Of a DNA stretch of 64,000 bases, positions 1 through 64,000 are shown one piece after another. Positions within the stretch are counted from its first letter, which is position 1, and the number at the start of each line of letters is the position of its first letter. Below the pieces are notes generated by a model, which was given only the letters and a program-made list of their open reading frames with translations, made no database searches and was not told the origin of the DNA. The stretch covers positions 1-64,000 of the forward strand of contig BPJZ01000001.1 of the NCBI GenBank assembly GCA_026004875.1, given 5' to 3'. The position numbers were made by a program, and so were the translations under genes. The DNA comes from Candidatus Poribacteria bacterium. GTDB taxonomy: Bacteria; Poribacteria; WGA-4E; GCA-2687025.

Positions 1-4
1 CGCC

Positions 5-101
5 CGTTGATAGCCTACCTATGAGGGATTGAAACCATCTTCTTAATGAACGGCCTGTTTGTCAACGCCGCGTTGATAGCCTACCTATGAGGGATTGAAA
101 C
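5..101 (+). CRISPR. 3' (leader-distal) end of a CRISPR array: two identical 31-nt repeats (5-35, 71-101) flanking one 35-nt spacer (36-70, catcttcttaatgaacggcctgtttgtcaacgccg). The array continues upstream of the window.
   Basis: Exact repeat CGTTGATAGCCTACCTATGAGGGATTGAAAC occurs twice 66 nt apart, and a third time at 5035. The 3' ...GGGATTGAAAC resembles the 8-nt crRNA 5'-handle of Cas6-processed type I-B/III repeats, so the + strand is the transcribed strand. The first repeat base (30 versus 31 nt) is ambiguous. Confidence 0.85.
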
Positions 102-144
102 GGGGTGTCCGAGAGGGGATTGATGATGCCCGTTATCTGGAGCT

Positions 145-177
145 GCTTCGACGCAAGCGTCCCGATCGAGTCGAAGC
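145..177. other. Hairpin just downstream of the array end: 8-bp stem GCTTCGAC/GTCGAAGC with a 17-nt loop.
   Basis: Perfect inverted repeat at 145-152 and 170-177, read directly from the sequence. Confidence 0.4.
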
Positions 178-346
178 GCTCCTTGGGGACATCCCCCCTT
201 ACAGCTTTCGGATTGAGGAGTATTGGACTCGCGAGACGGTGTGAGCTTTGACGCCTGGCGCTGGCAGGTGGCGCGAGAAATTCTCAGAGTGGAAGACGAA
301 CCCGCCCGCTGAGTTGAGTACCTTCCCATTGCGCTTGAGGGCGCAA

Positions 347-373
347 GTAGATAGCCTCTCTAATAGAGAAAAC
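347..373 (+). repeat. Degenerate CRISPR-repeat-like relic (GTAGATAGCCTCTCTAATAGAGAAAAC).
   Basis: 10 of the first 11 nt match the repeat start GTTGATAGCCT, and it ends ...AAAAC. Overall ~60-65% identity with about 3 nt deleted. Same orientation as the array, 245 nt downstream of the last intact repeat. Weaker repeat-like fragments sit at 113-123 (gaggggattga) and 208-218 (cggattgagga). A short match of this quality is expected about once by chance in 64 kb. Confidence 0.3.
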
Positions 374-395
374 CGATGGATAAGGAGGTTCCAAA

Positions 396-1342
396 ATGGG
401 AGTCATCCAGAAGGTCGCTTCCCTAGGAGCAGGACTTGCTTTAGCTGGAGGGTTGAACCTCTTGGCAGTCGGTCAGCAGTTTGTAACCGACGGATTAGTC
501 GGTTACTGGAGCATGGACGCGGTTGTCGGGGATCTTCTGTCGAAGACGCCGTCGGCGAACACCACGGAACGATCGTGGACGGAGCGCTTGCGATCGCCCA
601 GGGAAAAATTGGAAACGCCCTCCAGTTCGACGGAAGTGGAGTGCACATCAGAGTTGCCGACCCGGAGGCGTTCGTCGCCAACGCAGATTTCACTTGGTGT
701 GCCTGGATTAACACCTCGAACCCTGGAGGGGGTATTCTTGCCAAGACCTCACCGGATCCCGGGTCCGACGTTCAGGGCGCCAAAACGCTCTTTCTTGACG
801 GAGGGCTTCTCGTCTTCGACGTCGGGTGGGTAGGAGCCGTAGAAGGGGTCACTCCCGTAGCCGACGGGAGATGGCATTATGTTTCAGTGACCGTCACGCT
901 GGGAGGTGCCGCAGACACCATTCAGTTTTACGTAGATGGGGCCCTGGACGCTCAAGGTCAACTTAATGTAGATCAATTCCCCGAGGAAGGATTCCCCATT
1001 CATATCGGTCTGGACCCTCGAGTTCCTGGCGAACCGATCTCAGTTCCGTTCACCGGTCTTATCGATGAAGTCGCCATTTACGATCGGGCGCTCTCGGAGA
1101 ACGAGATCGCCAACAATGCGGCTTCGACCGCAGGGCCGGCCTTGGCAGTAGGCCCCAAGGAAAGTTGGCAACCGTGTGGGCTCGGTGGAAAGCGTACTAG
1201 CCCAGGATCCACACGTGTCCAGGTGTGGACGCACCTGGACACGTGTGGCGCACTTGAGGGTCGGGTTGCGATATGGGACGAGCGCACGGTTAAACATCCG
1301 TCGGATTCCCCCATCGACCAACTGGGCGATCCAACGCCTTAG
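396..1342 (+). CDS. Secreted LamG (concanavalin-like lectin/glucanase) domain protein. One frameshift near 535-545 moves it from the frame of ORF 396..833 into the frame of ORF 248..1342.
   Basis: AAGGAGG RBS at 382-388, 7 nt before the ATG at 396. N-terminal signal-like segment MGVIQKVASLGAGLALAGGL. The stretch GLVGYWSMD...then...SVEDAVGEHHGTIVDGALAIAQGKIGNALQFDGSGVHIRV...DGRWHYVSVTV...IQFYVDGAL matches the LamG consensus (YW-FDE...G.A....G..GNAL.FDG...V.V) across the frame junction. The C-terminal 60 aa after the LamG domain look non-protein-like. Confidence 0.6.
1209..1248. repeat. Perfect 17-bp inverted repeat with a 6-nt spacer (CCACACGTGTCCAGGTG tggacg CACCTGGACACGTGTGG).
   Basis: Reverse complement of arm 1 (1209-1225) equals arm 2 (1232-1248) exactly. 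Each arm carries a CACGTG core. It lies in the doubtful 3' tail of the LamG ORF. Confidence 0.8.
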
Positions 1343-1586
1343 AAGTTGGTCCCCTCCGGGGAAGTATGCGGTTCTTCGCACTCGATCTTGGGTAGCCTGT
1401 TTTTTCGGTCTCATCCAATGCAAAGCGTCAGCTTTACCCTTCTCTGTGTACACAAGTTGTCTGGCGTAATTACCCCCCGGAGAACCTGGGGGCCTCAACA
1501 AGTAGAGTCGTCCACCGATTCAACGCCCTGACCTGTCTCGCTCCCTTTTTCGTGCTCGGGTAGGCCGAGACAATAGGAAAATCAAG

Positions 1587-3651
1587 TTGAAGCGCAGAGA
1601 AATTTCTTCTTCCTTTCGTCTCTTCTGGGTGTACTCGATTGGATTCTTCCTAATCGTTTCTAATGCCTACTGGCTTACAGTCACCAGTGAGCTAATGGAG
1701 CCACAAAACCTATTAACGTTTGTTTCACTATTTTTCAGCGCATTATTTTCACTGTTTTTTGTTATTGTACTCGATCGATTGTGGAAAGCAATCACGCCGT
1801 TCAATGGACTTTCCCCACAAGAGACGCTGGGGCTGTACATCATGACCGTCATGACGGGGACGGTAGGCGGTCATACACTCATGACGTTTCTGATCGGTAC
1901 AATCTCTCATCCTTACTGGTTCGCAACACCTGAGAACGAATGGGCAAATCTTTTTTGGGCATATATTCCCAAAGGATTTACTCCAGACCCGCAGGTTCTT
2001 AAAGGGTATTTTTACGGCCGGTCGACCTTATATACTTGGGAACACCTTCGAGGTTGGCTAGTTCCTGTTCTTTTTTGGACCTTCTTTATCGCCCTCATCT
2101 GGTGGCTCTTCTCTGTCTGAACACTTTGATCCGCGCGCAGTGGACCGTTCGAGAAAAGTTGGCTTACCCGATTATCCAGCTCCCCGTTGCCATGGCTACC
2201 GGCGGAGGAGCCTTCTGGCGTAGCCGAGCGATGTGGAGCGGATGTCTCTTCGCAGGGATGCTGGAGCTTCTGGTCGGACTCCATTATCTTTACCCCTCGA
2301 TCCCTGCCCCTCGACTGACGGGTTTGTCCCTCGAACCGCTCTTCGCGAGAAGCCATGGAACACCATCGGTTGGGTTCCAGTGAACATCTTTCCCTTCATC
2401 GTAGGGCTCACCTACTTCATGCCGCTAGAGCTCTCCTTTTCTGCATGGGTCTTTTATCTTTTGGAAAGGCGGAGCGAGTCATTCGGCTGGGCATGCTGGG
2501 CCATGTCGAGCTTTACGCTTCAGAACGCGCCGGGGGTGCTTGGATTGCGGTAGGTTTATTAGCACTCTGGGGCACACGTCGCCACCTGTGCGAGGCCTTT
2601 CGAAGGGCGCTCTCCCACGAGGTGAGGGAGGAGAGAACCGATCCTCTTAGCTACCAAACTGCCCTCTTTGGCTTCCTCGGTGGTCTTCTTCTGTTCTCTT
2701 TTCTCTCGTTTAAAGCGGGGATGACGGCGGGAGCAATCGGCGGTTTTATCTGTCTTTACCTTGTAATGAGTATCGGCGTCGCGCGAGTAAGAGCCGAGTT
2801 TGGTCCTCCCTCTCACGAGATCCTCGCTCTCGACCCAGGGCGGTTAATGACCCTCTTGTGGGCACTCGCCGACTGGGCTCGGCTAATCTGACAGTACTTT
2901 TCTTTTTATTACTGGCTGAACCGGCTCAATGTAGCCCATCCCATGCCCAACCAGTTAGAGGCGTTCAAGATCGCAGAGCGAGTTCGGATTCCTTTACGGC
3001 GTTTAGTCCCCTTAATTCTGATCTCCACAGTGCTAGGAACGCTCGCCTCTTTTTGGGCCTATCTGCACCTGATGTATCACGTGGGGGCCCTAACCGTACA
3101 CGGCTACTTGATCGGGGATCGGCGAGGAGACCTTCGGCGAGCGACTCCAACGGTGGTTGAACAATCCGGAACCTCCTAACCGGCTGCCCTGAAGTCTTTA
3201 GGGTTTGGATTTCTGGCCACCTGGGTTCTCTACCTCTCCGTCAGCGATTTATCTGGTGGCCCCTCCACCCCATTGGATACGTGATGACGGCCCGCCACCT
3301 GGGGTGGATTGGCGGACTTCTGGTTCTCCGTGTTTCTTGGGTGGGGTAATTAAGGCCGTCTTCCTTTCCCTTTTTGGGTTCCGCGCACACCGGACGGCCA
3401 TTCCCTTCTTTCTGGGTCTGGTAATGGGTGACTACGTCATGACAGCCATTTGGAGCCTGATCGGAGCGATCTTCGGCACTCCTGTTTTCGTTCTCTGGTC
3501 CCCTAAGAGAGCCTCCCCCCCGCGATCTATCTTCTACTCACAGTGCTGCCCAAGACAAGGCGGAGTTGATCGTAGAGATCCTCTGGGGGGTCGAAGGTCT
3601 CCATTTCGATCGGCTCTCGGCGAACCGTGCTGGCATAAAGAGCTAGGATGA
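1587..3651 (+). pseudogene. Large polytopic membrane protein of unknown family, broken into at least five frame-shifted pieces (ORFs 1587..2120, 2036..2383, 2233..2553, 2355..2891, 2943..3179, 3205..3651). The 5' part forms a low-GC (~40%) island.
   Basis: Consecutive ORFs on the same strand in rotating frames, each encoding Trp/Phe-rich transmembrane segments (e.g. FWVYSIGFFLIVSNAYWLTV, WVPVNIFPFIVGLTYFMPLELSFSAWVFYLL, FLGLVMGDYVMTAIWSLIGAIFG). GC content of 1560-2150 is about 40%, against about 65% for the window. Confidence 0.5.
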
Positions 3652-4581
3652 CCTTCCACTCATGGAGCGATTGTTCCAGATTCGTTCCCGGCACCTTGGA
3701 GTCGTCCTCTATCCAGTCGAGCATTGCTCGGTGGAAGGCCGTTTGTGCCCGGAGGTTGTCTGCGGCCCACTTTTCGTGGCCTTCAAACGGGGCCCCCTCG
3801 ATCCCTGCTGGGGAGGACGATCTCCCAGCGACCGAATTCTTCCCAATTCACGCGCCCTTGAGTGCAATAGGCCGCTACCCGAACGTGTTGATAATCCGTC
3901 GCGGGATCTCCGGCCTTGGGAGACACGTACCCGGTCGTCCAGAGCCCTCGAACCCCGTTTTCAAACACCAAATAGGCAGCGGTTGTTTCTGGTCCAGAAT
4001 GACGGGCTTCCAGTTCTCCAGGACCGGTCGCAGTGCCGTAAACGCTCTTCACGCGAGCGTCCCCGTTCAGGGACATGGCGTAGTTGAGGATATGGGTTCC
4101 TTGTCCGGAGACGTTCATCCCACAAGAGAGATCCAGAAGGATCACCGACCCAAGCCGTCCCGAGCGCACCGCTTCCTGACAACGCACCAGCGCAGGATAC
4201 CATCGGAATTGATGGCAGACGGCAAACTTCGTTCGGGTTTGTTCTTGAAGGGCGCAAAGCTGACGCCAGTCTCTCACCTCGGTCGCAATAGGCTTTTCAA
4301 CCGTGCAGGCAGGGACGCCAAGCTCGGAGACTAGAGTCATCAGTTCAACACGAGTGTCCGGCCAAGTGACGATATGAACCAGATCCGGGCGCTCTGCGGA
4401 GGATCATCTCCTCCGCGCTGGCATAAGCACGGAGACCAAACTCAGCAGCAACCCGATCTCGTCGTGTTGGCGTTGGAGCACAACACGCGACGACCTCCGC
4501 ATCAGGAATCTCTTCGTAGGCGCGAATGTGGGCGCGGCTACGACCTCCGCACCCGATCACCGCGACGCGGTATTTAGCCAT
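3527..4581 (-). CDS. Gfo/Idh/MocA-family NAD(P)-dependent oxidoreductase with two frameshifts.
   Basis: N-terminus MAKYRVAVIGCGGRSRAHIRAYEEIPDAEVVA carries the Rossmann GxGxxG motif. It continues into ORF 3783..4340 and a C-terminal piece in ORF 3527..3724. RBS GGGAGAA lies upstream of the ATG at 4581. Confidence 0.6.
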
Positions 4582-5034
4582 TGTCAGTTCTCCCTATCCC
4601 TTGGGGTCTGAGGAAACAGATCACGACCCCAACCTCCCGGAAGAATGAAGCAATTCTTGATAAAAAGAAATAGCAAACAGTGCCGAAGTGCTTCAAGGCT
4701 CCGCAGAACAAAAAGCCCAGTCTCAGAGCCGTCGCCCTGTCAACATGAGCAAGCCAGAAAATTCCAGCTGGATACATCGAGGGGCACTCTTCGCCTATTC
4801 GAAAATCGAAACTCCCACTTCCTTCCTGTTGTACCCGATGATATAAGTTGAGAGATCCTCAACAGAGGAGCGGAGAATCGGATGGACTAATCTACCACAG
4901 GAGTTCCACGGGTGTAGGGGCCGGCTTACTCCGCCACCGCTACAGAGTTAGTACAGTTCAAAGTTGTTCGAAGAGCAAAGGAGAACCCAACGAATGAGGA
5001 CGCTCATCACCTTTCTTGGGAAACAGCTGCGACG
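4582..5034 (+). promoter_or_regulatory. AT-rich (~45% GC) non-coding stretch immediately upstream of the orphan CRISPR repeat; candidate CRISPR leader.
   Basis: No credible ORF; the only one listed (4645..4851) is low-complexity. Composition stands out against the 65% GC background. It abuts the repeat at 5035 in the transcribed orientation. Contains a hairpin GGGGTC-n16-GACCCC at 4604-4631. Confidence 0.3.
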
Positions 5035-5065
5035 CGTTGATAGCCTACCTATGAGGGATTGAAAC
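5035..5065 (+). CRISPR. Orphan single CRISPR repeat, a perfect copy of the array repeat, with no neighbouring repeat within ±70 nt.
   Basis: 31/31 identity to the repeats at 5-35 and 71-101, in the same orientation. No second copy on either side at spacer distance. Confidence 0.8.
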
Positions 5066-5074
5066 TTCCATTAA

Positions 5075-5106
5075 GGTTCTGGAGCTCCCAGGACCGTTTT
5101 TTTTTT
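5075..5106 (+). terminator. Rho-independent terminator: 8-bp stem GGUUCUGG/CCAGGACC (one G-U pair), 5-nt loop, then U10.
   Basis: 5' arm 5075-5082, loop AGCTC at 5083-5087, 3' arm 5088-5095, T-run 5097-5106. Starts 10 nt after the orphan repeat. Confidence 0.7.
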
Positions 5107-5259
5107 CGAAATGCGCCTGCGGGGGAGACAAGACACCCCGAGACCCCCCTCCAGCCCAAGCCCAGAGCCCGAATAGACACAAATTCTGTTGTCCCAGGCA
5201 TGAGGAAGGGGTAGCATCCTTTCGCTCTTGCAGGCGTCGGTTTTCAGGAGGGGAAGAGA

Positions 5260-6548
5260 ATGCCAAACCAGGAAAAGCTCGCCCTTTACGGCGGTCCCAA
5301 GGCGGTTCCAGAACCGCTCCCCTCAGGGGCCGTCGTTCGAAGCCTGATCGGACGAAGAGGAGGTGGAGGCGGTCGCCGCCGTCCTGCGCTCCGGGAAGCT
5401 GTTCCGCGACGAGGACCACAAAAACAGTCAGTGCACCCAGTTTGAACGGGAAGCCTGTCAACTGCTGGGCGTCTCCTACGGGCTGCTGGTCAACAGCGGC
5501 ACCAATGCCCTCATCGCTGGGCTGATCGGGCTGGGAATTGGTCCCGGAGACGAAGTGATCGTCCCAGCGTACACCTATATCGCGACGGCGGCGGCGGTGG
5601 TGGCGGTCGGTGCGGTGCCGGTCATCGCCGAGATCGACGACTCGCTGGGCCTGGACCCGGAGGACGTCCGCCGAAAGATCACGCCCCACACCCGATGCAT
5701 CATTCCGGTTTCACATGCAGGGGGTCCCCTGTCGCCTGAACGCCCTGCTTCAGATCGCCGAGGAGCACCGCCTTCTGGTCTTGGAGGACTGCTGCCAGTC
5801 CATCGGAGCTCGGTACTTCGGGCGAGATGACCGGCAGCTTCGGGCACGCGGGAGCGTGGAGCCTGAACTACTACAAGGTGATCACCTGCGGCGAGGGCGG
5901 GTTGGTCTTCACCAACGACTATCGCGTCTTCGAGCGGAATCGCCTACTGCGCCGACCCCGGCCTGCCGATGTGGATGCGCGCCTACGCTCCCTGACGAGG
6001 TCCCCACGCTCGAGGAGCCGTTCAGCTACCTCTGCCTGCGCGGGGAACGAGCTGCTCGCGGCGATGCTGCGCGTCCAGCTCCGCAAGATGGAGCCGGCCC
6101 TTGCCCGGACCCGACGTGTCAAGCGGACCATCCGAGAGCCACCTGAACCCCCCGCGCCACTATCAGCTCCAGCATCAGGACGACCCGGAGGGGGACTGCG
6201 GCATCAGTCTGGCGCTGATCGTCGAGTCCCAAGCGGCGGCCAAGCGGTTTGCGGAGGCCCTCTCCGCCGAAGGAGTCCCGACCGGCACCGCCCACAATGA
6301 GGGCTTCCCCGATCGGCACATCTACCGTTACTGGGACTCGATCCTCCAGAAGCGGGCGCCCTCATCCGGGGCTCAACCCTTGGCGGCACCCGATGTACTC
6401 CGGCAAGGTGGAGTACGACCCGGAGATGTGCCCCCAAACGCTGGACATCCTGAATCGAACCCTGCGGATCGGCCTGAACGTGCGGATGACCGAGGAGCAC
6501 GCCCGACAGATCGCCGCGGCAATCAATAAGGTGGACGCTGCCCTTTAA
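5260..6548 (+). pseudogene. DegT/DnrJ/EryC1/StrS-family PLP-dependent sugar aminotransferase carrying at least four frameshifts.
   Basis: Pieces in ORFs 5260..5445, 5363..5830, 5610..6146, 5827..6300, 6101..6529 and 6249..6548. Motifs include ...SDEEEVEAVAAVLRSGKLF..., GDEVIVPAYTYIATAAAV, GSFGHAGAWSLNYYKVITCGEGGLVFTND and a C-terminal ...EEHARQIAAAINKV. Confidence 0.65.
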
Positions 6549-6560
6549 CGAACCCAGCGC

Positions 6561-7669
6561 TCAAATGAAGTCCGACTTCGTGTCGAACAGCGCCCGGTCC
6601 AGCGGGTACCAGGGGAGATAATCGGACTCCAAGGGGAGCGTCTCTCCCGTCTCGGCGGACTGGTAGCCCCGGAACAGAATCTCGTGGACGTGGAGCTGTC
6701 GCCGACCGGAACAGGTCGGTTCGACCCCCTCTCGGATACACCGGACAAAGTGCTCCATCATGTTTTCCGGATTCGGGTCGGCGGGAAACCCGAAAGACAC
6801 CCTTCCAGCTGCGCCATTCGTCGGGTTGAGCGCTCGGGATCGGTGCGGTTCCGTCCCGGCGCTGGAGGAGCACCCGCCCGTCGCCAGGAAGGACGATCGT
6901 CCCCTCGCGACCGAAGACGGTCGTCGAGTTCTCCACAAAGGCGGTGCCCCATAAGGACCGAACCACCGCGACCTGTCCCTCAGCGAACTCGATCAACAGG
7001 GCGACGTTATCGTCCACGTCGGAGAGCACCCGCTTCCCACCGCCGACAATCCGGTTGGGGATCAGCGTGTTGACCAATCCGGTAACGCGCTCGGCACGCC
7101 CCAGCAGACTGATCAGTCGGCTGATCGGATAGACCATACAGTCCAGCATCGCGCCGCCGTGGGCGATCGAACGATCGTAGTACCAGTTGTCGCGCGGGGG
7201 TCCGGGAATGTTCAAGCAGGCTTCCGCGCCGGTCAACTTGCCGACGATCTCCTCCCGGAGGAGCCGTTGTGCAGTGAGAATCGAACCGGTGTTGTCATAA
7301 GGGAGCTGCATATAGACCACACCGGCTCGATCGGCGGCGCGCACCATCGCAACGCAGTCCTCCCAGCGGGTGGCCATCGGCTTCTCGTTGAGGACGTGGA
7401 TCCCTCGTTCAAAAGCGGCCAAACAGACTTCAGCGTGAACCGAATGGGGCGTCGTGACGACCACCGCGTCGGGTCGCTCCCGATCCATCATCGCCTGGTA
7501 GTCGTCATAGTAAGCGGGAACGGAGAACTCCTCGGCTTTCCGGCGAGCGTTCTCCAGCCGACGGGCCACCGTGGCCACAAAGCGCACTCCCCGCCATCGG
7601 CTGGGCCATCCGAAAGAAGCGATCGCTGATCTGTCCGCTGCCGACCATTCCTAAGCGCAGTTCCGACAT
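6561..7669 (-). CDS. Gfo/Idh/MocA-family oxidoreductase with two frameshifts (near 7590 and 6800).
   Basis: N-terminus MSELRLGMVGSGQISDRFF after a GGAG RBS (start 7669). It continues into ORF 6523..7587 (VVVTTPHSVHAEVCLAAFERGIHVLNEKPMA) and the C-terminus lies in ORF 6561..6938 (FPADPNPENMMEHFVRCIREG). Confidence 0.65.
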
Positions 7670-7738
7670 AGTGGTTACTCCTTGGTGGTCTCACTTTTGT
7701 GGTATCGTATCCCAGAGAAGGGAATTTTCCGAGAGAGG

Positions 7739-8779
7739 ATGTCATTACCGAAGGGAGCGCTGGCCGTGAGCAGCACGCCGCCGATTCGAACGACCGTTGT
7801 CGGCAGCTATCCGGTCCCCGAATGGCTTCGGGTCTACCCGACGGAGCCCCACCTGCGCGATGCCACGCTAGTCGTTCTGAAGACGCAGGAGCTCGCCGGA
7901 ATCGACGTGGTGGCCGACGGGGAACTGTACCGCTTTGATGTAAACCATCCTGAAACGAACGGGATGATCGACTTCTTTATCGGCCAGATGGACGGGATTT
8001 CGCGTCGGATTTCCGTTCGCGACCGGCGGCGCTTCCAGCAGGACCCGGAGCTGCGCTATCGGGCGGAGCCGGCCGGCGTGGTCCACGGACCCATCGGCCC
8101 CCGGCGTGCTCGACCTGGAACGACATTACCGCCGTGTCCGCGCGCTGACCGATCGGCCCTTGAAGTTCACCGTCACCGGCCCGCATATGCTTTCCAAGGT
8201 GCTGCTGAACGACTACTACCCGAACCGCGCCGAACTGGCGATGGCGATCGCCGAGGTCCTCCGGGAGCAGGTGCAAGAGATCGACGCCCGAGATCGTCCA
8301 ACTGGACGAGGCGAATATCACCGGCCATCCCGAAGAGGGGGAATGGGCCGCCGCCGCGATCAACCACGTCCTGGACGCCATCCCTGGCGAAAAGGCGGTC
8401 CACCTCTGCTTTGGAAACTACGGCGGCCAGACGGTCCAAAAAGGAGGAGTACGCCCGCCTGCTGCCGTTCATGAACGCCCTCCATGCGGACCATCTGGTC
8501 CTGGAGTTCGCCCGCCGGCAGTACCGAGAGCTAGAAGTCCTCTTGGACCTGAACCCGCGCGTTCGAATCGGTCTAGGGGTGATCGACATCAAGGACAACG
8601 GGATCGAAACGCCGGAGACGGTCGCTGCCCGAATCGAACATGCCGCGGGCGTGTTGGGCGTCGAGCGGATCGCCTATGTGCATCCAGACTGCGGCTTCTG
8701 GATGCTCCCCCGGAACGTCGCCGACGGAAAAATGCGCTCGCTGGTTCAGGGACGAAACCTCTTTCTGGGGAAGTCCTAA
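7739..8779 (+). CDS. Short-form cobalamin-independent methionine synthase (MetE C-terminal-like, UroD/MetE superfamily) with three frameshifts.
   Basis: TTVVGSYPVPEWL...LKTQELAGIDVVADGELYR... in the frame of ORF 7682..8779, then the frame of ORF 8106..8474, then a third frame (IVQLDEANITGHPEEGEWAAAAINHVLDAIPGEKAVHLCFGNYGG), then back to ...LVLEFARRQYRELEVL...AYVHPDCGFWMLPR. RBS GAGAGAGG before the ATG at 7739. Confidence 0.6.
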   Translation: MSLPKGALAVSSTPPIRTTVVGSYPVPEWLRVYPTEPHLRDATLVVLKTQELAGIDVVADGELYRFDVNHPETNGMIDFFIGQMDGISRRISVRDRRRFQQDPELRYRAEPAGVVHGPIGPRRARPGTTLPPCPRADRSALEVHRHRPAYAFQGAAERLLPEPRRTGDGDRRGPPGAGARDRRPRSSNWTRRISPAIPKRGNGPPPRSTTSWTPSLAKRRSTSALETTAARRSKKEEYARLLPFMNALHADHLVLEFARRQYRELEVLLDLNPRVRIGLGVIDIKDNGIETPETVAARIEHAAGVLGVERIAYVHPDCGFWMLPRNVADGKMRSLVQGRNLFLGKS

Positions 8780-9867
8780 CCCCGCGAATGTCCTGGCTCC
8801 AGCAGTACCTTGATGGAGGATTCGGCGGAGCGTACCAGCTCCAAACCAGCCTGGAACTCCTCCAACGGTAGCCGATGGGTGACGATCGGCGTGACGTCTA
8901 TCCTGCCTGAAGCGATGAACTCGATCGCGATCGGATAGCAGTACGGTCCCAGATGGGAGCCGTGGATGTTCAGCTCCTTGGTGTCACCGATGATCGTCCA
9001 GTCCACAGTCACCGGCTCGCGCATAACGCTGAACTCAACGAAGGTTCCCAGCTTGCGAATCATCAGCAGCCCCTGACGAACCGCTTCAGGATGGCCCGTT
9101 GCTTCAATGTACACGTCGCAGCCGTACCCTTCAGTCAGGTCCAGCACCCGTTGGATCACATCCTCTTGGCGCGGGTTCAGCGTCAGGTCGGCGCCAAGCT
9201 GGCGAGCCACTTCCAAGCGTCGGTCGTTCAGGTCCACGGCGATCAGAAGTCCGGGGTTCTTGAGGCGTGCCGCGGCGATCATCCCCAGTCCCAGCGTCCC
9301 CGCGCCGGCGATGACTACCACATCGCCAAATCGGATCTCCCCGCGCTCGACCGCGTGGATCGAACAGGCCAGCGGCTCGATCAGTGCAGCCTTCCAGGCC
9401 GGAACCTCCTGAGGAATCCGATGGACGATCGCGCGAGCGGGGAACTTCATGTATTCCGCCCACCCGCCGGGAACCGGACGCCGAAACCCGTAAATGTCGT
9501 GCTGTTGGCACATCCAATACTGCCCCCGACGGCAGTAGCGGCACTCCCAACAGGGGACAATCTGTTCGGAGATCACCAGGTCCCCCACCTGAATCCGATG
9601 GCGCTCGGCGGCCCCTTCGCCCAGCGCCACTACCCGCCCGACAAACTCGTGCCCCGGAACGATCGGCGGCTGAGCGTACCCCTGTCGGTCCTCGTCGCCC
9701 CAGAAGAGCGGAGCGCCGGTGTAGCACTTCACGTCGCTAGCGCAGATGCCGCACGCTTCAACGGCCACCAATACCTCCCCCGGCCCCACCTCCGGAACGG
9801 GGATCATCTCCAGGCGGTAGTCGTACGGTCCGTAACAGACGACCGCGCGTTGCTTTTCAGGAAGCAC
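8776..9867 (-). CDS. Zinc-dependent medium-chain alcohol/polyol dehydrogenase (threonine/sorbitol dehydrogenase-like).
   Basis: ACGICASDVKCYTG...PGHEFVG...CRYCRRGQYWMC zinc-binding motifs and GAGTLGLGMIAAARLKNPG Rossmann motif. Intact 363 aa. Confidence 0.8.
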   Translation of the reverse strand: MLPEKQRAVVCYGPYDYRLEMIPVPEVGPGEVLVAVEACGICASDVKCYTGAPLFWGDEDRQGYAQPPIVPGHEFVGRVVALGEGAAERHRIQVGDLVISEQIVPCWECRYCRRGQYWMCQQHDIYGFRRPVPGGWAEYMKFPARAIVHRIPQEVPAWKAALIEPLACSIHAVERGEIRFGDVVVIAGAGTLGLGMIAAARLKNPGLLIAVDLNDRRLEVARQLGADLTLNPRQEDVIQRVLDLTEGYGCDVYIEATGHPEAVRQGLLMIRKLGTFVEFSVMREPVTVDWTIIGDTKELNIHGSHLGPYCYPIAIEFIASGRIDVTPIVTHRLPLEEFQAGLELVRSAESSIKVLLEPGHSRG

Positions 9868-11275
9868 AATCTTCTCCTTCTTTCAGCGCAAGTTGTTCTG
9901 CAGCGGGAACTGCAGCAAAGAGCAGCCAAAACGGCACGTTGAAGAGGTCCGTAGCGCTGAACGACTCCACGACGAGATGAGCTAACGACGCCACTTGAAC
10001 CGCAAGCAACCCGGCCACCCACCCGTACCACGTCGGCTGAGCCTCCAGCCGCCGGAGCAACCGCAGGCCGTAAAGAAACAACGCCCCGTTCAGCCAAAGC
10101 CAGCTCAGCGCGCCAAACAACCCCGTTTCGGCGAGAATCTGAAGGTGCTCGTTGTGCGCTCCCATCTGGTAGAATCGGTTGGCCCCAAGAAACGGCTCGT
10201 TCGGGTAGCTCAGCGCAAAGGAGCCGTACCCTGCACCAAAAAGCGGATGCTCCGCGAACATCAGCAGCGCATAGCCCCACCGGAGCAGCCGGGTCTTGTT
10301 CGAAGCGTACTCCGGATCGAAGACCGTCTCCAGACGCGAAGCGATAGTCTCCCGGACCGGTCCGATCAGCAGCGCCAGACAGATCAGCACCGCTGCCGTT
10401 CCCATAAAGGCCCACTTCCGCCACCGCCCCGCCTCCGAACGCAGCAGGAGCAAAAAGCCTAACGCGATTAACAGCGACAACCACGCGCCTCGCGACCAAC
10501 AAAGAAGCATCGCGCCGCCAAAAAGCACCAACCCCAACCCGACCCACCCTCGATCGTAACGCGGATTGAACAGCACCTGCGCCAGAAGAGGCAGGAGAAA
10601 AACGGTCAGGTAAAAACCGTAGATCGCATAGTTGGTGAACAGTGTCCCGAGGTAGGCTGTTGTATGGGCAAGGTTCTCTCCCCGCCAAACCATCCACACC
10701 GACTGCACCAGAGCCGCCACGACGCCTGCGGCCGTCGCGACGCCAACCGTGCTTGAGAAGACGCCCCGCCGACTCAGCAGCGAATAGGCCGGCAACGGCA
10801 GAAGCACAAACGCCAACGCCCGCAGCGCTCCCTTGCCCGACTCGTAAGGAAACGCCGTGAACGGCAGCGAAGCGAGGATCGAAAGGGCAAAAGCGTACAG
10901 CGGCCAACGAAGCGGATAGGCCGCAATCCGCTCTCCTCGGGCTGCCACAACGAGACGATCCAACAGGTAGGCCCCTACTAGCGCGGCAACGACCGGCTCG
11001 GAGGGAACCTGAAGCTCCGCGCGATTGGGAAGAAAGAACCGAAATGAAAACGGAAGCGCGCCGACCAGCAGCCACAACAACACCTGCGGAAGCCCAACAG
11101 CGGCCGCGACGATGAGCACGGCAAAGACCAGCGGCGCCGTGTAAGTGTACAGCGAACGCCCTACCAGCCACCCCACCGTGGTGGCCAGCAGCCCGCCCAC
11201 AAGTACTAAGCTAAGCTCCCGCCCCTCCCTCCGAAAGGCCTCAGGAGCCCGCATCATCTCTGTTCGGCACCTCAA
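9857..11275 (-). CDS. O-antigen ligase / Wzy-like polymerase (Wzy_C domain) polytopic membrane protein.
   Basis: At least 10 predicted TM segments. Wzy_C-like region WSRGAWLSLLIALGFLLLL...AHNEHLQILAETGLFGAL. Overlaps the ADH stop by 11 nt, so it is in an operon. The overlapping Arg/Ala-rich ORF 9804..11171 is rejected. Confidence 0.7.
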   Translation of the reverse strand: MRCRTEMMRAPEAFRREGRELSLVLVGGLLATTVGWLVGRSLYTYTAPLVFAVLIVAAAVGLPQVLLWLLVGALPFSFRFFLPNRAELQVPSEPVVAALVGAYLLDRLVVAARGERIAAYPLRWPLYAFALSILASLPFTAFPYESGKGALRALAFVLLPLPAYSLLSRRGVFSSTVGVATAAGVVAALVQSVWMVWRGENLAHTTAYLGTLFTNYAIYGFYLTVFLLPLLAQVLFNPRYDRGWVGLGLVLFGGAMLLCWSRGAWLSLLIALGFLLLLRSEAGRWRKWAFMGTAAVLICLALLIGPVRETIASRLETVFDPEYASNKTRLLRWGYALLMFAEHPLFGAGYGSFALSYPNEPFLGANRFYQMGAHNEHLQILAETGLFGALSWLWLNGALFLYGLRLLRRLEAQPTWYGWVAGLLAVQVASLAHLVVESFSATDLFNVPFWLLFAAVPAAEQLALKEGEDCAS

Positions 11276-12284
11276 CGCTCAGTGGCCGGAAGTGGTACCC
11301 GCGCGACTCATAGGCGGCCTGGAGGATCCCCAGGTCCTCCGGGCAGCGATACATGCCGACGATGGCATCGCCAGAACCGCTGAACTTGGAAGGAAAGCCC
11401 AGCCGTCGGGCGATCTCGATCATCTCCAGATTCCGTTCGCCAAGCGCTTTGTCGCCGTAGAGCTTCCGACGCAGGTCGAAGTTTCGGTTCATCAGAACTC
11501 CAAAGGTCTCGTGATCCCCGCGTAGGAGCGCCTCCCGCGCCTCAACGGCATACTGCGCGAACTCACGCATGGCCCCGCGCACCTCCGGGTCGCCCTGCTC
11601 AAACCGGTAGCGAATGTTCCGGTGTACCCGGCCCGACTCCTTGCCGCTCGTCTGATAGGCCAAAAACAGCGGCGGCAACAAACGCGGGTCCAGTGGCTCA
11701 TACTCCCCGTAGCCACGCGTGAGCATGTACTCCTCGCTGAAGTCCATAAACACCAGGCCGCCGTACCATTGGACCACTCGATCCTGAAGCCCAGCGGCGA
11801 TGTCTAGCTCCTCTGTCTCGACGCTGAGAATCAGGTTGGGGATCTCCGGCTTGTGATAATGTTCCCCCTCCTGAAGCTCGTAAAATTGCATCAGCGCTCG
11901 GATCGTCGCTGTGATGATCGCACTGGAGCCCCCTAGCCCAATCTGGCGGGGGATGGTTGTGTCGTACCGAACGGTGAAGTTCCGCTTCGGCAGCTCAACG
12001 CCCCGTGCAGTGCAAAACTCGTAAAACTTCTTGCAGGTCGCGTAGAGCAGCCGGATGCCGCCGTAGTACCCCTCTTGTCGGACTCGACGGGCCACCTCCT
12101 CTAGACTGGAAAAGCTCAGCGGATCGTGAATCGGATGGGGAACGATGGTGATCTCCGGGCTCTCCCAAAGGGTGACCTCGGCGCGAAAGTCGGTGACGGT
12201 TGCCGAAAGGGTCTTCCCAAAGTACCCGTCTGAAGGGTTCCCCATCAACCCAACCCGGGCGTAAGCGCGTGTGCAAAAGATCAT
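11241..12284 (-). CDS. GHMP-kinase family sugar kinase.
   Basis: N-terminal RVGLMGNPSDGYFGKTLSATV phosphate-binding-loop-like motif; ~347 aa, the typical GHMP size. Confidence 0.55.
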   Translation of the reverse strand: MIFCTRAYARVGLMGNPSDGYFGKTLSATVTDFRAEVTLWESPEITIVPHPIHDPLSFSSLEEVARRVRQEGYYGGIRLLYATCKKFYEFCTARGVELPKRNFTVRYDTTIPRQIGLGGSSAIITATIRALMQFYELQEGEHYHKPEIPNLILSVETEELDIAAGLQDRVVQWYGGLVFMDFSEEYMLTRGYGEYEPLDPRLLPPLFLAYQTSGKESGRVHRNIRYRFEQGDPEVRGAMREFAQYAVEAREALLRGDHETFGVLMNRNFDLRRKLYGDKALGERNLEMIEIARRLGFPSKFSGSGDAIVGMYRCPEDLGILQAAYESRGYHFRPLSVEVPNRDDAGS

Positions 12285-12309
12285 CTGCGCAGAGATCCCT
12301 TCCTCTGGA

Positions 12310-14048
12310 TTAACGAATGTGCAGTTGATAGGGCATCAGAAAAAACGTCCGAAGCCCCTCCAAGAACCGGTACGCCGACCCAAGCCGTCGGAGCGCTCCG
12401 CTCTCCCTGAGTGAGGCGCGGAGCCAGCCGCTTTCGACCAGCTCCTCCAGGGGTGAGGATCGGGGCGGCAGCTCCCAAAGCTGAAACAGATGCGATCTAG
12501 AGTAACCGGCGCTTTCCTTGGCAAGTTCAAAGGCCCGCAGGAGGTCCCCCTCCTCGTCGGCGAGGCCGTTCCGCACGGCCTCTCGACCGGTCCACACCTG
12601 CCCCTGGGCCGACCGCCTCAATCTCCTCCAGGGAGCGGTTCCGGCTCTTGGACGCCTTCTGGAGGAACTCGTCGTAAACGTTCCGGATTAGCGCCTGGAG
12701 CCGCTCCCGCTCCGAATCGCTCAGCGGTCGGTCGGACCAGATGGTGGCGTTTTGGCCACGGGTGAGCACCTGCTGCCGGATGCCGAGCTTCCGGTAGAGT
12801 CCGGTCAGCGCAAATTTACCGCCCCAGACCCCGATGCTTCCCGTCAGCGTTGCCGGTTCCGCAACGATCCGATCGGCGGCCATCGCCACGTAGTAACCAC
12901 CTGAGGCGGCGACACCCCCCATCGAGGCAATTACCGGCTTCTCCCGCCGGGCCTGTTGAACGGCGTTCCAGATCAGATCGGAGGCGAGAGCGTCCCCGCC
13001 GGGGCTGTCAATCCGGAGGACGATCGCTTTAACGGCGTCGTTTCGGCGGGCCTTCTCCAGCGCCTCTACGATCCGCTCCGCGGGCGCCCAATCGCTCAGT
13101 CCCAGCGGGTCCGCCTCGCGGCCCGGAACGATAATCCCTTGGATGTAGATTAACGCGATTGTCTCCCGATCGGAGGGGGGGCTCGCCGGGCGTCCTCATC
13201 AGCTCCCGAAGCAGTTCGAGAACTCCTGGCCCCCCGTCTCTCTCGACTCGATCGGCAATGTAAGTCGGTTCGGCGCTCGCGGAGACCAGCGATTTGCTGA
13301 CGGTTGGGAGCGCGTCGGGGTACTCTAGGCCGTCCACCAGGCCGCGCTCTAGGGCCTCCTGAGCGGAGTACGGACCGCCGTCAATCCACCGGATCACCTC
13401 TTCGCGGCCTCGGCCCCGCGCCAGCGCAATTCCTTCAACTAGCTGATCAAACAGCTCGTCCAGCAGCCGGTTGAGCATCGCCTCGGCCTCCGGAGAGAGC
13501 CGCGTCCGGGTGTAGGGCTCCGCAGCGCTCTTGTAGGCCCCTGCCTGGACCAGCTCCGCCTGAATGCCCAACTTGTCCAGCGTCTCTTTGAAGAAAAGCA
13601 CCTCGGCCCTCAGGCCGATCAAGTCCACCGTCCCGAGCGGCGAAAGAAGCACCCGATCCGCATGGGCAGCGAGCAGATAGGTCGCGTTGTCGTAGTAGTC
13701 CGAATAAACGATCACCGGTTTGCCCGTGGCCCGGAACGCCTGAACGCTCCGAGCAAGCGACTGGGCCTCCGCTAGAGAAAGTCCTCCTCCGTCCGCTCGA
13801 AGGACCACGCCAAGCGTCTGAACGTCCTCGGCGGCCAGCCGGAGCAGTTGCTGTAGGTCGAGGAGCCCCGAGCGCTCAGAGGAGAAGCCGTATAACTCGT
13901 TTGCGCGGCCTCCAGCGCTCCGATCCAGATAGATCTCAACGACGCGCGGCGCGCTCTGTTTCTCCCCTCCGCCGGCACACCCGACCAGCAGGAGCGTTCC
14001 GAACGCGATCCCCAGCCATATGCCCACGTGCAACCCGCGTTGCCGCAT
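12310..14048 (-). CDS. sppA: Signal peptide peptidase SppA (two-domain 67K type) with two frameshifts.
   Basis: Lipoprotein signal MRQRGLHVGIWLGIAFGTLLLVGCAGG. It continues through ORF 12527..12922 (MGGVAASGGYYVAMAADRIVAEPATLTGSIGV, the ClpP/crotonase-fold SppA catalytic-region motif) and ORF 12310..12621. Confidence 0.65.
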
Positions 14049-14295
14049 CGGTCCTTCCGGTTCCTTTCACGTTCTCCCTTTGGCGGGATCATCCTACTCC
14101 CCCCTCCCAGGGAGAGGCAAGAACCGAAGCACCCCTTCCATTCTCCCCCATTCTCTCAAAGGCACTCTCGGGCTCCCTCGGTGTTGGGAACAGCAACCCA
14201 GAGACGCTGCTCCAGCCGACGGGGAGAAACCAAAACGCCGGGACGCTTCGCTTTCCCCTTGCGTATCATTTGCTAAAAGTCGGGAAGGGGAGGCC

Positions 14296-16281
14296 ATGCG
14301 TGGGCATGTCTGGAGAAGAGCCCTTCTTGGAGCGGCGGTTCTCTGTCTCTTATGGCCCGGGGGTTCCCGAGCCCAAAACGACCGTGTCCGCTCGTTGCCC
14401 GCCGTCAGGACGGGGACGCCGCCCGTCATTGACGGACGGTTAGACGACGCTTGCTGGGCAGAGGCGCCGGTCGCTACCGACTTCATCGACCCTCTCACCG
14501 ACCGGCCCGCTCAAGACCAGACGGTCGCTCGGCTGCTCTACGACGAGCGGGCGATCTACGTCGGGATTTACGCTTACGACTCGCAACCGACGGCGATCGT
14601 CGCCCGCCAGCGGAAGGACCAGGTCCGGTTCTCCGGCGAAGACACCGTCGCCTTCAGCATAGATCCCTACGGAACCCATCGGTTTGAAGACCGAAACTTC
14701 TTCACCGTCAACCCGTTGGGAACCAAATACGCTCGACTGGCCGGAGGTCGAGCCGAAAAGGCCGAATGGATCGGTATTTGGGAGGCCGCCGCCCAGCGGA
14801 CCCAGGAGGGATGGACGGTCGAGATGCGCATCCCTTGGGAGATGCTCAGCTACCCCAAGCCGAACGGCCCGGTCACCATGCGGATCAACTTCGATCGCTA
14901 TCAGCAGCGAACCGGCGAGCGCTCTTGGTGGTCCAACGTCGGCGTTCAAGAACGCTACGAGTACGATGGGCTCTGGACCAACGTAGAGCCGCCCCCGCCG
15001 GCGGAGGAGCTGAACCTGATGCCGTACGTCTACTTCGGCGGGAGGGAGCGGCTTCGCTGGAACAACCTAGTCGGCCGGGCCGGCCTGGACCTTCGTTACC
15101 GATCCCGGCGAGACCTCACCATTCTAGCGACGGTCAACCCGGACTTCGAGAACGTCGAGCAGGCCGTTGAGAGCATCGACTTTTCCTACGGCGCCCGGTA
15201 CGTCCCGGACCGTCGGCCCTTCTTCCAAGAGGGAAGAGACTACTTCCCCTTCTGGTTCTACTCGAGAAGCGTCGAGCAAGTGGACGGCGGGCTAAAGGCG
15301 TTCGGAAGGCTGGGGCCGCGCTGGAATCTTGGGCTCCTCACGACCTACGAGCGCGGCGGCCCCCTCACGTTTATCTCCAAGCTGCAGTTCTCTCCGACCA
15401 AGACCAGCGGGGCGAGCTTCGGCTACGGCGGGCAGTTTGACGGCGTCGGTTCTTATCACCTAGCCAGCGTCGGCGGCGGCGGACGCCTAGGGAACTTCTA
15501 CAGCACTGGCCACCTGATCACCGTTCGGGAACGTAGCCTCGACGGGAAGGTACAAGCCGCTTCGGAGGGACGCGTTGAAATCGGATATCAGGGGAAACGC
15601 GGCGGGATCCTAGCTTCAGCAGAGCACTTTGATGACCACTATCCGATCCGGTTCACCTACCGTCCTTTTGATGGTTATCGGGAGCTGGAAGGGTGGGTTT
15701 GGTGGGATCTGGAGTGGCGCCGTGGACCGGTGCGATCGTTGTTTGGCTGGTTTGGGGGACGAACGGCCCGATTTCTGAACGGCGATCCCTTCCGGCGAGC
15801 CATCGAAGCTTTCTGGAGCCTCCGGTTTCGCAACGATGTTGCCGTTCGGTTAACCCGCTCCTGGGAGCGCTTTGAGGCGTTCCCGAACGAAGGGGGCTAC
15901 GATCTGAGCCTCAGCCTCCGGGATTCGGATCGGTATACCAACGCGAGCGCCGGTTTCGTCTGGGGACGGCGTCAGGACCTCCCCTATCGCGCCGTACGGC
16001 TCAACGGAAATCTCCGGGTGGGAAACCTCAATTTGGGCGTCGAGCTGAATTTTGTCGAGCACGCCGGCTCAAATTATCAACACACAGCGACGCTCAGCTA
16101 CGACATCACCGAGGCGCTCAGCCTCGGCGGCCGGATGGTCTGGCAGAAATCGGGGCGCAACTTCTACCTCGCCCTCCGTCGCTCCGGATATGCAGGGGTG
16201 GACTTTTATCTCATCCTCGGCGACCCGAACGCCGAGTCGTTTCAACAGCGACTTATCGGAAAGATCGTGCTCTCCTTATAG
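14296..16281 (+). CDS. Secreted DUF5916-family protein with an N-terminal CBM9-like carbohydrate-binding domain.
   Basis: RBS GGGGAGG before the ATG at 14296. Signal peptide MRGHVWRRALLGAAVLCLLWPGGSRA. PPVIDGRLDDACWAEAPVATDF is CBM9/DOMON-like. 662 aa, intact. Confidence 0.65.
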   Translation: MRGHVWRRALLGAAVLCLLWPGGSRAQNDRVRSLPAVRTGTPPVIDGRLDDACWAEAPVATDFIDPLTDRPAQDQTVARLLYDERAIYVGIYAYDSQPTAIVARQRKDQVRFSGEDTVAFSIDPYGTHRFEDRNFFTVNPLGTKYARLAGGRAEKAEWIGIWEAAAQRTQEGWTVEMRIPWEMLSYPKPNGPVTMRINFDRYQQRTGERSWWSNVGVQERYEYDGLWTNVEPPPPAEELNLMPYVYFGGRERLRWNNLVGRAGLDLRYRSRRDLTILATVNPDFENVEQAVESIDFSYGARYVPDRRPFFQEGRDYFPFWFYSRSVEQVDGGLKAFGRLGPRWNLGLLTTYERGGPLTFISKLQFSPTKTSGASFGYGGQFDGVGSYHLASVGGGGRLGNFYSTGHLITVRERSLDGKVQAASEGRVEIGYQGKRGGILASAEHFDDHYPIRFTYRPFDGYRELEGWVWWDLEWRRGPVRSLFGWFGGRTARFLNGDPFRRAIEAFWSLRFRNDVAVRLTRSWERFEAFPNEGGYDLSLSLRDSDRYTNASAGFVWGRRQDLPYRAVRLNGNLRVGNLNLGVELNFVEHAGSNYQHTATLSYDITEALSLGGRMVWQKSGRNFYLALRRSGYAGVDFYLILGDPNAESFQQRLIGKIVLSL

Positions 16282-16468
16282 GGCTCTCAGGACCTTCCTC
16301 CAGTCGAAAATCTTCCGCTCCGACCGAAAATCCTTCGTCCCTGAGACCGCTCCTGGGAGAACTTGTCCAAAGATGCAGACGATTTTTTCCAAACACTGAG
16401 ACGGTGTACAATATCCGTACGCATCGGGGGATAATGATAATGAGGCCGAAGGGTAAGGAGATCACGCG

Positions 16469-17146
16469 ATGCGCCGACTTGATATTCTGTCTCTCCTTTC
16501 GATGTTAGTATGGGTGGTGTCACCTGTGCTCGCTGTCGTCGAACCGCCGGTCGTCTTTGAGGGTTCAAAGCTCAGCAACGTGGACGGCCACCACTTTGAA
16601 GACCTGGGCAATTTTCACGGCCAGATGCCCCTACAGCCGGGCGACGGCTGGCACTACTGGGGCGCCAGGGAGCCGATCGTCACCGATGACTGGGTTCGGT
16701 TCCCCCGACCGGGCGAGTACATCTTTATCGTCAAAAGCAAAAGCGACCAGTTCGACGCGGGCGACGCGGATAAGGACATCTGGGCCGAATTCGAAGTGCG
16801 CCTCTATCCGCAGGACGCCCTGAAAGACCTGGCGGAGAGCATCGGCGATCTGAACGCGCTTGCCGGACGGACCGACACGGAGATCGTTCTCTTCCGGGAG
16901 AAGGCGCGGGCGGACCGCAACGCTGGCGACGACTGGTACACCTCTGAGACGGTCGTCGAATTCACCGAAGAGATCACCGGACAGCTAGCCATCTGGTTTA
17001 TGAACGACCAATGGCAACCGGACCCGCCCCCGGCAAAGGACCGGAACCTCTGGATCCTCTCGATGGAGATTCAGGCCCCCTTCTTGGCGGTAAACCCTAA
17101 AGGCAAGGCCGCCATCCGGTGGGCCGAGTTGAAGGCCGCTCGATAA
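16469..17146 (+). CDS. Secreted hypothetical protein, 225 aa.
   Basis: Signal-like N-terminus MRRLDILSLLSMLVWVVSPVLAVVEP; acidic, no recognisable domain. Confidence 0.55.
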   Translation: MRRLDILSLLSMLVWVVSPVLAVVEPPVVFEGSKLSNVDGHHFEDLGNFHGQMPLQPGDGWHYWGAREPIVTDDWVRFPRPGEYIFIVKSKSDQFDAGDADKDIWAEFEVRLYPQDALKDLAESIGDLNALAGRTDTEIVLFREKARADRNAGDDWYTSETVVEFTEEITGQLAIWFMNDQWQPDPPPAKDRNLWILSMEIQAPFLAVNPKGKAAIRWAELKAAR

Positions 17147-17189
17147 GAATCGCTTCAATTCCCCCTTGCGTTTGTTGAAAAGGCTGATA

Positions 17190-17224
17190 GGCGCGACGTC
17201 GAACTGTCGCGCCTTTTCCTTTTC
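17190..17224 (+). terminator. Rho-independent terminator: 8-bp stem GGCGCGAC/GTCGCGCC, 8-nt loop, then TTTTCCTTTTC.
   Basis: Read directly: stem 17190-17197 / 17206-17213, U-rich tail 17214-17224, 44 nt after the stop of the 16469..17146 gene. Confidence 0.7.
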
Positions 17225-17275
17225 GCTGAGATTCAGGCACACTGAAAGAGCAGAGTACAAAAGCGCTAGGGGGAA

Positions 17276-18586
17276 ATGGTGCGCTGGGGGAATCTGGTCT
17301 ACCGGAACCTGTACTGCGGCGAGTCAGTAGAGCTTTTTAGGAGTCGAATCCGGCTCCTAGAGGTGGTTGCCCACCGGGCTTGGGTCGAAGTGAACGGACG
17401 CCGAGCTTGGCTCTCGGTGGCCCGGCGGTCGCCCGATACGGTGCTGGGCGGGGTACGGCTCTTTCTTGCCGACACGCGACCGCTCGCCGAGCTGGAGGCC
17501 GCATTGCCTCGTTCCCCTCATCGTCTCCTTCACGGGGATGCGCTGGTAGGGATCGCCCCGGCCGGTGAACCGCTGCTAGACCCGGAGCGGTTCGAGTTTC
17601 CCATCGCACCGATCGAAGGGTTCCGCTGGACAGCGGAGGAGGACACGGGCATCTTTTCGTTGACCTCCACCCATGGCTCCTACCCAGGGGTGGACATTGA
17701 CCTTTCGGAGGTGGCCCGCAGCCGTCCTTGGGCGGTGGCGGCCGAGGAGTCCCAGGTTGCCGCCGTCTTCGAGGTTGGAGAGCGCACTCGATTCGCCTAC
17801 TTGGCGCTGGAGAGCCGAGAGGACCCCGGCATCTTTCTGATCTACGGCGGGCTGAACCGCCATACGGTGCGGGTCAAGCCGGGGCAGCGGGTACAACGCG
17901 GTGAACCGCTGGCCGAGGTCCAAACCCGCACCTACTGGCCTCGGCTCTTCCTCACCGTCTGGACGGGGGAACGGCCTCCCCAGTCTCAGGAAGAGCTTCA
18001 CCTTGGAGTGCTGAACGCCTTTCCCGCGCTCTGGGAACTGGCCCACGGGCCCAGCCCGACGCCACGCCGGTGGTTTAGCGGGCTGTTCCCCTTTGAGCGG
18101 TTCCGGTTCTTCGGCGGCAATCGGCGACGACTTCACGCCTACACGCCGGTCACCGGCTACGGATGGCTACTGGGGGACTGGAACCCCCTCCAGCGGTTAG
18201 AGGGCTCCATGCAGTACGAGTGGCGGCAGAGCCTCCTGTTGGAACGACGGATGTACCGCTGGCTCCCCAGCCCCTTGGAGAACCCCGAACGGGAGTACCG
18301 GTTCCGGATCGCCGTCGGCTCGCCCGGCCGATACTGGGTGCAGGTGATCGTCGGAGACCGCCGAACGCCGACGAGCCAGCGAGTGCGCGTCGGAGAGGCG
18401 GAGTGGGGGCCGGTCTCGCTCCCGCAGGGACGGTTCCTCTGGTCTCCTCGACTACCGGTGAGCGTAGAAGGAGAGTTCCTCGACGTTCAGATCGCTTTTG
18501 GCAACGAGCTGCCCGCGGCGATCGGTGAACTGGTGTTCTACCGCTCCTGCCGAGACGGTTTTGAGCCGAAGGGGGAGGACTCCTGA
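17276..18586 (+). CDS. Hypothetical protein with a degenerate (probably inactive) M23/LytM-like segment.
   Basis: VRVKPGQRVQRGEPLAEVQTRTYWPRLFLTVW follows the M23 pattern V..GQ.V..G..IG.VG.TG..TGPHLHFEV but lacks the metal-binding His residues. 436 aa. Confidence 0.4.
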   Translation: MVRWGNLVYRNLYCGESVELFRSRIRLLEVVAHRAWVEVNGRRAWLSVARRSPDTVLGGVRLFLADTRPLAELEAALPRSPHRLLHGDALVGIAPAGEPLLDPERFEFPIAPIEGFRWTAEEDTGIFSLTSTHGSYPGVDIDLSEVARSRPWAVAAEESQVAAVFEVGERTRFAYLALESREDPGIFLIYGGLNRHTVRVKPGQRVQRGEPLAEVQTRTYWPRLFLTVWTGERPPQSQEELHLGVLNAFPALWELAHGPSPTPRRWFSGLFPFERFRFFGGNRRRLHAYTPVTGYGWLLGDWNPLQRLEGSMQYEWRQSLLLERRMYRWLPSPLENPEREYRFRIAVGSPGRYWVQVIVGDRRTPTSQRVRVGEAEWGPVSLPQGRFLWSPRLPVSVEGEFLDVQIAFGNELPAAIGELVFYRSCRDGFEPKGEDS

Positions 18587-19344
18587 GCAGAGCTTGAAGC
18601 AGCAACTACAGCGCTGAGCTCCATCGGAAGGGGAAAGACCAGTTGCGAATGCTGTTCGGCGGCCACCTGCACCAGCGTGTGGAGATATCTTAGCTGGAGA
18701 GAGACGGGGTTTTTGCGCAGGGCCTGGGCCGCCTCCAGGAGCGTCTGAGCGGCGTCCAGCTCCCCCTGAGCGGCGACAATCTTTGCCTGACGCTCCCGAT
18801 CCGCTTCCGCCTCGCGGGCCATCGCCCGACGCATGCTCTCGGGCAGATCCACGTGCTTCACCTCCATCGAGAGCACCTCCACTCCCCAGAGGGCTGCGTG
18901 TTCGGCCACCGCTTGCTGGAGCTGGGCGTTCACCTGTTCCCGTTCGCTCAAAAGCGTGTCCAGCTCAACGGACCCCAGGACGGTCCGCAGCGTAGTCTGA
19001 GCGAGCAGACCTGTGGCGCCAACGTAATCGTCCACGGCGATCACCGCCCGGACCGGGTCGGTCACTCGAAACATCAACACGCCATTGACCTGAACTGAGA
19101 CGGTGTCCGCCGTAATGACGTCCTGAGGAGCGACGTCCACCGTTTGCAGCCGCAGGGAGACTCGGACCATCCGGTCCACGAGGGGGATCAGAAAGATGAT
19201 CCCCGGGCCCTTTGCCCGACGCACCCGCCCCAGTCGAAAGACAACGGCACGTTCGTAGTCTCGGACAATTCGAATAGAAACGGCGCCCAGGAGGATCAGC
19301 CCGATGAGAACCAACACCGCTCCCAGGGTACCGGTTATCGGCAC
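18538..19344 (-). CDS. SPFH/band-7 (stomatin/prohibitin-like) membrane protein.
   Basis: N-terminal TM segment followed by ...RIVRDYERAVVFRLGRV...GPGIIFLIPLVDRMVRVSLRLQTVDV..., a classic stomatin domain, and a coiled-coil C-terminus. Confidence 0.8.
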   Translation of the reverse strand: MPITGTLGAVLVLIGLILLGAVSIRIVRDYERAVVFRLGRVRRAKGPGIIFLIPLVDRMVRVSLRLQTVDVAPQDVITADTVSVQVNGVLMFRVTDPVRAVIAVDDYVGATGLLAQTTLRTVLGSVELDTLLSEREQVNAQLQQAVAEHAALWGVEVLSMEVKHVDLPESMRRAMAREAEADRERQAKIVAAQGELDAAQTLLEAAQALRKNPVSLQLRYLHTLVQVAAEQHSQLVFPLPMELSAVVAASSSAQESSPFGSKPSRQER

Positions 19345-19505
19345 AGCACCATTCTCCTTCCTTTGGAGGAGTTCTCCAAGGCCGTTCCTATCCTAAGTCG
19401 AAAGCGGGGACGACGCAAGCGGAGCGCCAGCGGTCCGCTTGACATCTCCTGCCAGTTTGGGGACTCTGTTAAGGGACCAATTGGAACGCGATCGGGGGAG
19501 GTACT

Positions 19506-21723
19506 GGTGAAGCACCTGGCGGCCTCGCTGGCCGGCCTTTTGTTGACAACAGCCCTCTGGGCAGCTCCGAGGGAGGACTACGCGGAGCTCTGGGGCCATT
19601 TTGTGATTTTCCTTTGGCAGTACCGGACCCCACCCCCGGGCCGGGACGCCCAGGCCGCCTACCAAAAGCTCAACCTTGCGGCCATCAACCTGGACGACGG
19701 CTTTACCAGCCGAGAACTGGACTTTGCCGTCGAGAACGACTACGAGTTCTACGTGTCCCACGCCGCCGGAAAAGGAGTGCTCCACCTCCGGGAGCGGGAC
19801 TGGGAGAGCTTCTTCGAGCAGTACCTCCAAGACCGTCGCCGCCCGATTCGTCCCCACTGCCTCCACGAAGAGCGCAACCGTCAGCGGCTTCTGCGCGACC
19901 TGGAGCTGAACCTTTCGAGGATCACTGAAGGGCTCTGTCTGGCCTACTCCTTTGACGACGAGATCTCGACGACTCGATTCACCAACCCCGCCGACGTGTG
20001 CTGGTCGCGGGAGAGCCTGGCGGCCTTCCGGAGCTGGCTCCAAGAGCGTTACGGCTCCATCGAGGCGTTGAACACCCAGTGGAACACGGCCTTTCGATCC
20101 TTTGAGGAGGTGGAGCCGATGACGGTGGACCAGCTACGCTATCTCCACGAGCGGCCCCTAGCCGAATGGAACCTGGCTCCGTGGGCCGACCATCGGGAGT
20201 TCATGGACGACACCCTTGCGGGACTGCTCGACGAGCTCCGCGCCGCGGCCAATCGACTGGATCCAAGCCGCCCTGCTGGGTTCACCGGCGGGCAGGCCCC
20301 CGCCGCCTACGGCGGTTACGACTACGCCAAGCTCACCCGCGTCGTTCAGTGGATGGAGGCTTACGACATCGGCGGCACCAACGAGTTGCTCCGCTCCTTC
20401 TGGGGCACCGCTCGGCCCTACGTTCAGACCTTCTTTGCCACCGGCAAGCCTCCGGTGGACAAGTGGTTCCTCTGGTACTATCTAGTCCACGGCAACCGAG
20501 GAGTGATCGCCTGGCCGGAGCTGAACGGCCAGCCCTGGTTCGACTGGAGCGAGCCGCTTCCGGAGCTGCTCCCGCTGGCCGGGACCTTTGCCGAAGTCCA
20601 AGGCCTGATCGGCGAGACGCTGATCGGCGCGGAGTTCGAAGACGACGGCATCGGCATCTACTACTCACAGCCCAGCATCCGCGTCTCTTGGTTCATGGAC
20701 ATCCAGCCCCATGGCGACACCTGGCCCCATCGCCTCTCCAGCATGAACAACGCGAACGCCTCCGACATCCTCAATCGGCTGGCTTGGACCAAGTGGATCG
20801 AAGACTGCGGCCTCCAATACCGCTTTATCTCCTACCTAGACGTGCAGGAAGGAAAGGCCGACTTGAGCCGATATCGGACGATCGTCCTTCCGCGCACGTT
20901 TGCCCTCTCGGACGTGGAGGCCGAAGCGCTTCGCGAGTACGTCCGACAGGGAGGAACGCTGATCGCCGATTACGGCCCCGGCATCTTCGACGAGCACGGA
21001 ACGGCCCGGGCGTTTGGGGCGCTGGATATCGTCTTTGGGGTCGGTCGAGACTTGCGCCGAGGCGGTGTCCTGAACGGAACCCAGATCGCCGAGGTCAACG
21101 CGGAGCTCTACCAGCGTCCTCTGCCGGAACGGATGACCTCCTATGAGGGCGCTCGACGCTTTGAAGACTTCGTCCTCTACGAACGGGTGCTCCGGGCGAT
21201 CTCAACGGCCAGCTATCGGGCGCGGGTGGACTCTGCCGACTTCTTAGTTCACCATCGCTACGGCCAGGGACAGACCTACTACCTGAACGCAACGCCCATC
21301 CCGTACCTCTGGCTCCGACGGGAACAAGGAGGGAAGCGCTATCGGGAGATTCTCAGCGATCTTTTGGCCACCGCTGGGATTCAACCGCGCGTTCAGGTCT
21401 ATCGGAACGGCGAAGCCGCCTACACGATCGAGCGGCTCTTCTGGCGCAAAGGGAACGTCTGGTACCTCTGCCTGGTGGAGAATCCGATCCGGGACGCCGC
21501 CATTGACGGTATGGGAGTCGTCGAGGGGCTACCCCTGAACGAGTCGGAGTCGTTGGACATCCGATTTGCTCAAGATATCGCCGATCTGAACAACGAACGG
21601 ACCAACGAGCCGATTGGCGCTGGGCGCCGGTTCACCCTTACCTGGAACCCCCACGAAGCGCTGATCCTCCGGATCGAGTGGGCCGATCAGTCCTTGCGGA
21701 ACGACAGCTCGACGACGCCGTAG
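19506..21723 (+). CDS. Glycoside hydrolase family 42-like (beta-galactosidase-type) protein, secreted.
   Basis: GTG at 19506 after RBS GGGGGAGG. Signal-like LAASLAGLLLTTALWAAP. ...YGSIEALNTQWNTAFRSFEEVEP... resembles the GH42 motif. 739 aa. The upstream extension of ORF 19144 is rejected. Confidence 0.5.
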
Positions 21724-22736
21724 CCGATAGAAAGCAGAATCATCAGTCCGCGAACGACCTCGATCAGCTGATCGGGCACGTAGGTTGGGGCAAAGGACAT
21801 CTCGCGCGACCCGGAGGCCAACGCTCCAAAGAACCAGGCTGACGCGATGACCCCCAGCGGATGGAGCCGCGCAAGCATGGCGACGGCGATCGCCGTGTAG
21901 CCGTATCCCAGATCGGTAGATCCCTGCGTCAGGCCGTACATGCGGCCGGTGAGCTCGACGACGCCGGCGAATCCGGCCAGACCCCCGCTCAAGAGCATCG
22001 TCCGAAAGAGGTTGGCGCTCACCGAGATGCCCGCATATCGGGCCGCCGTCGGGTTGGAGCCGACGGCCCGCATCTCCAGCCCGACCGTAGTCCGGTAGAG
22101 CAGGAGATAGAGCAGCGCCGCCGCGACCGGCGCCAACAGGACACCCCCGTGCAGATCGGTCGTCCGGTCGAGCATCCAGAGCCGCCCACTCGCGGGGAGT
22201 TCGGCCGTTTGCGCCGTTCCAGGAACGATCTCCAAAGGGCCGGTCACGGCGTACTTCACCCACTCAACCGCGATGAAGTTCAAGAGGATAGTGCTCAGCA
22301 CCTCCGGGACGCCCCGCCAGACGCGCAGCGCCGCCGCCACAGCGGCCCACAGCGCGCCGCCCAGCGCCCCGAGAAAAAAGAGCAGCGGGAGAAAGGCCCA
22401 TCGCGGGAGGGAAAGGCTCACGCCGACAGCGGTCGCCCAGAGAGCGCCGACCAAAAACTGTCCCTCGGCCCCAATGTTCAGCGCCCCACAGCGAAAGGCG
22501 ATCGCGACGGCTAACCCCGTCAGGAGCAGCGGGCAGGCAGCGGTCAGCATGCCGCCCCATCCGTAGCGAGTTCCAAAGGTTCCCGCCCAGAAGGCCCGGA
22601 GACAATCGAGCAAATCGTAACCGGTGACAACCAGAAGCCCCAGCGTCAGCAACAGAGCGGCCAGGATCACCCCGACGGTCCGGACCAGAGGGCCCACCCA
22701 CCCCGAGACGGCCTCCGGCAGCCTCACGCCGCTTCG
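21687..22736 (-). CDS. ABC transporter permease (BMP/simple-sugar family).
   Basis: GTG start overlaps the ATPase stop. Polytopic, with the ABC-2 permease pattern (...RAVGSNPTAARYAGISV...). The upstream junk part of ORF 21687..23126 is excluded. Confidence 0.7.
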   Translation of the reverse strand, partial: RSGVRLPEAVSGWVGPLVRTVGVILAALLLTLGLLVVTGYDLLDCLRAFWAGTFGTRYGWGGMLTAACPLLLTGLAVAIAFRCGALNIGAEGQFLVGALWATAVGVSLSLPRWAFLPLLFFLGALGGALWAAVAAALRVWRGVPEVLSTILLNFIAVEWVKYAVTGPLEIVPGTAQTAELPASGRLWMLDRTTDLHGGVLLAPVAAALLYLLLYRTTVGLEMRAVGSNPTAARYAGISVSANLFRTMLLSGGLAGFAGVVELTGRMYGLTQGSTDLGYGYTAIAVAMLARLHPLGVIASAWFFGALASGSREMSFAPTYVPDQLIEVVRGLMILLSIGYGVVELSFRKD

Positions 22737-24235
22737 CCCTCCCCCAGCATCAGCCTTCCGATCTCCACCCGATTGGTCCGCTCCGGCGGGACGAAAAACA
22801 GCCGTCCCCGATGGAGGACCCCGACCCGATCGCTGAGCAACAACACTTCGTCCAGCTCGGTGGAGATCAGAAGGATCGCCGCCCCTCGGGAGCGCGCCTC
22901 CAGCAGTGTCCGATGGACGAATTCGGTGGCCCCCACGTCCAGACCCCGCGTCGGGTTCATGGCAACCAACGCTTGCCCCAGCAGATCCATCTCCCGGGCG
23001 ACGACCACCTTTTGTTGATTCCCCCCGGAGAGCGTCTTTGCTGGCACCCAGAGGCTGGCCGCTCGAATGTCGTACTGCCGCCGCTTCTCCTCGGCGTAGC
23101 GGGCGATCTCCTCGCGCAGCAGCCATCCGCCTCGCGCAAACGGGGCGGAACGGTGCCGTTTGAGGATGAGGTTCTCCGCGACGGGAAGCTCCAGAACCAA
23201 CCCCTTCCGCTGCCGATCATCGGTGATCACTGCAAGGCCCAACGCGGCTCGCTGCCGCGCGGAGGTCGTCCCGATCTCCTCCCCGGCTAGCCGTACCGAC
23301 CCTTCAAAGGGAGATCGGACGCCTGCCAAGGCGTCCAGGAGCTCCGCCTGACCGTTCCCGTCGATGCCGGCAATTCCAAAGATCTCTCCAGCCCGCACCT
23401 TCAAGGAGAGCTCCCGAACGGCCATCGCGCCCCGGTCGTCCCGAACGGAGAGCCGCTTCAACTCCAGAACGACCGGAGCTTGGTCGGAGACCCGGGCACG
23501 AGGAGGAGGCGGCTCCAGCTCCCGGCCGACCATCATTTCACTCAGCCGCTTCTCGGTAACCTCCTGGATCGGTAACGTTCCGACGTTTCGACCGGCGCGA
23601 AGGACCGTCACTCGATCGCACAGCTCCAAGACCTCTTTGAGCTTATGACTGATAAAGATAACGCTTCGGCCCTCGTTGCGGAGGCCGCGGAGGACCGCTC
23701 CCAGCTCCTCCACCTCCTGAGGCGTTAAGACCGCCGTCGGCTCGTCCAGGATCAGAATTCGCGCGTCCCGCGCCAGGCACTTGAGAATTTCGACCCGTTG
23801 CTGGACGCCGACGGAGAGCTCCTCGATCCGCCGTTCCGGGTCCACCTTGAGGCCAAAGCGCTCCACAAGCCGCCGGGTCGCCTCGACGGCGTCCCGCCGT
23901 CGAAAGAGGAACGGATAGCGCTTCCGATCGCCGAGCCAGACGTTTTCGGCCACCGTCAGCGGCGGCACCAGCATAAAGTGCTGGTGGACCATCCCGATCC
24001 GGGCGCGAAGGGCGTCCTGCGGAGAACGGAACCGCACCGGTCGCCCTTCCAAGAAGACCTCTCCCGTGTCCGGTCGGATTAAGCCATAAAGGATGTTCAT
24101 CAAGGTGGTCTTCCCGGCGCCGTTCTCGCCCAGGAGCGCGTGAATCTCCCCCGCTTCTAGCTCCAGCGAGACGCCTTCTAGCGCCTGAACGGAGCCAAAC
24201 CGCTTGGAGATGTCTCGCATCTCAAGCAGCGGCAT
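22724..24235 (-). CDS. ABC transporter ATP-binding protein with duplicated ATPase domains (sugar/nucleoside type).
   Basis: Two Walker A motifs (GENGAGKTT, GIDGNGQ), LSGG signature motifs, 503 aa. Confidence 0.85.
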   Translation of the reverse strand: MPLLEMRDISKRFGSVQALEGVSLELEAGEIHALLGENGAGKTTLMNILYGLIRPDTGEVFLEGRPVRFRSPQDALRARIGMVHQHFMLVPPLTVAENVWLGDRKRYPFLFRRRDAVEATRRLVERFGLKVDPERRIEELSVGVQQRVEILKCLARDARILILDEPTAVLTPQEVEELGAVLRGLRNEGRSVIFISHKLKEVLELCDRVTVLRAGRNVGTLPIQEVTEKRLSEMMVGRELEPPPPRARVSDQAPVVLELKRLSVRDDRGAMAVRELSLKVRAGEIFGIAGIDGNGQAELLDALAGVRSPFEGSVRLAGEEIGTTSARQRAALGLAVITDDRQRKGLVLELPVAENLILKRHRSAPFARGGWLLREEIARYAEEKRRQYDIRAASLWVPAKTLSGGNQQKVVVAREMDLLGQALVAMNPTRGLDVGATEFVHRTLLEARSRGAAILLISTELDEVLLLSDRVGVLHRGRLFFVPPERTNRVEIGRLMLGEGEAA

Positions 24236-24247
24236 TCAGGACGGCTC

Positions 24248-25279
24248 CTACTCTTCCGGCCCCTCGGCGCCGCTCAGGATCGCTTCACGGGCCGACTCGA
24301 CGGCTGCTTGTGCCTCCGGCGGAATCCGGTCCACAAGCTGAGGATTGTAGACCACCTCGACCCATCCATCCTTGAGCGTCAGCCGCTCCAGTCGCCCTTG
24401 GAACTGACCGTCCCGAACACGGCGGGCCATCTCCACAAACGCTTCTGGAATCTTCAGAACGGCACTGGCGATCACAACGCTCGGCTCGATGTGATTTTGA
24501 TCTCGATTGGTGCCAAAAACGTAGACCTGCTTCCCCTGTGCCTGGGCCTCCTTAGCGGCCTGAAAGACCCCTAGACCGGCTTTGTCCGCGTTCTGAACGA
24601 TCAGATCCACACCCTCACGGATTTGGGCCAGAGCCTGCTCGCGCGCCTTGGCGGCGTCCTCCCAGTTGCCCACATAGGCGATGGAGAAGCGAACGTCCGG
24701 GTTTACCGACCGCGCACCCTCCTGGAAGGCGCTGAAGGAGACCACCACCGGTTGAATCTCCTGCCCGCCGATCATCCCCAAGCGGTTGGTCCGGGTGAGC
24801 TTTCCGGCCAAGACGCCGCAGAGGTACAGCCCATCGTCAATCACAAACTGAAGAATGGCGTAGTTGGGGCGGACGTTCTCCGGCAGGCCGCCGGTAGTGA
24901 CAAAGAAGGTCTCCGGAAACTCCTCGGCGACGTCCCGAGCCGCGTTGGTGTACTCAAAGCCGTGGGCAATAATCAACTGATAGCCACGGCGGGCAAAGTC
25001 GCGGAAGTCCTGCTTGAACTGTCCCTCGTTGCGCGACTCCTTATGAGCCACCTCGGCGCCCAGCTCCTCCCGAATCTTCATCAAGCCTTCGTACGCCGAG
25101 GCGTTCCACCCGTCATCGCTGATCGGTCCAGGGGTCATCAGCGCAACGCGAAGCGGCACAGCCTCCGGAGAAGTTCGCTGATCGGCGCTCTCGCGCTCCC
25201 CGCGCCGACATCCGCCCAGAAGGGCCGCTAACGCCCATCCCAAAACGATCGCACCCAGCAGAAAGCGACTCCGGTTCAT
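24248..25279 (-). CDS. BMP-family ABC transporter substrate-binding lipoprotein.
   Basis: Lipobox LLGGC. ...VALMTPGPISDDGWNASAYEGL...IIAHGFEY... is typical of Bmp/PnrA purine-nucleoside binding proteins. Confidence 0.8.
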   Translation of the reverse strand: MNRSRFLLGAIVLGWALAALLGGCRRGERESADQRTSPEAVPLRVALMTPGPISDDGWNASAYEGLMKIREELGAEVAHKESRNEGQFKQDFRDFARRGYQLIIAHGFEYTNAARDVAEEFPETFFVTTGGLPENVRPNYAILQFVIDDGLYLCGVLAGKLTRTNRLGMIGGQEIQPVVVSFSAFQEGARSVNPDVRFSIAYVGNWEDAAKAREQALAQIREGVDLIVQNADKAGLGVFQAAKEAQAQGKQVYVFGTNRDQNHIEPSVVIASAVLKIPEAFVEMARRVRDGQFQGRLERLTLKDGWVEVVYNPQLVDRIPPEAQAAVESAREAILSGAEGPEE

Positions 25280-25380
25280 CCCTCAAACGCCTTTCCAACT
25301 AACAAGGAAACGAACTCTTCTCGCACCGGGCGTGCCCCTTTTGTATCACGTCCTCAAAAGAGCGGACAAACGACCTGTCC

Positions 25381-27111
25381 TCAGGGAAGTAGCAACACCC
25401 GCCGCACCGCTTGGACGCTGGCGTGAGGGGTTCTAGCACCAACGCGGAGGAAGTAGAGTCCACCTGCAGCCCGCTCGTGAAGCTGGTTTCTCCCGTCCCA
25501 ATGGAGACGGTTTGGAAGAGGGAGCGCCGCCCAATCCATCACCCGCACCCGTCGACCCAGAGCGTCGTAGACCTCCACGCGGACGCTGGCGCTTCCCTGA
25601 CCCCAAAGTGGAACCCAAACCTCCGGGTTGGCCGGGTTGGGAAACGGCGCCCCGACTCGGAGAGAGGAGCGCTCCGATTCGGTAACAGCGCTCAAAAGGC
25701 GCTGCACCTCAGCGGGCGTGGCCGCCACCGGTCCGCCCCAGGAGCGTACCAAAAGAACCAGATCGGTGACGTCCACCCGCCCGTCTCCCGACAAGTCGGC
25801 ACGACGGAACAGCTCCGACTCATCCGCTCCCCGACCAATCTGCTGGGCCATCAGCACTAAGTCCCGCACGTCAACGCGTCCGTCGAGGTTCAGGTCCTCC
25901 GGAAGCCCCAGCCGCTGGGGCCGCGACCAAGGGGAGGCCGTGTCGAAGCCCACCGCGCGAACCCGCCACCAGGCCGCCGACTCCCGGCCGTCCAAGAGCT
26001 CCTCGGTGGACGGAAGTTCCGGCTCCGCCGTCGGAAAGGGGATGGGCTCGGGGATGAAAATCCAGTTGGGGGAAACTTGGACCTCGTAATAAAGCCCCTC
26101 CGATGGGTCCCAGGCCGGTTGGAAGAGAGTGCGGCTCGACGGCTGGGGAGTTGGAGCCTCCGGCCGCACTTGCCAGAGCGTCAACCGACCGATGCGCTCT
26201 ACAGTCAACAGGCTGTCGCCCGGAGGAGCGATCAGTATCCGGTCCGCCTGAGGCCCTCTCCAACGCGCTGCAATCCGACCCGACGGGTAGTGGTAGAAGA
26301 CAAGAGCGGCGCCCTCCGGCTCCGCAACGCCAAACAGAACGTGGTTCATTCGCTGTGCGACGAGAACGGAACGGGCCGGGCTGTCCAACTCCAACGGTCG
26401 AGGTTCCCCCTGATGCAACGGCACCCAGTAGGCTACCCCATCCCACCCGACGCTAAAGAACTGTCCGCCGGTCGGAACAAACCCGATCTCTCGCACTCCG
26501 TCGGCGTACAGCGGAAGCTCCTTCCAAAGGCGGTGTTCAAGAAGGTGCCAAACCCGAACGGTGCCGTCGGCGCCGCCGGAGACCAAAAACTCCCCGAGTG
26601 GTTGAAAGGCCAAAGCCACAACTGCCCGGCGGTGTCCGAGAAACTCCTCCCGTAGTCGCCCGCTGGCAGCGTCCCAAAGGCGTACCGCGCCGTCGCTTCC
26701 CCCAGTCGCTAAAAGCGTCCCGTCCGGGCTCAGCCGACAGACCAGCACCGACCCCTGCGCCGCCGGCCATCGGGAGACCTCCTCCCCTTTCATATCCCAG
26801 ACGGTCAGGACTCCGGCGCTGTCGCCGACAAAAACAAACGACTCCGTCTCGTCCATCGTCAGGCTGAGCAATTCCCCCTCGGGAACCTCAAGCCGGAGCA
26901 TCTCTTCGCCGGAAAACCGGTTCCAGACAACAAGCCGCCGCCCTCCAACCGCGGCGATCAACCGCCCTGAATAGGAGACGACCGCGTCGGCGACCGGACC
27001 GTCAAAGACATAAGTGTGCACCGCAACCGGCTCGGCGTAGCCGACTCCGGCCAACCCCAGGAGCAGGTAAGTCCCGAACCCACAGACGACGTTCCACAGA
27101 TGCCGTTGCAT
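25381..27111 (-). CDS. Secreted WD40-repeat protein with a dockerin-like Ca-binding repeat pair and a type-A T9SS C-terminal sorting domain.
   Basis: ATG at 27111 (MQRHLWNVVCGFGTYLLLGLAGVGYA signal). WD40 hallmarks (GHRRAVVALAF...DGTVRVWH). Dockerin repeats DLNLDGRVDVRDLVLMAQ and DLSGDGRVDVTDLVLLVRSW. CTD FPNPANPEV...VRVEVYDALGRRV...GLYFLRVGA...RRVLLLP matches the Por secretion-tail consensus. Confidence 0.75.
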   Translation of the reverse strand: MQRHLWNVVCGFGTYLLLGLAGVGYAEPVAVHTYVFDGPVADAVVSYSGRLIAAVGGRRLVVWNRFSGEEMLRLEVPEGELLSLTMDETESFVFVGDSAGVLTVWDMKGEEVSRWPAAQGSVLVCRLSPDGTLLATGGSDGAVRLWDAASGRLREEFLGHRRAVVALAFQPLGEFLVSGGADGTVRVWHLLEHRLWKELPLYADGVREIGFVPTGGQFFSVGWDGVAYWVPLHQGEPRPLELDSPARSVLVAQRMNHVLFGVAEPEGAALVFYHYPSGRIAARWRGPQADRILIAPPGDSLLTVERIGRLTLWQVRPEAPTPQPSSRTLFQPAWDPSEGLYYEVQVSPNWIFIPEPIPFPTAEPELPSTEELLDGRESAAWWRVRAVGFDTASPWSRPQRLGLPEDLNLDGRVDVRDLVLMAQQIGRGADESELFRRADLSGDGRVDVTDLVLLVRSWGGPVAATPAEVQRLLSAVTESERSSLRVGAPFPNPANPEVWVPLWGQGSASVRVEVYDALGRRVRVMDWAALPLPNRLHWDGRNQLHERAAGGLYFLRVGARTPHASVQAVRRVLLLP

Positions 27112-27206
27112 ACGCGTTGTTGCTGCCCTGATTGGGGTGAATGCACGGCGCTCCTTCTCCAGCATACAGCGGTTCTCTCGGTTCGGCGAGCGGTTGGAGG
27201 CGGACC

Positions 27207-28463
27207 ATGCGGAATACCGGAGCAATAGCGGGAGCGATCTTCCTATTCACCCTTGCGTTGGGGACGATGGCCCAGGCGCCCCATCGGGAGCCGCTGGTCG
27301 GCTCTGAGCTTCCCGCGACGGTCTCAGGGCTGGCGCTTGGCGACGCGACCGTCGGTCGCGCCCGAGGGGTTGAGGCGTTGACAAGCAATCCTGCCGGCCT
27401 TGGCGCCATGCGATTCTCGGAGCTCTCCGGGACCGGGCTTTATCGGAGCGGTCAGAGCACGCTTCACTTCAGAGGGGCGGAGTTTCCCCAGCGTCAGGGC
27501 CTGCTCCGCCTTGGCGGGATCGGCATTGCCCACCAGACCGAGTGGGGTCGCGGGCTGGGCGTGGGGTTCTCCATCCGACAGCGATACGACCTGAACGATC
27601 GGCTTCTGATGGAAGGGATAGAGCTCTCCGGCGACTTCCAAGAGATGCAGATTCGAGAGGAGGAGTCGCACTCCGGGGAGGTCTACGTGACGACCTTAGG
27701 AATCGGCGCGGAGCTGTTCCCCGGCGTGCGCGCGGGAGCGGCCGTTGAGCTCCTGGACGGAACGGTGACGCAGTCTAAGCGATTCGAGGCAACGCCGCCA
27801 GACCATCCACTTCCGACGGTGGTCTTTGACGACGACCTGACCCGCGCGATCGCCGGCTCACGGCTCCGGTTGGGCCTTGAGCTGGGAGTTACGCCCTTTT
27901 GGAACCTAGGGGCAGCGCTGGCGCTCCCCGCAGACTGGGAGATCCGCGAAGAGTGGGTCTTTCGAACTCGGCTGCGCGATGAGAACGGCGAGGACAACCC
28001 CCCTGTGGACGCTGGAGTCCTGGATTACACCTTTCATGTTCCTGCTGAGCTAGGAGCGGGGACCGCCCTTCAGCTGGGCGAGCTGCGCCTCTACGGGGCC
28101 ATCCGTTATACCGACTGGACGCAGGCGGAGTACCGTCCCGTTCCAGCGCGGGACATCTCCCCTCGGCTCTTTGAACGCTCCTATTCGGCGGTCCTGGACG
28201 GCGGCCTCGGGATCGAATGGACCCCCAATCGGGCGATGATCCTCCGCGTCGGGTGGGAACAGCGAGGGAATCCGTTCCGTTGGATTGACGATACCGTCCT
28301 CCAGACCAGTTGGTCGCTGGGGTACTCCCAACGCGTTGGCCGGGCGCTGTGGTTGGATATCGCCTACCGGTACACGAGCACGCCGGAGCTGCTCGTTGAA
28401 GCAGACCTGATCGAACGCCACCGCGCCCACCGGCTGGCTTTTGGCGCGCGGGTGGTCTTTTAG
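27207..28463 (+). CDS. Outer-membrane beta-barrel protein, likely the T9SS-associated PorP/SprF or PorV family.
   Basis: RBS GGAGG; signal MRNTGAIAGAIFLFTLALGTMAQA. Alternating amphipathic beta-strands ending in ...AHRLAFGARVVF with an aromatic C-terminus. Divergent from and adjacent to the T9SS cargo gene. Confidence 0.5.
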   Translation: MRNTGAIAGAIFLFTLALGTMAQAPHREPLVGSELPATVSGLALGDATVGRARGVEALTSNPAGLGAMRFSELSGTGLYRSGQSTLHFRGAEFPQRQGLLRLGGIGIAHQTEWGRGLGVGFSIRQRYDLNDRLLMEGIELSGDFQEMQIREEESHSGEVYVTTLGIGAELFPGVRAGAAVELLDGTVTQSKRFEATPPDHPLPTVVFDDDLTRAIAGSRLRLGLELGVTPFWNLGAALALPADWEIREEWVFRTRLRDENGEDNPPVDAGVLDYTFHVPAELGAGTALQLGELRLYGAIRYTDWTQAEYRPVPARDISPRLFERSYSAVLDGGLGIEWTPNRAMILRVGWEQRGNPFRWIDDTVLQTSWSLGYSQRVGRALWLDIAYRYTSTPELLVEADLIERHRAHRLAFGARVVF

Positions 28464-28861
28464 TCCCACGGCTCTGGCCGGACGTCCGGCTCCACCTGAA
28501 GGGCATCGGCCAGGCGGTTCATCTCGTTGAAGAGCCCGACGACCGCCAGGAGTTCCTCCACCTCTCGGCGCGTGGCGCCCAACCGCTGAAGGGCCGCCGT
28601 GTGGGAGTTGATACAGTAAGAGCACCCATTAGTGATCGAGACGGCTAGAGCGATCATCTCTTTGGTCTTCCGGTCGAGGGATCCGTCGGCCATGATGCGC
28701 TTGACGCGATCCCAGGAGGCTTCTAGCAACTCCGGATAGGCGGCTAGCGCCCGCCAGATCGCCGGAACCCGCTCGATCTTCCGCGTCGCCTTGATGTCGT
28801 CAAAGACGGCTTGAACCCGCTCGGAGATCGCGCCGTCTTCGCCCGATGGAACAGGGGTCAT
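28460..28861 (-). CDS. Carboxymuconolactone decarboxylase / AhpD-like family protein.
   Basis: ...AVSITNGCSYCINSHTAAL... is the CxxxH-type AhpD/CMD motif. Likely start is MTPVPSG at 28861; the Arg-rich upstream extension is rejected. Confidence 0.7.
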   Translation of the reverse strand: MTPVPSGEDGAISERVQAVFDDIKATRKIERVPAIWRALAAYPELLEASWDRVKRIMADGSLDRKTKEMIALAVSITNGCSYCINSHTAALQRLGATRREVEELLAVVGLFNEMNRLADALQVEPDVRPEPWD

Positions 28862-28866
28862 GGGGA

Positions 28867-29796
28867 CTACTCCTCCGCAATCACAGGGTTGGAAAGCGTG
28901 CCGATCCTCTCGATCTGAACCTCCACCACATCGCCGGGACGAAGCTTTTCGCCCCGAGCTCTCCCGACGCCCGCCGGGGTGCCGGTTGCGATCACGTCGC
29001 CCGGCTCCAAGGTGATCCAACGACTGATCCACTCGATCAGCTCGGCACAGGTGAAGATCATCTGGGCGGTGCTGGCGTCCTGCTTGACCTCGCCGTTGAC
29101 CCGGAGGGTGATCCGCAGGCTCTGGGGATCAGGAATCTCGTCCCGCGTAACCAAGCAGGGGCCCATCGGCGCGAAGGTGTCGCACCACTTGCCGTTGAGC
29201 CAGTCGAACCAGCGGTCCCCCTCTCGTGGACGCCGGGTCTCCGGCACCGCCAACTGACGTTCGGAGACGTCGTTGAGGATCGTATACCCAGCGACGTAGT
29301 CTAGAGCCTCCTGGGCGGAGATGTGCTTTCCCCGTCGGCCGATGACGACGGCAAGCTCCGCCTCCCAGTCGATCCAGCGGCCATGACGAGGAATGACGAT
29401 CGGGTCCCCGTGGCCGATGACGGTCGTCGAGGGAGGCTTCATGAAGACACGAGGGGTGGTCTCCGCCTTCTGGAGCACCTCACCGCCGCCCTCTTGAATG
29501 TGCTCGGCGTAGTTCCCCGCCAGGCAGAAAAGCTTTGGCGGACGAGGAACCGTCGGCCCGATCGGTTCGGAGATCCAAAAGACTCGTTCGGGGTCCTCCT
29601 CCGCCAACGCCGCGACCTGACGAAGGGCGTCGAGCGCTTCTTGGCCGCCCTCCAAAAAGGTGTGCATGCTGCCCAGATGGAGCACCCTCGAGTCTCGAAA
29701 GTGGGCCGCATAGGTCCGGGCGACGTTGACGATCCGATCGCCACTGAGCAGGCCTAAAATCGTCCCTCGGTTGACCCGTACGCTGACCAGTTTCAT
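28867..29796 (-). CDS. Fumarylacetoacetate hydrolase (FAH)-family protein.
   Basis: ...KPPSTTVIGHGDPIVIP...DWEAELAVVIGRRGK...ATGTPAGVG... are FAH fold motifs. 309 aa. Confidence 0.8.
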   Translation of the reverse strand: MKLVSVRVNRGTILGLLSGDRIVNVARTYAAHFRDSRVLHLGSMHTFLEGGQEALDALRQVAALAEEDPERVFWISEPIGPTVPRPPKLFCLAGNYAEHIQEGGGEVLQKAETTPRVFMKPPSTTVIGHGDPIVIPRHGRWIDWEAELAVVIGRRGKHISAQEALDYVAGYTILNDVSERQLAVPETRRPREGDRWFDWLNGKWCDTFAPMGPCLVTRDEIPDPQSLRITLRVNGEVKQDASTAQMIFTCAELIEWISRWITLEPGDVIATGTPAGVGRARGEKLRPGDVVEVQIERIGTLSNPVIAEE

Positions 29797-29907
29797 CGCA
29801 GACCCTCTCTCCTCCTCGCCGGCATCTGGTGGAAGGTCCGGTTAGGGTGGAAGCCTACACGGAACGGCAGAAAAGGGCAACGCCCAAGGCCGGTAAGTCG
29901 GGACGGA

Positions 29908-31077
29908 TCACGGCTCGCGATCGCGGCGTTGCTCCTCCTGGAAGGCGCGAAGCTGTCGGGTGAGGAAGATTCGCATCAACCGGCTGCTGACCAACCGCTC
30001 CTCCCCCGGCCGCAGCGTCTGAGGGTTCACGTAGATGCCGTCAGGCCGCTCGGCCGGAGCTAACTCGATTGCGGGAGACTCCGAGCGCAAGGCGGCGAGT
30101 AGCTCGTCGCGACGGATCCCAAGCCGATCCTCGTCTAGAAGGAGGAGTGCACGGGGCATCGGCTGACCGGCCTCCGAAGGGAAGTCCCGAAGCACCTGAA
30201 CCCCCTCGAACCCTGCAAACGCTTCGATGAAGTGTTGCACCATCGCCTCGTAGGAGGCCATCAGAGCTTCGTGGTCTAAGCTGAGATACCACTTGACGGC
30301 GGCATAGATGCCGGCCAGCTCTTCCTTTCCTACCTTCATCGGGCGTCCAATATAGGGGTGGGGACAAGCGTTAAAGGCGCACGCTCGAATGATCTCCGCG
30401 CGCCCCAGGATTAGACCGGTGGTTTGGGGTCCACAGAGCCCCTTGCCCCCGCTGAAGATGGCCACATCGGCGCCGTAGTCGCGAGTGAAGCGCCAGAGGT
30501 TCTCCGGCGGCGGCAGCTGAGCGGCGGCGTCCACGATGACCGGCACCCCATACCGATGGGCAACCTCTACAATCTGCGGAACGGGAAGTAGGCCCGGTGG
30601 CCCTTCACCCTGAGGAGCGACAAAAACGGCCGCGGTCCGATCGGTAATCCCGGCCTCTAGCTCCTCTGGGGTAACGCCTTCCAGCCGCCCGACGGGGCGA
30701 AGCTTTCCCCCCGCCTGTCGGATGGAGAACTCGTGCTCGATCCGATGGCACTCGAAAACGATCACCTCGTTTCGGGGAAAGTCGTCCGTTTGGGGAAGCC
30801 GTCTTCGCCGTTCCGGGTCCAGGTCGGTGAGACAGGCGGCGGTCGCCAGAACGATTCCGGCAGCGGCGCCACAGCTCACAAACGCCGCCTCGTTCTGGGT
30901 CATCTCAGCGATCGCCTCTCCAACCCGCTGCTGGAGCTCCTCCAGGTCCACATAGGAGGAGGCCGCCTCGATCATCGCCGTCAGCACCGGCTGAGGCATC
31001 AGCGACCCGCCCAGGCGGGTGAGCGTCGCGAATCCGTTGACGACACGCCGGACCCCCAACTCATCGTAGACCGACAT
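29908..31077 (-). CDS. SelA-like / class-V-fold PLP-dependent enzyme (L-seryl-tRNA(Sec) selenium transferase-related family).
   Basis: ...FSGGKGLCGPQTTGLILGRAEI... (Lys-PLP region), ~390 aa. Start probably MSVYDELG at 31077, which avoids overlap with the upstream Fe-ADH gene. Confidence 0.55.
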   Translation of the reverse strand: MSVYDELGVRRVVNGFATLTRLGGSLMPQPVLTAMIEAASSYVDLEELQQRVGEAIAEMTQNEAAFVSCGAAAGIVLATAACLTDLDPERRRRLPQTDDFPRNEVIVFECHRIEHEFSIRQAGGKLRPVGRLEGVTPEELEAGITDRTAAVFVAPQGEGPPGLLPVPQIVEVAHRYGVPVIVDAAAQLPPPENLWRFTRDYGADVAIFSGGKGLCGPQTTGLILGRAEIIRACAFNACPHPYIGRPMKVGKEELAGIYAAVKWYLSLDHEALMASYEAMVQHFIEAFAGFEGVQVLRDFPSEAGQPMPRALLLLDEDRLGIRRDELLAALRSESPAIELAPAERPDGIYVNPQTLRPGEERLVSSRLMRIFLTRQLRAFQEEQRRDREP

Positions 31078-31081
31078 GGGA

Positions 31082-32269
31082 TCACAGCTCCAGGGGCTGG
31101 AGGGCTGTTTCAAAAAGCGTTCGCAGGTCGCGTTCGGTGAACTCGCGCGGACTGGCGACGGTTCCCTCGTCCCGCATCGCGTCGGCGGCCAATTCGGGAA
31201 TCATCTCCACTTGGACGCCTAACTCTTGAAGCGATTGCGGCAGTCCCAGGCGGTCCCAGAGCCGCCGGATCGCCCGGACGGCGGCGTAGGCAGCCTCCTC
31301 GGTTGTGAGGGCGCCGACGTTCTCCACCCCCATGGCCCAGGCGATCTCGGCGTACCGCTCGCGCGCAGCCTCCAGGTTGTAAAGCATTACATAGGGAAGG
31401 ACGACAGCACTGGCCAGTCCATGGGGAAGGCTTAGGCGTTCCGTCAGCGCATTGGCCAACACGTGAGTGCTCGATCCCCCCTTGTGGGAGGCCAGGCCGC
31501 CCATCGCGGCGGCCAGTTGCATCTGCATCCGCGCCTTCAGATCGCCCGGATGCTCGACCACCTCTGGCAGGGCCCGAACAATCAACCGGATAGCCTCAAA
31601 GGCGATCCCGTCGGCGATCGGGTCGAAGCCGGGGGCCACGTAGGCATCCACAGCGTGTACCAGCGCGTCTGCACCGGTGGTCTTGGTCAAAAACGGCGGC
31701 ATCGGAGCGACCAACTCCGGGTCCAGGATGGCCAACGTCGGGATCAACCGTGGATGGACGATCCGACGCTTTCGGTGCTGCTGGGTATCGGTGATCAGCG
31801 CCATTCGGGACACTTCGCTGCCGGTGCCCGAAGTCGTCGGAACGGCAACTAAGGGAGCCATCGGCCGCCGAATGCGTTCTATGCCCCCCACCTCAGCGTA
31901 CAGATCGCTTAACTGGCAGGAGTGGGAGACCAGCACACGAATGGCCTTTGCCGCGTCAATGACGCTTCCGCCTCCTAACGCGACCAGTCCGTCGCAGCGT
32001 CCCTCCGTGTAATGAACGGAGCCCGCGTAGACGTTCCTATCGGTCGGGTTGGGCCGAATCTCGGAGAAGACTGTCGGGTGGAAGTCCTTCCCCTCCAGCG
32101 TCTTGAGGAGCCGATCCAAAAGCCCGGCCTCCCGCACACCTGGATCGGTCACAATCAGCGGACGAGAAACCTCCCATCGGCGAAGCCATTCGGGCAGCGA
32201 CTTGATCGCCCCAGGACCACACTCAAGCACAGAAGGGAAGTAAAACCGACGATGTTGTTCCTCTACCAT
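31082..32269 (-). CDS. Iron-containing (group III) alcohol dehydrogenase.
   Basis: GGGSVIDAAKAI, the Fe-ADH signature, and the metal-binding His region HAVDAYV...H. 395 aa. Confidence 0.85.
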   Translation of the reverse strand: MVEEQHRRFYFPSVLECGPGAIKSLPEWLRRWEVSRPLIVTDPGVREAGLLDRLLKTLEGKDFHPTVFSEIRPNPTDRNVYAGSVHYTEGRCDGLVALGGGSVIDAAKAIRVLVSHSCQLSDLYAEVGGIERIRRPMAPLVAVPTTSGTGSEVSRMALITDTQQHRKRRIVHPRLIPTLAILDPELVAPMPPFLTKTTGADALVHAVDAYVAPGFDPIADGIAFEAIRLIVRALPEVVEHPGDLKARMQMQLAAAMGGLASHKGGSSTHVLANALTERLSLPHGLASAVVLPYVMLYNLEAARERYAEIAWAMGVENVGALTTEEAAYAAVRAIRRLWDRLGLPQSLQELGVQVEMIPELAADAMRDEGTVASPREFTERDLRTLFETALQPLEL

Positions 32270-32333
32270 GATCTCCCCTCTTGCTGGCCGATCGGCCCTC
32301 TTGGATCAGGCGCCCCGAGCCCCCGAGGACGCC

Positions 32334-32924
32334 CTAAAAGAGGAGCTCTTCCGCCTCTGCAGGACGACGCAGTCCGTACAGCTCGATCTCCCCAGCCCGG
32401 GGCTGACCCGGCTGGAAGGCCGTCGTCCGCTGGACGCCACCCTGTTCGATCCAGCGACGCTGGTTCGATCCAAACCGGTCATCGTGGGTGTTGCCAATCC
32501 GAAGGCGAATCCGGTCGGTGGTCGCCCGAATCGGGATGACCAACGTCGGCTCTCGATTCTGCTTGACCCGGGCGACGATCTTCCATTCCCCTTCCGATTT
32601 GCCGCCGGCGTAGACGATCACATCCTCAAAGTTGGCGTTGCGAATAACCAGCTGATGCAGGGAGCGCTCCACCGGCAGCCGGATGTAGATCTCCCGCGAG
32701 GTGACCGCGACCGTCTCCGGATCGCCGTCAATTAACTCCGGCGCCGGATGCACTTCGGTCTGCCAGTGCCATTCGGCAACGGTGCCGGGAAGGAGGGCGT
32801 AATTGTCGCTCAGCTCCTGCGGACCGACCAACCGACCGATTAGGCCGGTTCCGCATCCTCCCAAAAAAAGGAGCAGCGCGACCAGAACTCCAAGCTCGAC
32901 GGGCCATCGAGAGGATCGAGTCAT
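32334..32924 (-). CDS. Hypothetical lipoprotein.
   Basis: Signal/lipobox MTRSSRWPVELGVLVALLLFLGGCG; no known domain recognised. Confidence 0.5.
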   Translation of the reverse strand: MTRSSRWPVELGVLVALLLFLGGCGTGLIGRLVGPQELSDNYALLPGTVAEWHWQTEVHPAPELIDGDPETVAVTSREIYIRLPVERSLHQLVIRNANFEDVIVYAGGKSEGEWKIVARVKQNREPTLVIPIRATTDRIRLRIGNTHDDRFGSNQRRWIEQGGVQRTTAFQPGQPRAGEIELYGLRRPAEAEELLF

Positions 32925-33066
32925 CGTTTTGTCCCGCGCGTGAAACCGCACCCAGAGCAAAGATGGCCCTCGTTGAGGGTTCGCCTCGTCCGTTGAGTGT
33001 AGAGGTTTCCTCCCGATAAAGTCAAGCCGCAGGGCGAAACCCCGCCGGAACCCAGCTCAAGCCACC

Positions 33067-34548
33067 TCAGCTCTCCCAAGAGGGCGGCGACCCGATCCGC
33101 AGGGCCCCGTTCGTCGGAAGAAAATCCCCCCACCGGATCAGTCGGAGCATCAAAGCCAGTCCTGCATAAAGTACAGCCCCGGTCGGAAGACTTCCCCAGA
33201 TCGGCCAGCTCCGGACGAGGGAGAAAAACCCGTTGCTCAGCAACCCCAGCAACAGCAGGCGCGTCCAGACACCGACGCCAGGAACCGGTGCCAGCTTCCA
33301 GTGGATATACCCTGTCCCGACGAGAACCAGGAACAATTCGCTCAAGCCAGCGGCCCATCCCGCGCCCCGATGGTGGTAACGCCCCATCAGCAGAGCTCCG
33401 GCCAGAAGATGCACCCCAGTCGCCCCGAGCATCAGCAGAAGGACGGCTCGACCCCGATTGGCCGCCCGGAGGACGTTCGAGACCACCATCGTCAAAAAAA
33501 GCAGCCCTCCAAGGCCGCTTAAGCTCTGAAAGGCCGCGTCAATCGTCCCAGGCGGGTAAGCGTCCAGTTGGTACAGCAGCCGGATCAGCTCCGGCCCAAC
33601 CCAATAAAGCAGCGTCGCCGCGCCCAACCCCAACGTCGCCATCGCCCGAAAGGAGCGCTCCACCAAACGGCGGAGCCGCTCCCGGTCCTCCGGTGTCCCC
33701 CCAGGACGGGAGTAGTCGGCCAACCGCGGAAAGAGAGCGCTGAGCACTGCCCCTGGAAGGATAGCCAGCGCTGTGATCCAACCGTAAGCGGTTCCATAGT
33801 AAGCCACCACCAGCGCCCCCCCGTTCGCTCCAACGCTCCAAAAGCACCGGACCCATCCGGTAATAGGCAATGTTGACGAAGTTAGCCGCGACAAAGGGCA
33901 ACATCGGCACCAGAAGCGCCCGCCATTCACTCCACCGAAACCGAGGCCCGTACCGGGCGAACTGAGCGCTCAACAGTCCAGCCACCAACAACACGTGCAG
34001 CGAGGAGGCGCCGACCATTGTCCCACAGATCCACGTCGCCGAGCCGATCCCCAGCACCAGCCCCGCCACCCCCCCACCCCGGCAACGATCGCCCGTTCCA
34101 AAAGGACGCCCAGAGATTCAAACTCCATCCGTTCCCGCGCCCGGAAGAAAAGGTGAAACGCCCCGGCGATCTGGTCTAAAGCCGACGCGATGGCCGTAAG
34201 GACCACCAACCGACGCAGCAGCGGAGGATAGCCGTTCGCCCACGACCAAGCCAGCGCAGCGCCCAAAACAACAACCCCAGCGCTCAGCCGCATTCCCAAC
34301 GCTGCGCCGAACGTCCGCGCCTCCTCCTCCGGACGAAGCAGCAGCTCCCGCACGAGAGGGTCCCGTAACCCCAGTTCCGCCAGAGCCCCGGCCATCCCCG
34401 CCACCGACACCGCAACAAAATAAAACCCCAACTCCTCAGGAGCCAGGTAGCGCGGAAGCAACAACAGCAGGACCAGGCCCAGCGCTCGCGCCCCAAGATG
34501 AGCGCTCAGGAGAAAAATTGCGTTTTCCCAAACGGAACGGCGTCGCAT
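33067..34548 (-). CDS. Wzx-like polysaccharide flippase (MOP superfamily) with two frameshifts.
   Basis: Three consecutive ORFs (33970..34548, 33539..34069, 33067..33930) in different frames, all polytopic with the polysaccharide_biosynthesis pattern (LLSAHLGARALGLVLLLLLPRYL...). Confidence 0.55.
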
Positions 34549-34677
34549 TCGACCCTCGACGGCACTTCCGCGGTTGATTCTCGTCTTCGCCTCGCTATCC
34601 TTATCATCTTAACTTGCTTTCCGTCGTACAGTACGGGGACCATGAGGCAGCTAAACCACCCCAAACAAAGGGAACCG

Positions 34678-36333
34678 ATGAACCACGACTTCTCGCGCCG
34701 ACACGACTTTGACGCGCTGCGGGCCTCGATGATGCTCCTGGGAATTCTTCTGCACGGGGCCCTCTCGTTTGCGCCGATCCCTTGGGTGGTACAGGACAGC
34801 CGCCAGCACGAGGCCTTCGCGTTGCTCTTCTCTGCCGTCCACGGCTTTCGGATGCCGGTGTTCTTTCTAATGAGCGGCTTCTTTACGGCGATGCTCTGGC
34901 GAAAGCGCGGGATGAAGGGAACGCTTAAGCATCGCTTTCAGCGGATTGTCCTCCCTTTTCTTTTGAGCTTGGTGACCGTACTTCCCCTGCTCAACTGGGT
35001 GAGCTTTCGGGCGATCGCCTCTGGGAGCGCAGCACCGACCGCTGAGAGGAGCCCCCAGCCGGAGGCGCCGCCCGGCGAAGATCTCTGGACGGCTGCGGCC
35101 AGCGGTAACCTGAGGATTCTGGAACGTCGGCTCTCTGAGGGAGCGGATCCCAATGCCCCCGACCCTGTAGCCGGCGTTACTCCATTGGCCTGGACAGCGC
35201 TCTTTGGCCAGGAGGCCGCTGCAGAAAAGCTCCTTGATCACGGCGCGGACCCAAATGCGCGCAACCGCGACGGGACCACTCCCCTTCACGCGGCCGCGTT
35301 CCTAGGCCGGGCGGAGGTCGCCGCGCTGCTCCCCCGTTACGGAGCAGACCCGACCGCTCCCAGCTATACCGGCGAAACTCCGCTGGATTCCCTCACCGCT
35401 AGCTGGGAGGCCGTCCAGTACATCGCAGGACTGCTGAACATTCCCGTCGAGCGAGCGGCCGTCGAGGCAGGACGAAAGAAGGTCGCAGAGCTGCTGCAGC
35501 AAACAACGACGGGGAGGTCGGTAGGGGCATCCGTCCGTCGGTGGATCGCCCGCCAGATGAACGTCTCCCTTTTCCACCACCTCTGGTTTCTCTGGTTCCT
35601 CATCTGGCTCATTGCTGGGTTCTCATGTTATGCGCTTTTTGTGGAGCGCACCGGCTGGAAGGGTCTCCCGCGCCGGTGGCTGGCCCCGCCGCGCGCGCTG
35701 CTCTGGCTGATCCCACTGACGATGCTGCCTCAACACTGGATGGGGCGATTTGGCCCAAGCTTTGGACCGGACACCTCGGCCGGCTTGATCCCGATGCCCC
35801 ACGTCCTGGCGTACTACGCGATCTTCTTCTTTTACGGGGCCCTGCTCTTTGATCGGGAGGAGCCCACCTGGAACCCCGCCCGAGGGTGGGGATGGATGCT
35901 CCTGGCGGGTCTGTGCGTGTTCTTGCCCCTTGGGCTGAGGGCCACCTTCACACCGGTTGAGGCCCTTCCTCAGGGATGGCGGCGGCCCTTGGCAGACCTG
36001 CTCCAAGTCGGCTACACGTGGACGATGACCTTTGGGTTGATGGGGATGTTCCGACGCCTCCTCCGGCGAGAAAGCTACGCCGTTCGATACGTCTCGGACT
36101 CCTCTTATTGGCTCTACTTGGTTCATCTCCCCTTGATCATCGCCGCCCAGATGGTCGTCCGGAACTGGAAGCTGCCCGCGCTGGTGAAGTATGGAATCGT
36201 CTGCGGATCGGTCACGGTACTGCTGTTGCTCAGCTATCAACTGATGGTCCGCTACACCTGGATCGGCCGGATGCTCAACGGTCCACGAACCCGACGCCAA
36301 AAGACAGCTCCGATCCCAGCTTCCGGGGGATGA
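34678..36333 (+). CDS. Acyltransferase-3 (OpgC/OatA-like) family membrane protein with a ~200-aa ankyrin-repeat module inserted after the third TM segment.
   Basis: N-terminus MNHDFSRRHDFDALRASMMLLGILLHGALSF fits the AT3 pattern R.D.LD.LR...L.V..H. Internal GVTPLAWTALFGQEAAAEKLLDHGADPNARNRDGTTPLHAAAFLGRAEVAALLPRYGADP is at least three ankyrin repeats. Seven or more TM segments follow. Confidence 0.65.
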   Translation: MNHDFSRRHDFDALRASMMLLGILLHGALSFAPIPWVVQDSRQHEAFALLFSAVHGFRMPVFFLMSGFFTAMLWRKRGMKGTLKHRFQRIVLPFLLSLVTVLPLLNWVSFRAIASGSAAPTAERSPQPEAPPGEDLWTAAASGNLRILERRLSEGADPNAPDPVAGVTPLAWTALFGQEAAAEKLLDHGADPNARNRDGTTPLHAAAFLGRAEVAALLPRYGADPTAPSYTGETPLDSLTASWEAVQYIAGLLNIPVERAAVEAGRKKVAELLQQTTTGRSVGASVRRWIARQMNVSLFHHLWFLWFLIWLIAGFSCYALFVERTGWKGLPRRWLAPPRALLWLIPLTMLPQHWMGRFGPSFGPDTSAGLIPMPHVLAYYAIFFFYGALLFDREEPTWNPARGWGWMLLAGLCVFLPLGLRATFTPVEALPQGWRRPLADLLQVGYTWTMTFGLMGMFRRLLRRESYAVRYVSDSSYWLYLVHLPLIIAAQMVVRNWKLPALVKYGIVCGSVTVLLLLSYQLMVRYTWIGRMLNGPRTRRQKTAPIPASGG

Positions 36334-36347
36334 GGGAACGGGAGTCT

Positions 36348-37577
36348 TCAAAGCCGAGCGGCCCGCTCGCGGAGGGCCTCCAGGCGCTCCAAGATCGCGC
36401 GGGCGTTCATGACGCCTTTGTAGACGTAAAGCCGTGCCGGGAGCTCCGGGTCCAGCACCTCTTCGCTGACCCGAAGCCGGTCGCTGACGGCAAAAAGGAC
36501 CGGCACACCAAGTCCAGCTTCGACCAGCTCCACCCGCTTCCAAACGGCCTCCCGGCTCCAGTACCCGAGGACCTCCAAGTAGGCGCAAAAGCCGCTCTCC
36601 CGATGAGTAAACGCCAGGTCTGGAACGCAAAGTCCTACCCCCGGCAGGTCGAGCAGGTCTTGCGCAACGGCCACCTCCCACGGAGCGCCCAGCGCTCGAA
36701 ACTGCTCCATCAATCGGGCCACCTCCTCCGGCAGGTGAAGGGACTCCTCCTCAGAAGGCCCCCGTTGGCCGCTCCCTTCCAGTCGGAACCGGTACGGAGG
36801 TCGGTCCCGATCCCATCGTACCAACGCCTCCAGCTCCCATCGCCCGCAGGACTCCAGGACGGGGAGCAGCAGGGCTAACTGCAGCCCATACTTGACCGTC
36901 GCCTGAAAAAGGCTCAACGGCCCGTCAATCTCGATCCGATAGCCTCCCTCCGGCTCCCGATTGAGACGGTACAGCAACCGATGGAACTTCAACCGGCGAA
37001 AGAAGACCCGATAGCCTCCGGGATCGGCGCAGGACAGCCGAACCACCACCTTCAACGCTCGAAGCAACACCGCTTGCCGTTGAGCCCGATCGTAGACGTC
37101 CAAGAGCGCCTCTGCCCCGATCGGGTCGAAATGGGTCAGGCGATAGTTCTCCCTCAAATCGGCATAAAGCCCCTCCTCCAGCCGCTCCGGAGTGGTCCCC
37201 AGCTCCTCAGCAAGTTCCTGGAGGAGCCGCTTCCGATCGAACCGCTCCAATTCCCGCCGAGCCGCCGCTGCGCGTGCGAAAAGACGCCTCCGAAGCGCGC
37301 GCGGTTCCCATCCTTCGACTACGCCGACCATCTCAAACGTGCATCGGTCCTCGATCAGCTTCTGGAGTCCCCGCATCCGCTTGTAGTCGGTCTCTCGGAA
37401 GGACAACGACTCGCAGGCTGCGCGAAACTCCCCTTGAGTCCGACCCAGGGAGGCCTCCGCCAGCTCGATCAACTGCCTTGCAACGGGAAGCAGCCGCCGA
37501 CGCTCCGCCGGACTCAGCGGAACCACCTCCAGCGTTCCGCCCCGACGCCGTACCCGGACCAGATCAGCGGTAAGCAC
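36348..37577 (-). CDS. Bax1-like DUF790 endonuclease, the partner nuclease of XPB helicase.
   Basis: 409 aa. Overlaps the stop of the upstream helicase gene by 14 nt. The size and the MLTADLVRVRRRGGTLEVVPL... N-terminus are typical of archaeal Bax1/DUF790. Assignment rests on family recognition and synteny, not a search. Confidence 0.55.
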   Translation of the reverse strand: MLTADLVRVRRRGGTLEVVPLSPAERRRLLPVARQLIELAEASLGRTQGEFRAACESLSFRETDYKRMRGLQKLIEDRCTFEMVGVVEGWEPRALRRRLFARAAAARRELERFDRKRLLQELAEELGTTPERLEEGLYADLRENYRLTHFDPIGAEALLDVYDRAQRQAVLLRALKVVVRLSCADPGGYRVFFRRLKFHRLLYRLNREPEGGYRIEIDGPLSLFQATVKYGLQLALLLPVLESCGRWELEALVRWDRDRPPYRFRLEGSGQRGPSEEESLHLPEEVARLMEQFRALGAPWEVAVAQDLLDLPGVGLCVPDLAFTHRESGFCAYLEVLGYWSREAVWKRVELVEAGLGVPVLFAVSDRLRVSEEVLDPELPARLYVYKGVMNARAILERLEALRERAARL

Positions 37578-38958
37578 GGTGCTTCCTCCGCCGAAGGCTC
37601 ACGAACACTTCCGAAGTCTCACTAGCGATCAGCTCGTACAGCACCGCCTGTTTCCCCTCCCGTCGTCGCAGCAGTCGGCCCAGTCGCTGGACGTGCTCCC
37701 GAACCGATCCGCTCCCCGAAAGCACAATTCCCACGTTTGCTTCGGGCAGGTCCACCCCTTCGTTGAGGACCTTGGAGGTGGCCAGGATGTTCACCTCCCC
37801 TTCGCCAAACGCCCGAAGAATCTCAACCCGTTCGCTCGGCGGCGTCTGATGGGTAATCGCCGGGATCAAAAAGCGGCGGGACAGCTCATAGGCGGAGGCG
37901 TTTCGCTCGGTGAACAGCAACACGCGGTCGCGCCGATGCCGACGAAGAAGATACTCGACGTAGTCCAGCTTGGAAGGTGCTGCGAAAGCCAACTCCCGCT
38001 GACGCTGATAGGCCTTCATCGCCCGACGGCCCTCCTCGCTCAGCGAAGAGAGCCGGACAAACTGGCTCCACCCCTTTGGGCTATTCATCACGATTCCGTA
38101 CCGGTCCACAAACGCCCGATAGGTGCGCCAGGCCGCCTCGTACTCCGCTCGCTCCTCTGGCGTCAGCTCGACCAGAACCTCCTCGACGATGTAGTCGGCC
38201 AGGTACTCCCCGGCGAGCTCGTCCACCTCCCGGCGGTAGACCACCGGCCCGATCAGGTGGTTCAGCGACTCGTGGCGCCCGTCCGCCCGTTCCGGCGTGG
38301 CGGTCAAGCCCAACCGAAACGGCGCCAACGAAGCTAACGCCGCAAAGGAGTAAGTCTCCCCCGGCAGATGGTGACACTCGTCAAAAACGATCAGCCCAAA
38401 GCGAGCCCCGAGGTGCTCCATATGGAGATGGGCCGAATCGTACGTCGAGACGGTGATCGGGCAGACCCGATGCTCTCCGCCGCCCAGCACCCCGACCTCC
38501 CGACGAAAGCCGGTCTCCAGAAGCTCATACCACTGAGCAACCAGGTCAAGCGTCGGCGCGACGACCAACGTGTCCCGTCGCGCGCGGTCGATGGCCATCA
38601 GCGCCGCATAGCTTTTGCCTGCACCGGTGGGGAGAACGATCACTCCGCGGCCCCCAGCGCGCCACCAGGCCTCAACCGCCTCCTCCTGGAACGGTCGAGG
38701 AACCCGACGCACCTGAAGGCCCTCTTCGAGGACGCCGTAGGCCCGCGCCTCGTCCCGATAGGGGACCCCCTCCCGCCGAAGCGCCAGGACGATCGGCGCA
38801 TAGGCCAAAGCAGGCGCTCGAAAACAGCGCGTGCGCGGATCCCAGCGGCAATCCGCCGGCAGGAGCGCCGAAAACGACTCGGCAAGCCCTCGCACCTCCA
38901 GCGTCCCCGCAACAAAACGAAACACGACGGGCGACGATTCCTCCGGCTCCGGAACCAT
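37564..38958 (-). CDS. XPB/ERCC3/Rad25-family superfamily-2 DNA helicase.
   Basis: RBS GGGGAGGGGA before the ATG at 38958. Walker A LPTGAGKSY, DECH box, SAT-like TATPER, motif VI QRLGRLLRR. An N-terminal ~100-aa damage-recognition-like domain. Followed by a DUF790 gene in the same operon, as in archaeal XPB-Bax1. Confidence 0.7.
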   Translation of the reverse strand: MVPEPEESSPVVFRFVAGTLEVRGLAESFSALLPADCRWDPRTRCFRAPALAYAPIVLALRREGVPYRDEARAYGVLEEGLQVRRVPRPFQEEAVEAWWRAGGRGVIVLPTGAGKSYAALMAIDRARRDTLVVAPTLDLVAQWYELLETGFRREVGVLGGGEHRVCPITVSTYDSAHLHMEHLGARFGLIVFDECHHLPGETYSFAALASLAPFRLGLTATPERADGRHESLNHLIGPVVYRREVDELAGEYLADYIVEEVLVELTPEERAEYEAAWRTYRAFVDRYGIVMNSPKGWSQFVRLSSLSEEGRRAMKAYQRQRELAFAAPSKLDYVEYLLRRHRRDRVLLFTERNASAYELSRRFLIPAITHQTPPSERVEILRAFGEGEVNILATSKVLNEGVDLPEANVGIVLSGSGSVREHVQRLGRLLRRREGKQAVLYELIASETSEVFVSLRRRKHRAYR

Positions 38959-39130
38959 TCTCCCCTCCCCTCCTGAGGATTGCGGGCCTCTGACCTCAAA
39001 AAGCATACCATACCGCCAAAGGAGCTCCCAGAGGCTACCCCTTGTCCCCACTGGGCGACGGTCTTATGCTCTCTCCCCGAGAGCGTGTTCGCCCTTGAAG
39101 GATTCATTTGGTCTGCTCAGGAGAACACCG

Positions 39131-39904
39131 ATGCACGTAGGTTGCTGCGCCTATTCCTACCGTCAGTATCTGAGTAAAGGGGAGATGACGCTGCTGGACT
39201 TTCTGGACACCTGTGCTCAGATCGGCTTTGATGGCGTCGAGCTGACGGCCTACTACTTTCCGAACACCGAACGAGAGACCCTCTTTGAGGTCAAGCGGGC
39301 GGCGCTCAAGCGGGGGTTGGACATCTCTGGAACGGCGGTCGGAAACAATTTCTGCCAGCCCGACCCGGAGCGACGAGCTCAGCAGGTGCAGATGGTCAAA
39401 AGCTGGATCGATCACTCGGTGCTGCTTGGAGCGCCGCTGATCCGAGTCTTCGCTGGCGGCGTCCCGGAGGGGCACACCGAAGAGGAGGCCCGCGCTTGGA
39501 CGATCGCGGCTCTCCAAGAGTGTGCCGACTACCGGGGCGCTGAGCGAGGCATCATGCTGGCCCTGGAGAACCACGGCGGAATCACCTCGACGGTCGAGCA
39601 GGTCGAAGCGATCCTGAACGGCGTCTCCTCCGACTGGTTGGCCGTCAACCTAGACACGGGAAACTACCGACAGGATCCTTACGGCTCCATCCGTCGAACG
39701 GCGCCCTATGCGATCAACTGCCACTTAAAGTCGGAGGTTCCCGCCCCCGGTGGGAAGATGCCAGCCGACATACGGCGGATCATTGCCGACCTGCGAGAGG
39801 CCGGCTACCGCGGTTACCTGAGCGTCGAGTTTGAGGCCGCCGAGGACCCGAAAACCGGAGTCCCTCGATTTGCGCGAGAGATTCTCGCAGCGCTAGGTCG
39901 ATAA
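39131..39904 (+). CDS. Sugar phosphate isomerase/epimerase (xylose-isomerase-like TIM barrel).
   Basis: RBS AGGAGAA; ...GFDGVEL...LALENHGG... are AP-endonuclease-2/XI-like TIM barrel motifs. Confidence 0.75.
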   Translation: MHVGCCAYSYRQYLSKGEMTLLDFLDTCAQIGFDGVELTAYYFPNTERETLFEVKRAALKRGLDISGTAVGNNFCQPDPERRAQQVQMVKSWIDHSVLLGAPLIRVFAGGVPEGHTEEEARAWTIAALQECADYRGAERGIMLALENHGGITSTVEQVEAILNGVSSDWLAVNLDTGNYRQDPYGSIRRTAPYAINCHLKSEVPAPGGKMPADIRRIIADLREAGYRGYLSVEFEAAEDPKTGVPRFAREILAALGR

Positions 39905-39941
39905 CCAAAAGCGGGGAGCAGTTCAACCGTCCCCTGATCGC

Positions 39942-40322
39942 TCAGCGCCCCGTCCCGTAATCCTCAAACCACTGGATCAGTTCGATCCGATTTCCGTCCG
40001 GGTCGAAGGTGAAGAACCGATCGGCACCGGGGATCGGCGTCGTCTCCTCGACCACACAGCCGTGCTTTTTTAGGTGCTCCCGCGCCGCCTGAGCGTCCTC
40101 AACGTGCAGGGCAAAGTGCCGAGGGCTCGGCACGTCCGGCGTCGGAGAGGGGATTAGATGAAGTTGATCCTCTCCGAATCGGAACCAGACCACCTCGAAG
40201 TTGAAGGTAGACGGCTTGGCGATCTCCTCCAAACCGAGGATGCCGCCGTAGAACTCCCGTGAGCGGTCGAAATCGGTTACCAGAATCGAGACGTGGTGAA
40301 TCCCTTCAACACGCAGTCCCAT
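39942..40322 (-). CDS. VOC/glyoxalase-family protein.
   Basis: GIHHVSILVTDFDRSREFY...HFALHV... is the glyoxalase-fold pattern. 126 aa. Confidence 0.8.
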   Translation of the reverse strand: MGLRVEGIHHVSILVTDFDRSREFYGGILGLEEIAKPSTFNFEVVWFRFGEDQLHLIPSPTPDVPSPRHFALHVEDAQAAREHLKKHGCVVEETTPIPGADRFFTFDPDGNRIELIQWFEDYGTGR

Positions 40323-40334
40323 CCGAGATCCTCC

Positions 40335-42050
40335 TCATGGCTTCAGCACCGGCACATATTTGAAGTCGTAGCGTGGTTCCCACATCTGGGAGCGTGCCAT
40401 CTCTTCCAGGTCGCCGTCAACCGGATCGGCGACTCCGTCCTCAATAGCCGCCTGGGCGACCGCCGCCGCGACGTGAGCGGTGACCTGCCGGAGCTCCGCC
40501 ATGGGAGGATAAACGCAGCGCTCCTCCAGGAGACGAGAGGTGACCTTTTCGGCAAGGGCGACTCCGGCCGCGGTGAGCATCCGATCGGTCACCTGCTTGG
40601 CCCGAACCATCATCGCCCCCAGCCCGATGCCGGGAAAGACGAAGACGTTGTTCCCCTGCCCGATTCGGTAGCGCCTCCCGTTCCATTCAACCGGCGGAAA
40701 GGGGCTGCCGGTGGCGACAATCGCGCGCCCTTCGCTCCAGCGGATCAGGTCGGCAGGGCGCGCCTCCGCTCGTGCGGTCGGGTTGGAGAGCGGAAAGATG
40801 ATCGGCTGAGGGGTGTGCTGGGCCATCTCCCGAACGACCGCCTCGGTGAACTGGCCCGGCTGGCCGGAGACCCCGATCAGAACCGTCGGGCGCGCGTTCC
40901 GAACCACATCCAGCAGTCGAACGGTGTTCGGATCGTCCAGGAACCATCCTTCCAGCTCGCTGGGACTGTGAGCGAAGGATCGCTTATACTCCTCTAAGTC
41001 CGGACGATCGCTCAACACCAGACCGCGGCTGTCTAACGGATAGATGCGCCGCCGCGCCTCCTCTAAGGGAAGCCCCGCCGCGGCCATCGCGCTGGCGAGC
41101 CGGTGGGCAATCCCGATCCCCCCAGCGCCGGCCCCTAAGATGGCGATCCGCTGTTCGGTCAACGGTTTACCGGTGATTCGAAGCGCTGCTAAAACCCCGC
41201 CCAGCGCTACAGCACCGGTGCCTTGAACGTCATCGTTGAACGAGAGCACCACGTCCTGATAGCGCTCCAGGACGGTGAACGCGTTCTGCTTCGACAGGTC
41301 CTCCCACTGAAGCAACACCCCTGGAAGAACCGCCCGCACCCCTTCAACAAACCGGTCCATGAACTCCAGGTACTCCTTGCCCCGGAGACGGGGCCGCCTA
41401 TAGCCCAGATAAAACGGATCGTCCAGAAGCTCCGGGTTGTTCGTCCCCACGTCCAGGGCGATCGGTAGGCAGGCGGAGGGGTGAATCCCCGCCCCCAAGA
41501 CGTAAAGCGCCAGCTTTCCAATGGAGATGCCCATCCCGCCGGCGCCCTGGTCGCCGATGCCTAAGATCCCCTCGCTGTCGGTGGCCACGATCAGCCGGAC
41601 GTTCCGGATGCTGGGATAGTTCATCAGGATCTGCGGCAACCGGTCTACAATCGTCGGGTCCACGTAGATGCCGCGCGGCCGACGAAAGATGTGGCTAAAC
41701 TTCTGCACCGCCTCGCCAACGGTCGGAGTGTAGACGATCGGAACCAGCTCCTCCATCCGACTCATCACAAACGCATAAAAGAGCGTCTCGTTCCGATCTT
41801 GCAGCGCCCGAAGGAACTCGTACTTGTCCAGGTTATTCTCAAGCCGGTCCAGCGTCTCGGAAAGCCGAGCCATCTGCTCTTCGAGCGTCGTCACGCGAGC
41901 CGGAAGAAACCCTTCCAACTGAAACTTGACCCGCTCCTCGTGGGTAAACGCCGTCCCCTTGTTCAGCAGAGGGTCCCGCAGGAGCGCATACCCCCGTAAG
42001 GTGGTCCGCACCTCTTTGTTCTTCATGTCGAAGACGCGCGTCTCGTCCAT
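40335..42050 (-). CDS. NAD(P)-dependent malic enzyme.
   Basis: ...FNDDVQGTGAVALGG...ILGAGAGGIGIA... are malic-enzyme signature motifs. The start at 42050 follows RBS GAAGGGG. Confidence 0.9.
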   Translation of the reverse strand: MDETRVFDMKNKEVRTTLRGYALLRDPLLNKGTAFTHEERVKFQLEGFLPARVTTLEEQMARLSETLDRLENNLDKYEFLRALQDRNETLFYAFVMSRMEELVPIVYTPTVGEAVQKFSHIFRRPRGIYVDPTIVDRLPQILMNYPSIRNVRLIVATDSEGILGIGDQGAGGMGISIGKLALYVLGAGIHPSACLPIALDVGTNNPELLDDPFYLGYRRPRLRGKEYLEFMDRFVEGVRAVLPGVLLQWEDLSKQNAFTVLERYQDVVLSFNDDVQGTGAVALGGVLAALRITGKPLTEQRIAILGAGAGGIGIAHRLASAMAAAGLPLEEARRRIYPLDSRGLVLSDRPDLEEYKRSFAHSPSELEGWFLDDPNTVRLLDVVRNARPTVLIGVSGQPGQFTEAVVREMAQHTPQPIIFPLSNPTARAEARPADLIRWSEGRAIVATGSPFPPVEWNGRRYRIGQGNNVFVFPGIGLGAMMVRAKQVTDRMLTAAGVALAEKVTSRLLEERCVYPPMAELRQVTAHVAAAVAQAAIEDGVADPVDGDLEEMARSQMWEPRYDFKYVPVLKP

Positions 42051-42268
42051 CGTTCTGCCCCTTCCGATCCCAAAAAGCTCCCTGTTCAACGGATAGCCTA
42101 TTCCAAGGCGGCGGGAAAGACTCCCTCCGAAGACCCCCACGACTCAGGAAACACCCCCTATTTCTGTTGACAAGCGCCCTTCTGAAGAGTAGAGTCCTTC
42201 CGGAAGAATCCACAGCGCGCCGGAGAGGCTCCGACGCGCCCGCCCGAGGTGCCGTGAGGAGGACTGTT

Positions 42269-43063
42269 ATGTTGACCCGTGAACAGGTGGAGGCCTTCCA
42301 CCGAGATGGATTCCTCAATCTGGGGAAGCTCCTCGACGAAAAAGAGTGCCGTGAACTCGAGGAGGAGATCTTCCGCGTGATGCGCGAGGAGACCGAAAAG
42401 AAGCCGGTTCTCCTCCGAAACATGACCGGACGGGACGACGCCGTCGTCGTTCAGATCGTCAACATCTGGGAGGCCAGCGAGCGGTTCCTCGAACTGGCCA
42501 AGCACCCGGTGATCACCGAGGCGGTCGCCCAACTGGCCGAGACCGACACGCTTCGCATCTGGCACGATCAGGTGCAGTACAAGCCGCCCCGCGCCGGCGG
42601 TCCCACCGGCTGGCATCAGGACCATCCGCTGTGGCCTTCAATTCAGCCCGCCGATCTGATCACCGCTTGGATTCCGTTTGAGGACGCCACGATCGAAAAC
42701 GGGTGCATGTGGATGGTCCCCGGAAGCCACCGGTGGGGGAATCAGCAGCGTTACCTGGCCTCCGGCCCGAACTTTGAGCCGATCCATCGAGAGCCGGAGC
42801 GACTCCCCGAAGGGGCGGTCATCCGCTCGGTGCCCTGTGAGGTGCGTCGGGGTGAGTGTCATCTCCACCACTGCCTCACCTGGCACGGAAGTCCCGACAA
42901 CCGCTCCGACCGTCCTCGTCCCGCGCTGGCCATCCACTACATGCCGGGGCACATCCGCTTTGACCCGGTCGGTCGGCACGTGATGGATCAGTTCATCCAC
43001 GTCCCAGTGGGCGCCATCCTGGAGGGCGAGCACTTCCCGGTGGTCTACCGTCGCAGCAACTGA
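42269..43063 (+). CDS. Phytanoyl-CoA dioxygenase (PhyH)-family Fe(II)/2OG oxygenase.
   Basis: RBS GAGGAGG; the HxD...H facial triad context (WHQDHP...H) and a PhyH-like N-terminus. Confidence 0.65.
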   Translation: MLTREQVEAFHRDGFLNLGKLLDEKECRELEEEIFRVMREETEKKPVLLRNMTGRDDAVVVQIVNIWEASERFLELAKHPVITEAVAQLAETDTLRIWHDQVQYKPPRAGGPTGWHQDHPLWPSIQPADLITAWIPFEDATIENGCMWMVPGSHRWGNQQRYLASGPNFEPIHREPERLPEGAVIRSVPCEVRRGECHLHHCLTWHGSPDNRSDRPRPALAIHYMPGHIRFDPVGRHVMDQFIHVPVGAILEGEHFPVVYRRSN

Positions 43064-43090
43064 TCCGACCGGCTTTCGCTCTGGGCTTGT

Positions 43091-45100
43091 TCAAAACCGC
43101 GCGCGGGCCGTCGTCCGATGGCCCGCCGCGTCCCGTACGCGGACAGCGATCGAGTGGGTTCCTTCGGGAACTTCGGGAACCTCAAACTCGAACACTTCGC
43201 GCAGCCCGTCAAACAGCCCATCGGTCGGAAAGACGATCGTCCACTCCTCCGTGTCCAAAGAGTACTCCGCCCCGTCAATGTCGCTAAAGCCGTCCTCCGC
43301 AACAAACCGAACGACGACGGTGTTGCCTTCTCGCGTCGCTCGAAGCTCGGCGATCCGCGGCGGCGTGTGGTCAATCTCGAACGGTTCGGTCACCCACTCC
43401 ACTCGATGAGCCCGATCCGGAGGATTGCCAGGCAGATCGGTCACGACCAGCCGCAGCCGATAACGGCCATCGGGAAGCGCGGCGGTGTCCCACGTGTAGT
43501 TGTTCCCCCGAAGCTTCTCTTCGATCCGATGCCAGTTGCTCTCCCCCTCACTGCGGAAGTACAGGTCTACCCGAAGCGGGTCCTCGTTGGGATCCTGAAT
43601 TTGCCAGCGAATTTGGCGCCGAGTGGTCGTCGGCGGTTCGTTTTCTGGCGGCGCAATCCTCACCTCTTGGACCTCTGGCGGTAGGTTGGCCGGAAGATAG
43701 GCTACCTCCAGGCGCCGGAGCACCGGCGTCCGGGTGGGAACCTCACTGCGCAGTCGTACCTGCACCTGAAGGAACCGCGCCGGCGGACTGGAGACCTTTC
43801 CCCCCTCCAGAGAGGACTGCGGCTCGGACCAGTCGCTCCAGGAACTGTCGGGGGAATCGGTATTCCCGCTTCGCGTGCGCACTTGAACGGCGGTCCCCTC
43901 GGGAAGCTCCGCCTCCCAGCGGATCGCTCCCCAGTGGGAGATCACCCCTGCGTCCAACGGCTTGGACTCCCACTTCCCCTCTTGAGCGATGTTCGCCCCA
44001 AGCCGATAAAGCTTGGCCGAGTTACTGGTTCCAAGGAGGATTCCCGCTCCAGTCGGCTGAAAGACCAACACGTGGGCCTCGGAGAGATCGGCGATCTCCC
44101 GGCTGTGGCCCTCGGCGTCCAGGGCGTAAACCTTTCCCTCACCCCCCGTTCCGACCAGCAGCTCCTCGCCCAGCCAGGTCAGCGTGAGAATCGGGTAGTT
44201 CTCCTCGTGCCAGAGCAACCGGGCGACCCCCTCCGGTGTGACCCGATAGAGGAACGATTCCACCTGAGACTGATCCCCCCGCGGATTGGGCATCCCCTGG
44301 GGCTGGGGCCGCGGCAGCGGGCCGGTAACCGTTCCAACGATCAGGTCCCCGTTGGGCGCCGGAAGGAGCAGATTGACTTCCCGTTGATCGGTATCGTAGA
44401 GGGCAAAGCCCTTCCCCGGCTGAGCGGGGTCCACCCGATAGACTCGCGCGCTTCCGTCGGTCCCCACGTAGAGCTTTCCTTGGTGAAGGGCAAGCGCGCG
44501 CAGGTGGGGATCGTCCGCATCAAAAAGGACCGTGTGGCTCCACGCTCCGGTTTCGCTCCGGGTCAAGCGGTACAGTTTTCCCTCCTCGCCGGTGGCCGCA
44601 TAAAGCGCTCCGTCTGCGTCGAACGCCAACCCCCAAACGTAGGTCTCCCCCTCTTGGAAGATCGTCTCCGGCAATGGCCGTTCGGAGGCGAGACTAATCC
44701 GATAGATCAGTCCGTCCGGAGCGGTGCCAGCGTAAAGCGCCCCGTCCGGTCCCAACACCAGGCTGAGAATCGCCAGCTCCGGCGTGTCCACCAACAGCTC
44801 CGGCTCGCCCCCCTCGGGGATCCGGTAGATTTTGCCGCCGTTGCCGGTGCCCACATAAAAGGCCCCGTCCGGTCCCGGTGCGATGCTCCAGATGAACGCC
44901 TCGCTCAGCTCAGCAACGGAGTCCAACTCCGGCGCTAACCGCATCTCCCCCAGATCGGAGATGCCGACCGATTCCGCCTCACCGTCCCGAAAGTCCTCCG
45001 CCGACTCTAGCGTCCAGCGCTTCGTCCCGACGGCCCCCGCCGAGAGAGCCAAGCTCAACAGCCCGCACAACGACGCTTGAAGCAGCCTTCGAGGGCTCAA
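43091..45100 (-). CDS. Secreted beta-propeller repeat protein (NHL/YVTN-like), 669 aa.
   Basis: Signal MSPRRLLQASLCGLLSLALSAGA. Repeated ...GALYAGT...GKLY... blades. C-terminal Ig-like region. Confidence 0.55.
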   Translation of the reverse strand: MSPRRLLQASLCGLLSLALSAGAVGTKRWTLESAEDFRDGEAESVGISDLGEMRLAPELDSVAELSEAFIWSIAPGPDGAFYVGTGNGGKIYRIPEGGEPELLVDTPELAILSLVLGPDGALYAGTAPDGLIYRISLASERPLPETIFQEGETYVWGLAFDADGALYAATGEEGKLYRLTRSETGAWSHTVLFDADDPHLRALALHQGKLYVGTDGSARVYRVDPAQPGKGFALYDTDQREVNLLLPAPNGDLIVGTVTGPLPRPQPQGMPNPRGDQSQVESFLYRVTPEGVARLLWHEENYPILTLTWLGEELLVGTGGEGKVYALDAEGHSREIADLSEAHVLVFQPTGAGILLGTSNSAKLYRLGANIAQEGKWESKPLDAGVISHWGAIRWEAELPEGTAVQVRTRSGNTDSPDSSWSDWSEPQSSLEGGKVSSPPARFLQVQVRLRSEVPTRTPVLRRLEVAYLPANLPPEVQEVRIAPPENEPPTTTRRQIRWQIQDPNEDPLRVDLYFRSEGESNWHRIEEKLRGNNYTWDTAALPDGRYRLRLVVTDLPGNPPDRAHRVEWVTEPFEIDHTPPRIAELRATREGNTVVVRFVAEDGFSDIDGAEYSLDTEEWTIVFPTDGLFDGLREVFEFEVPEVPEGTHSIAVRVRDAAGHRTTARARF

Positions 45101-45140
45101 GGAGACACTCCTTTCAATTCAAAGAACCATCCAAACGAGG

Positions 45141-47024
45141 TTATCGAACCTCTCGGTCTACCGTGAAGCCCAATACGGTGCTCCCGGTGATCACAAAGGG
45201 GGTCTCAAAGACGTAACGGGCGATCTCGCTGCCCTGGGTCAGGTTCCCCTCTCCGGCCTGGGTCGCGCCGGTCATCACGTTCAGCACGGAGAGGGGTAGA
45301 TTGGGAAGCTCCGCTCCAGGAATCGAAATCCCCAACCGCATCGGGGTGATCAGCGCCACGTACAGCTCTGGTCGGTCTCCCTCCTCTCGGAGCTGCTGGA
45401 GCAGCTTCTCGGCGGAAACCACCTGGTACCGCTCGCGGGCGCGGGCGCGTTCCCAACTCCGATAAGACTCCCCATCGCCCAAAAACAGCATCGCCGGCCC
45501 CTCTGGCATGTCCGCCGGAACGGGAACCCGGTAGCGCTCAACGATCGGATCGTCCAGATAGGGATGGTAGGTAACGGCCAGCTCCAGCGTCTCGCCCGGC
45601 CGCGCACGAGAGCGGTCCAGCCGCGCTGCAACGATCGCCGCCGACTCCTGGCCGTCTACGTACTCCACTTCCAGTAAAACCCGTTGAAGCGGAAACTCCT
45701 CAAACCAATTGTCCAGCAGCGCCCCCAGGGGATAAAGCAGCAGCGCGGTCGCCGTGCCGGGGGAGGAGTTCCCAGCTAGCAGATTCTCCTTCTCCAACGG
45801 CTCGTGAGGCGAAGACGGGTCAAACTCCGCCCGAAGTCTGGTCCGCATCGTGAACGGGCCGTAATCCTTCTCCGCCGCCGAAAAGGTGGCCAGTACCGCA
45901 GAAGCAAGCAGCGAGGCCGTAAAGTCTGGATGGCGCATGACCTCATAGTGATAAGCCCGCTCCTCTCCCTTGGGGGAGCGGATCACCACGTCCAAGGGGA
46001 TATACGGCGGATGGTTCTCCCCCAAAATCGCGGCGATCGCCGGTTCTCGATCCTGAACCAGTGTGCCCACCACCCGCCCCGGACCGGCTACCTTGAACGA
46101 ACGAACGTAACTGCCGACCACAAAGTGCACATAACCCGAAGAGACCGGTAGGTAGCTCTTCCCCTCGCCGAAGGCTGGATGTCCAAAGGCCAGAATCCGC
46201 TCGCCCTCTCGGAGGGTGACCGTCCCGTAGCTGAAGGCGCTTAGGTCGCCTCGAATCAGCTCGATGCCCAGCACGCTCCCCGGCTCAACAGGAGGGTCCT
46301 CCTCCAAGGTGCTCGACCCGCCAGCTCCTGCCAGCGTCGCCCATCCGAATCGGGAGAAGGCCGCGTCCAAGATCGCTCGCGCCTCTGGCGGAAAGCCGAC
46401 CAACGCCACCGGCGTCGCCAGCCGCTGCACCTGGGGTGAGGCCGACGCAGGAACCGGCGCCCTTGCAGAGACCAGCTCCCGGCTTTGAGGCGTCAAAGCG
46501 TGGGGGTCGTGGAGTGCGGCGTACCACTCTTCTGGCGAGACCAGCGGAGCGAGCGCCGAGGTGGGCCGCCGCGGAACCGGCGCCGGCGTGAGATCCCGCT
46601 CCCAGACCCGAAGCATCTGCTCAATCGGCGTAATGCCGATAAACGGCTCCTTGGCGTTCAAAAATCCGTAAGCGAGCGCTCCGATCAGCCTTCCCTGAAC
46701 GTAGACCGGGCTTCCGCTCATGCCGCCGGCTGTCCCGGTCTTGCGCATCCGCTCGTCCACCCCCACCGCCCAGATCAGGTGGCCCTTGGCAAACGCGTTC
46801 CGCTCGATGCTGAGAATCTCAACCTGAAGCTCCTCGACCTGAGTCCCTTGAAGGACGGTCTGGACCACCCCGTAGGTGGGGCGTTGCGCCTTTCGATTCT
46901 GAAGGAGGATCTCCCCCAACTCTTGGACGCTCATGTACCGGTCAGCGTCCCATTCGACCGCTCCGGCGGCCCAAGCGAGACCTAGGAGCCAGCCGATTCC
47001 AACTGCAGCAACTGCCGTTCTCAT
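45141..47024 (-). CDS. Secreted trypsin-fold serine-peptidase-like protein (GMSGSPV motif), SpoIVB/S55-like.
   Basis: ATG at 47024 after RBS GGAAGGTGG; signal MRTAVAAVGIGWLLGLAWAAGA. GTAGGMSGSPVYVQGRLIGALAYGF mirrors the GDSGGP catalytic-serine motif. Confidence 0.55.
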   Translation of the reverse strand: MRTAVAAVGIGWLLGLAWAAGAVEWDADRYMSVQELGEILLQNRKAQRPTYGVVQTVLQGTQVEELQVEILSIERNAFAKGHLIWAVGVDERMRKTGTAGGMSGSPVYVQGRLIGALAYGFLNAKEPFIGITPIEQMLRVWERDLTPAPVPRRPTSALAPLVSPEEWYAALHDPHALTPQSRELVSARAPVPASASPQVQRLATPVALVGFPPEARAILDAAFSRFGWATLAGAGGSSTLEEDPPVEPGSVLGIELIRGDLSAFSYGTVTLREGERILAFGHPAFGEGKSYLPVSSGYVHFVVGSYVRSFKVAGPGRVVGTLVQDREPAIAAILGENHPPYIPLDVVIRSPKGEERAYHYEVMRHPDFTASLLASAVLATFSAAEKDYGPFTMRTRLRAEFDPSSPHEPLEKENLLAGNSSPGTATALLLYPLGALLDNWFEEFPLQRVLLEVEYVDGQESAAIVAARLDRSRARPGETLELAVTYHPYLDDPIVERYRVPVPADMPEGPAMLFLGDGESYRSWERARARERYQVVSAEKLLQQLREEGDRPELYVALITPMRLGISIPGAELPNLPLSVLNVMTGATQAGEGNLTQGSEIARYVFETPFVITGSTVLGFTVDREVR

Positions 47025-47272
47025 CTCCGCGCCACCTTCCTGGTGCTGAAGTTCCCCTCGGCAACGAGCCAAGATACCACAATCGCTCGGAGCAACGCAA
47101 ATTGCAGCGTTCCGCCGTCTCCGATGGCCCGAAGCATTGTTTCTCTCGACCCAAGACGTCCGCTCTGCGCCCGGGTTGCGCCCCCTGTCGACCTCTGATA
47201 ATGATAAAGTGTCCTCCGACTCGGTTGAGAGTGTCCTTTGCCGCTGGAAGCCTTTGAAGAGAAGCGGAGCTC

Positions 47273-48544
47273 ATGGCCCGTCGCCGTACATCGCGTGCCG
47301 ATCGAGCGATCGGTTCCCCTCCCCCTCGTGCGCGGGTGGAGACCTCCAGCAGGCGGATCCGCTGGCAGGCCGGACGCCCCGGGCGAGTCTCCTGGCGGAG
47401 TCGAGCGGGAGCCTGCGCCCCTTGGATCGCGGTAATCCTCCTGCTGGTCGCCGTCGCCTACCGGGAGGTACTAGGCACCGAATCCCGGCGCTGGGAGGAG
47501 TGTCAGCAAATCTACGCGGCCGGAGAGGTGGCTCGACTGGACGTCCTCGAAGAGTACCTCCAGCGTTACCCGGAGGGGGAACACGCCGAGACGGTCCGGT
47601 ACTACTACGCTCGCCTGGCGGCAGAACGGAAAGACTGCTCGACGCTTCGGCCTTGGTGGGAAACGCTGCTCGACGCGCAAAACCGGCAGTACCGCACCGA
47701 AGCGATGCTGGCGCTGGCCGACTGCGCCTTTCAAGAGGAACGCCTTGAGGAGGCCGCCTCCTACTACCGCCGGATCGCTGAAGAGGACCCAAACGCCCCC
47801 GCGGCGGTTCTGGCCACGCTCCGACTCGGAACAATCGCTGAGCGGGAAGGCGACCTGATCCGCGCGGCCGCCGCCTACCGGCGCGTCTGGGAGCACCCGG
47901 CCGCAACGCCCGAACAGTTTACCTCCGCGGCCCGTCGGTGGGGGGCGCTCTACCTCTCCCAACTCCGGCCCGAAGGGGAGCGGTACATCGTTCGGCGCGG
48001 CGACAACCTGACCCGAATCGCTCAACGGTACGGACTCCAGCTGCGCGAGGTGTTGGCTGCAAATCCCCAGCTCCAGGACCCGTCCCGGCTGGAGGTGGGG
48101 CAGGTGCTCCGCATTCCGCTTTCTCTGTTCTCTGTACTTGTCTCGTTAGAGGACGGAGCGTTGTATCTCCTTCACCGCGGGGAGGCCGTTCGCGTTTATC
48201 CGGTCTCCGTCGGGGAGCTGGATCGCCCAACCCCCACCGGCGTCTATCGGAGCGCGGCACCCCTGACCGATCCGAACGCGCTGGAGGAGCTCCTCCTACG
48301 CCGCCCGGAGCTCCACTCGATCGGGGTCGGCCGCGGGTGGGTCGCGCTGATTCCCAGCGACTCGGCCCTCCACGGCGGCGGTTCCCTCGATCGGCTTCGA
48401 AAGCCGAAAACCCCCGGAACGGTTCAGTTGCTGGACGAAGACCTCCTCGAGCTGGTCCGATGGCTCCCGGCCAACTCCGAAGTGAGAATTGTCCCCCGCG
48501 CCTCAGAGGTGCGCTGGGCCGTAATTCCCAGTGGAGCTCCCTGA
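47273..48544 (+). CDS. LysM plus L,D-transpeptidase (YkuD) domain protein with TPR-like repeats.
   Basis: ...YIVRRGDNLTRIAQRYGLQLREVLAANPQL... is a LysM domain. C-terminal ...HGGGS... is YkuD-like. The start is uncertain because the N-terminus is Arg-rich. Confidence 0.6.
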   Translation: MARRRTSRADRAIGSPPPRARVETSSRRIRWQAGRPGRVSWRSRAGACAPWIAVILLLVAVAYREVLGTESRRWEECQQIYAAGEVARLDVLEEYLQRYPEGEHAETVRYYYARLAAERKDCSTLRPWWETLLDAQNRQYRTEAMLALADCAFQEERLEEAASYYRRIAEEDPNAPAAVLATLRLGTIAEREGDLIRAAAAYRRVWEHPAATPEQFTSAARRWGALYLSQLRPEGERYIVRRGDNLTRIAQRYGLQLREVLAANPQLQDPSRLEVGQVLRIPLSLFSVLVSLEDGALYLLHRGEAVRVYPVSVGELDRPTPTGVYRSAAPLTDPNALEELLLRRPELHSIGVGRGWVALIPSDSALHGGGSLDRLRKPKTPGTVQLLDEDLLELVRWLPANSEVRIVPRASEVRWAVIPSGAP

Positions 48545-48678
48545 TTAGAAGTCGGTACAATGTACAATCTCCGTGAAACGATAGTGCTGAAACGACGTAT
48601 GTTTCGTTCGAACCGATGCAGACAAGCGGTTGAACCCCTGGTCGGCCTGAGCGTTTTTTGAGATAACCAAGGCACCGG

Positions 48679-49608
48679 TTGACGAAGGGCACAGGGTTGC
48701 CGATCAAGATTCTCCGACGCAGCAGTTATCAGCGCTTGCTGGCCGCGCTGGACGAACGGAACGCGCTCCGGGAGGAGCGGGATCGCCTCTCTCAGCGGCT
48801 GCGCGAGACGGAGGAGTCGCGCCGGTCCCTGGAGGCAAAGCTCCGCGAGCTTCGCGAACAGATGGAGGAGCAGGAAAGCCGGCTCGAAGAGCTGATCCAG
48901 CAGCGGGCCGAGGAGCTGATCGCCGAGATGCACATCTCCCGCCGGCGATTCGAGCAGCTGGCCGCCGACCGAGCCGACCTGATCGAGCTGTACACCGAAC
49001 GGTTGTACGCGATGGCCCAGCGCTTTGCCCTCCAAAGCGTCGAGGAGCAACAGAACCGAGGGCTGTTGATCCTGTTGGTGGATCGGAGAAACATGAACCC
49101 ACAGAACTTCTCCGACTTCCACGACGGGCAACTGGAATATTTGGAACACGAAGAGTTCTTGGGGATCGAGCGGATTCCGCACATCTTCTCGCCCAAGGCT
49201 CAAGCGGTGCTCGACTGGATGGGCGGCAAGGAGCTCCGGCTCAGTAGAGACGGCGAGATCGTCGGCTACGAAGAGCGCGATGGAGCGATCCTGGTGGACC
49301 TGCGCGGGGTGATCTTCAAGACGCGCCAGATGATCGAAGGCGTTCGCACTCACAAGGTCTATTCCAAGGTCGAACGGCTCCTGGACGGCGGCGCACGGCA
49401 CAACGCGGCACTCTACGCCTCCTCGCTTGAGGAGGTCCTGGTGGCCATTGCGGTCAGCGAAGAGAACAACCGAGTCACCATCTTCCGCGACGGACGGTTT
49501 GTCGAAGCCTTCGATCCGTACGAAAAGCGACGGATCTCCCGTGAGGAGTACTTCTCCCAGATGCGACGGGAGGAGTCCCACCCGACCCCACTGGATGCCA
49601 AGTCCTGA
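48679..49608 (+). CDS. Coiled-coil protein with a C-terminal DisA_N/DAC diadenylate-cyclase domain.
   Basis: N-terminal 90 aa are coiled-coil (LRETEESRRSLEAKLRELREQMEEQESRLEELI). C-terminal ...DGGARHNAALYASSLEEVLVAIAVSEENNRVTIFRDG... resembles DAC motifs (DGA...RHRAA). Confidence 0.5.
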   Translation: MTKGTGLPIKILRRSSYQRLLAALDERNALREERDRLSQRLRETEESRRSLEAKLRELREQMEEQESRLEELIQQRAEELIAEMHISRRRFEQLAADRADLIELYTERLYAMAQRFALQSVEEQQNRGLLILLVDRRNMNPQNFSDFHDGQLEYLEHEEFLGIERIPHIFSPKAQAVLDWMGGKELRLSRDGEIVGYEERDGAILVDLRGVIFKTRQMIEGVRTHKVYSKVERLLDGGARHNAALYASSLEEVLVAIAVSEENNRVTIFRDGRFVEAFDPYEKRRISREEYFSQMRREESHPTPLDAKS

Positions 49609-49707
49609 CTTCTTGACGGCACCCCCAAGACCCAGACCTGTGGTATGCTCTCAGAGACCCGATTCTCCGAAGCCCGGTGAGAAGCCCAACATGAGGAGGC
49701 GCGTCCG

Positions 49708-50613
49708 ATGCAGACGGTAGTAGGATTTGTCGGCGTGGGGCGGATGGGCAGCAATATGGCCCGGCGGCTAAACGACGTGGGCGTTCCGATCGCCGCCGTC
49801 TACGACGCGGACACCTCAAAGGCCCAATTGCTGGCCAAGGAGCTAGGAGCCCAAGCGGCGGAGACGCCGGCGCAGGTCGCAGCGGCCTCCGAGGTGGTGT
49901 TCACCGTCGTTACCGACGACGCGGCCATGCGGGCCATCTTTAACGAGTCGGACCCCAACAGCCTGATCGCCCACGCCAGCGGTCGCATCTTTGTGAACTG
50001 CGCCACGCTAAGCCCCTCGATTCACCAGGAGGTCGAAGCGGTGGTCGAGCGGCACGGCGGAAATTCCATCGAAGCGTGTATGGCCAGCAGCATCCCGCAG
50101 GCGCGGAGCGGCAGACTATTCCTCATGTGCGGCGGGCGGCGCGAGGTCTTCGAGCGGATGCGTCCCCTGCTAGAACTGCTCAGTGAAGAGCTCCGGTACG
50201 TCGGAGAGACGGGGCGGGCCGCTCAGGTCAAGGCGCTCGTGAACATGGTGATGAACATCAACACGGCAGCCCTGGCCGAAGGACTGGGGCTAGGCGCCGC
50301 GTTAGGGCTGGACGTCGGAATGCTTCGAGAGGTCTTCTCGAAGACCGGTGCGGCCTCACGGGTTTTAGAGACTGACGGCGAGGACATGGAGAAGCGGGAT
50401 CACGAGTGTTACTTCTCAGCGGCCCACGCGATGAAGGACTCCGGAATCGCCCTCCGGCTGGCTGAAGAGGCCGGGTTGAACCTCCCGTTGGCCCGTGCCA
50501 CCTTCGAGCAGTACCGAAGGCTGGTCGAGTTGGGCCTGGGCGAATGGGACAAGTCGGCGATCGCAGAGCTGACCTTCCCCGGCCGCACAGGAACCGGAAC
50601 CCCACAAGGATGA
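49708..50613 (+). CDS. NAD(P)-binding 3-hydroxyisobutyrate/6-phosphogluconate dehydrogenase-like oxidoreductase.
   Basis: VGFVGVGRMGSNMARRL Rossmann motif, HIBADH-family length and pattern. Confidence 0.8.
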   Translation: MQTVVGFVGVGRMGSNMARRLNDVGVPIAAVYDADTSKAQLLAKELGAQAAETPAQVAAASEVVFTVVTDDAAMRAIFNESDPNSLIAHASGRIFVNCATLSPSIHQEVEAVVERHGGNSIEACMASSIPQARSGRLFLMCGGRREVFERMRPLLELLSEELRYVGETGRAAQVKALVNMVMNINTAALAEGLGLGAALGLDVGMLREVFSKTGAASRVLETDGEDMEKRDHECYFSAAHAMKDSGIALRLAEEAGLNLPLARATFEQYRRLVELGLGEWDKSAIAELTFPGRTGTGTPQG

Positions 50614-51569
50614 GCGGCGACCTTGAGTTTGTAGACGGCCACGCCGACACGCTGGCCCGTTACTGGGAGGCCGGAAAGAGCCTCGACCAGCCGCATCCTC
50701 AGGCGGATTTGGACCTCCAACGGGCGTTGGCGGTCGGGCTCCGAGCCCAGTTTTTTGCGTTGGCGCCGGTCTGTCGAGGGGTCTACCGCGAGCCGTTCAG
50801 CCGATGGGCGCTTCAGGTCCTAGACCTGTTGCACTCCGCCGCCGAGCGCCCAGAGGTCCCCTTGCTCCTCGCCACCTCAGCGCAGGACATAGAGACCGCC
50901 CGGCATCAAGGTGCGCTGGCGGCCTTCTTAGCCCTTGAGGGCGCCGATTTTCTGGAAGGCGAACTCGCTCTCCTGCGGGCCTACTACCGACTCGGCGTGC
51001 GGCTGCTGGTTCTGGCCCACTTCCGGAGAAATGCCGCTGCCGACCCGACCACCGAGCCGGGAACTCGAAGCCGACTCACTCGCTTTGGAGAACAGCTCGT
51101 CTTCGAGCTGGCCCGGCTGGGAATTATCTGCGACTGCGCCCACGTCGCCGAAGGATGTGTGGACCACGTCTTTGAGCTCTCCCCCAATCCGGTGGTGTTC
51201 TCTCACGCTAACTGTCGGGCGCTCTGCGACCATCCCCGAAACGTCTCCGACCGCCACCTCAAGCAACTGGGCGCCACCGGTGGGTTGATCGGACTCTCGT
51301 TTGTCCCCTTCTTCGTGGACGCTCAGCGGCCCACCTTGGAGCGCTGGCTCGATCACTTGGACCACGCCGTTCAGGTGGCCGGGATCGAGTCGGTCGCGAT
51401 CGGTTCCGACTTCGACGGCATGGGAGAGGACCACATTCCCGGTCTGGAGGACGTCGGGTGTCTGCCGCGCTTGGCCGAAGAAATCCTTCGCCGCGGATAC
51501 TCCTCTGAGGACCTCCGAAAGATCGCTTCGGAAAACTGGATCCGGCTGATCCGGCAGGTGATCGGTTAG
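50610..51569 (+). CDS. Membrane dipeptidase (peptidase M19 family).
   Basis: ATGA overlap with the upstream stop. ...FVDGHADTL...VFSHANCRALCDHPRNVSD...IGSDFDG... is the renal-dipeptidase-fold motif set. Confidence 0.8.
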   Translation: MSGDLEFVDGHADTLARYWEAGKSLDQPHPQADLDLQRALAVGLRAQFFALAPVCRGVYREPFSRWALQVLDLLHSAAERPEVPLLLATSAQDIETARHQGALAAFLALEGADFLEGELALLRAYYRLGVRLLVLAHFRRNAAADPTTEPGTRSRLTRFGEQLVFELARLGIICDCAHVAEGCVDHVFELSPNPVVFSHANCRALCDHPRNVSDRHLKQLGATGGLIGLSFVPFFVDAQRPTLERWLDHLDHAVQVAGIESVAIGSDFDGMGEDHIPGLEDVGCLPRLAEEILRRGYSSEDLRKIASENWIRLIRQVIG

Positions 51570-52690
51570 CTGCTCAGGTTGCCGATGGCGATCCAGATGC
51601 CACCAGTTCGAGCCGGGAGGGCCCGCTGAAACGGTTCGTCCAGGCCGATTACGTCCACGCGGATCCGTTTCTGACGAAGGACGCCGAAAACCTCGCGACT
51701 GGTGTAGTCGCCGTCTACGTACTCATCGGTCACCAACACAAAGTGACGGGAGGCTCCAGGCCGGAACTGAACCTTTTCAGCGGCGACCATTAAGGCGTTC
51801 AGGGCCTTCTCTCCGCCGCTGCATTTGATCCGATAAAGCCTGCGACGAATCTTTTCCACATCCGCGGTCGGCTGGGTCACCTCGATGTTGCTGGAGAAGA
51901 GACTGTTCAAGGTAGACTCGTGAAAGGTGACGATGCCGATCCGCAGGTCGAGTTGCTGGTCTTGAAGCCGTTGGGCCATCCGGTCTAACTGTCGAGCGAC
52001 CGCGTAGATGTTATCCTGCATGCTCTGGCTGATGTCCAGCAGAAAGACCACATCCAACATCGGAGAGGTGCGATCCGCCGCTGCTAGGCTCTCGGCGATC
52101 GCCTCCAAGGGGGTTTTGATCTCTAAGGACAGGTCCGGGTCGACGGCGACGGCCTGTCGAACGCTCTCAAGCCGCGAAGGGCGGAGTCTAGGTCCGGCGG
52201 GCCGTCGGGACGCGGTGCGCTCCCCATTTCCCAGGCCGGCGCGAGAACCGGTCCCCGTTCCGTCCACAGTCCGGAGCCCCTCTATCGAGGTCAAAAGCGC
52301 TTCCTGCGCGGGCAGCGGATCGGAGACGGAGGGCGGAGCCATCACTAGCGGCACGGAGAGTGTCGTTCTTGGTGTCGGCTGCCAGGAGGTGACGACCAGT
52401 TGCGGACTCGGTTCAGCGACCGGATAAGCGCGTTCGACCGCAGGTGTGCTCAGTGGACGCCGAAGAGACGGCAATCGCTGGCGCTCCCGATCCTCCGGTG
52501 GCGCAAGCAGCACCCAAAAGGCCTCCTCCGAATCCCGCTCCGGAGAGCGAAGCCGGACAAAAAGCACCCCAACCACCAACAGCAAATGTAGGAAGAGCGA
52601 AAAGGCCAACCCCACTGCCGTGGCTCGGGAGCCTGAGCGCCGACGCCCAAAGTAAGACCGGACCTCGACCCTGTTCCCAAGAGCGTTCAT
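51566..52690 (-). CDS. Membrane-anchored von Willebrand factor A (vWA) domain protein.
   Basis: N-terminal TM segment, Pro-rich linker, and a C-terminal MIDAS motif DVVFLLDISQSM. Confidence 0.7.
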   Translation of the reverse strand: MNALGNRVEVRSYFGRRRSGSRATAVGLAFSLFLHLLLVVGVLFVRLRSPERDSEEAFWVLLAPPEDRERQRLPSLRRPLSTPAVERAYPVAEPSPQLVVTSWQPTPRTTLSVPLVMAPPSVSDPLPAQEALLTSIEGLRTVDGTGTGSRAGLGNGERTASRRPAGPRLRPSRLESVRQAVAVDPDLSLEIKTPLEAIAESLAAADRTSPMLDVVFLLDISQSMQDNIYAVARQLDRMAQRLQDQQLDLRIGIVTFHESTLNSLFSSNIEVTQPTADVEKIRRRLYRIKCSGGEKALNALMVAAEKVQFRPGASRHFVLVTDEYVDGDYTSREVFGVLRQKRIRVDVIGLDEPFQRALPARTGGIWIAIGNLSS

Positions 52691-52809
52691 CGCTGGTCCG
52701 TCTCTTCTCCTCCGATCGGATCTCTGTACCGTCTCGAACGCAGGCTCTCGCTCTTAAGCTTACCGTTTTGCCGTCATCCGGAGGAAACGGATAGGAGAGG
52801 TCGGCCGTT

Positions 52810-52850
52810 CCACGTCCCCGCCTAACACGTCCTGCGTAACACGTTCCGCG
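52810..52850. promoter_or_regulatory. Tandem direct repeats with ACGT cores (TAACACGTCCTGCG / TAACACGTTCCGCG, plus CCACGTCC upstream) in the vWA promoter region.
   Basis: Read directly at 52823-52836 and 52837-52850. Confidence 0.35.
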
Positions 52851-52858
52851 TAAAGGGG

Positions 52859-53656
52859 CTACTCCGTGTAAGCGGCGGAAAAGGGGAGCACCTTCAAGTT
52901 GTCCCAGTCGCAATCCATGCAGAAGGCCTCTTCAGGAGAAAGGAAGAAGAGCCGCCCGTTGCACTTGGGACAGGTCTGACCCAAAGGCCGCCTTGGCTGA
53001 TGATCTGAAGGTTGTTCCTCCTCCTGGCGGGTCCGCTCGCTTCGGCCGGCGGGAGGGCCCTGGAGCTCCTGGAGCAGCTGCTGCGTTGGAATTCGCACCG
53101 GCCGAAGCGTCGATGCTCCGTTCTCGACAAACTCGCTTCGGTAGACGCAGGCCTCGTCGGGTAGCTCTTCGACGTAAAGGTAAAGCCGGTACCGCCGTCG
53201 GTCCACCAGGTAGGCGTCCCGGTCAGAAAGCTGCGGATGAGGAAGAATCTCAAAGTAGAACTCGTCATAGCGCGCCTGGAGGGAGCGACCGGCTGTCGGC
53301 AGCGGGACGTTCAGGCGCATCACGCTCCACAGCGCCGAGGAGATGAGCACAGCGTACTCCCGGCTGGGGTACTGGCGCATTCGCTCCAGCGGGATGCTCA
53401 GCGCGTTCTCCGAGGCGACCTGGAGGACGACGAGAAACTTGTTGTAGGCCACCATTTTGGCCTCTTCAAGGGCTGTCTGGAGCGCGTGGCGCCGAAAGGC
53501 GGTCGGAAGTCCGTGGAGGCCGGTCAGCACTCGCCGGTACAGCGGGACGTCCACCCGCACCACATCCGAGACGGTCAGGTCGGGGGCCAGCTCACGTTCG
53601 ATCGAAACCCGATTCGTCTCGACCAATTCAATTCGATAGGGATAGCGCCGCTCCAT
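52859..53656 (-). CDS. Hypothetical protein with a C-terminal zinc ribbon (CPKCNG...CMDC).
   Basis: 265 aa. Four Cys in CxxC...CxxC spacing at the C-terminus. No known family recognised. Confidence 0.5.
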   Translation of the reverse strand: MERRYPYRIELVETNRVSIERELAPDLTVSDVVRVDVPLYRRVLTGLHGLPTAFRRHALQTALEEAKMVAYNKFLVVLQVASENALSIPLERMRQYPSREYAVLISSALWSVMRLNVPLPTAGRSLQARYDEFYFEILPHPQLSDRDAYLVDRRRYRLYLYVEELPDEACVYRSEFVENGASTLRPVRIPTQQLLQELQGPPAGRSERTRQEEEQPSDHQPRRPLGQTCPKCNGRLFFLSPEEAFCMDCDWDNLKVLPFSAAYTE

Positions 53657-54037
53657 GACGCCGATTCCTTCCTCCGCGGTCCCCTCTTGGATCTCTCATC
53701 TCGTTTTGAGCATACCACACCGCAGCCGAAAACGCTAGGCTTCTTGGGGCAAACTGCGGATTCCTCTTGTGGCTGAAGAAAACGGAGGAGACCAAGAGGC
53801 GTTACAACCCCCTCGCGTCCGACTCGCCGGGGGCACTCCGATCGAAGCGACGCGGGCGGTAACCCTTATTTTCAGGAACCGCTCCCGGCTAGAGAGCGTT
53901 CCACTTCCTAGTGGAATTTTACAGGAGAAGGTGTTACACTCGAACGTGTTGTGACAGCGGCTTCCTCGATCAGGGCCCCAAACTCCAGTTTGACGAGGAC
54001 TCACGAACCTGCTGCGACCGGGAAGGGAAAAGCTGCG

Positions 54038-54985
54038 ATGGAAGTTCCAGCTCGACTGCTTCAAGGGATGCTCGCGCTCGGTGTTGCAGGAGGAATGCTG
54101 ATCGGATGCGCGGCTCCCGAGCCGACGATTCTCGTGGAGCCAGACTACGTCCAGACGGAGCCGGACACGATCCTCGAGCAGCCGGTGGTGACGATGGAGG
54201 AAACCCCTTCAGAGGAGCCGCAGGCGGCGACCGATCAGGAGAGCCCGCAGATCGTGACGGCGATGGACCCGCGAGTGGACCAGCTACAAGCGACTGTGCA
54301 ACAGCTCCAGATCGACGTGCAGGACCTTCAGGCCGCCCAGACGGCTACGACGACGGAGCTTCGATTGTTAGGGGGACGCGTTGAGGACTTGGAGGCCGCG
54401 CTCGGCTCGATGGAGAAGAACTTCACCTCGCGCTTTAACAACTTCGACGCGGAGATCGCCCGGATCCGAGAGGCGCTCCAGTCGGGCCGACGACCCAGCG
54501 CATCGCCTGAAGCCGCCCAAGGCGAAGCCGCCGAGGGGAAAGGCTCCCCCGAGGCGCAGCCGGCACAGCGCGACCTGGAGGCCGAAATCGCCTTGGCCGT
54601 GGACGCCTGGCGGCAGGCTTGGCAGAACGAGGACATCGAAGGCTATATGAAGCTTTACTCCCCAACGGCAAAGGTCACCCGAATCGTCCTGATTGATGGG
54701 GGACGGGCCCGGCGGATCAATCTGAATCAGCGCCAACTCCGCGAGCGAATGGAGCGGCTCGCTCAGGAGTACGCCCGAATGGAGGTGACGGTGCGCGGGT
54801 TCCGGGTTTTCCCCGAGGGGGATCGGATGGTGGCCACCTTCGATCAGGAGTTCAACGCCTGGGCCAGCCCGAACGACCTCCGGCCCGCCTACGGCGATCG
54901 GGGCATCAAGACGCTGGTCTTCCGGGAGTACGGCACCGGCCAATGGCTGATCGTCGAGGAGAACTGGGCCCCGCTGATGCGTTGA
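54038..54985 (+). CDS. Lipoprotein with a coiled-coil region and a C-terminal SnoaL-like/DUF4440-like domain.
   Basis: RBS GGGAAGGG; lipobox LIGCAAP. Repeats QLQATVQQLQIDVQDLQAAQ. C-terminus ...AWRQAWQNEDIEGYMKLYSPTAKV... Confidence 0.5.
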   Translation: MEVPARLLQGMLALGVAGGMLIGCAAPEPTILVEPDYVQTEPDTILEQPVVTMEETPSEEPQAATDQESPQIVTAMDPRVDQLQATVQQLQIDVQDLQAAQTATTTELRLLGGRVEDLEAALGSMEKNFTSRFNNFDAEIARIREALQSGRRPSASPEAAQGEAAEGKGSPEAQPAQRDLEAEIALAVDAWRQAWQNEDIEGYMKLYSPTAKVTRIVLIDGGRARRINLNQRQLRERMERLAQEYARMEVTVRGFRVFPEGDRMVATFDQEFNAWASPNDLRPAYGDRGIKTLVFREYGTGQWLIVEENWAPLMR

Positions 54986-55983
54986 CGGACCCGGCCGCCG
55001 ACGGCGAGGAGATCCCGGTCGGCCCTGCGGAGGCCGGTCAGCGGCTGGATCGGTTTCTGGCGGAGCGCCTTCCGGAGGTCTCCCGTTCCGCCGTCCAGCG
55101 GTGGATTCGAGAGGGCCACGTCCGTGTCAATGACAAGCCGGTTCGTCCCCGCTATCTGCTCCGCGCCGGCGATCGCATCTGGGTTCGGCGGCCCGACCCG
55201 GAGCCGGCTCAACTCCACCCTGAGGCACTTCCCCTCTCGATCCTTTACGAGGATGAGGCGATCCTGATCGTTGACAAACCCGCCGGCCTCGTCGTGCACC
55301 CAGGCGCGGGGGTCTCCGGTGGAACCTTAGCGAACGCACTGTTAAGCCGCTACCCGGAGATCGCCCAGGTGGGCGGCCCGGACCGGCCGGGGATTGTCCA
55401 CCGCCTGGATCGAGATACCAGCGGCCTGCTGGTCGTCGCCCGCACGGAGGAGGCCCGTCTTTCGCTGGTGCGCCAATTTGCGGAGCGCTCCGCTCATCGC
55501 CGGTACCTGGCACTTGTCCTGGGACGAACGCCCCCAGAGGGAACGATCGACGCTCCGATCGGACGAAGTGCCCGCGATCGCAGGCGCTTTACCGTTGGGG
55601 GTCTGCGTCCCCGAGCGGCGCAAACGCTCTTCTGGACGCGTGAGATATTCGACTGCCGGAACCAGGGCGGAGGAACTTTTGCGCTCTTGGAGCTGGAACT
55701 GAAAACCGGACGGACCCATCAGATTCGGGTCCATCTCTCCCACTTTGGCCACCCCGTCGTCGGTGATCCCGTCTATGGAGGCGGAAAGCGCCGGGCCGAG
55801 CATGAGGCCCCGCCGGCGCTCCGACCCCTCTTTCGATCGCTGGACCGCCAACTCCTCCACGCCTATCGCTTAACTCTCCGCCATCCGACCCGAGGCGAGC
55901 GGCTCCAGTGGGAGAGCCCCCTCCCCCACGAGTTCCAAGAGATTCTCGAGGCGCTGCGCAGCACTCTTGAGATAAAACACTGA
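54943..55983 (+). CDS. RluA/RluD-family 23S rRNA pseudouridine synthase.
   Basis: S4-like N-terminus (RLDRFLAERLPEVSRSAVQRWI) and catalytic HRLDRDTSGLLVVA. The start is ambiguous; ATG 54943 overlaps the upstream gene, and TTG 54982 is an alternative. Confidence 0.75.
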   Translation: MADRRGELGPADALTDPAADGEEIPVGPAEAGQRLDRFLAERLPEVSRSAVQRWIREGHVRVNDKPVRPRYLLRAGDRIWVRRPDPEPAQLHPEALPLSILYEDEAILIVDKPAGLVVHPGAGVSGGTLANALLSRYPEIAQVGGPDRPGIVHRLDRDTSGLLVVARTEEARLSLVRQFAERSAHRRYLALVLGRTPPEGTIDAPIGRSARDRRRFTVGGLRPRAAQTLFWTREIFDCRNQGGGTFALLELELKTGRTHQIRVHLSHFGHPVVGDPVYGGGKRRAEHEAPPALRPLFRSLDRQLLHAYRLTLRHPTRGERLQWESPLPHEFQEILEALRSTLEIKH

Positions 55984-56219
55984 GCAAAAAGTCCTTTTAA
56001 GAGAGAAACACTATGAAAATTCCCCAAACCCGCATCAGAACTGAATTTTTTCGCTCTGGAGCCCTTCCCCTTTTGAGGCGGCATGGCTATGAATTGAAAT
56101 GAAGACATCCGAAACCTCCTTATGTCACCTCACCGGTGCCCTGTGTCTCTCTTGCCAGCCGTAACTCCCCAGACTTTTGAGACACAGGGCTTTTTGTTTG
56201 GGCAGGTGGAAGGGGTCTT

Positions 56220-57059
56220 TCAGCGATCTGCTTCGGTCAAGAGTCGGGCGACGGCGACAGCGACCCCGTCGGCGTCGTTGCTGGGAACCAGCCACTTCGC
56301 CGCCCGGCGGACCGGCTCTGGAGCGTTGGCCACGGCGATCGCTCGCCCGACGGTCCGGAAGAGCCCTAAGTCGTTCAGGTTGTCCCCCACGGCGGCGACC
56401 TGAGCCAGCGAGATTCTCCAGCGATCGCAGAGCGCTTTCAGAGCGCGTTCCTTGGTCGCCTCCGGATGGGCCCCCTCCAGGAACCAGTACTCGCCGTTCA
56501 GCAGACCGCCGGAGGTGTACCACCGAACCTCTGGAGTGGCCGGGAGCCGCTTCAGGGCGTCCTGGACCCGACGCGCCGGCTCGATCGCGACAATCTGGAT
56601 CGCCCGACGGGGAACCCCGTCCCGGGGCCAGAGCTCTCCGACCGGCTTGAGCACCGAAGCGTTGGAGCGAAAGTAACGCTCTAATACCGGATGGTGAGAA
56701 GGACCCTGATGCCGCAAACGTACGCCCTCCGGTTCTAGGGCGTAAAGGAAGGGGTGGAACTCCTCTGCCCGAGCGCGCCGGATCAATCCCGCGACGGCCT
56801 CTTCGGGAAGGTACCGCTCGTAGAACCGAGTGCCATCGGCGTCCTCAGCGATGGCGCCGTTGTGGGTCACGAGCGCGACCGGAAAGGGGAGTCCTTGGGC
56901 GATCCCTCGGGCGACGGGAAGGTTCCGGCCGGTGACGAAGACGATCCGCCCTCCAGCGGCGACGTACCGCCTGAGCGCCTCGCAGGTTGAGGGGGTCACC
57001 TGCTTCGCCGAATTGAGCAGAGTTCCATCCAGGTCGAGCGCCAGCACTGGGAACCTCAT
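56220..57059 (-). CDS. Cof-type HAD-IIB sugar phosphatase.
   Basis: LALDLDGTLL motif I, ...VTGR..., and C-terminal GDNLNDLGLF motif IV. Confidence 0.8.
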   Translation of the reverse strand: MRFPVLALDLDGTLLNSAKQVTPSTCEALRRYVAAGGRIVFVTGRNLPVARGIAQGLPFPVALVTHNGAIAEDADGTRFYERYLPEEAVAGLIRRARAEEFHPFLYALEPEGVRLRHQGPSHHPVLERYFRSNASVLKPVGELWPRDGVPRRAIQIVAIEPARRVQDALKRLPATPEVRWYTSGGLLNGEYWFLEGAHPEATKERALKALCDRWRISLAQVAAVGDNLNDLGLFRTVGRAIAVANAPEPVRRAAKWLVPSNDADGVAVAVARLLTEADR

Positions 57060-59536
57060 AACGTCCCCATCGGATCACGGTCCAGAATCCCCTGAACGCG
57101 CGGGTACGGGCACCGGCTCAGCGCGGCTCGAAGGTGTGCTCCGGCTTCCTGGAGCGTCTCCGCCTCCTGAGCCAAAAGAAGCAGATGCCAACGGTAAACT
57201 CCCCGCACCCGCGAAAGCGGCGCGGGCGCTGGTCCTCGGACCGTGTAGCGCGGCGGCTCCCCTGGCGGAAGCTCCTCACTCAGCTCTTCTAGGAGCCAGT
57301 GAGCCGCTCGAGCCGTCTCTTGTTCCTCCTCGCCGCGGAGGAGCACCCGCAGCGCGTGGGCAAAGGGAGGATAGCCGTACCGCTCCCGTGCGGCCAACTC
57401 CTGACGGGCAAAGGCTTGATAGTCGTGCCGGGCCGCCGCCTGAACGCTGTAATGCTCCGGTTCGTAGGTCTGGAAGATCACCTCACCTCCCTTTCGGCTT
57501 CGACCCGAACGACCGGCAACCTGGGCCAGCAACTGAAACGTGCGCTCTCCAGCCCGAAAGTCGGGCAGGTGGAGCGTCAACTCCGAGAGGATCACCCCAA
57601 CCAGGGTCAGGTTGGGGAAGTCCAGCCCCTTGGCGATCATCTGCGTGCCGATCAAAAGGTCTACCTCGCCGCGTCGAAAGGCCTGGAGGATGCGCTGGTG
57701 ACTCCCCTTGGTCCGCGTCGTGTCGGCGTCCATTCGGGCTACCCGTGCGTCGGGAAACCGCTCGCGTGCCAGCGCCTCTACCTGCTGGGTCCCAACGCCC
57801 AGATGCCGCACCCGCTCGCTCCCACAGCGACTGCATCGGCGCGGAACGGCTCGAAGATACCCACAGTGGTGGCAAAGGAGCATCTCCGCGTCCCGATGGT
57901 AAGTCAGACTGATGTGGCAGTCCGGGCAGCGCTCCGCCTCGCCGCAGTCCCGACAGAACACGTAGGTCGAAAAGCCCCGGCGGTTTAAAAACAACAGCAC
58001 CTGCTCCCCGCGCTCTAGCCGCTCCTCAATCTTGGTTTGCAGGAGCCGGGAGAAGATGGACCGGTTCCCCGCCTGAAGCTCCTGCCGCATGTCCACGACG
58101 GTCACCGGCGGAAGCGGCAGCTCCTCCACGCGCTCCGGCAGGGGAAGCAGTACCGCGCGCCCGACCTGGGCCGCGTGAAAACTCTCCAACGAAGGGGTCG
58201 CCGAGCCGAGAACCAGCGGGATCCCAAGCCGCTCCGCCCGATGCCGAGCAACCTCACGCGCGTGGTAGCGCGGAGCTGGATCCTCCTGTTTGTAGGTCGG
58301 CTCGTGCTCTTCGTCCACGACGATCAGCCCAAGACGAGGAATCGGCGCGAACACGGCGGAGCGCGGCCCGACGACGATCCGCGCCTCGCCACGACGAACC
58401 CGACGCCACTCGTCGAACCGCTCCCCGTCGGAAAGCCGACTGTGGAGCACAGCGACCTGCTCCCCAAATCGGGCGCTCAGTCGTTCTGCAGTCTGGGGGG
58501 TCAACGAAATCTCCGGCACCAACAGCAACGCCCCCTCCCCCCGTTCCAGAACCCGCTCGATCGCCTGGAGGTAGACCTCCGTCTTGCCGCTGCCGGTCAC
58601 TCCGTGCAAGAGAAAGCATCCAAACTCCCGCCGCCGGATCGCCTCCAGAATCGGGCTCAGGGCCGCCTGCTGATGGGGCGTCAGCGCTAGCGGTCGGCGA
58701 GGCGAAAACGGCGACTCCCCCTCCTCCAGTTCCGAGGGCGTGCGATCCACCTCTTGTTGTCTGATCTCGACCAGCCCCTTCTGACGGAGGGCCTCCAGGA
58801 CGGAACGAGAACCGCCAGTTGCCCGAAGCAGTTCCGGAACGGGAACCGCCTCCCCTAGCCGGAGCAGATAGGTGAGTAGCGCCGCCTGCTTGGGCGCTCG
58901 CGATCGGAGCGCCGTCAGCGTAGAGTCCACCTGCTCCGGTCGAGCGCGAAGCGACTCTGAGACAAAGGCAACGGTGATCCGCCGCGCCTTGACCTGAGCG
59001 CCTCGCTCCTCAACTACCCGAACCGACCCAGCGGCCTCCAGTGCGCTGAGAGCCACATAAAAGGAGCCGCTTCCGACCGCGCGCCGCAGGTCGGACACCG
59101 TCTGGCCGTCGCGCTGCTGAAGAAGGCGAACAATTCGGGCTTGGACCGGCGCACGGTCCGGACGAAACGCCTCCTTTGCTCCCGCTTGGAGAAAGACGCG
59201 CCGCCGTAAAAGCACGCGGAGCCCCCCGGGAATCGCCGCTCGGAGGGCCTCGCCGTACCCGCAGAGGTACCGATCCGCGATCCAACGGCAGAGCTCCAAC
59301 AGCTCTTCATCAAAAAAGGGGGTCGTCTCGAGTAGGTCGGTCAACTCTCGGAGGCGGGAGAGCTCCGCCGGAGGCCGCTCCTTAAGGCCGACGATCACCC
59401 CTTCCAGCGTCCTACCAGAAAAGGGGACCAGAACCCGACAGCCGACCTGCGCCCAAGGGCGAAGCGACTCCGGAACGGCGTAGGTAAACGTTTTCTCTAC
59501 CGGCACCGGAACGGCCACGTCGGCAAAGGGCTTCAT
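57056..59536 (-). CDS. priA: Primosomal protein N' (PriA helicase).
   Basis: 826 aa. Walker A GVTGSGKTE, DEEH, and the Cys-rich zinc-binding insert CRDCGEAERCPDCHISLTYH...CHHCG. Confidence 0.9.
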   Translation of the reverse strand: MKPFADVAVPVPVEKTFTYAVPESLRPWAQVGCRVLVPFSGRTLEGVIVGLKERPPAELSRLRELTDLLETTPFFDEELLELCRWIADRYLCGYGEALRAAIPGGLRVLLRRRVFLQAGAKEAFRPDRAPVQARIVRLLQQRDGQTVSDLRRAVGSGSFYVALSALEAAGSVRVVEERGAQVKARRITVAFVSESLRARPEQVDSTLTALRSRAPKQAALLTYLLRLGEAVPVPELLRATGGSRSVLEALRQKGLVEIRQQEVDRTPSELEEGESPFSPRRPLALTPHQQAALSPILEAIRRREFGCFLLHGVTGSGKTEVYLQAIERVLERGEGALLLVPEISLTPQTAERLSARFGEQVAVLHSRLSDGERFDEWRRVRRGEARIVVGPRSAVFAPIPRLGLIVVDEEHEPTYKQEDPAPRYHAREVARHRAERLGIPLVLGSATPSLESFHAAQVGRAVLLPLPERVEELPLPPVTVVDMRQELQAGNRSIFSRLLQTKIEERLERGEQVLLFLNRRGFSTYVFCRDCGEAERCPDCHISLTYHRDAEMLLCHHCGYLRAVPRRCSRCGSERVRHLGVGTQQVEALARERFPDARVARMDADTTRTKGSHQRILQAFRRGEVDLLIGTQMIAKGLDFPNLTLVGVILSELTLHLPDFRAGERTFQLLAQVAGRSGRSRKGGEVIFQTYEPEHYSVQAAARHDYQAFARQELAARERYGYPPFAHALRVLLRGEEEQETARAAHWLLEELSEELPPGEPPRYTVRGPAPAPLSRVRGVYRWHLLLLAQEAETLQEAGAHLRAALSRCPYPRVQGILDRDPMGTL

Positions 59537-59542
59537 CGGCGC

Positions 59543-60481
59543 TCAGGGAGAATCCGGCGTGGAGGGTCTCAACCCCAACTCGCGCATCACCAGCTGCAGG
59601 TCTTCCCAGGCCTCCCGCTTGGCCGAAGGGTTCCGAAGTAAGAAGGCCGGGTGGAACGTGGGCATTACCTGAATTCCCCCTTCAATGGGGTAAAACCGCC
59701 CCCGAAGCCGCGTGACCCGCTGCCGGGTCTCCAACAGGGTCTGGGCCGCCACCGTCCCCAGCGCGACGATCACCTTGGGTCGGACCAGTTGAATCTGTCG
59801 CAGGAGGTAGGGGAAGCACTCCCGAATCTCGTCGGGCAAGGGATTCCGGTTCTCCGGGGGGCGACATTTGATAATATTGGCGATGTAGACGTCCTCACGG
59901 CGTAGCCCCATTGCGGCGATCATCCGATTGAGAAGCTGCCCCGCACGCCCAACAAAGGGGAGCCCTTGCAAGTCCTCTTCGTGGCCCGGCGCTTCGCCAA
60001 CGAACATCAGATCGGCGTTCCGGTTGCCGGTTCCAAAGACGACGTGCCGCCGCGTCGTGTGAAGGGGGCACTTGGTGCAGCTCCGAGCGCGTTCCTCCAG
60101 CTCCTCCCATCCCAGCGATTCGTACGGCGTCCAGCGGCTGGGTCGAGAGGGCTCGGAGGGCTGAGGCGTCGCAAAGAGCGTCGGCTCCTCCTCGGCATCA
60201 AAGAGTGAGGGCTCCTCCTGAGGACTTCCGTCGTTTTCCCGCATTACCAGCTCTCCTTCCCGCTGAGGTCCGGCATCCTGTCGAGGCGAAGAGACTGCCA
60301 AGGGATGGCTCGGCGCCCTCTCTGCCGGCGAGGGAGTCGGAAGTCGCTGCTGACCAAGCTCCCGAAGCCGATCGAGATAGCGCCGGAGCGAGACAGCGAT
60401 CGCCGCCCATTCCTTCTGGAGGGCGTCCAAATCCATTCGGATCACTCCCTCAGCCGCTGGAACGATTCGCTTGAGGGTCAC
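59543..60481 (-). CDS. Family-4 uracil-DNA glycosylase with an N-terminal extension.
   Basis: ...[36 protein letters not shown]...FVGRAGQLL...HPAFLLRNP are UDG4 Fe-S and catalytic motifs. Confidence 0.85.
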
Positions 60482-60489
60482 TTTGGTAA

Positions 60490-61584
60490 TCAGTCTATCA
60501 GCCCGTTAGGGGAAGTTCCAGTCCGGGCTGAAAGCTCAGCCAGCCGGCGCTTAAACCGCTCGATCCGAAGGACCGGCGAGGGGTCCACCCCGTTGAGAAG
60601 CGCAAGGTAGTAGCTGGTGAAGTCACCCCAGACGACCAGAGAGAAGACGCGGGCCATCCGACTGACCCCAACGGAGCTCACCTGCGAGACGCGACGGGAG
60701 CCTAGCTCTTCGGCCAAGAGCGCCGCGGTCAGCTCCATGCGCTGCCGCACGCGCGGATGGTCCTCCCGATCGTGAAGGAAGATGACGTGCCCATGACGGA
60801 CCACCTCGCGCGGAAAGAGCCAGCCTTCGATTTCGTTGTGGTTCATCTCCGGGAAGACGTGCGAATGCGCGAAGGTCTTGGCGTTCTCGTTGAACTGAGC
60901 TTGCCAGCGGCGCAACACCGAACCCAGCCGCACAGAGCCGTAGATCACCGGCATGCGACCAACAAGGAGCTCGGCCAACCGCAGGGCCTCGCTCTCCTCG
61001 GCGCCCAACTCCTCGACCAACTGCTCCAGGACCTCACCGGTCTCCTGATGGCCTGGCGCCAGTGTCTCCCAACGACAATAGCCCAACCGCGCTAGAGCGA
61101 TCAGAACAGGAACCGAAAGAAAAATCACTCCACACCGCGGCTGCAATCCGCCAGGGATGATGATATGCGCGATCCCCTCGTTTCGACAGAGCCGGAGCAG
61201 CTCCCCTCCCGTCGTCAAACAAAGCACCCTCGCGTCGCGCTCAAGGGCGTCCTCGACGGCAGAAAGGGTCTCCTCAGTGTTGCCCGAATAGCTCGCGGCG
61301 ATCACCAAAGTCTGATCGTCCACAAAGGGGGGAAGCAGATAGTCCCGACTAACAGTAAAAGGGATCGAAAGCTCCGCGCCCGCGACGGCGTTCAGTAGGT
61401 CCCCTCCGATGGCCGAGCCTCCCATTCCGGCCCAGACGATGCGCTGCGCCCCCTGAAGCTCGGCCGGCAGTTCAGCCTCCTCTCCGATCCGGGTCGCCTC
61501 CCGCCAATGGCTGGGAAGGCTCATCAGATCGGCGTACATCTTCTTTTCGTCGAGAACGCGCAGCGCTTCAATGTCCATGGGCAC
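60490..61584 (-). CDS. Bifunctional phosphoglucose/phosphomannose isomerase (SIS-domain PGI/PMI family).
   Basis: ...RIVWAGMGGSAIGGDLL...IAASYSGNTEETLS... are SIS motifs. About 360 aa, typical of the archaeal-type PGI/PMI. Confidence 0.7.
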   Translation of the reverse strand: MPMDIEALRVLDEKKMYADLMSLPSHWREATRIGEEAELPAELQGAQRIVWAGMGGSAIGGDLLNAVAGAELSIPFTVSRDYLLPPFVDDQTLVIAASYSGNTEETLSAVEDALERDARVLCLTTGGELLRLCRNEGIAHIIIPGGLQPRCGVIFLSVPVLIALARLGYCRWETLAPGHQETGEVLEQLVEELGAEESEALRLAELLVGRMPVIYGSVRLGSVLRRWQAQFNENAKTFAHSHVFPEMNHNEIEGWLFPREVVRHGHVIFLHDREDHPRVRQRMELTAALLAEELGSRRVSQVSSVGVSRMARVFSLVVWGDFTSYYLALLNGVDPSPVLRIERFKRRLAELSARTGTSPNGLID

Positions 61585-62068
61585 CCTTACAGCGCAGCAG
61601 TCGATAGGCCTCTCCAGCGTCCTCGGCAGCGGTCAACGCTTCGATCAGCGTCGGCGCAGCAAGGGTGCGAATCGCTGCAGCAACGTTGGAGAGGTGCTCC
61701 TCCCGCGCCCGATAGGGATACAAAAGCAGCAAGACTACGTAGGTCGGTCTGCCGTCCCTGGCGGCAAAGTCCACCCCCTTCCGGAAGACCCCTAGCGCGC
61801 CGACCTCTCGATCCAAGGCGTCGTGGACACCGTGAGGAATGGCGAACCCCCGCCCCAGCGCCGTGCTCGACTGCTTCTCCCGCTCGACAACCGCCCGGTA
61901 GGCCGTCTCCCGCTCCGCCGGAGACAGCTTCCCCGCCTGAACCAACAGATCGGTCAGGCAACCGATCGCCGCCCAGCGGTCTGAAACACACTCGCGAACA
62001 AGCACTCGCTCCGGAGCCAGCAGTGTCCGGACGATGTCCCGCTCGTCGGTAGCCGGATATGCGTGCAC
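61568..62068 (-). CDS. ptsN: PTS EIIA(Ntr)-type regulatory protein (PtsN-like).
   Basis: ...TALGRGFAIPHG... with the conserved His in the EIIA fructose/nitrogen-family motif. 166 aa. Confidence 0.7.
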   Translation of the reverse strand: MHAYPATDERDIVRTLLAPERVLVRECVSDRWAAIGCLTDLLVQAGKLSPAERETAYRAVVEREKQSSTALGRGFAIPHGVHDALDREVGALGVFRKGVDFAARDGRPTYVVLLLLYPYRAREEHLSNVAAAIRTLAAPTLIEALTAAEDAGEAYRLLRCKGAHGH

Positions 62069-62073
62069 GCCTT

Positions 62074-63264
62074 TTACTCCGTCGTCTTGGGCGGCTCCTG
62101 CCAGACGCCGTCCTCTTTCAGCAGCCGGATCAGCTCTTCAACGCCCTTCTCCTGAGGGATCCCCTGCTTGATCAGCTCCCCCCGGCGGTAGAGAGCGATC
62201 GTCCCGCCGCCCTTGCCCACGTACCCGTAGTCCGCGCCGGCCATCTCTCCAGGACCGTTCACGATACACCCCATCACCGCGATATCCAACCCCTTTAGGT
62301 GCTTGGTCGCCTCGCGCACCTGATGGAGCACCGTCGGAAGGTCAAACTGAGTGCGGCCGCAGGAGGGGCAAGCGATGTACTCCACCTGCGTCTTGCGCAG
62401 CCCCAGCGCCTGGAGAATCTCGTAGCAGACAGGAATCTCGTTCACCGGGTCTTCGGCCAGCGAGACCCGAATCGTATCGCCAATCCCTTCGGCCAACAGC
62501 GTCCCGATTCCGATCGCCGACTTAATCCGGGCGTACTGTCCATCACCGGCTTCGGTCACCCCCAAATGAAGCGGATAGCGCATCCCCTCCGCATCGGCCA
62601 ACTTGACGAACAGCCGGTTCGCTGCGATCATCACCGGCACCCGCGAAGCCTTCAGCGAGACGATCAGGTTCCGAAAATCGTGCGCCTCGCAGATGCGAAT
62701 GTACTCCAGCGCCGACTGGACCATCCCCTCAGGCGTGTCCCCGTAGGTGACCAAAATCCGTTCGGAAAGGGAGCCATGGTTGACCCCGATCCGCATCGCG
62801 ATGTCTCGCTCTTTACAGACCCGGATGACCGGCAACAGCTGCCGCTCGATCTCGTCCAGCTCGGCCTGGATCTCGGCAGGAGAGTAGTCCAACTTGTTCT
62901 TTTGGGGTTTGCGGTAGACAAACAGTCCCGGATTGATTCGCACCTTGTCCACCACCTTGGCCACCTCGACGGCCAGGGCGGACCCTTGGTGGTGCACGTC
63001 GGCCACCAACGGAATCCGAATCCCCTCCTGCTTCAGGCGGGTCTTGATCTCGGCCACCGCCTTGGCGGAGGCCATGTTTGGAACGGTGACCCGGACGATC
63101 TCACAGCCGGCCTCTTTCAGGCGGCGAATCTCCTGAACGCAAGCCTCCACGTTGCGGGTGTCCGAAGTAATCATGGACTGCACCGCAATCGGCGCACTGC
63201 TGCCGATCGGCACCTCGCCCACGTACACCGTCCGTGTGAGCCGTCGGGGGGCTAGCAGTTCCAT
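62074..63264 (-). CDS. ispG: 4-hydroxy-3-methylbut-2-enyl diphosphate synthase (IspG/GcpE).
   Basis: ATG at 63264 after a GGAG RBS. ...[14 protein letters not shown]...C-terminal CPSCGR...GCIVNGPGE are the [4Fe-4S] Cys ligands. The upstream extension of ORF 62074..63570 is rejected. Confidence 0.9.
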
Positions 63265-63445
63265 CAATCTCCACGACTCCCTCTCAAAGAGCCGATTCAA
63301 CACACAGGGAGGGGCGCACAACCGCCCCTCCGTCCCTCCTGAGGGTATGGTACTGCCAAAACCAAGCTCCCGCAAAGGAGAACGCCCCACCGAACGATCG
63401 GTTCGACCCTTTCGCCTCCCTTTCGGTATTCCTAAGAGGAAAGCG

Positions 63446-64000
63446 ATGCGTCCAAAAGAGGCCTTGTTGCTTATCATCGTGTTCGCTGGGGGGTTGGTCG
63501 GCTGCAACCGCTCCGATCTGGTGGAGGACTCCGCTCCCGTCTTGGGGGAAGGCGTTCGTCCTCCGGCCATCGTTGGGGCGGTGGAGCCAGCAGCGCCGGG
63601 AATCGGTGTGCTGGCCCTCCGGAACGGCGTTCAGACCCGATCGACGCTCACCGATTCTGAAGGCCGTTACCTCCTCGAAGCGCTCCTCCCGGGCGAATAC
63701 AACCTGATCGTCTCCGGCGCTGGCTTCTTCACCGACACTTCGCTCCAGGGGCTAGTCGTCTCTGAAGGGGAGATTGTCCAGGCACCGACCGTCCGTCTTC
63801 GACCGCTGGCGGCTGCGGCAACGCTGAGCGGTCGCGTCGTGGACGGGATCACCGGCCTACCCCTCCCGGACGTCTCGATCGTCGTCCGCTGCCGAACCGG
63901 CATCTGCGCTAACTTGGAGGTTCGCACCGACGCGATGGGCCGCTTTGAAACCGATGTCTGGCCGGAGCTGCCGGGGGAGCTGCTTGTCCAGAAGCGCCGC
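63446..64000 (+). CDS. Lipoprotein with carboxypeptidase-regulatory-like (CarbopepD_reg) domains; partial, running off the window end.
   Basis: RBS AAGAGGA; lipobox [33 protein letters not shown] and [19 protein letters not shown]... are CarbopepD_reg repeats. Confidence 0.6.

Follow-up and report, generated by a model that had tools for sequence, protein, structure and literature searches.

The DR locus of Mycobacterium tuberculosis is a CRISPR array that is interrupted by an insertion sequence, IS6110. Other systems bear on how repeats and arrays come to be separated from each other. (i) In the Thermotogales, CRISPR loci are described as sites of chromosomal rearrangement, with large inversions between arrays (DeBoy et al. 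2006, as summarized in PMC5052741). (ii) Racr RNAs are solitary repeat units of mobile elements; such a unit matches a CRISPR repeat over its full length, lies in intergenic DNA, and has no other repeat, whole or partial, within 100 bp (Camara-Wilpert et al. 2023, PMC10651486); an earlier suggestion, as cited in that article, is that solitary repeat units let elements integrate into arrays. (iii) The crlRNAs/CreA consist of a repeat-like unit, a short spacer-like stretch, and a hairpin, and their repeat is usually degenerate (bioRxiv 10.1101/2024.12.27.630466).

We analyzed a 64-kb stretch of DNA (the window), at the left edge of which a CRISPR array is parted by a 4.9-kb segment (positions 102 to 5034) from one stray copy of its repeat. 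As in the Thermotogales, 30-nt CRISPR repeats border what appears to be rearranged DNA, and dispersed repeats are thought, in the summary cited above, to be recombination substrates. Unlike the inversions between related genomes summarized there, the DNA concerned is a 4.9-kb block of foreign composition that extends, between repeats in direct orientation, from an array to a single repeat. The locus resembles arrays split by IS6110-type elements in that non-array DNA lies inside an array with intact repeats on both sides, but a transposase, inverted ends, and a target duplication are all missing, and the cargo consists of ordinary metabolic and envelope genes. Like a solitary repeat unit (PMC10651486), the stray repeat is a single full-length copy outside an array (30 of 30 nt matched, which corresponds to the sequence criterion given there), and exactly the order repeat-insert-repeat would result if a solitary unit on circular DNA recombined with a repeat of an array. 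In contrast to the Racr units, the insert contains no phage or plasmid gene, no promoter-like site was found upstream, and the repeat is absent from the viral contigs searched. The similarity to crlRNA/CreA lies in the layout, in which a repeat unit precedes a short spacer-like stretch with a hairpin at its end; here, however, the repeat is perfect, and we found neither a partly complementary promoter target in the window nor an adjacent toxin or defence gene.

A search of the entire window retrieved three exact copies of the 30-nt repeat GTTGATAGCCTACCTATGAGGGATTGAAAC, all on the forward strand (Table 1), where chance would be expected to produce none, and no further copy was detected in the 64 kb when up to three mismatches were allowed. 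All three copies score 42.8 bits with the Rfam model CRISPR-DR2, as compared with a gathering score of 37. A sequence-only reading of this DNA had proposed that direct CRISPR repeats bracket the segment, and these data bear it out. The regularity of the array within the window rests on two repeats and one 36-nt spacer before the edge. The repeat, with a GC content of 43% as counted from the sequence, is a member of the widespread GTTnnnnAGCCTACCTATGAGGGATTGAAAC family, but the identical repeat is rare: it was present in one (L059) of more than 120 metagenome contigs that share its 22-nt core, and the species-representative genomes contained no exact match. L059 carries 108 copies separated by spacers of 35 to 40 nt, and its non-repeat leader is on the 5' side when the repeat is oriented as ...ATTGAAAC. 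The array in the window is read from left to right, and position 101 is hence its leader-distal end. Arrays of this family typically terminate, on the 3' side, in a degenerate repeat, whereas the array in the window terminates in a perfect one, and no degenerate repeat was found after position 101. None of the approximately 50 reading frames scanned over the 64 kb matched a Cas family; cas genes and the leader would be expected on the side that extends beyond the window. The 36-nt spacer matched neither the spacers of L059 nor viral contigs, and the L059 spacers revealed neither a self-target nor a common spacer in the window. Likewise, the 24- to 25-mers of the spacer and the junctions and the repeat core were not found in viral contigs. 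Two further candidates were set aside. The bases upstream of the repeats agree at 5 of 6 positions (CGCCGC versus CGACGC), which we treated as chance, the L059 spacers having no conserved 3' end; and the array with the most similar repeat (GTTCATAG..., L089) is followed by unrelated housekeeping genes.

Table 1. Features at the left end of the window, with coordinates, strand, and supporting observations
Feature	Position	Strand	Observation
CRISPR repeat	6..35	+	First visible copy; array continues past the left window edge; exact 30-nt match and Rfam CRISPR-DR2
Spacer, 36 nt	36..71	+	Sole complete spacer in the window; flanked by exact repeats, 66-nt period
Final array repeat	72..101	+	Perfect copy; no degenerate terminal repeat after it
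Left junction, no recognisable gene	102..395		No Pfam match, no repeat-like sequence
LamG_3 (concanavalin-like) gene	~396..1199	+	PF13385; 59% identity to the LamG gene adjoining DUF6785 in L001
Palindrome, 17-nt perfect arms, 6-nt spacer	1209..1248		Immediately past the LamG stop codon
DUF6785 + DUF6784 polytopic membrane-protein gene	1587..3507	+	Pfam matches on successive fragments, profile positions 3-498
Gfo/Idh/MocA oxidoreductase gene (Gfo1)	3527..4581	-	Pfam PF01408 / PF22725; 64% identity, 343/343 residues, to P0121
Non-coding stretch, 454 nt, 50% GC	4582..5035		Gfo start codon to stray repeat; reading frames without Pfam matches
Solitary perfect CRISPR repeat	5036..5065	+	Array orientation; exact match and Rfam CRISPR-DR2
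Intrinsic terminator	5075..5105	+	8-bp GC-rich hairpin, then T10; begins 10 nt past the stray repeat
DegT/DnrJ/EryC1 aminotransferase gene	5260..6548	+	First gene of host composition to the right; GC3 0.83

The GC content of the segment is 0.552, approximately 10 standard deviations below that of 109 windows of the same size (mean, 0.634; standard deviation, 0.008; minimum, 0.618), and its tetranucleotide distance of 0.028 is twice the maximum observed elsewhere (0.014). The GC3 values of its three genes range from 0.43 to 0.68 (about 0.58), as compared with 0.71 to 0.83 (0.76) for 18 other genes, among which a Gfo paralogue (Gfo2) has a value of 0.78. By all three measures, the sequence bracketed by the repeats is compositionally foreign to the remaining 59 kb, and the compositional anomaly noticed in the sequence-only reading is thus substantiated. 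The same reading had placed an island of ~40% GC at 1560 to 2150. A dip is indeed present, but its minimum is 0.44 to 0.48 rather than 0.40 (over 1501 to 2100 in 300-nt windows; background, 0.62 to 0.65), and the entire segment is low in GC. This dip corresponds to the N-terminal 180 codons of the DUF6785 gene (44 to 48% GC); the idea that it is a separate mosaic piece with its own donor was rejected at the protein level, since DUF6785 matches the same homologues with similar identity over its length. To the right, GC content climbs from 0.52 to 0.63 over positions 4900 to 5400, and the step in composition coincides with the stray repeat. To the left, the border of the segment is not visible, and the array and the DNA upstream of it may belong to the same island.

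The segment contains a LamG_3 gene, a DUF6785/DUF6784 membrane-protein gene, and a convergent Gfo/Idh/MocA gene, in agreement with the gene content first reported. The LamG domain was matched by Laminin_G_3 with an E value of 3.5e-22; this gene is interrupted by two single-base frameshifts (near 525 and near 1157) but by no stop codon, and its product begins with a hydrophobic stretch that, judged by eye, resembles a signal peptide. Profile searches identified the family of the membrane protein as DUF6785 plus DUF6784. Its gene is full length (~635 codons, as compared with homologues of 641 amino acids at 59 to 62% identity), and frameshift-aware alignment detected 10 single-base frameshifts and no in-frame stop, so that the gene and its frameshifts were recognized correctly but their number, put at four or more, was 10. 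The Gfo1 gene is also full length; it lacks stop codons and has exactly two frameshifts, each due to the insertion of one base (at 4401 and at 3815). The order LamG_3 -> DUF6785 is conserved in L001 and L002, which suggests that a functional unit was moved; our search found no literature on this pair. A Pfam scan of all reading frames in 102 to 5034 returned only the LamG_3, DUF6785/6784, and Gfo/Idh/MocA families and no transposase or integrase, no inverted repeats pair the segment ends, and the sole direct repeat there is the CRISPR repeat, which is the same outcome as noted initially. Nor did we find phage or plasmid genes in the segment or mobile-element genes nearby. The lack of mobility genes and element ends makes a transposon or phage unlikely.

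The best matches that carry a taxonomic name, which derive from a small number of labelled metagenome bins, are not the same on the left and right of the stray repeat: they are from Candidatus Poribacteria for DUF6785 and from Planctomycetota for Gfo1 on the segment side, and from Armatimonadota/Fimbriimonadaceae for the flanking DegT. Synteny was inspected via the intact alcohol dehydrogenase gene at 8776 to 9867, and none of 80 loci (best identity, 75%) had the neighbours seen in the window; the best DegT homologues also had other neighbours and no array. Neither an uninterrupted array nor an empty site was found in a related genome or contig when searching by the repeat, the 80 alcohol dehydrogenase loci, and the DegT contigs.

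At the left junction, a 47-codon frame (102 to 244) was considered as a truncated gene; it had no Pfam match and no match among 1.84 billion representative proteins and was treated as non-coding. No spacer remnant is recognisable at either junction. On neither strand of the stretch from 4582 to 5035 did we detect a promoter-like site of the sigma-70 type, which may not be the type used by the host, and this stretch is not similar to the leaders of L059 and of other arrays of the family. Within 100 nt of the stray repeat there is no full, partial, or degenerate repeat, the best alignments of its flanks (14 to 16 of 30) being at noise level. The terminator downstream is the top-ranked terminator-like site in 1 to 5400, and its hairpin is retained in the centroid fold (-13 kcal/mol).

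Homologue-guided, frameshift-aware alignments of four full-length genes revealed 22 indels, each of one base, and not a single stop codon among ~1,640 aligned codons (LamG, 2; DUF6785, 10; Gfo1, 2; DegT, 8), with identities to homologues of 59 to 73%. A codon-model Viterbi scan performed poorly in the first 5 kb because of the foreign codon usage, and the counts for that region are therefore those of the homologue-guided alignments. The DegT gene is outside the segment, and the frameshift zone thus crosses the stray repeat; its eight changes, at a density of 1 per 160 nt, are all insertions, seven of which lengthen a run of the same base according to our own reading of the contexts. Split genes were also found further to the right (6.5 to 8.8 kb and 12.3 to 14 kb), and frameshifts reach ~13.2 kb, amounting to at least 29 within 13 kb, whereas the region from 14 to 64 kb is nearly clean and tiled by intact long reading frames. 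The cargo genes had initially been taken to be decayed. This view is not supported by the data, since the changes are pure 1-base indels without stops, are equally or more dense outside the segment, and end at ~13 kb. From this distribution and type, we infer that the frameshifts are most likely sequencing or consensus errors of a poorly polished first ~13 kb and not gene decay. That they are real, and that the block and its right-hand neighbours form a patch of recently inactivated genes, is improbable, and this alternative concerns the error part of our interpretation alone. The packing of so many frameshifts into 13 kb would agree with it, and mutations also arise naturally by slippage in short homopolymers. 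However, neutral decay yielding 22 indels should, by our estimate, also yield several stop codons, and nonsense codons, truncations, and larger deletions are all absent from the codons aligned; in addition, the patches disregard gene and operon borders as well as the repeat-bracketed segment, and the DegT changes are uniformly insertions, nearly all in same-base runs.

The reading that we tentatively prefer, with slightly less than even confidence, is that of a rearranged array end, in which repeat recombination has placed a foreign 4.9-kb block between the array and its terminal repeat and the frameshifts are errors. The original array would have ended with the repeat now at 5036 to 5065, followed by the terminator. 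A block from another lineage, carrying the LamG_3 -> DUF6785/6784 operon and the convergent Gfo/Idh/MocA gene, would now part this terminal repeat from the remaining array, and the stray repeat would be a passive relic severed from the array promoter. The most likely route would be homologous recombination at the 30-nt repeats themselves, either by a single crossover with circular DNA bearing one repeat or by a double crossover replacing a spacer. An array that ends on a perfect repeat, together with a stray repeat that has a terminator and no promoter-like site, fits a split array end. The sequence-only reading had suggested either insertion into the array or repeat-mediated recombination; the split end and recombination at repeats agree with the composition, the perfect end, and the terminator, whereas the notion of a decayed cargo is not supported. 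What counts against this explanation is that 30 nt is very short for a homologous recombination substrate, that neither junction retains a recognisable spacer remnant, and that no relative with an uninterrupted array or an empty site was found in the searches described above. It is unlikely that the CRISPR repeats captured the foreign operon in the stricter sense that circular or linear DNA already bearing the host's repeat recombined with the array and left a non-mobile, 4.9-kb "giant spacer."

A rather unlikely alternative is that a single acquired island contained two arrays together with the 4.9-kb block, and that the second array shrank to a repeat and a terminator, either in the cell by repeat-repeat deletion or in the assembly by collapse of a variable array. 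Genomes often have several arrays with the same repeat, other contigs contain two-repeat mini-arrays or solitary repeats of this family (e.g., L085 and L032/L039), and the stray repeat is preceded by a 50% GC non-coding stretch and followed by a terminator, as at a real array. Furthermore, with the left border of the island out of view, the array, whose repeat is itself low in GC, may share the foreign composition. Against two arrays speak the lack of a promoter-like site upstream of the stray repeat, the dissimilarity of the upstream stretch from family leaders and from that of L059, whose array alone has the identical repeat, and the missing degenerate end of the main array; moreover, the many errors in the consensus suggest that long reads were used, and such reads do not collapse arrays. 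The evidently low sequence quality of the zone makes an assembly problem at the repeat possible, and positions 1 to 5065 and 5066 to 64000 might then stem from different genomes or places, joined via the shared 30-nt repeat. Such a chimera would explain why composition breaks exactly at the repeat, and arrays are classic assembly breakpoints. We nevertheless consider it quite improbable, since the similar frameshift density on both sides argues that the same low-coverage reads span the stray repeat, and the rarity of the identical repeat makes two organisms sharing it in one sample unlikely. Very improbable, finally, is a functional stray repeat that produces a small CRISPR-like RNA, composed of the 8-nt handle AUUGAAAC, ~31 nt, and the terminator hairpin, which would either direct Cas proteins to a promoter and thereby repress it (crlRNA/CreA type) or sequester these proteins (Racr type). 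In its favour, the stray repeat conforms, at the level of sequence, to what is defined as a solitary repeat unit (PMC10651486), and the succession of repeat, short stretch, and 3' hairpin resembles crlRNAs (bioRxiv 10.1101/2024.12.27.630466). Yet no upstream promoter-like site was found, the 5' part of the pseudo-spacer (5066 to 5105) has no match of 10 nt or more that could serve as a target in the 64 kb, cas, defence, and toxin genes and a mobile-element context were not found nearby, and the repeat core is missing from viral contigs.

If the junctions are real, foreign chromosomal genes may land or cross over at CRISPR repeats with no transposon involved, which would bear on the break-up of arrays, the origin of orphan repeats, and the exchange of array-adjacent DNA between lineages. 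Were the capture of an operon by a repeat-bearing DNA to be true, the locus would exemplify in nature the integration via repeats that has been suggested for elements with solitary repeats, and arrays would be sites of gene capture. The apparent pseudogenes, which very probably reflect consensus errors in the first ~13 kb, are best annotated after correction of the frameshifts, and the present sequence should not be used to claim that genes near the array are decaying. The LamG_3/DUF6785 pair may merit a study of its own. The palindrome between its two genes, which is not followed by a T-run, folds as an 18-bp hairpin of -43.8 kcal/mol (z = -5.45 versus shuffled sequences).

The 30-nt repeat GTTGATAGCCTACCTATGAGGGATTGAAAC occurs in three exact copies, two of which (66 nt apart) belong to an array that continues beyond the left edge of the window, whereas the third stands alone to the right of the segment 102-5034. 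All three exceed the curated threshold of the Rfam family CRISPR-DR2. By chance no copy would be expected, and allowing up to 3 mismatches revealed no further one across the 64 kb. Scanning metagenomes with the 22-nt 3' core of the repeat gave more than 120 contigs, which bear arrays of the repeat family GTTnnnnAGCCTACCTATGAGGGATTGAAAC. Only one of them, L059 (Ga0256833_1007063, 7240 bp), carries a repeat identical to that of the window; an 83-nt leader plus 108 copies, with spacers of 35-40 nt, make up this contig. None of its spacers is shared with the window, and it may be an array of the same or a closely related organism. In L059, the non-repeat leader is on the 5' side when the repeat is written in the ...ATTGAAAC orientation, and other arrays of the family have their degenerate terminal repeat on the 3' side. 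The window array is therefore read rightward, with its leader-distal end at position 101. The exact repeat was absent from species-representative genomes, and its core, the spacer, and the junction sequences were not found in viral contigs. None of 80 loci encoding the neighboring alcohol dehydrogenase (at most 75% identity) was syntenic with the window, and the contigs with the best homologues of DegT, the aminotransferase gene right of the stray repeat, have different neighbors.

The contigs L032 and L039, from another organism, likewise contain truly solitary repeats of the window's repeat family (ATTTTTAGCCTACCTATGAGGGATTGAAAC), located between genes in AT-rich DNA and with flanks identical between both contigs; solitary copies of this family thus recur elsewhere. 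In two other contigs (L004 and L109), a related repeat (GTTTGTAG...) forms short arrays. Next to these lie a CBM9-like gene and a zinc alcohol dehydrogenase-like gene, each about 30% identical to its counterpart in the window, a resemblance that is probably coincidental.

Features of the repeat-bracketed locus, the remainder of the window, and comparator contigs
Feature	Sequence	Coordinates	Strand	Frameshifts	Remarks
Array repeat	Window	6-35	+
Last array repeat	Window	72-101	+
Reading frame	Window	102-244
LamG_3 gene	Window	about 396-1199	+	2	Pfam scan
Palindrome	Window	1209-1248			17-nt perfect arms, 6-nt spacer (CCACACGTGTCCAGGTG / CACCTGGACACGTGTGG)
Low-GC island	Window	1501-2100			GC minimum, 0.44-0.48
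DUF6785 + DUF6784 membrane-protein gene	Window	1587-3507	+	10 (6 missing bases, 4 extra)	Fragments match successive parts of Pfam model
Gfo/Idh/MocA gene (Gfo1)	Window	3527-4581	-	2 (both extra C in ...ATC[C]TCC)	64% identity to homologue P0121, all 343 residues
Stray repeat	Window	5036-5065	+
DegT gene (outside segment)	Window	5260-6548		8 (all extra bases)
Gfo2 (Gfo1 paralogue) and Meth_synt_2 gene	Window	6.5-8.8 kb			Split
Wzy_C (O-antigen ligase-like) membrane-protein gene	Window	9857-11275	-		Very strong AT skew, up to +0.56 on + strand
S49 peptidase gene	Window	12.3-14 kb			At least 3 pieces
MurJ-like flippase gene	Window	33067-34548	-	Candidates near 33835 and 34070	Apparently split
XPB-type helicase, then directly DUF790 protein	Window	36348-39051	-		ResIII, ERCC3 C-terminal, and XPB_DRD domains in helicase
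LamG_3-DUF6785 pair	Window	396-3507
LamG_3-DUF6785 pair	L001	6288-9067
LamG_3-DUF6785 pair	L002	5316-9562
Solitary repeat	L032	4141-4170
Solitary repeat	L039	370-399

At the left junction, the last array repeat (...GAAAC) is followed by GGGGTGTCC. Unlike the arrays of its family, which commonly finish in a degenerate repeat, the window array halts on a perfect copy, with no repeat-like sequence after position 101, and the reading frame that begins there has no homologue in Pfam or among 1.84 billion representative proteins. At the right junction, ...GCTGCGACGC is followed by GTTGATAG; AUUGAAAC starts within the stray repeat, at 5058. The 454-nt non-coding stretch directly upstream of this repeat contains no sigma-70-like site and resembles neither the leader of L059 nor other leaders of the family. 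On the other side, 10 nt past the stray repeat, an 8-bp hairpin with T10 behind it is the strongest terminator-like site in the region. If intervening DNA had severed the original end of the array from the rest, that end would look like this: a perfect repeat that lacks a promoter and precedes a terminator.

The gene content of the segment agrees with a reading made previously from the sequence only, which had described LamG, membrane-protein, and Gfo/Idh/MocA genes between direct repeats; Pfam and repeat scans likewise bear out its statement that transposases, integrases, and terminal inverted repeats are missing from the block, and revealed no phage gene. The membrane protein, whose family it had left to a homology search, is a DUF6785 + DUF6784 protein that, once reconstructed, spans 641-aa homologues end to end (59-62% identity). 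Two contigs with DUF6785 homologues have a LamG_3 gene upstream in the same orientation, either directly adjoining (L001, about 62% identical to the LamG of the window) or two genes away (L002), which indicates a conserved unit rather than a chance neighborhood. This pair, conserved in distant metagenome contigs, combines a LamG_3 gene having an N-terminal hydrophobic stretch that resembles a signal peptide with a 640-aa DUF6785 + DUF6784 membrane protein; we found no paper naming DUF6785. Just past the LamG stop codon, a palindrome present once in the window folds into an 18-bp hairpin (-43.8 kcal/mol, z = -5.45) that lacks a following T-run; situated between the two genes, the palindrome might act as an attenuator or bind a protein.

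Several lines of evidence support a foreign origin of the block. (i) The GC content of the segment is 0.552, compared to a mean of 0.634 (SD, 0.008; minimum, 0.618) in 109 windows of the same size from the remaining sequence, and rises from 0.52 to 0.63 across 4900-5400, i.e., at the stray repeat. (ii) Its tetranucleotide distance is 0.028, versus a maximum of 0.014 elsewhere. (iii) Its genes have a GC3 of 0.43-0.68, versus 0.71-0.83 in 18 other genes, including the paralogous Gfo/Idh/MocA gene (0.78). The proposed GC profile revealed a deviation, and horizontal origin, as initially suggested from composition, is supported. The low-GC island noted at the time is present, but the anomaly covers all of 102-5034. 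A separate mosaic piece at the low-GC N terminus of DUF6785 was not borne out at the protein level. Labeled best matches are Candidatus Poribacteria for DUF6785, Planctomycetota for Gfo1, and Armatimonadota and Fimbriimonadaceae for the flanking DegT; with taxon labels so sparse, this difference between block and flank can be only a hint.

The view that the block carries decayed genes was not supported by a frameshift-aware dynamic programme aligning homologues to the DNA. Over approximately 1,640 aligned codons of LamG, DUF6785/6784, Gfo1, and DegT, there was no stop codon, truncation, or larger deletion, and frameshifts were equally present outside the segment. Seven of the eight DegT insertions lengthen a run of the same base, mostly short homopolymers, as judged by reading the contexts; a count by eye from the contexts of the 22 verified sites placed about 5 at or beside GATC. 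At least 29 frameshifts fall within about 9.4 kb (1-8500 and 12300-13200), compared to no more than 2 candidates in 50 kb: 8.8-12.3 kb is free of them, and long, intact reading frames cover 14-64 kb, the MurJ-like gene harboring the only candidates (near 33.8-34.1 kb) beyond the first 14 kb. The frameshifts are thus patchy, consist of single-base indels only, and ignore gene borders and the bracketed segment alike, which we read as errors of the consensus where coverage was poor or polishing was lacking, rather than as decay, since we would expect neutral decay producing 22 indels to yield several nonsense codons as well. The pattern resembles what a partly polished assembly would show where its long-read consensus had been left unpolished.

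The locus is most likely the rearranged end of a CRISPR array, which as a general kind is already known. Our preferred, tentative reading is that foreign DNA split the array end; the block would probably have arrived by recombination at the repeats, and the stray repeat and terminator would be what remains of the original end. In Thermotogales, CRISPR loci are known to sit at sites of rearrangement (PMC5052741), and elements that bear solitary repeat units have been suggested to integrate into arrays (PMC10651486). We consider it less probable that the locus is an island with two arrays, the second of which collapsed in the cell or during assembly. An assembly chimera joined at the repeat is improbable: the error density is similar to the left and right of the stray repeat, suggesting that the same reads cross it. 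Least probable of all is that the solitary repeat yields a functional RNA like crlRNAs or Racr RNAs, which the repeat-plus-hairpin layout resembles, but for which searches returned no promoter, target, defense context, or mobile-element context. The interest of this locus is modest, and further limited by sequence quality and the absence of comparators.

Two further regions of the window are of note. The Wzy_C, DegT, GHMP kinase, and Gfo genes give the region at 5-12 kb the appearance of a cell-surface glycan cluster, a type of locus that often differs among strains. Judging from their domains, the XPB-type helicase and the adjacent DUF790 protein, which we take to be a Bax1-like nuclease, would form an XPB-Bax1-like repair pair, here on the chromosome of a bacterium.

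Follow-up and report, generated by a model that had tools for sequence, protein, structure and literature searches.

A Solitary Perfect CRISPR Repeat with Its Own Intrinsic Terminator near an Array End in Candidatus Poribacteria: Possible Remnant or Seed of a Second Array

In the first 64 kb of a contig of Candidatus Poribacteria bacterium (the whole stretch of DNA that was analyzed, hereafter referred to as the window), a single perfect copy of a 30-nt CRISPR repeat stands alone, 4,934 nt beyond the last repeat of an array (the array repeat ends at 101 and the orphan starts at 5036), and is followed by a strong intrinsic terminator. We tentatively interpret this orphan as the remnant or the seed of a separate second array, served by the same system of the type I-B family to which the main array belongs.

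Repeat copies in the window

The 31-nt sequence CGTTGATAGCCTACCTATGAGGGATTGAAAC occurs exactly three times in the window, always on the + strand (5 to 35, 71 to 101, and 5035 to 5065), with 0.00 matches in shuffled sequence and no additional copies in the window when as many as three mismatches are tolerated. In its canonical form the repeat measures 30 nt, and each of its three copies (6 to 35, 72 to 101, and 5036 to 5065) is recognized by the Rfam model CRISPR-DR2 with 42.8 bits, compared to a gathering score of 37. The C at the 5' end of the 31-mer belongs to the flank, since no base preference is present at this position in 718 spacers of arrays with the same repeat. A possible meaning of this C and of the CG(C/A)CGC flank common to two of the copies was considered and rejected as chance, spacer ends showing no such bias.

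6 to 101, + strand: distal end of the main CRISPR array (repeat 6 to 35, 36-nt spacer 36 to 71, repeat 72 to 101)
5036 to 5065, + strand: orphan perfect 30-nt CRISPR repeat GTTGATAGCCTACCTATGAGGGATTGAAAC, an exact match that is also found by CRISPR-DR2

What is visible of the "array" amounts to merely two repeats, 66 nt apart, and one spacer at the very start of the contig, where the fragment runs off the left edge. The orphan is identical over 30 of 30 positions to both array repeats and to the repeats of 17 metagenome loci. The first-pass annotation had reported a perfect repeat copy about 4.9 kb from the array and in the same orientation, and exact search, shuffles, and the CRISPR-DR2 matches all bear this out. 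The orphan does not count as an array under a criterion of at least two repeats with a spacer of 35 to 39 nt between them; moreover, no second or degenerate repeat was found within the expected 66 nt on either side of it, where local alignment scores were at background. No protospacers were found in viral contigs for the true spacer, for the repeat-trailer junction, or for the 3' part of the 36 nt preceding the orphan. The perfect conservation of the orphan may fairly be read as a sign of recent origin or of selection.

Type, direction, and relatives of the repeat

The exact 30-nt repeat was not found in genome and viral collections and was present in the 17 metagenome loci mentioned above, with up to 177 repeats each. 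In three of the loci with the identical repeat (L004, L010, and L016), cas4, a type I-B cas1 (TIGR03641, E value of about 1e-135), and cas2 are followed by a leader of 120 to 200 nt and then by the array, a gene content that points to type I-B for the repeat family. Since cas4-cas1b-cas2 and the leader precede the identical repeats, the leader is expected upstream when the repeat reads GTTGAT...ATTGAAAC, and the + strand is, as judged from these loci, the crRNA strand in the window. In types I-B and III, an 8-nt 5' tag, AUUGAAAC, marks Cas6-processed crRNAs, in agreement with the inferred direction. The visible array piece is thus the old distal end of the array, beyond which, on the trailer side, the orphan is located.

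A scan with a degenerate repeat pattern returned 118 loci, from thermophilic Firmicutes, Atribacterota, Thermotogota, WOR-3, Chloroflexota, and archaea. Among the carriers of the identical 30-nt repeat, which come from the same kinds of samples, GC content extends from about 36% to flanks that are clearly GC-rich. In particular, one locus of "Ca. Caldatribacterium saccharofermentans" (L028) features a solo perfect repeat amid housekeeping genes; this genome also has two full arrays, and the 45 nt before the solo repeat are clearly homologous to the ends of their leaders. It follows that spacer-less leader-repeat loci exist in this repeat family. The orphan of the window shares with L028 the presence of one perfect repeat of the same family, the chromosomal location, the distance from cas genes, the non-coding DNA before the repeat, and the normal array orientation. 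However, different from L028, where the upstream 45 nt are leader homologous, the orphan is preceded by neither a detectable leader motif nor a promoter. A further solo repeat of the family lies between RecT and a DnaD-like gene in L088, which is the same as the IMG/VR viral contig L140.

Gaps of kilobase scale between repeats in the same direction also occur in the family. The short ones are IS elements (L016, L099, and L078), and the long ones, of 4.6 to 6.9 kb (L044, L100, and L116), consist of ordinary genes separating two arrays, the downstream array having a recognizable leader in at least L044 and L100. The window agrees with the latter three loci in repeat family and orientation and in the non-cas, non-mobile genes lying between the repeats; they hold several repeats and spacers on the downstream side, whereas the orphan is one repeat with no spacer. 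As in the IS-interrupted loci, perfect repeats in the same orientation flank a kilobase-scale gap. However, the gap of L016 holds the transposase of an IS3 element, with the terminal inverted repeats TGTAGTGGTCCCCA and a 3-bp duplication, and cuts a spacer of 35 nt in two; the block between the repeats of the window shows none of these and is made of ordinary genes.

The main array trailer and the block between the repeats

From the last array repeat to the DNA downstream of the orphan, the following features could be recognized, apart from those immediately adjoining the orphan.

102 to 395, + strand: decayed trailer of the main array, with correctly oriented repeat debris in three pieces
115 to 123, + strand: repeat debris GGGGATTGA in this trailer
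210 to 216, + strand: repeat debris GGATTGA in this trailer
347 to 373, + strand: degenerate terminal-type repeat GTAGATAGCCTCTCTAATAGAGAAAAC, with the 5' half kept and the 3' half diverged
396 to 1342, + strand: secreted LamG-domain protein gene (Laminin_G_3, 3.5e-22), in two overlapping open reading frames (ORFs) through an assembly frameshift
1587 to 3651, + strand: DUF6785/DUF6784 membrane protein gene, in at least four ORFs through frameshifts, 53% GC
3783 to 4581, - strand: GFO/IDH/MocA oxidoreductase gene with one frameshift, transcribed away from the orphan
5260 to 6548, + strand: DegT/DnrJ/EryC1 aminotransferase gene (KatS3mg115_0007) with several frameshifts, 65% GC

Outside the true repeats, the + strand of the 64 kb contains GGATTGA at only three further places and GATAGCCT at only four. 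Terminal repeats of the family typically retain their 5' half, which is the half kept at 347 to 373. The main array therefore ends in an aged trailer of its own, reaching the start codon of the LamG gene. Given this decayed trailer, the perfect repeat downstream falls outside the ageing series of the main array.

The ORF at 1587 to 2120 matches the second gene of the assembly, KatS3mg115_0002, with 100% identity, and the DegT gene is the first one with a composition typical of the rest of the window. The block between the repeats (102 to 5035) has a GC content of 55.2%, compared to 63.4 ± 1.7%, and its tetranucleotide correlation is 0.76, compared to 0.95 to 0.98 in all other 5-kb windows. The compositional deviation is strongest for the membrane protein gene and moderate for the LamG gene, and the GFO gene is 2.2 standard deviations low in GC content. 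A sharp compositional boundary at the orphan was upheld only in part, the adjoining GFO gene being merely 2.2 standard deviations low. It may simply be that a larger CRISPR-bearing island has the same composition as the block.

Within 102 to 5035, there was no gene for a transposase or integrase and no sign of terminal inverted repeats, a target duplication, or a split spacer. The block showed no similarity to phage or plasmid DNA, and the small ORFs gave no PHROG match. In a relative (L018), LamG and DUF6785 also lie next to each other, as conserved chromosomal synteny. The best non-self homologues of the flanking genes are only 59 to 69% identical, and around the closest ones the gene order matches partly (in L018, for LamG-DUF6785 only) or not at all, with no CRISPR at the position corresponding to the orphan.

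Contig and assembly context

The window starts at the contig start, and the leader and the cas genes of the main array lie off-contig. The contig holding KatS3mg115_0002 spans 196,932 bp, and the metagenome-assembled genome (MAG) is that of Candidatus Poribacteria bacterium (KatS3mg115), derived from a PacBio HiFi/metaFlye assembly of Katase hot-spring sediment (PMC9671151). Frameshifts break up nearly every gene in the first 9 kb, and changes of GC3 phase are scattered along the whole window rather than confined to the contig end; together, these features indicate that the frameshifts derive from low-coverage consensus and that the genes are not pseudogenes. The 64-kb window is devoid of cas genes throughout; in the remaining 59 kb to the right of the orphan, no cas genes or other CRISPR components occur, and the DNA is of housekeeping type. 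No tRNA genes, further RNA families, or island markers were found in the window.

The stretch upstream of the orphan

4582 to 5035, + strand: non-coding stretch, candidate leader, which is also the divergent-promoter region of the GFO gene
4994 to 5062, + strand: possible 22-codon ORF MRTLITFLGKQLRRVDSLPMRD, with AGGAGA about 8 to 9 nt before the ATG

The stretch upstream of the orphan had been described as AT-rich, non-coding, and leader-like. Its non-coding character is confirmed, with no ORF longer than 68 amino acids and no Pfam or PHROG match in 4582 to 5034, and so is its low GC content relative to the genome: these 453 nt rank among the lowest 0.9% of 453-nt windows, the window mean being 62.7%. 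In absolute terms, however, the GC content is 50.3%. Furthermore, the promoter of the GFO gene must sit inside the same stretch, which gives the low GC content a mundane explanation.

The search for leader features gave negative or ambiguous results. A blastn search with 4582 to 5035 revealed no similarity to leaders of identical-repeat arrays, while the leaders of L004 and L016 do match each other; similarity to heterologous leaders and trailers was likewise absent. A leader-end profile, for which the final 25 nt were taken from 31 true leaders across the wider family and which discriminates poorly, assigns the orphan junction a score of 0.3, within the overlap of leaders and spacer ends: 14% of spacer ends match or exceed this value, and 42% of true leaders score lower. 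No sigma-70-like promoter was found in 4582 to 5045 even at 8 of 12 matches, although the promoter type of the phylum itself may differ; a sigma-70-like site at 9 of 12 matches is present in 14 of 29 true leaders. The 22-codon ORF runs through the repeat, with its stop codon, TGA, inside GATTGAAAC; it has no family match and is probably fortuitous.

The terminator

5066 to 5106, + strand: trailer with intrinsic terminator, consisting of 9 nt (TTCCATTAA), a hairpin at 5075 to 5095, a G, and T10 at 5097 to 5106

The stem of the terminator pairs 5075 to 5082 with 5088 to 5095 (8 bp, of which 5 are G-C) around a 5-nt loop, and its folding energy is -13 kcal/mol (z = -3.25). No other run of at least eight T residues exists in the window when both strands are counted (128 kb of strand), and no second strong intrinsic terminator occurs in the 64 kb. 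The orphan terminator is thus real and exceptional for this genome. The 8-bp stem and the T10 run agree with the earlier description, which had placed the stem 10 nt past the repeat; it begins 9 nt past it. Some arrays of the repeat family likewise end with such a terminator, and TTCCATTAAGG weakly resembles the trailer junction of L016 (P of about 0.04). The T10 run is no less foreign to the native DNA than is the 4.9-kb block, which places the repeat and its terminator on the island side.

Alternative explanations

It is possible to hypothesize that the orphan is the original terminal repeat of the main array, together with its terminator, and that the 4.9-kb block was inserted or captured between neighboring repeats; in the capture version, homologous recombination would have taken place at repeats common with a donor genome (R-X-R). 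Several observations are in line with such a history: the block between the perfect repeats is the compositional outlier described above (55.2% GC and a correlation of 0.76), the identical repeat occurs in organisms from low to high GC content, so that matching donors exist, the repeat and its T10 terminator resemble the trailer of a CRISPR module that is alien to the native genome, the 3' flank of the orphan is weakly similar to the L016 trailer junction, and IS insertions into arrays of the family are known (L016, L099, and L078). However, the block begins, on its left, with the decayed trailer of an array, and the ageing of a single array would not leave a perfect repeat beyond decayed ones, nor does the block carry a transposase, an integrase, inverted repeats, a target duplication, a split spacer, or similarity to phages or plasmids. 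The LamG-DUF6785 pair is chromosomal and conserved in the relative L018, the outlier signal comes mainly from the membrane protein gene and, with the GFO gene 2.2 standard deviations low, shows no sharp boundary at the repeat, and such a composition may be common to the entire CRISPR island. We therefore consider this origin unlikely, and displacement by an insertion, which the first-pass annotation had offered as its alternative, is disfavored by the decayed trailer of the main array and by a block free of insertion-element marks. A more specific proposal, that the perfect repeats are recombination scars and that a foreign 4.9-kb piece, running from an array trailer to the next leader, was captured between adjacent repeats of the array, which the occurrence of one and the same 30-nt repeat in unrelated hot-spring organisms would have allowed, appears quite improbable. 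An assembly artefact, in which a chimeric long read or a mis-join placed the left 5 kb, derived from another organism with the same repeat, beside the true array end of this genome, would fit a low-abundance MAG from a metaFlye HiFi assembly (PMC9671151), a contig so full of frameshifts that very low coverage is implied, and an anomalous block that corresponds to the first 5 kb of the contig, less than the length of one read, and differs in composition. On the other hand, a 30-nt repeat cannot yield an assembler overlap, a random ligation chimera is not expected to break right beside a CRISPR repeat, the frameshift-like phase changes run all along the window and not only at its end, and the best homologues of the block are from Poribacteria, as is the MAG; only a slight probability can be granted to this explanation.

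Functions independent of an array were weighed as well. The solo repeat could be a functional small-RNA gene, acting either as a decoy for Cas6/Cas7, similarly to Racr, or as a crRNA-like regulator, in which case a type I-B complex would be guided to a partly matching promoter by the candidate guide sequence TTCCATTAAGGTTCTGG. The unit is compact, with a terminator 9 nt past a perfectly conserved repeat; solitary repeats of the same family occur in the virus L088 (L140), solitary repeat units are known as RNA anti-CRISPRs (PMC10651486), and crRNA-like regulators are widespread (bioRxiv 10.1101/2023.03.03.530964). As with Racr (PMC10651486), a single intergenic repeat could give rise to a short Cas6-binding RNA, with L088 (L140) as a viral case in the same family; different from Racr, the orphan is not on a mobile element (virus, prophage, or plasmid), lies 4.9 kb from the repeats of the host's own array, and has no promoter-like site immediately upstream. 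Neither mobile-element genes nor similarity to such elements were found around it, and a decoy beside the host's own array would harm host immunity. As for the regulator version, crRNA-like mini-arrays usually consist of two degenerate repeats around a pseudo-spacer that partly matches the promoter of a cas or toxin gene, and they sit inside cas loci (Shmakov et al. 2023, 10.1101/2023.03.03.530964). The orphan resembles CreA of CreTA and the regulatory mini-arrays in being a standalone repeat near a CRISPR locus, but it is one perfect repeat, with no matching target and no cas genes in the window, where none occurs within 59 kb to the right. No second repeat-like element forms a mini-array with it, no promoter was found upstream, and the 41-nt "pseudo-spacer" has no above-chance match in the window, the longest matches of 5066 to 5110 to the rest of the window being of 11 to 12 nt, at chance level. 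Overall, we assign little probability to a small-RNA function. It is extremely improbable that the unit is instead a small protein gene (22 amino acids, 4994 to 5062) with its own ribosome-binding site and terminator, overlapping a captured repeat. The AGGAGA about 8 to 9 nt before the ATG is like the sites of neighboring real genes, and the stop codon lies within the repeat with the terminator 12 nt further; however, homologues and family matches are absent, such an arrangement would arise by chance in a 450-nt intergenic region with a probability of roughly 0.1 (a rough estimate), and the perfect nucleotide identity of the repeat points to an origin at the DNA level rather than to coding constraint.

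A possible second array reduced to one repeat

The reading of the orphan as the remnant or the seed of a second array, which we tentatively prefer, takes into account that the layout of the window matches the class of L044, L100, and L116, with the second array cut to one repeat, and that the debris-bearing trailer of the main array argues for the orphan being a separate unit. According to this reading, three ordinary genes would separate the second array from the main array, which lies upstream and has the same orientation, and its anatomy would comprise a candidate AT-rich leader, one perfect repeat, 9 nt, and an intrinsic terminator of the array type. A small array may have lost all of its spacers through repeat-repeat recombination or may never have gained any. 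Counting against this reading, a relic free of selection is expected to decay, yet the orphan copy is perfect.

If the unit is transcribed, Cas6 would be predicted to cut 8 nt before the 3' end of the repeat (at 5058), giving a product of about 49 nt made up of the AUUGAAAC tag and the terminator hairpin. Since this predicted RNA has no foreign target, the orphan unit would provide no immunity at present. Yosef and colleagues reportedly found in 2012 that, in E. coli, the smallest substrate that can acquire spacers consists of a leader and a single repeat. In the window, a spacer could be regained at 5035/5036 only if Cas1-Cas2-Cas4 still recognized the candidate leader junction. The spacer-less minimal locus proposed in the first-pass annotation is the most plausible architecture, with L028 as a precedent, even though the upstream stretch, for which neither similarity to leaders nor a promoter was found, is no more than a candidate leader.

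Implications

Orphan repeats, leader-plus-one-repeat loci, secondary arrays, and solitary repeat units have all been described already. Should the orphan be a leader-repeat seed that is still live, it would offer an example from nature of an array of size zero and would inform on the birth and rebirth of arrays; should it be a relic, it would record how an array collapsed where a CRISPR-bearing island ends. In both cases, it would represent an expected by-product of CRISPR array dynamics and not a new mechanism. More broadly, distant hot-spring lineages have identical repeats in common, and these could mediate recombination and the capture of genes; if the capture reading were true, CRISPR arrays would serve as landing pads for genes that pass from one phylum to another.

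Decayed trailer of the main array and composition of the adjoining block

Downstream of the last perfect repeat of the main array (72-101, + strand), remnants of the repeat could be recognized at three locations.

Repeat-derived elements 3' of the last perfect array repeat
115-123, repeat debris, GGGGATTGA
210-216, repeat debris, GGATTGA
347-373, degenerate repeat

The stretch from 102 to 395 is a decayed trailer of the main array, extending as far as the start codon of the LamG gene. The entire block that separates the array from the orphan repeat (102-5035) is atypical in composition, with 55% GC against 63% and a tetranucleotide correlation (r) of 0.76 against at least 0.95, and the DUF6785/6784 gene and the LamG gene contribute most to this signal. 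Close to the 3' end of LamG, we could also notice a perfect 17-nt inverted repeat (1209-1248; CCACACGTGTCCAGGTG / CACCTGGACACGTGTGG, with a 6-nt loop).

Nearly all genes at the left end (396-8779), namely, LamG, DUF6785/6784, both GFO genes, and DegT, the last with at least four frameshifts, are split by frameshifts, as is a MetE-like gene of the same region, the middle of which is garbled. GC3-phase switches occur throughout the 64-kb window. Together with the gene splitting, which apparently extends over the whole window, they are more in keeping with a HiFi/metaFlye consensus of low coverage than with true pseudogenes.

Between 7600 and 64000, some of the long open reading frames (ORFs) gave PADLOC matches to PbeA (best 4e-49), to the MADS components mad3 and mad8, and to a type IV methyl-directed restriction enzyme, and Pfam matches to a ResIII helicase and DUF790 were found there as well; the ORFs with these matches are possible defense genes.

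Solo repeats of the same family

A solo repeat is also present in Ca. Caldatribacterium saccharofermentans (locus L028, 1045-1074, minus strand), next to genes for SAICAR synthetase and histidyl-tRNA synthetase, and represents a genuine locus made of a leader and a single repeat. Another solo repeat of the family lies in a viral contig (L088, 3234-3263, the same as L140, 6899-6928), where it is flanked by RecT and a DnaD-like gene, and is a candidate RNA anti-CRISPR. On its 3' side there is an odd short tandem motif of the CGAAAAACGAACG type.

Metagenome loci carrying the identical repeat

Among the 17 metagenome loci with the exact 30-nt repeat (L001-L017), the array of L016 is interrupted by an IS3-family element (2785-4081) with inverted repeats TGTAGTGGTCCCCA and a 3-bp duplication, "gaa." The element sits within a 35-nt spacer, divided 19 + 19. 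The segment past the last perfect repeat of this locus (4243-4330) begins with 11 nt and the last 10 nt of a repeat, and a 37-nt spacer then leads to a terminal repeat that is degenerate. Those first 11 nt (TGTACATTAAG, then G) weakly resemble the 11 nt 3' of the orphan repeat in the window (TTCCATTAAGG).

On the array strand of L003, a different second CRISPR array (repeat GTCGCTCCCCCTCGCGGGGAGCGTGGATTGAAAC) begins about 36 nt past the end of the first and was observed approximately 40 to 140 nt beyond its last repeat. The array-adjacent 124 nt of the L005 upstream flank and the L008 downstream flank are exact reverse complements, which suggests an inversion polymorphism or one shared segment on which two arrays converge. 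The leader-adjacent cas2-like ORFs of L004 (1495-1800) and L016 (1920-2237) gave matches on the strand opposite cas4-cas1, L010 being different in this respect, and reflect either an unusual gene order or a quirk of ORF calling.

Arrays with the identical repeat reach up to 177 repeats, and the DNA flanking them has a GC content as low as about 36% in some organisms and is clearly GC rich in others. The occurrence of an identical repeat in hosts of such widely differing flank GC implies that one I-B module has spread horizontally between hot-spring or thermophilic lineages.
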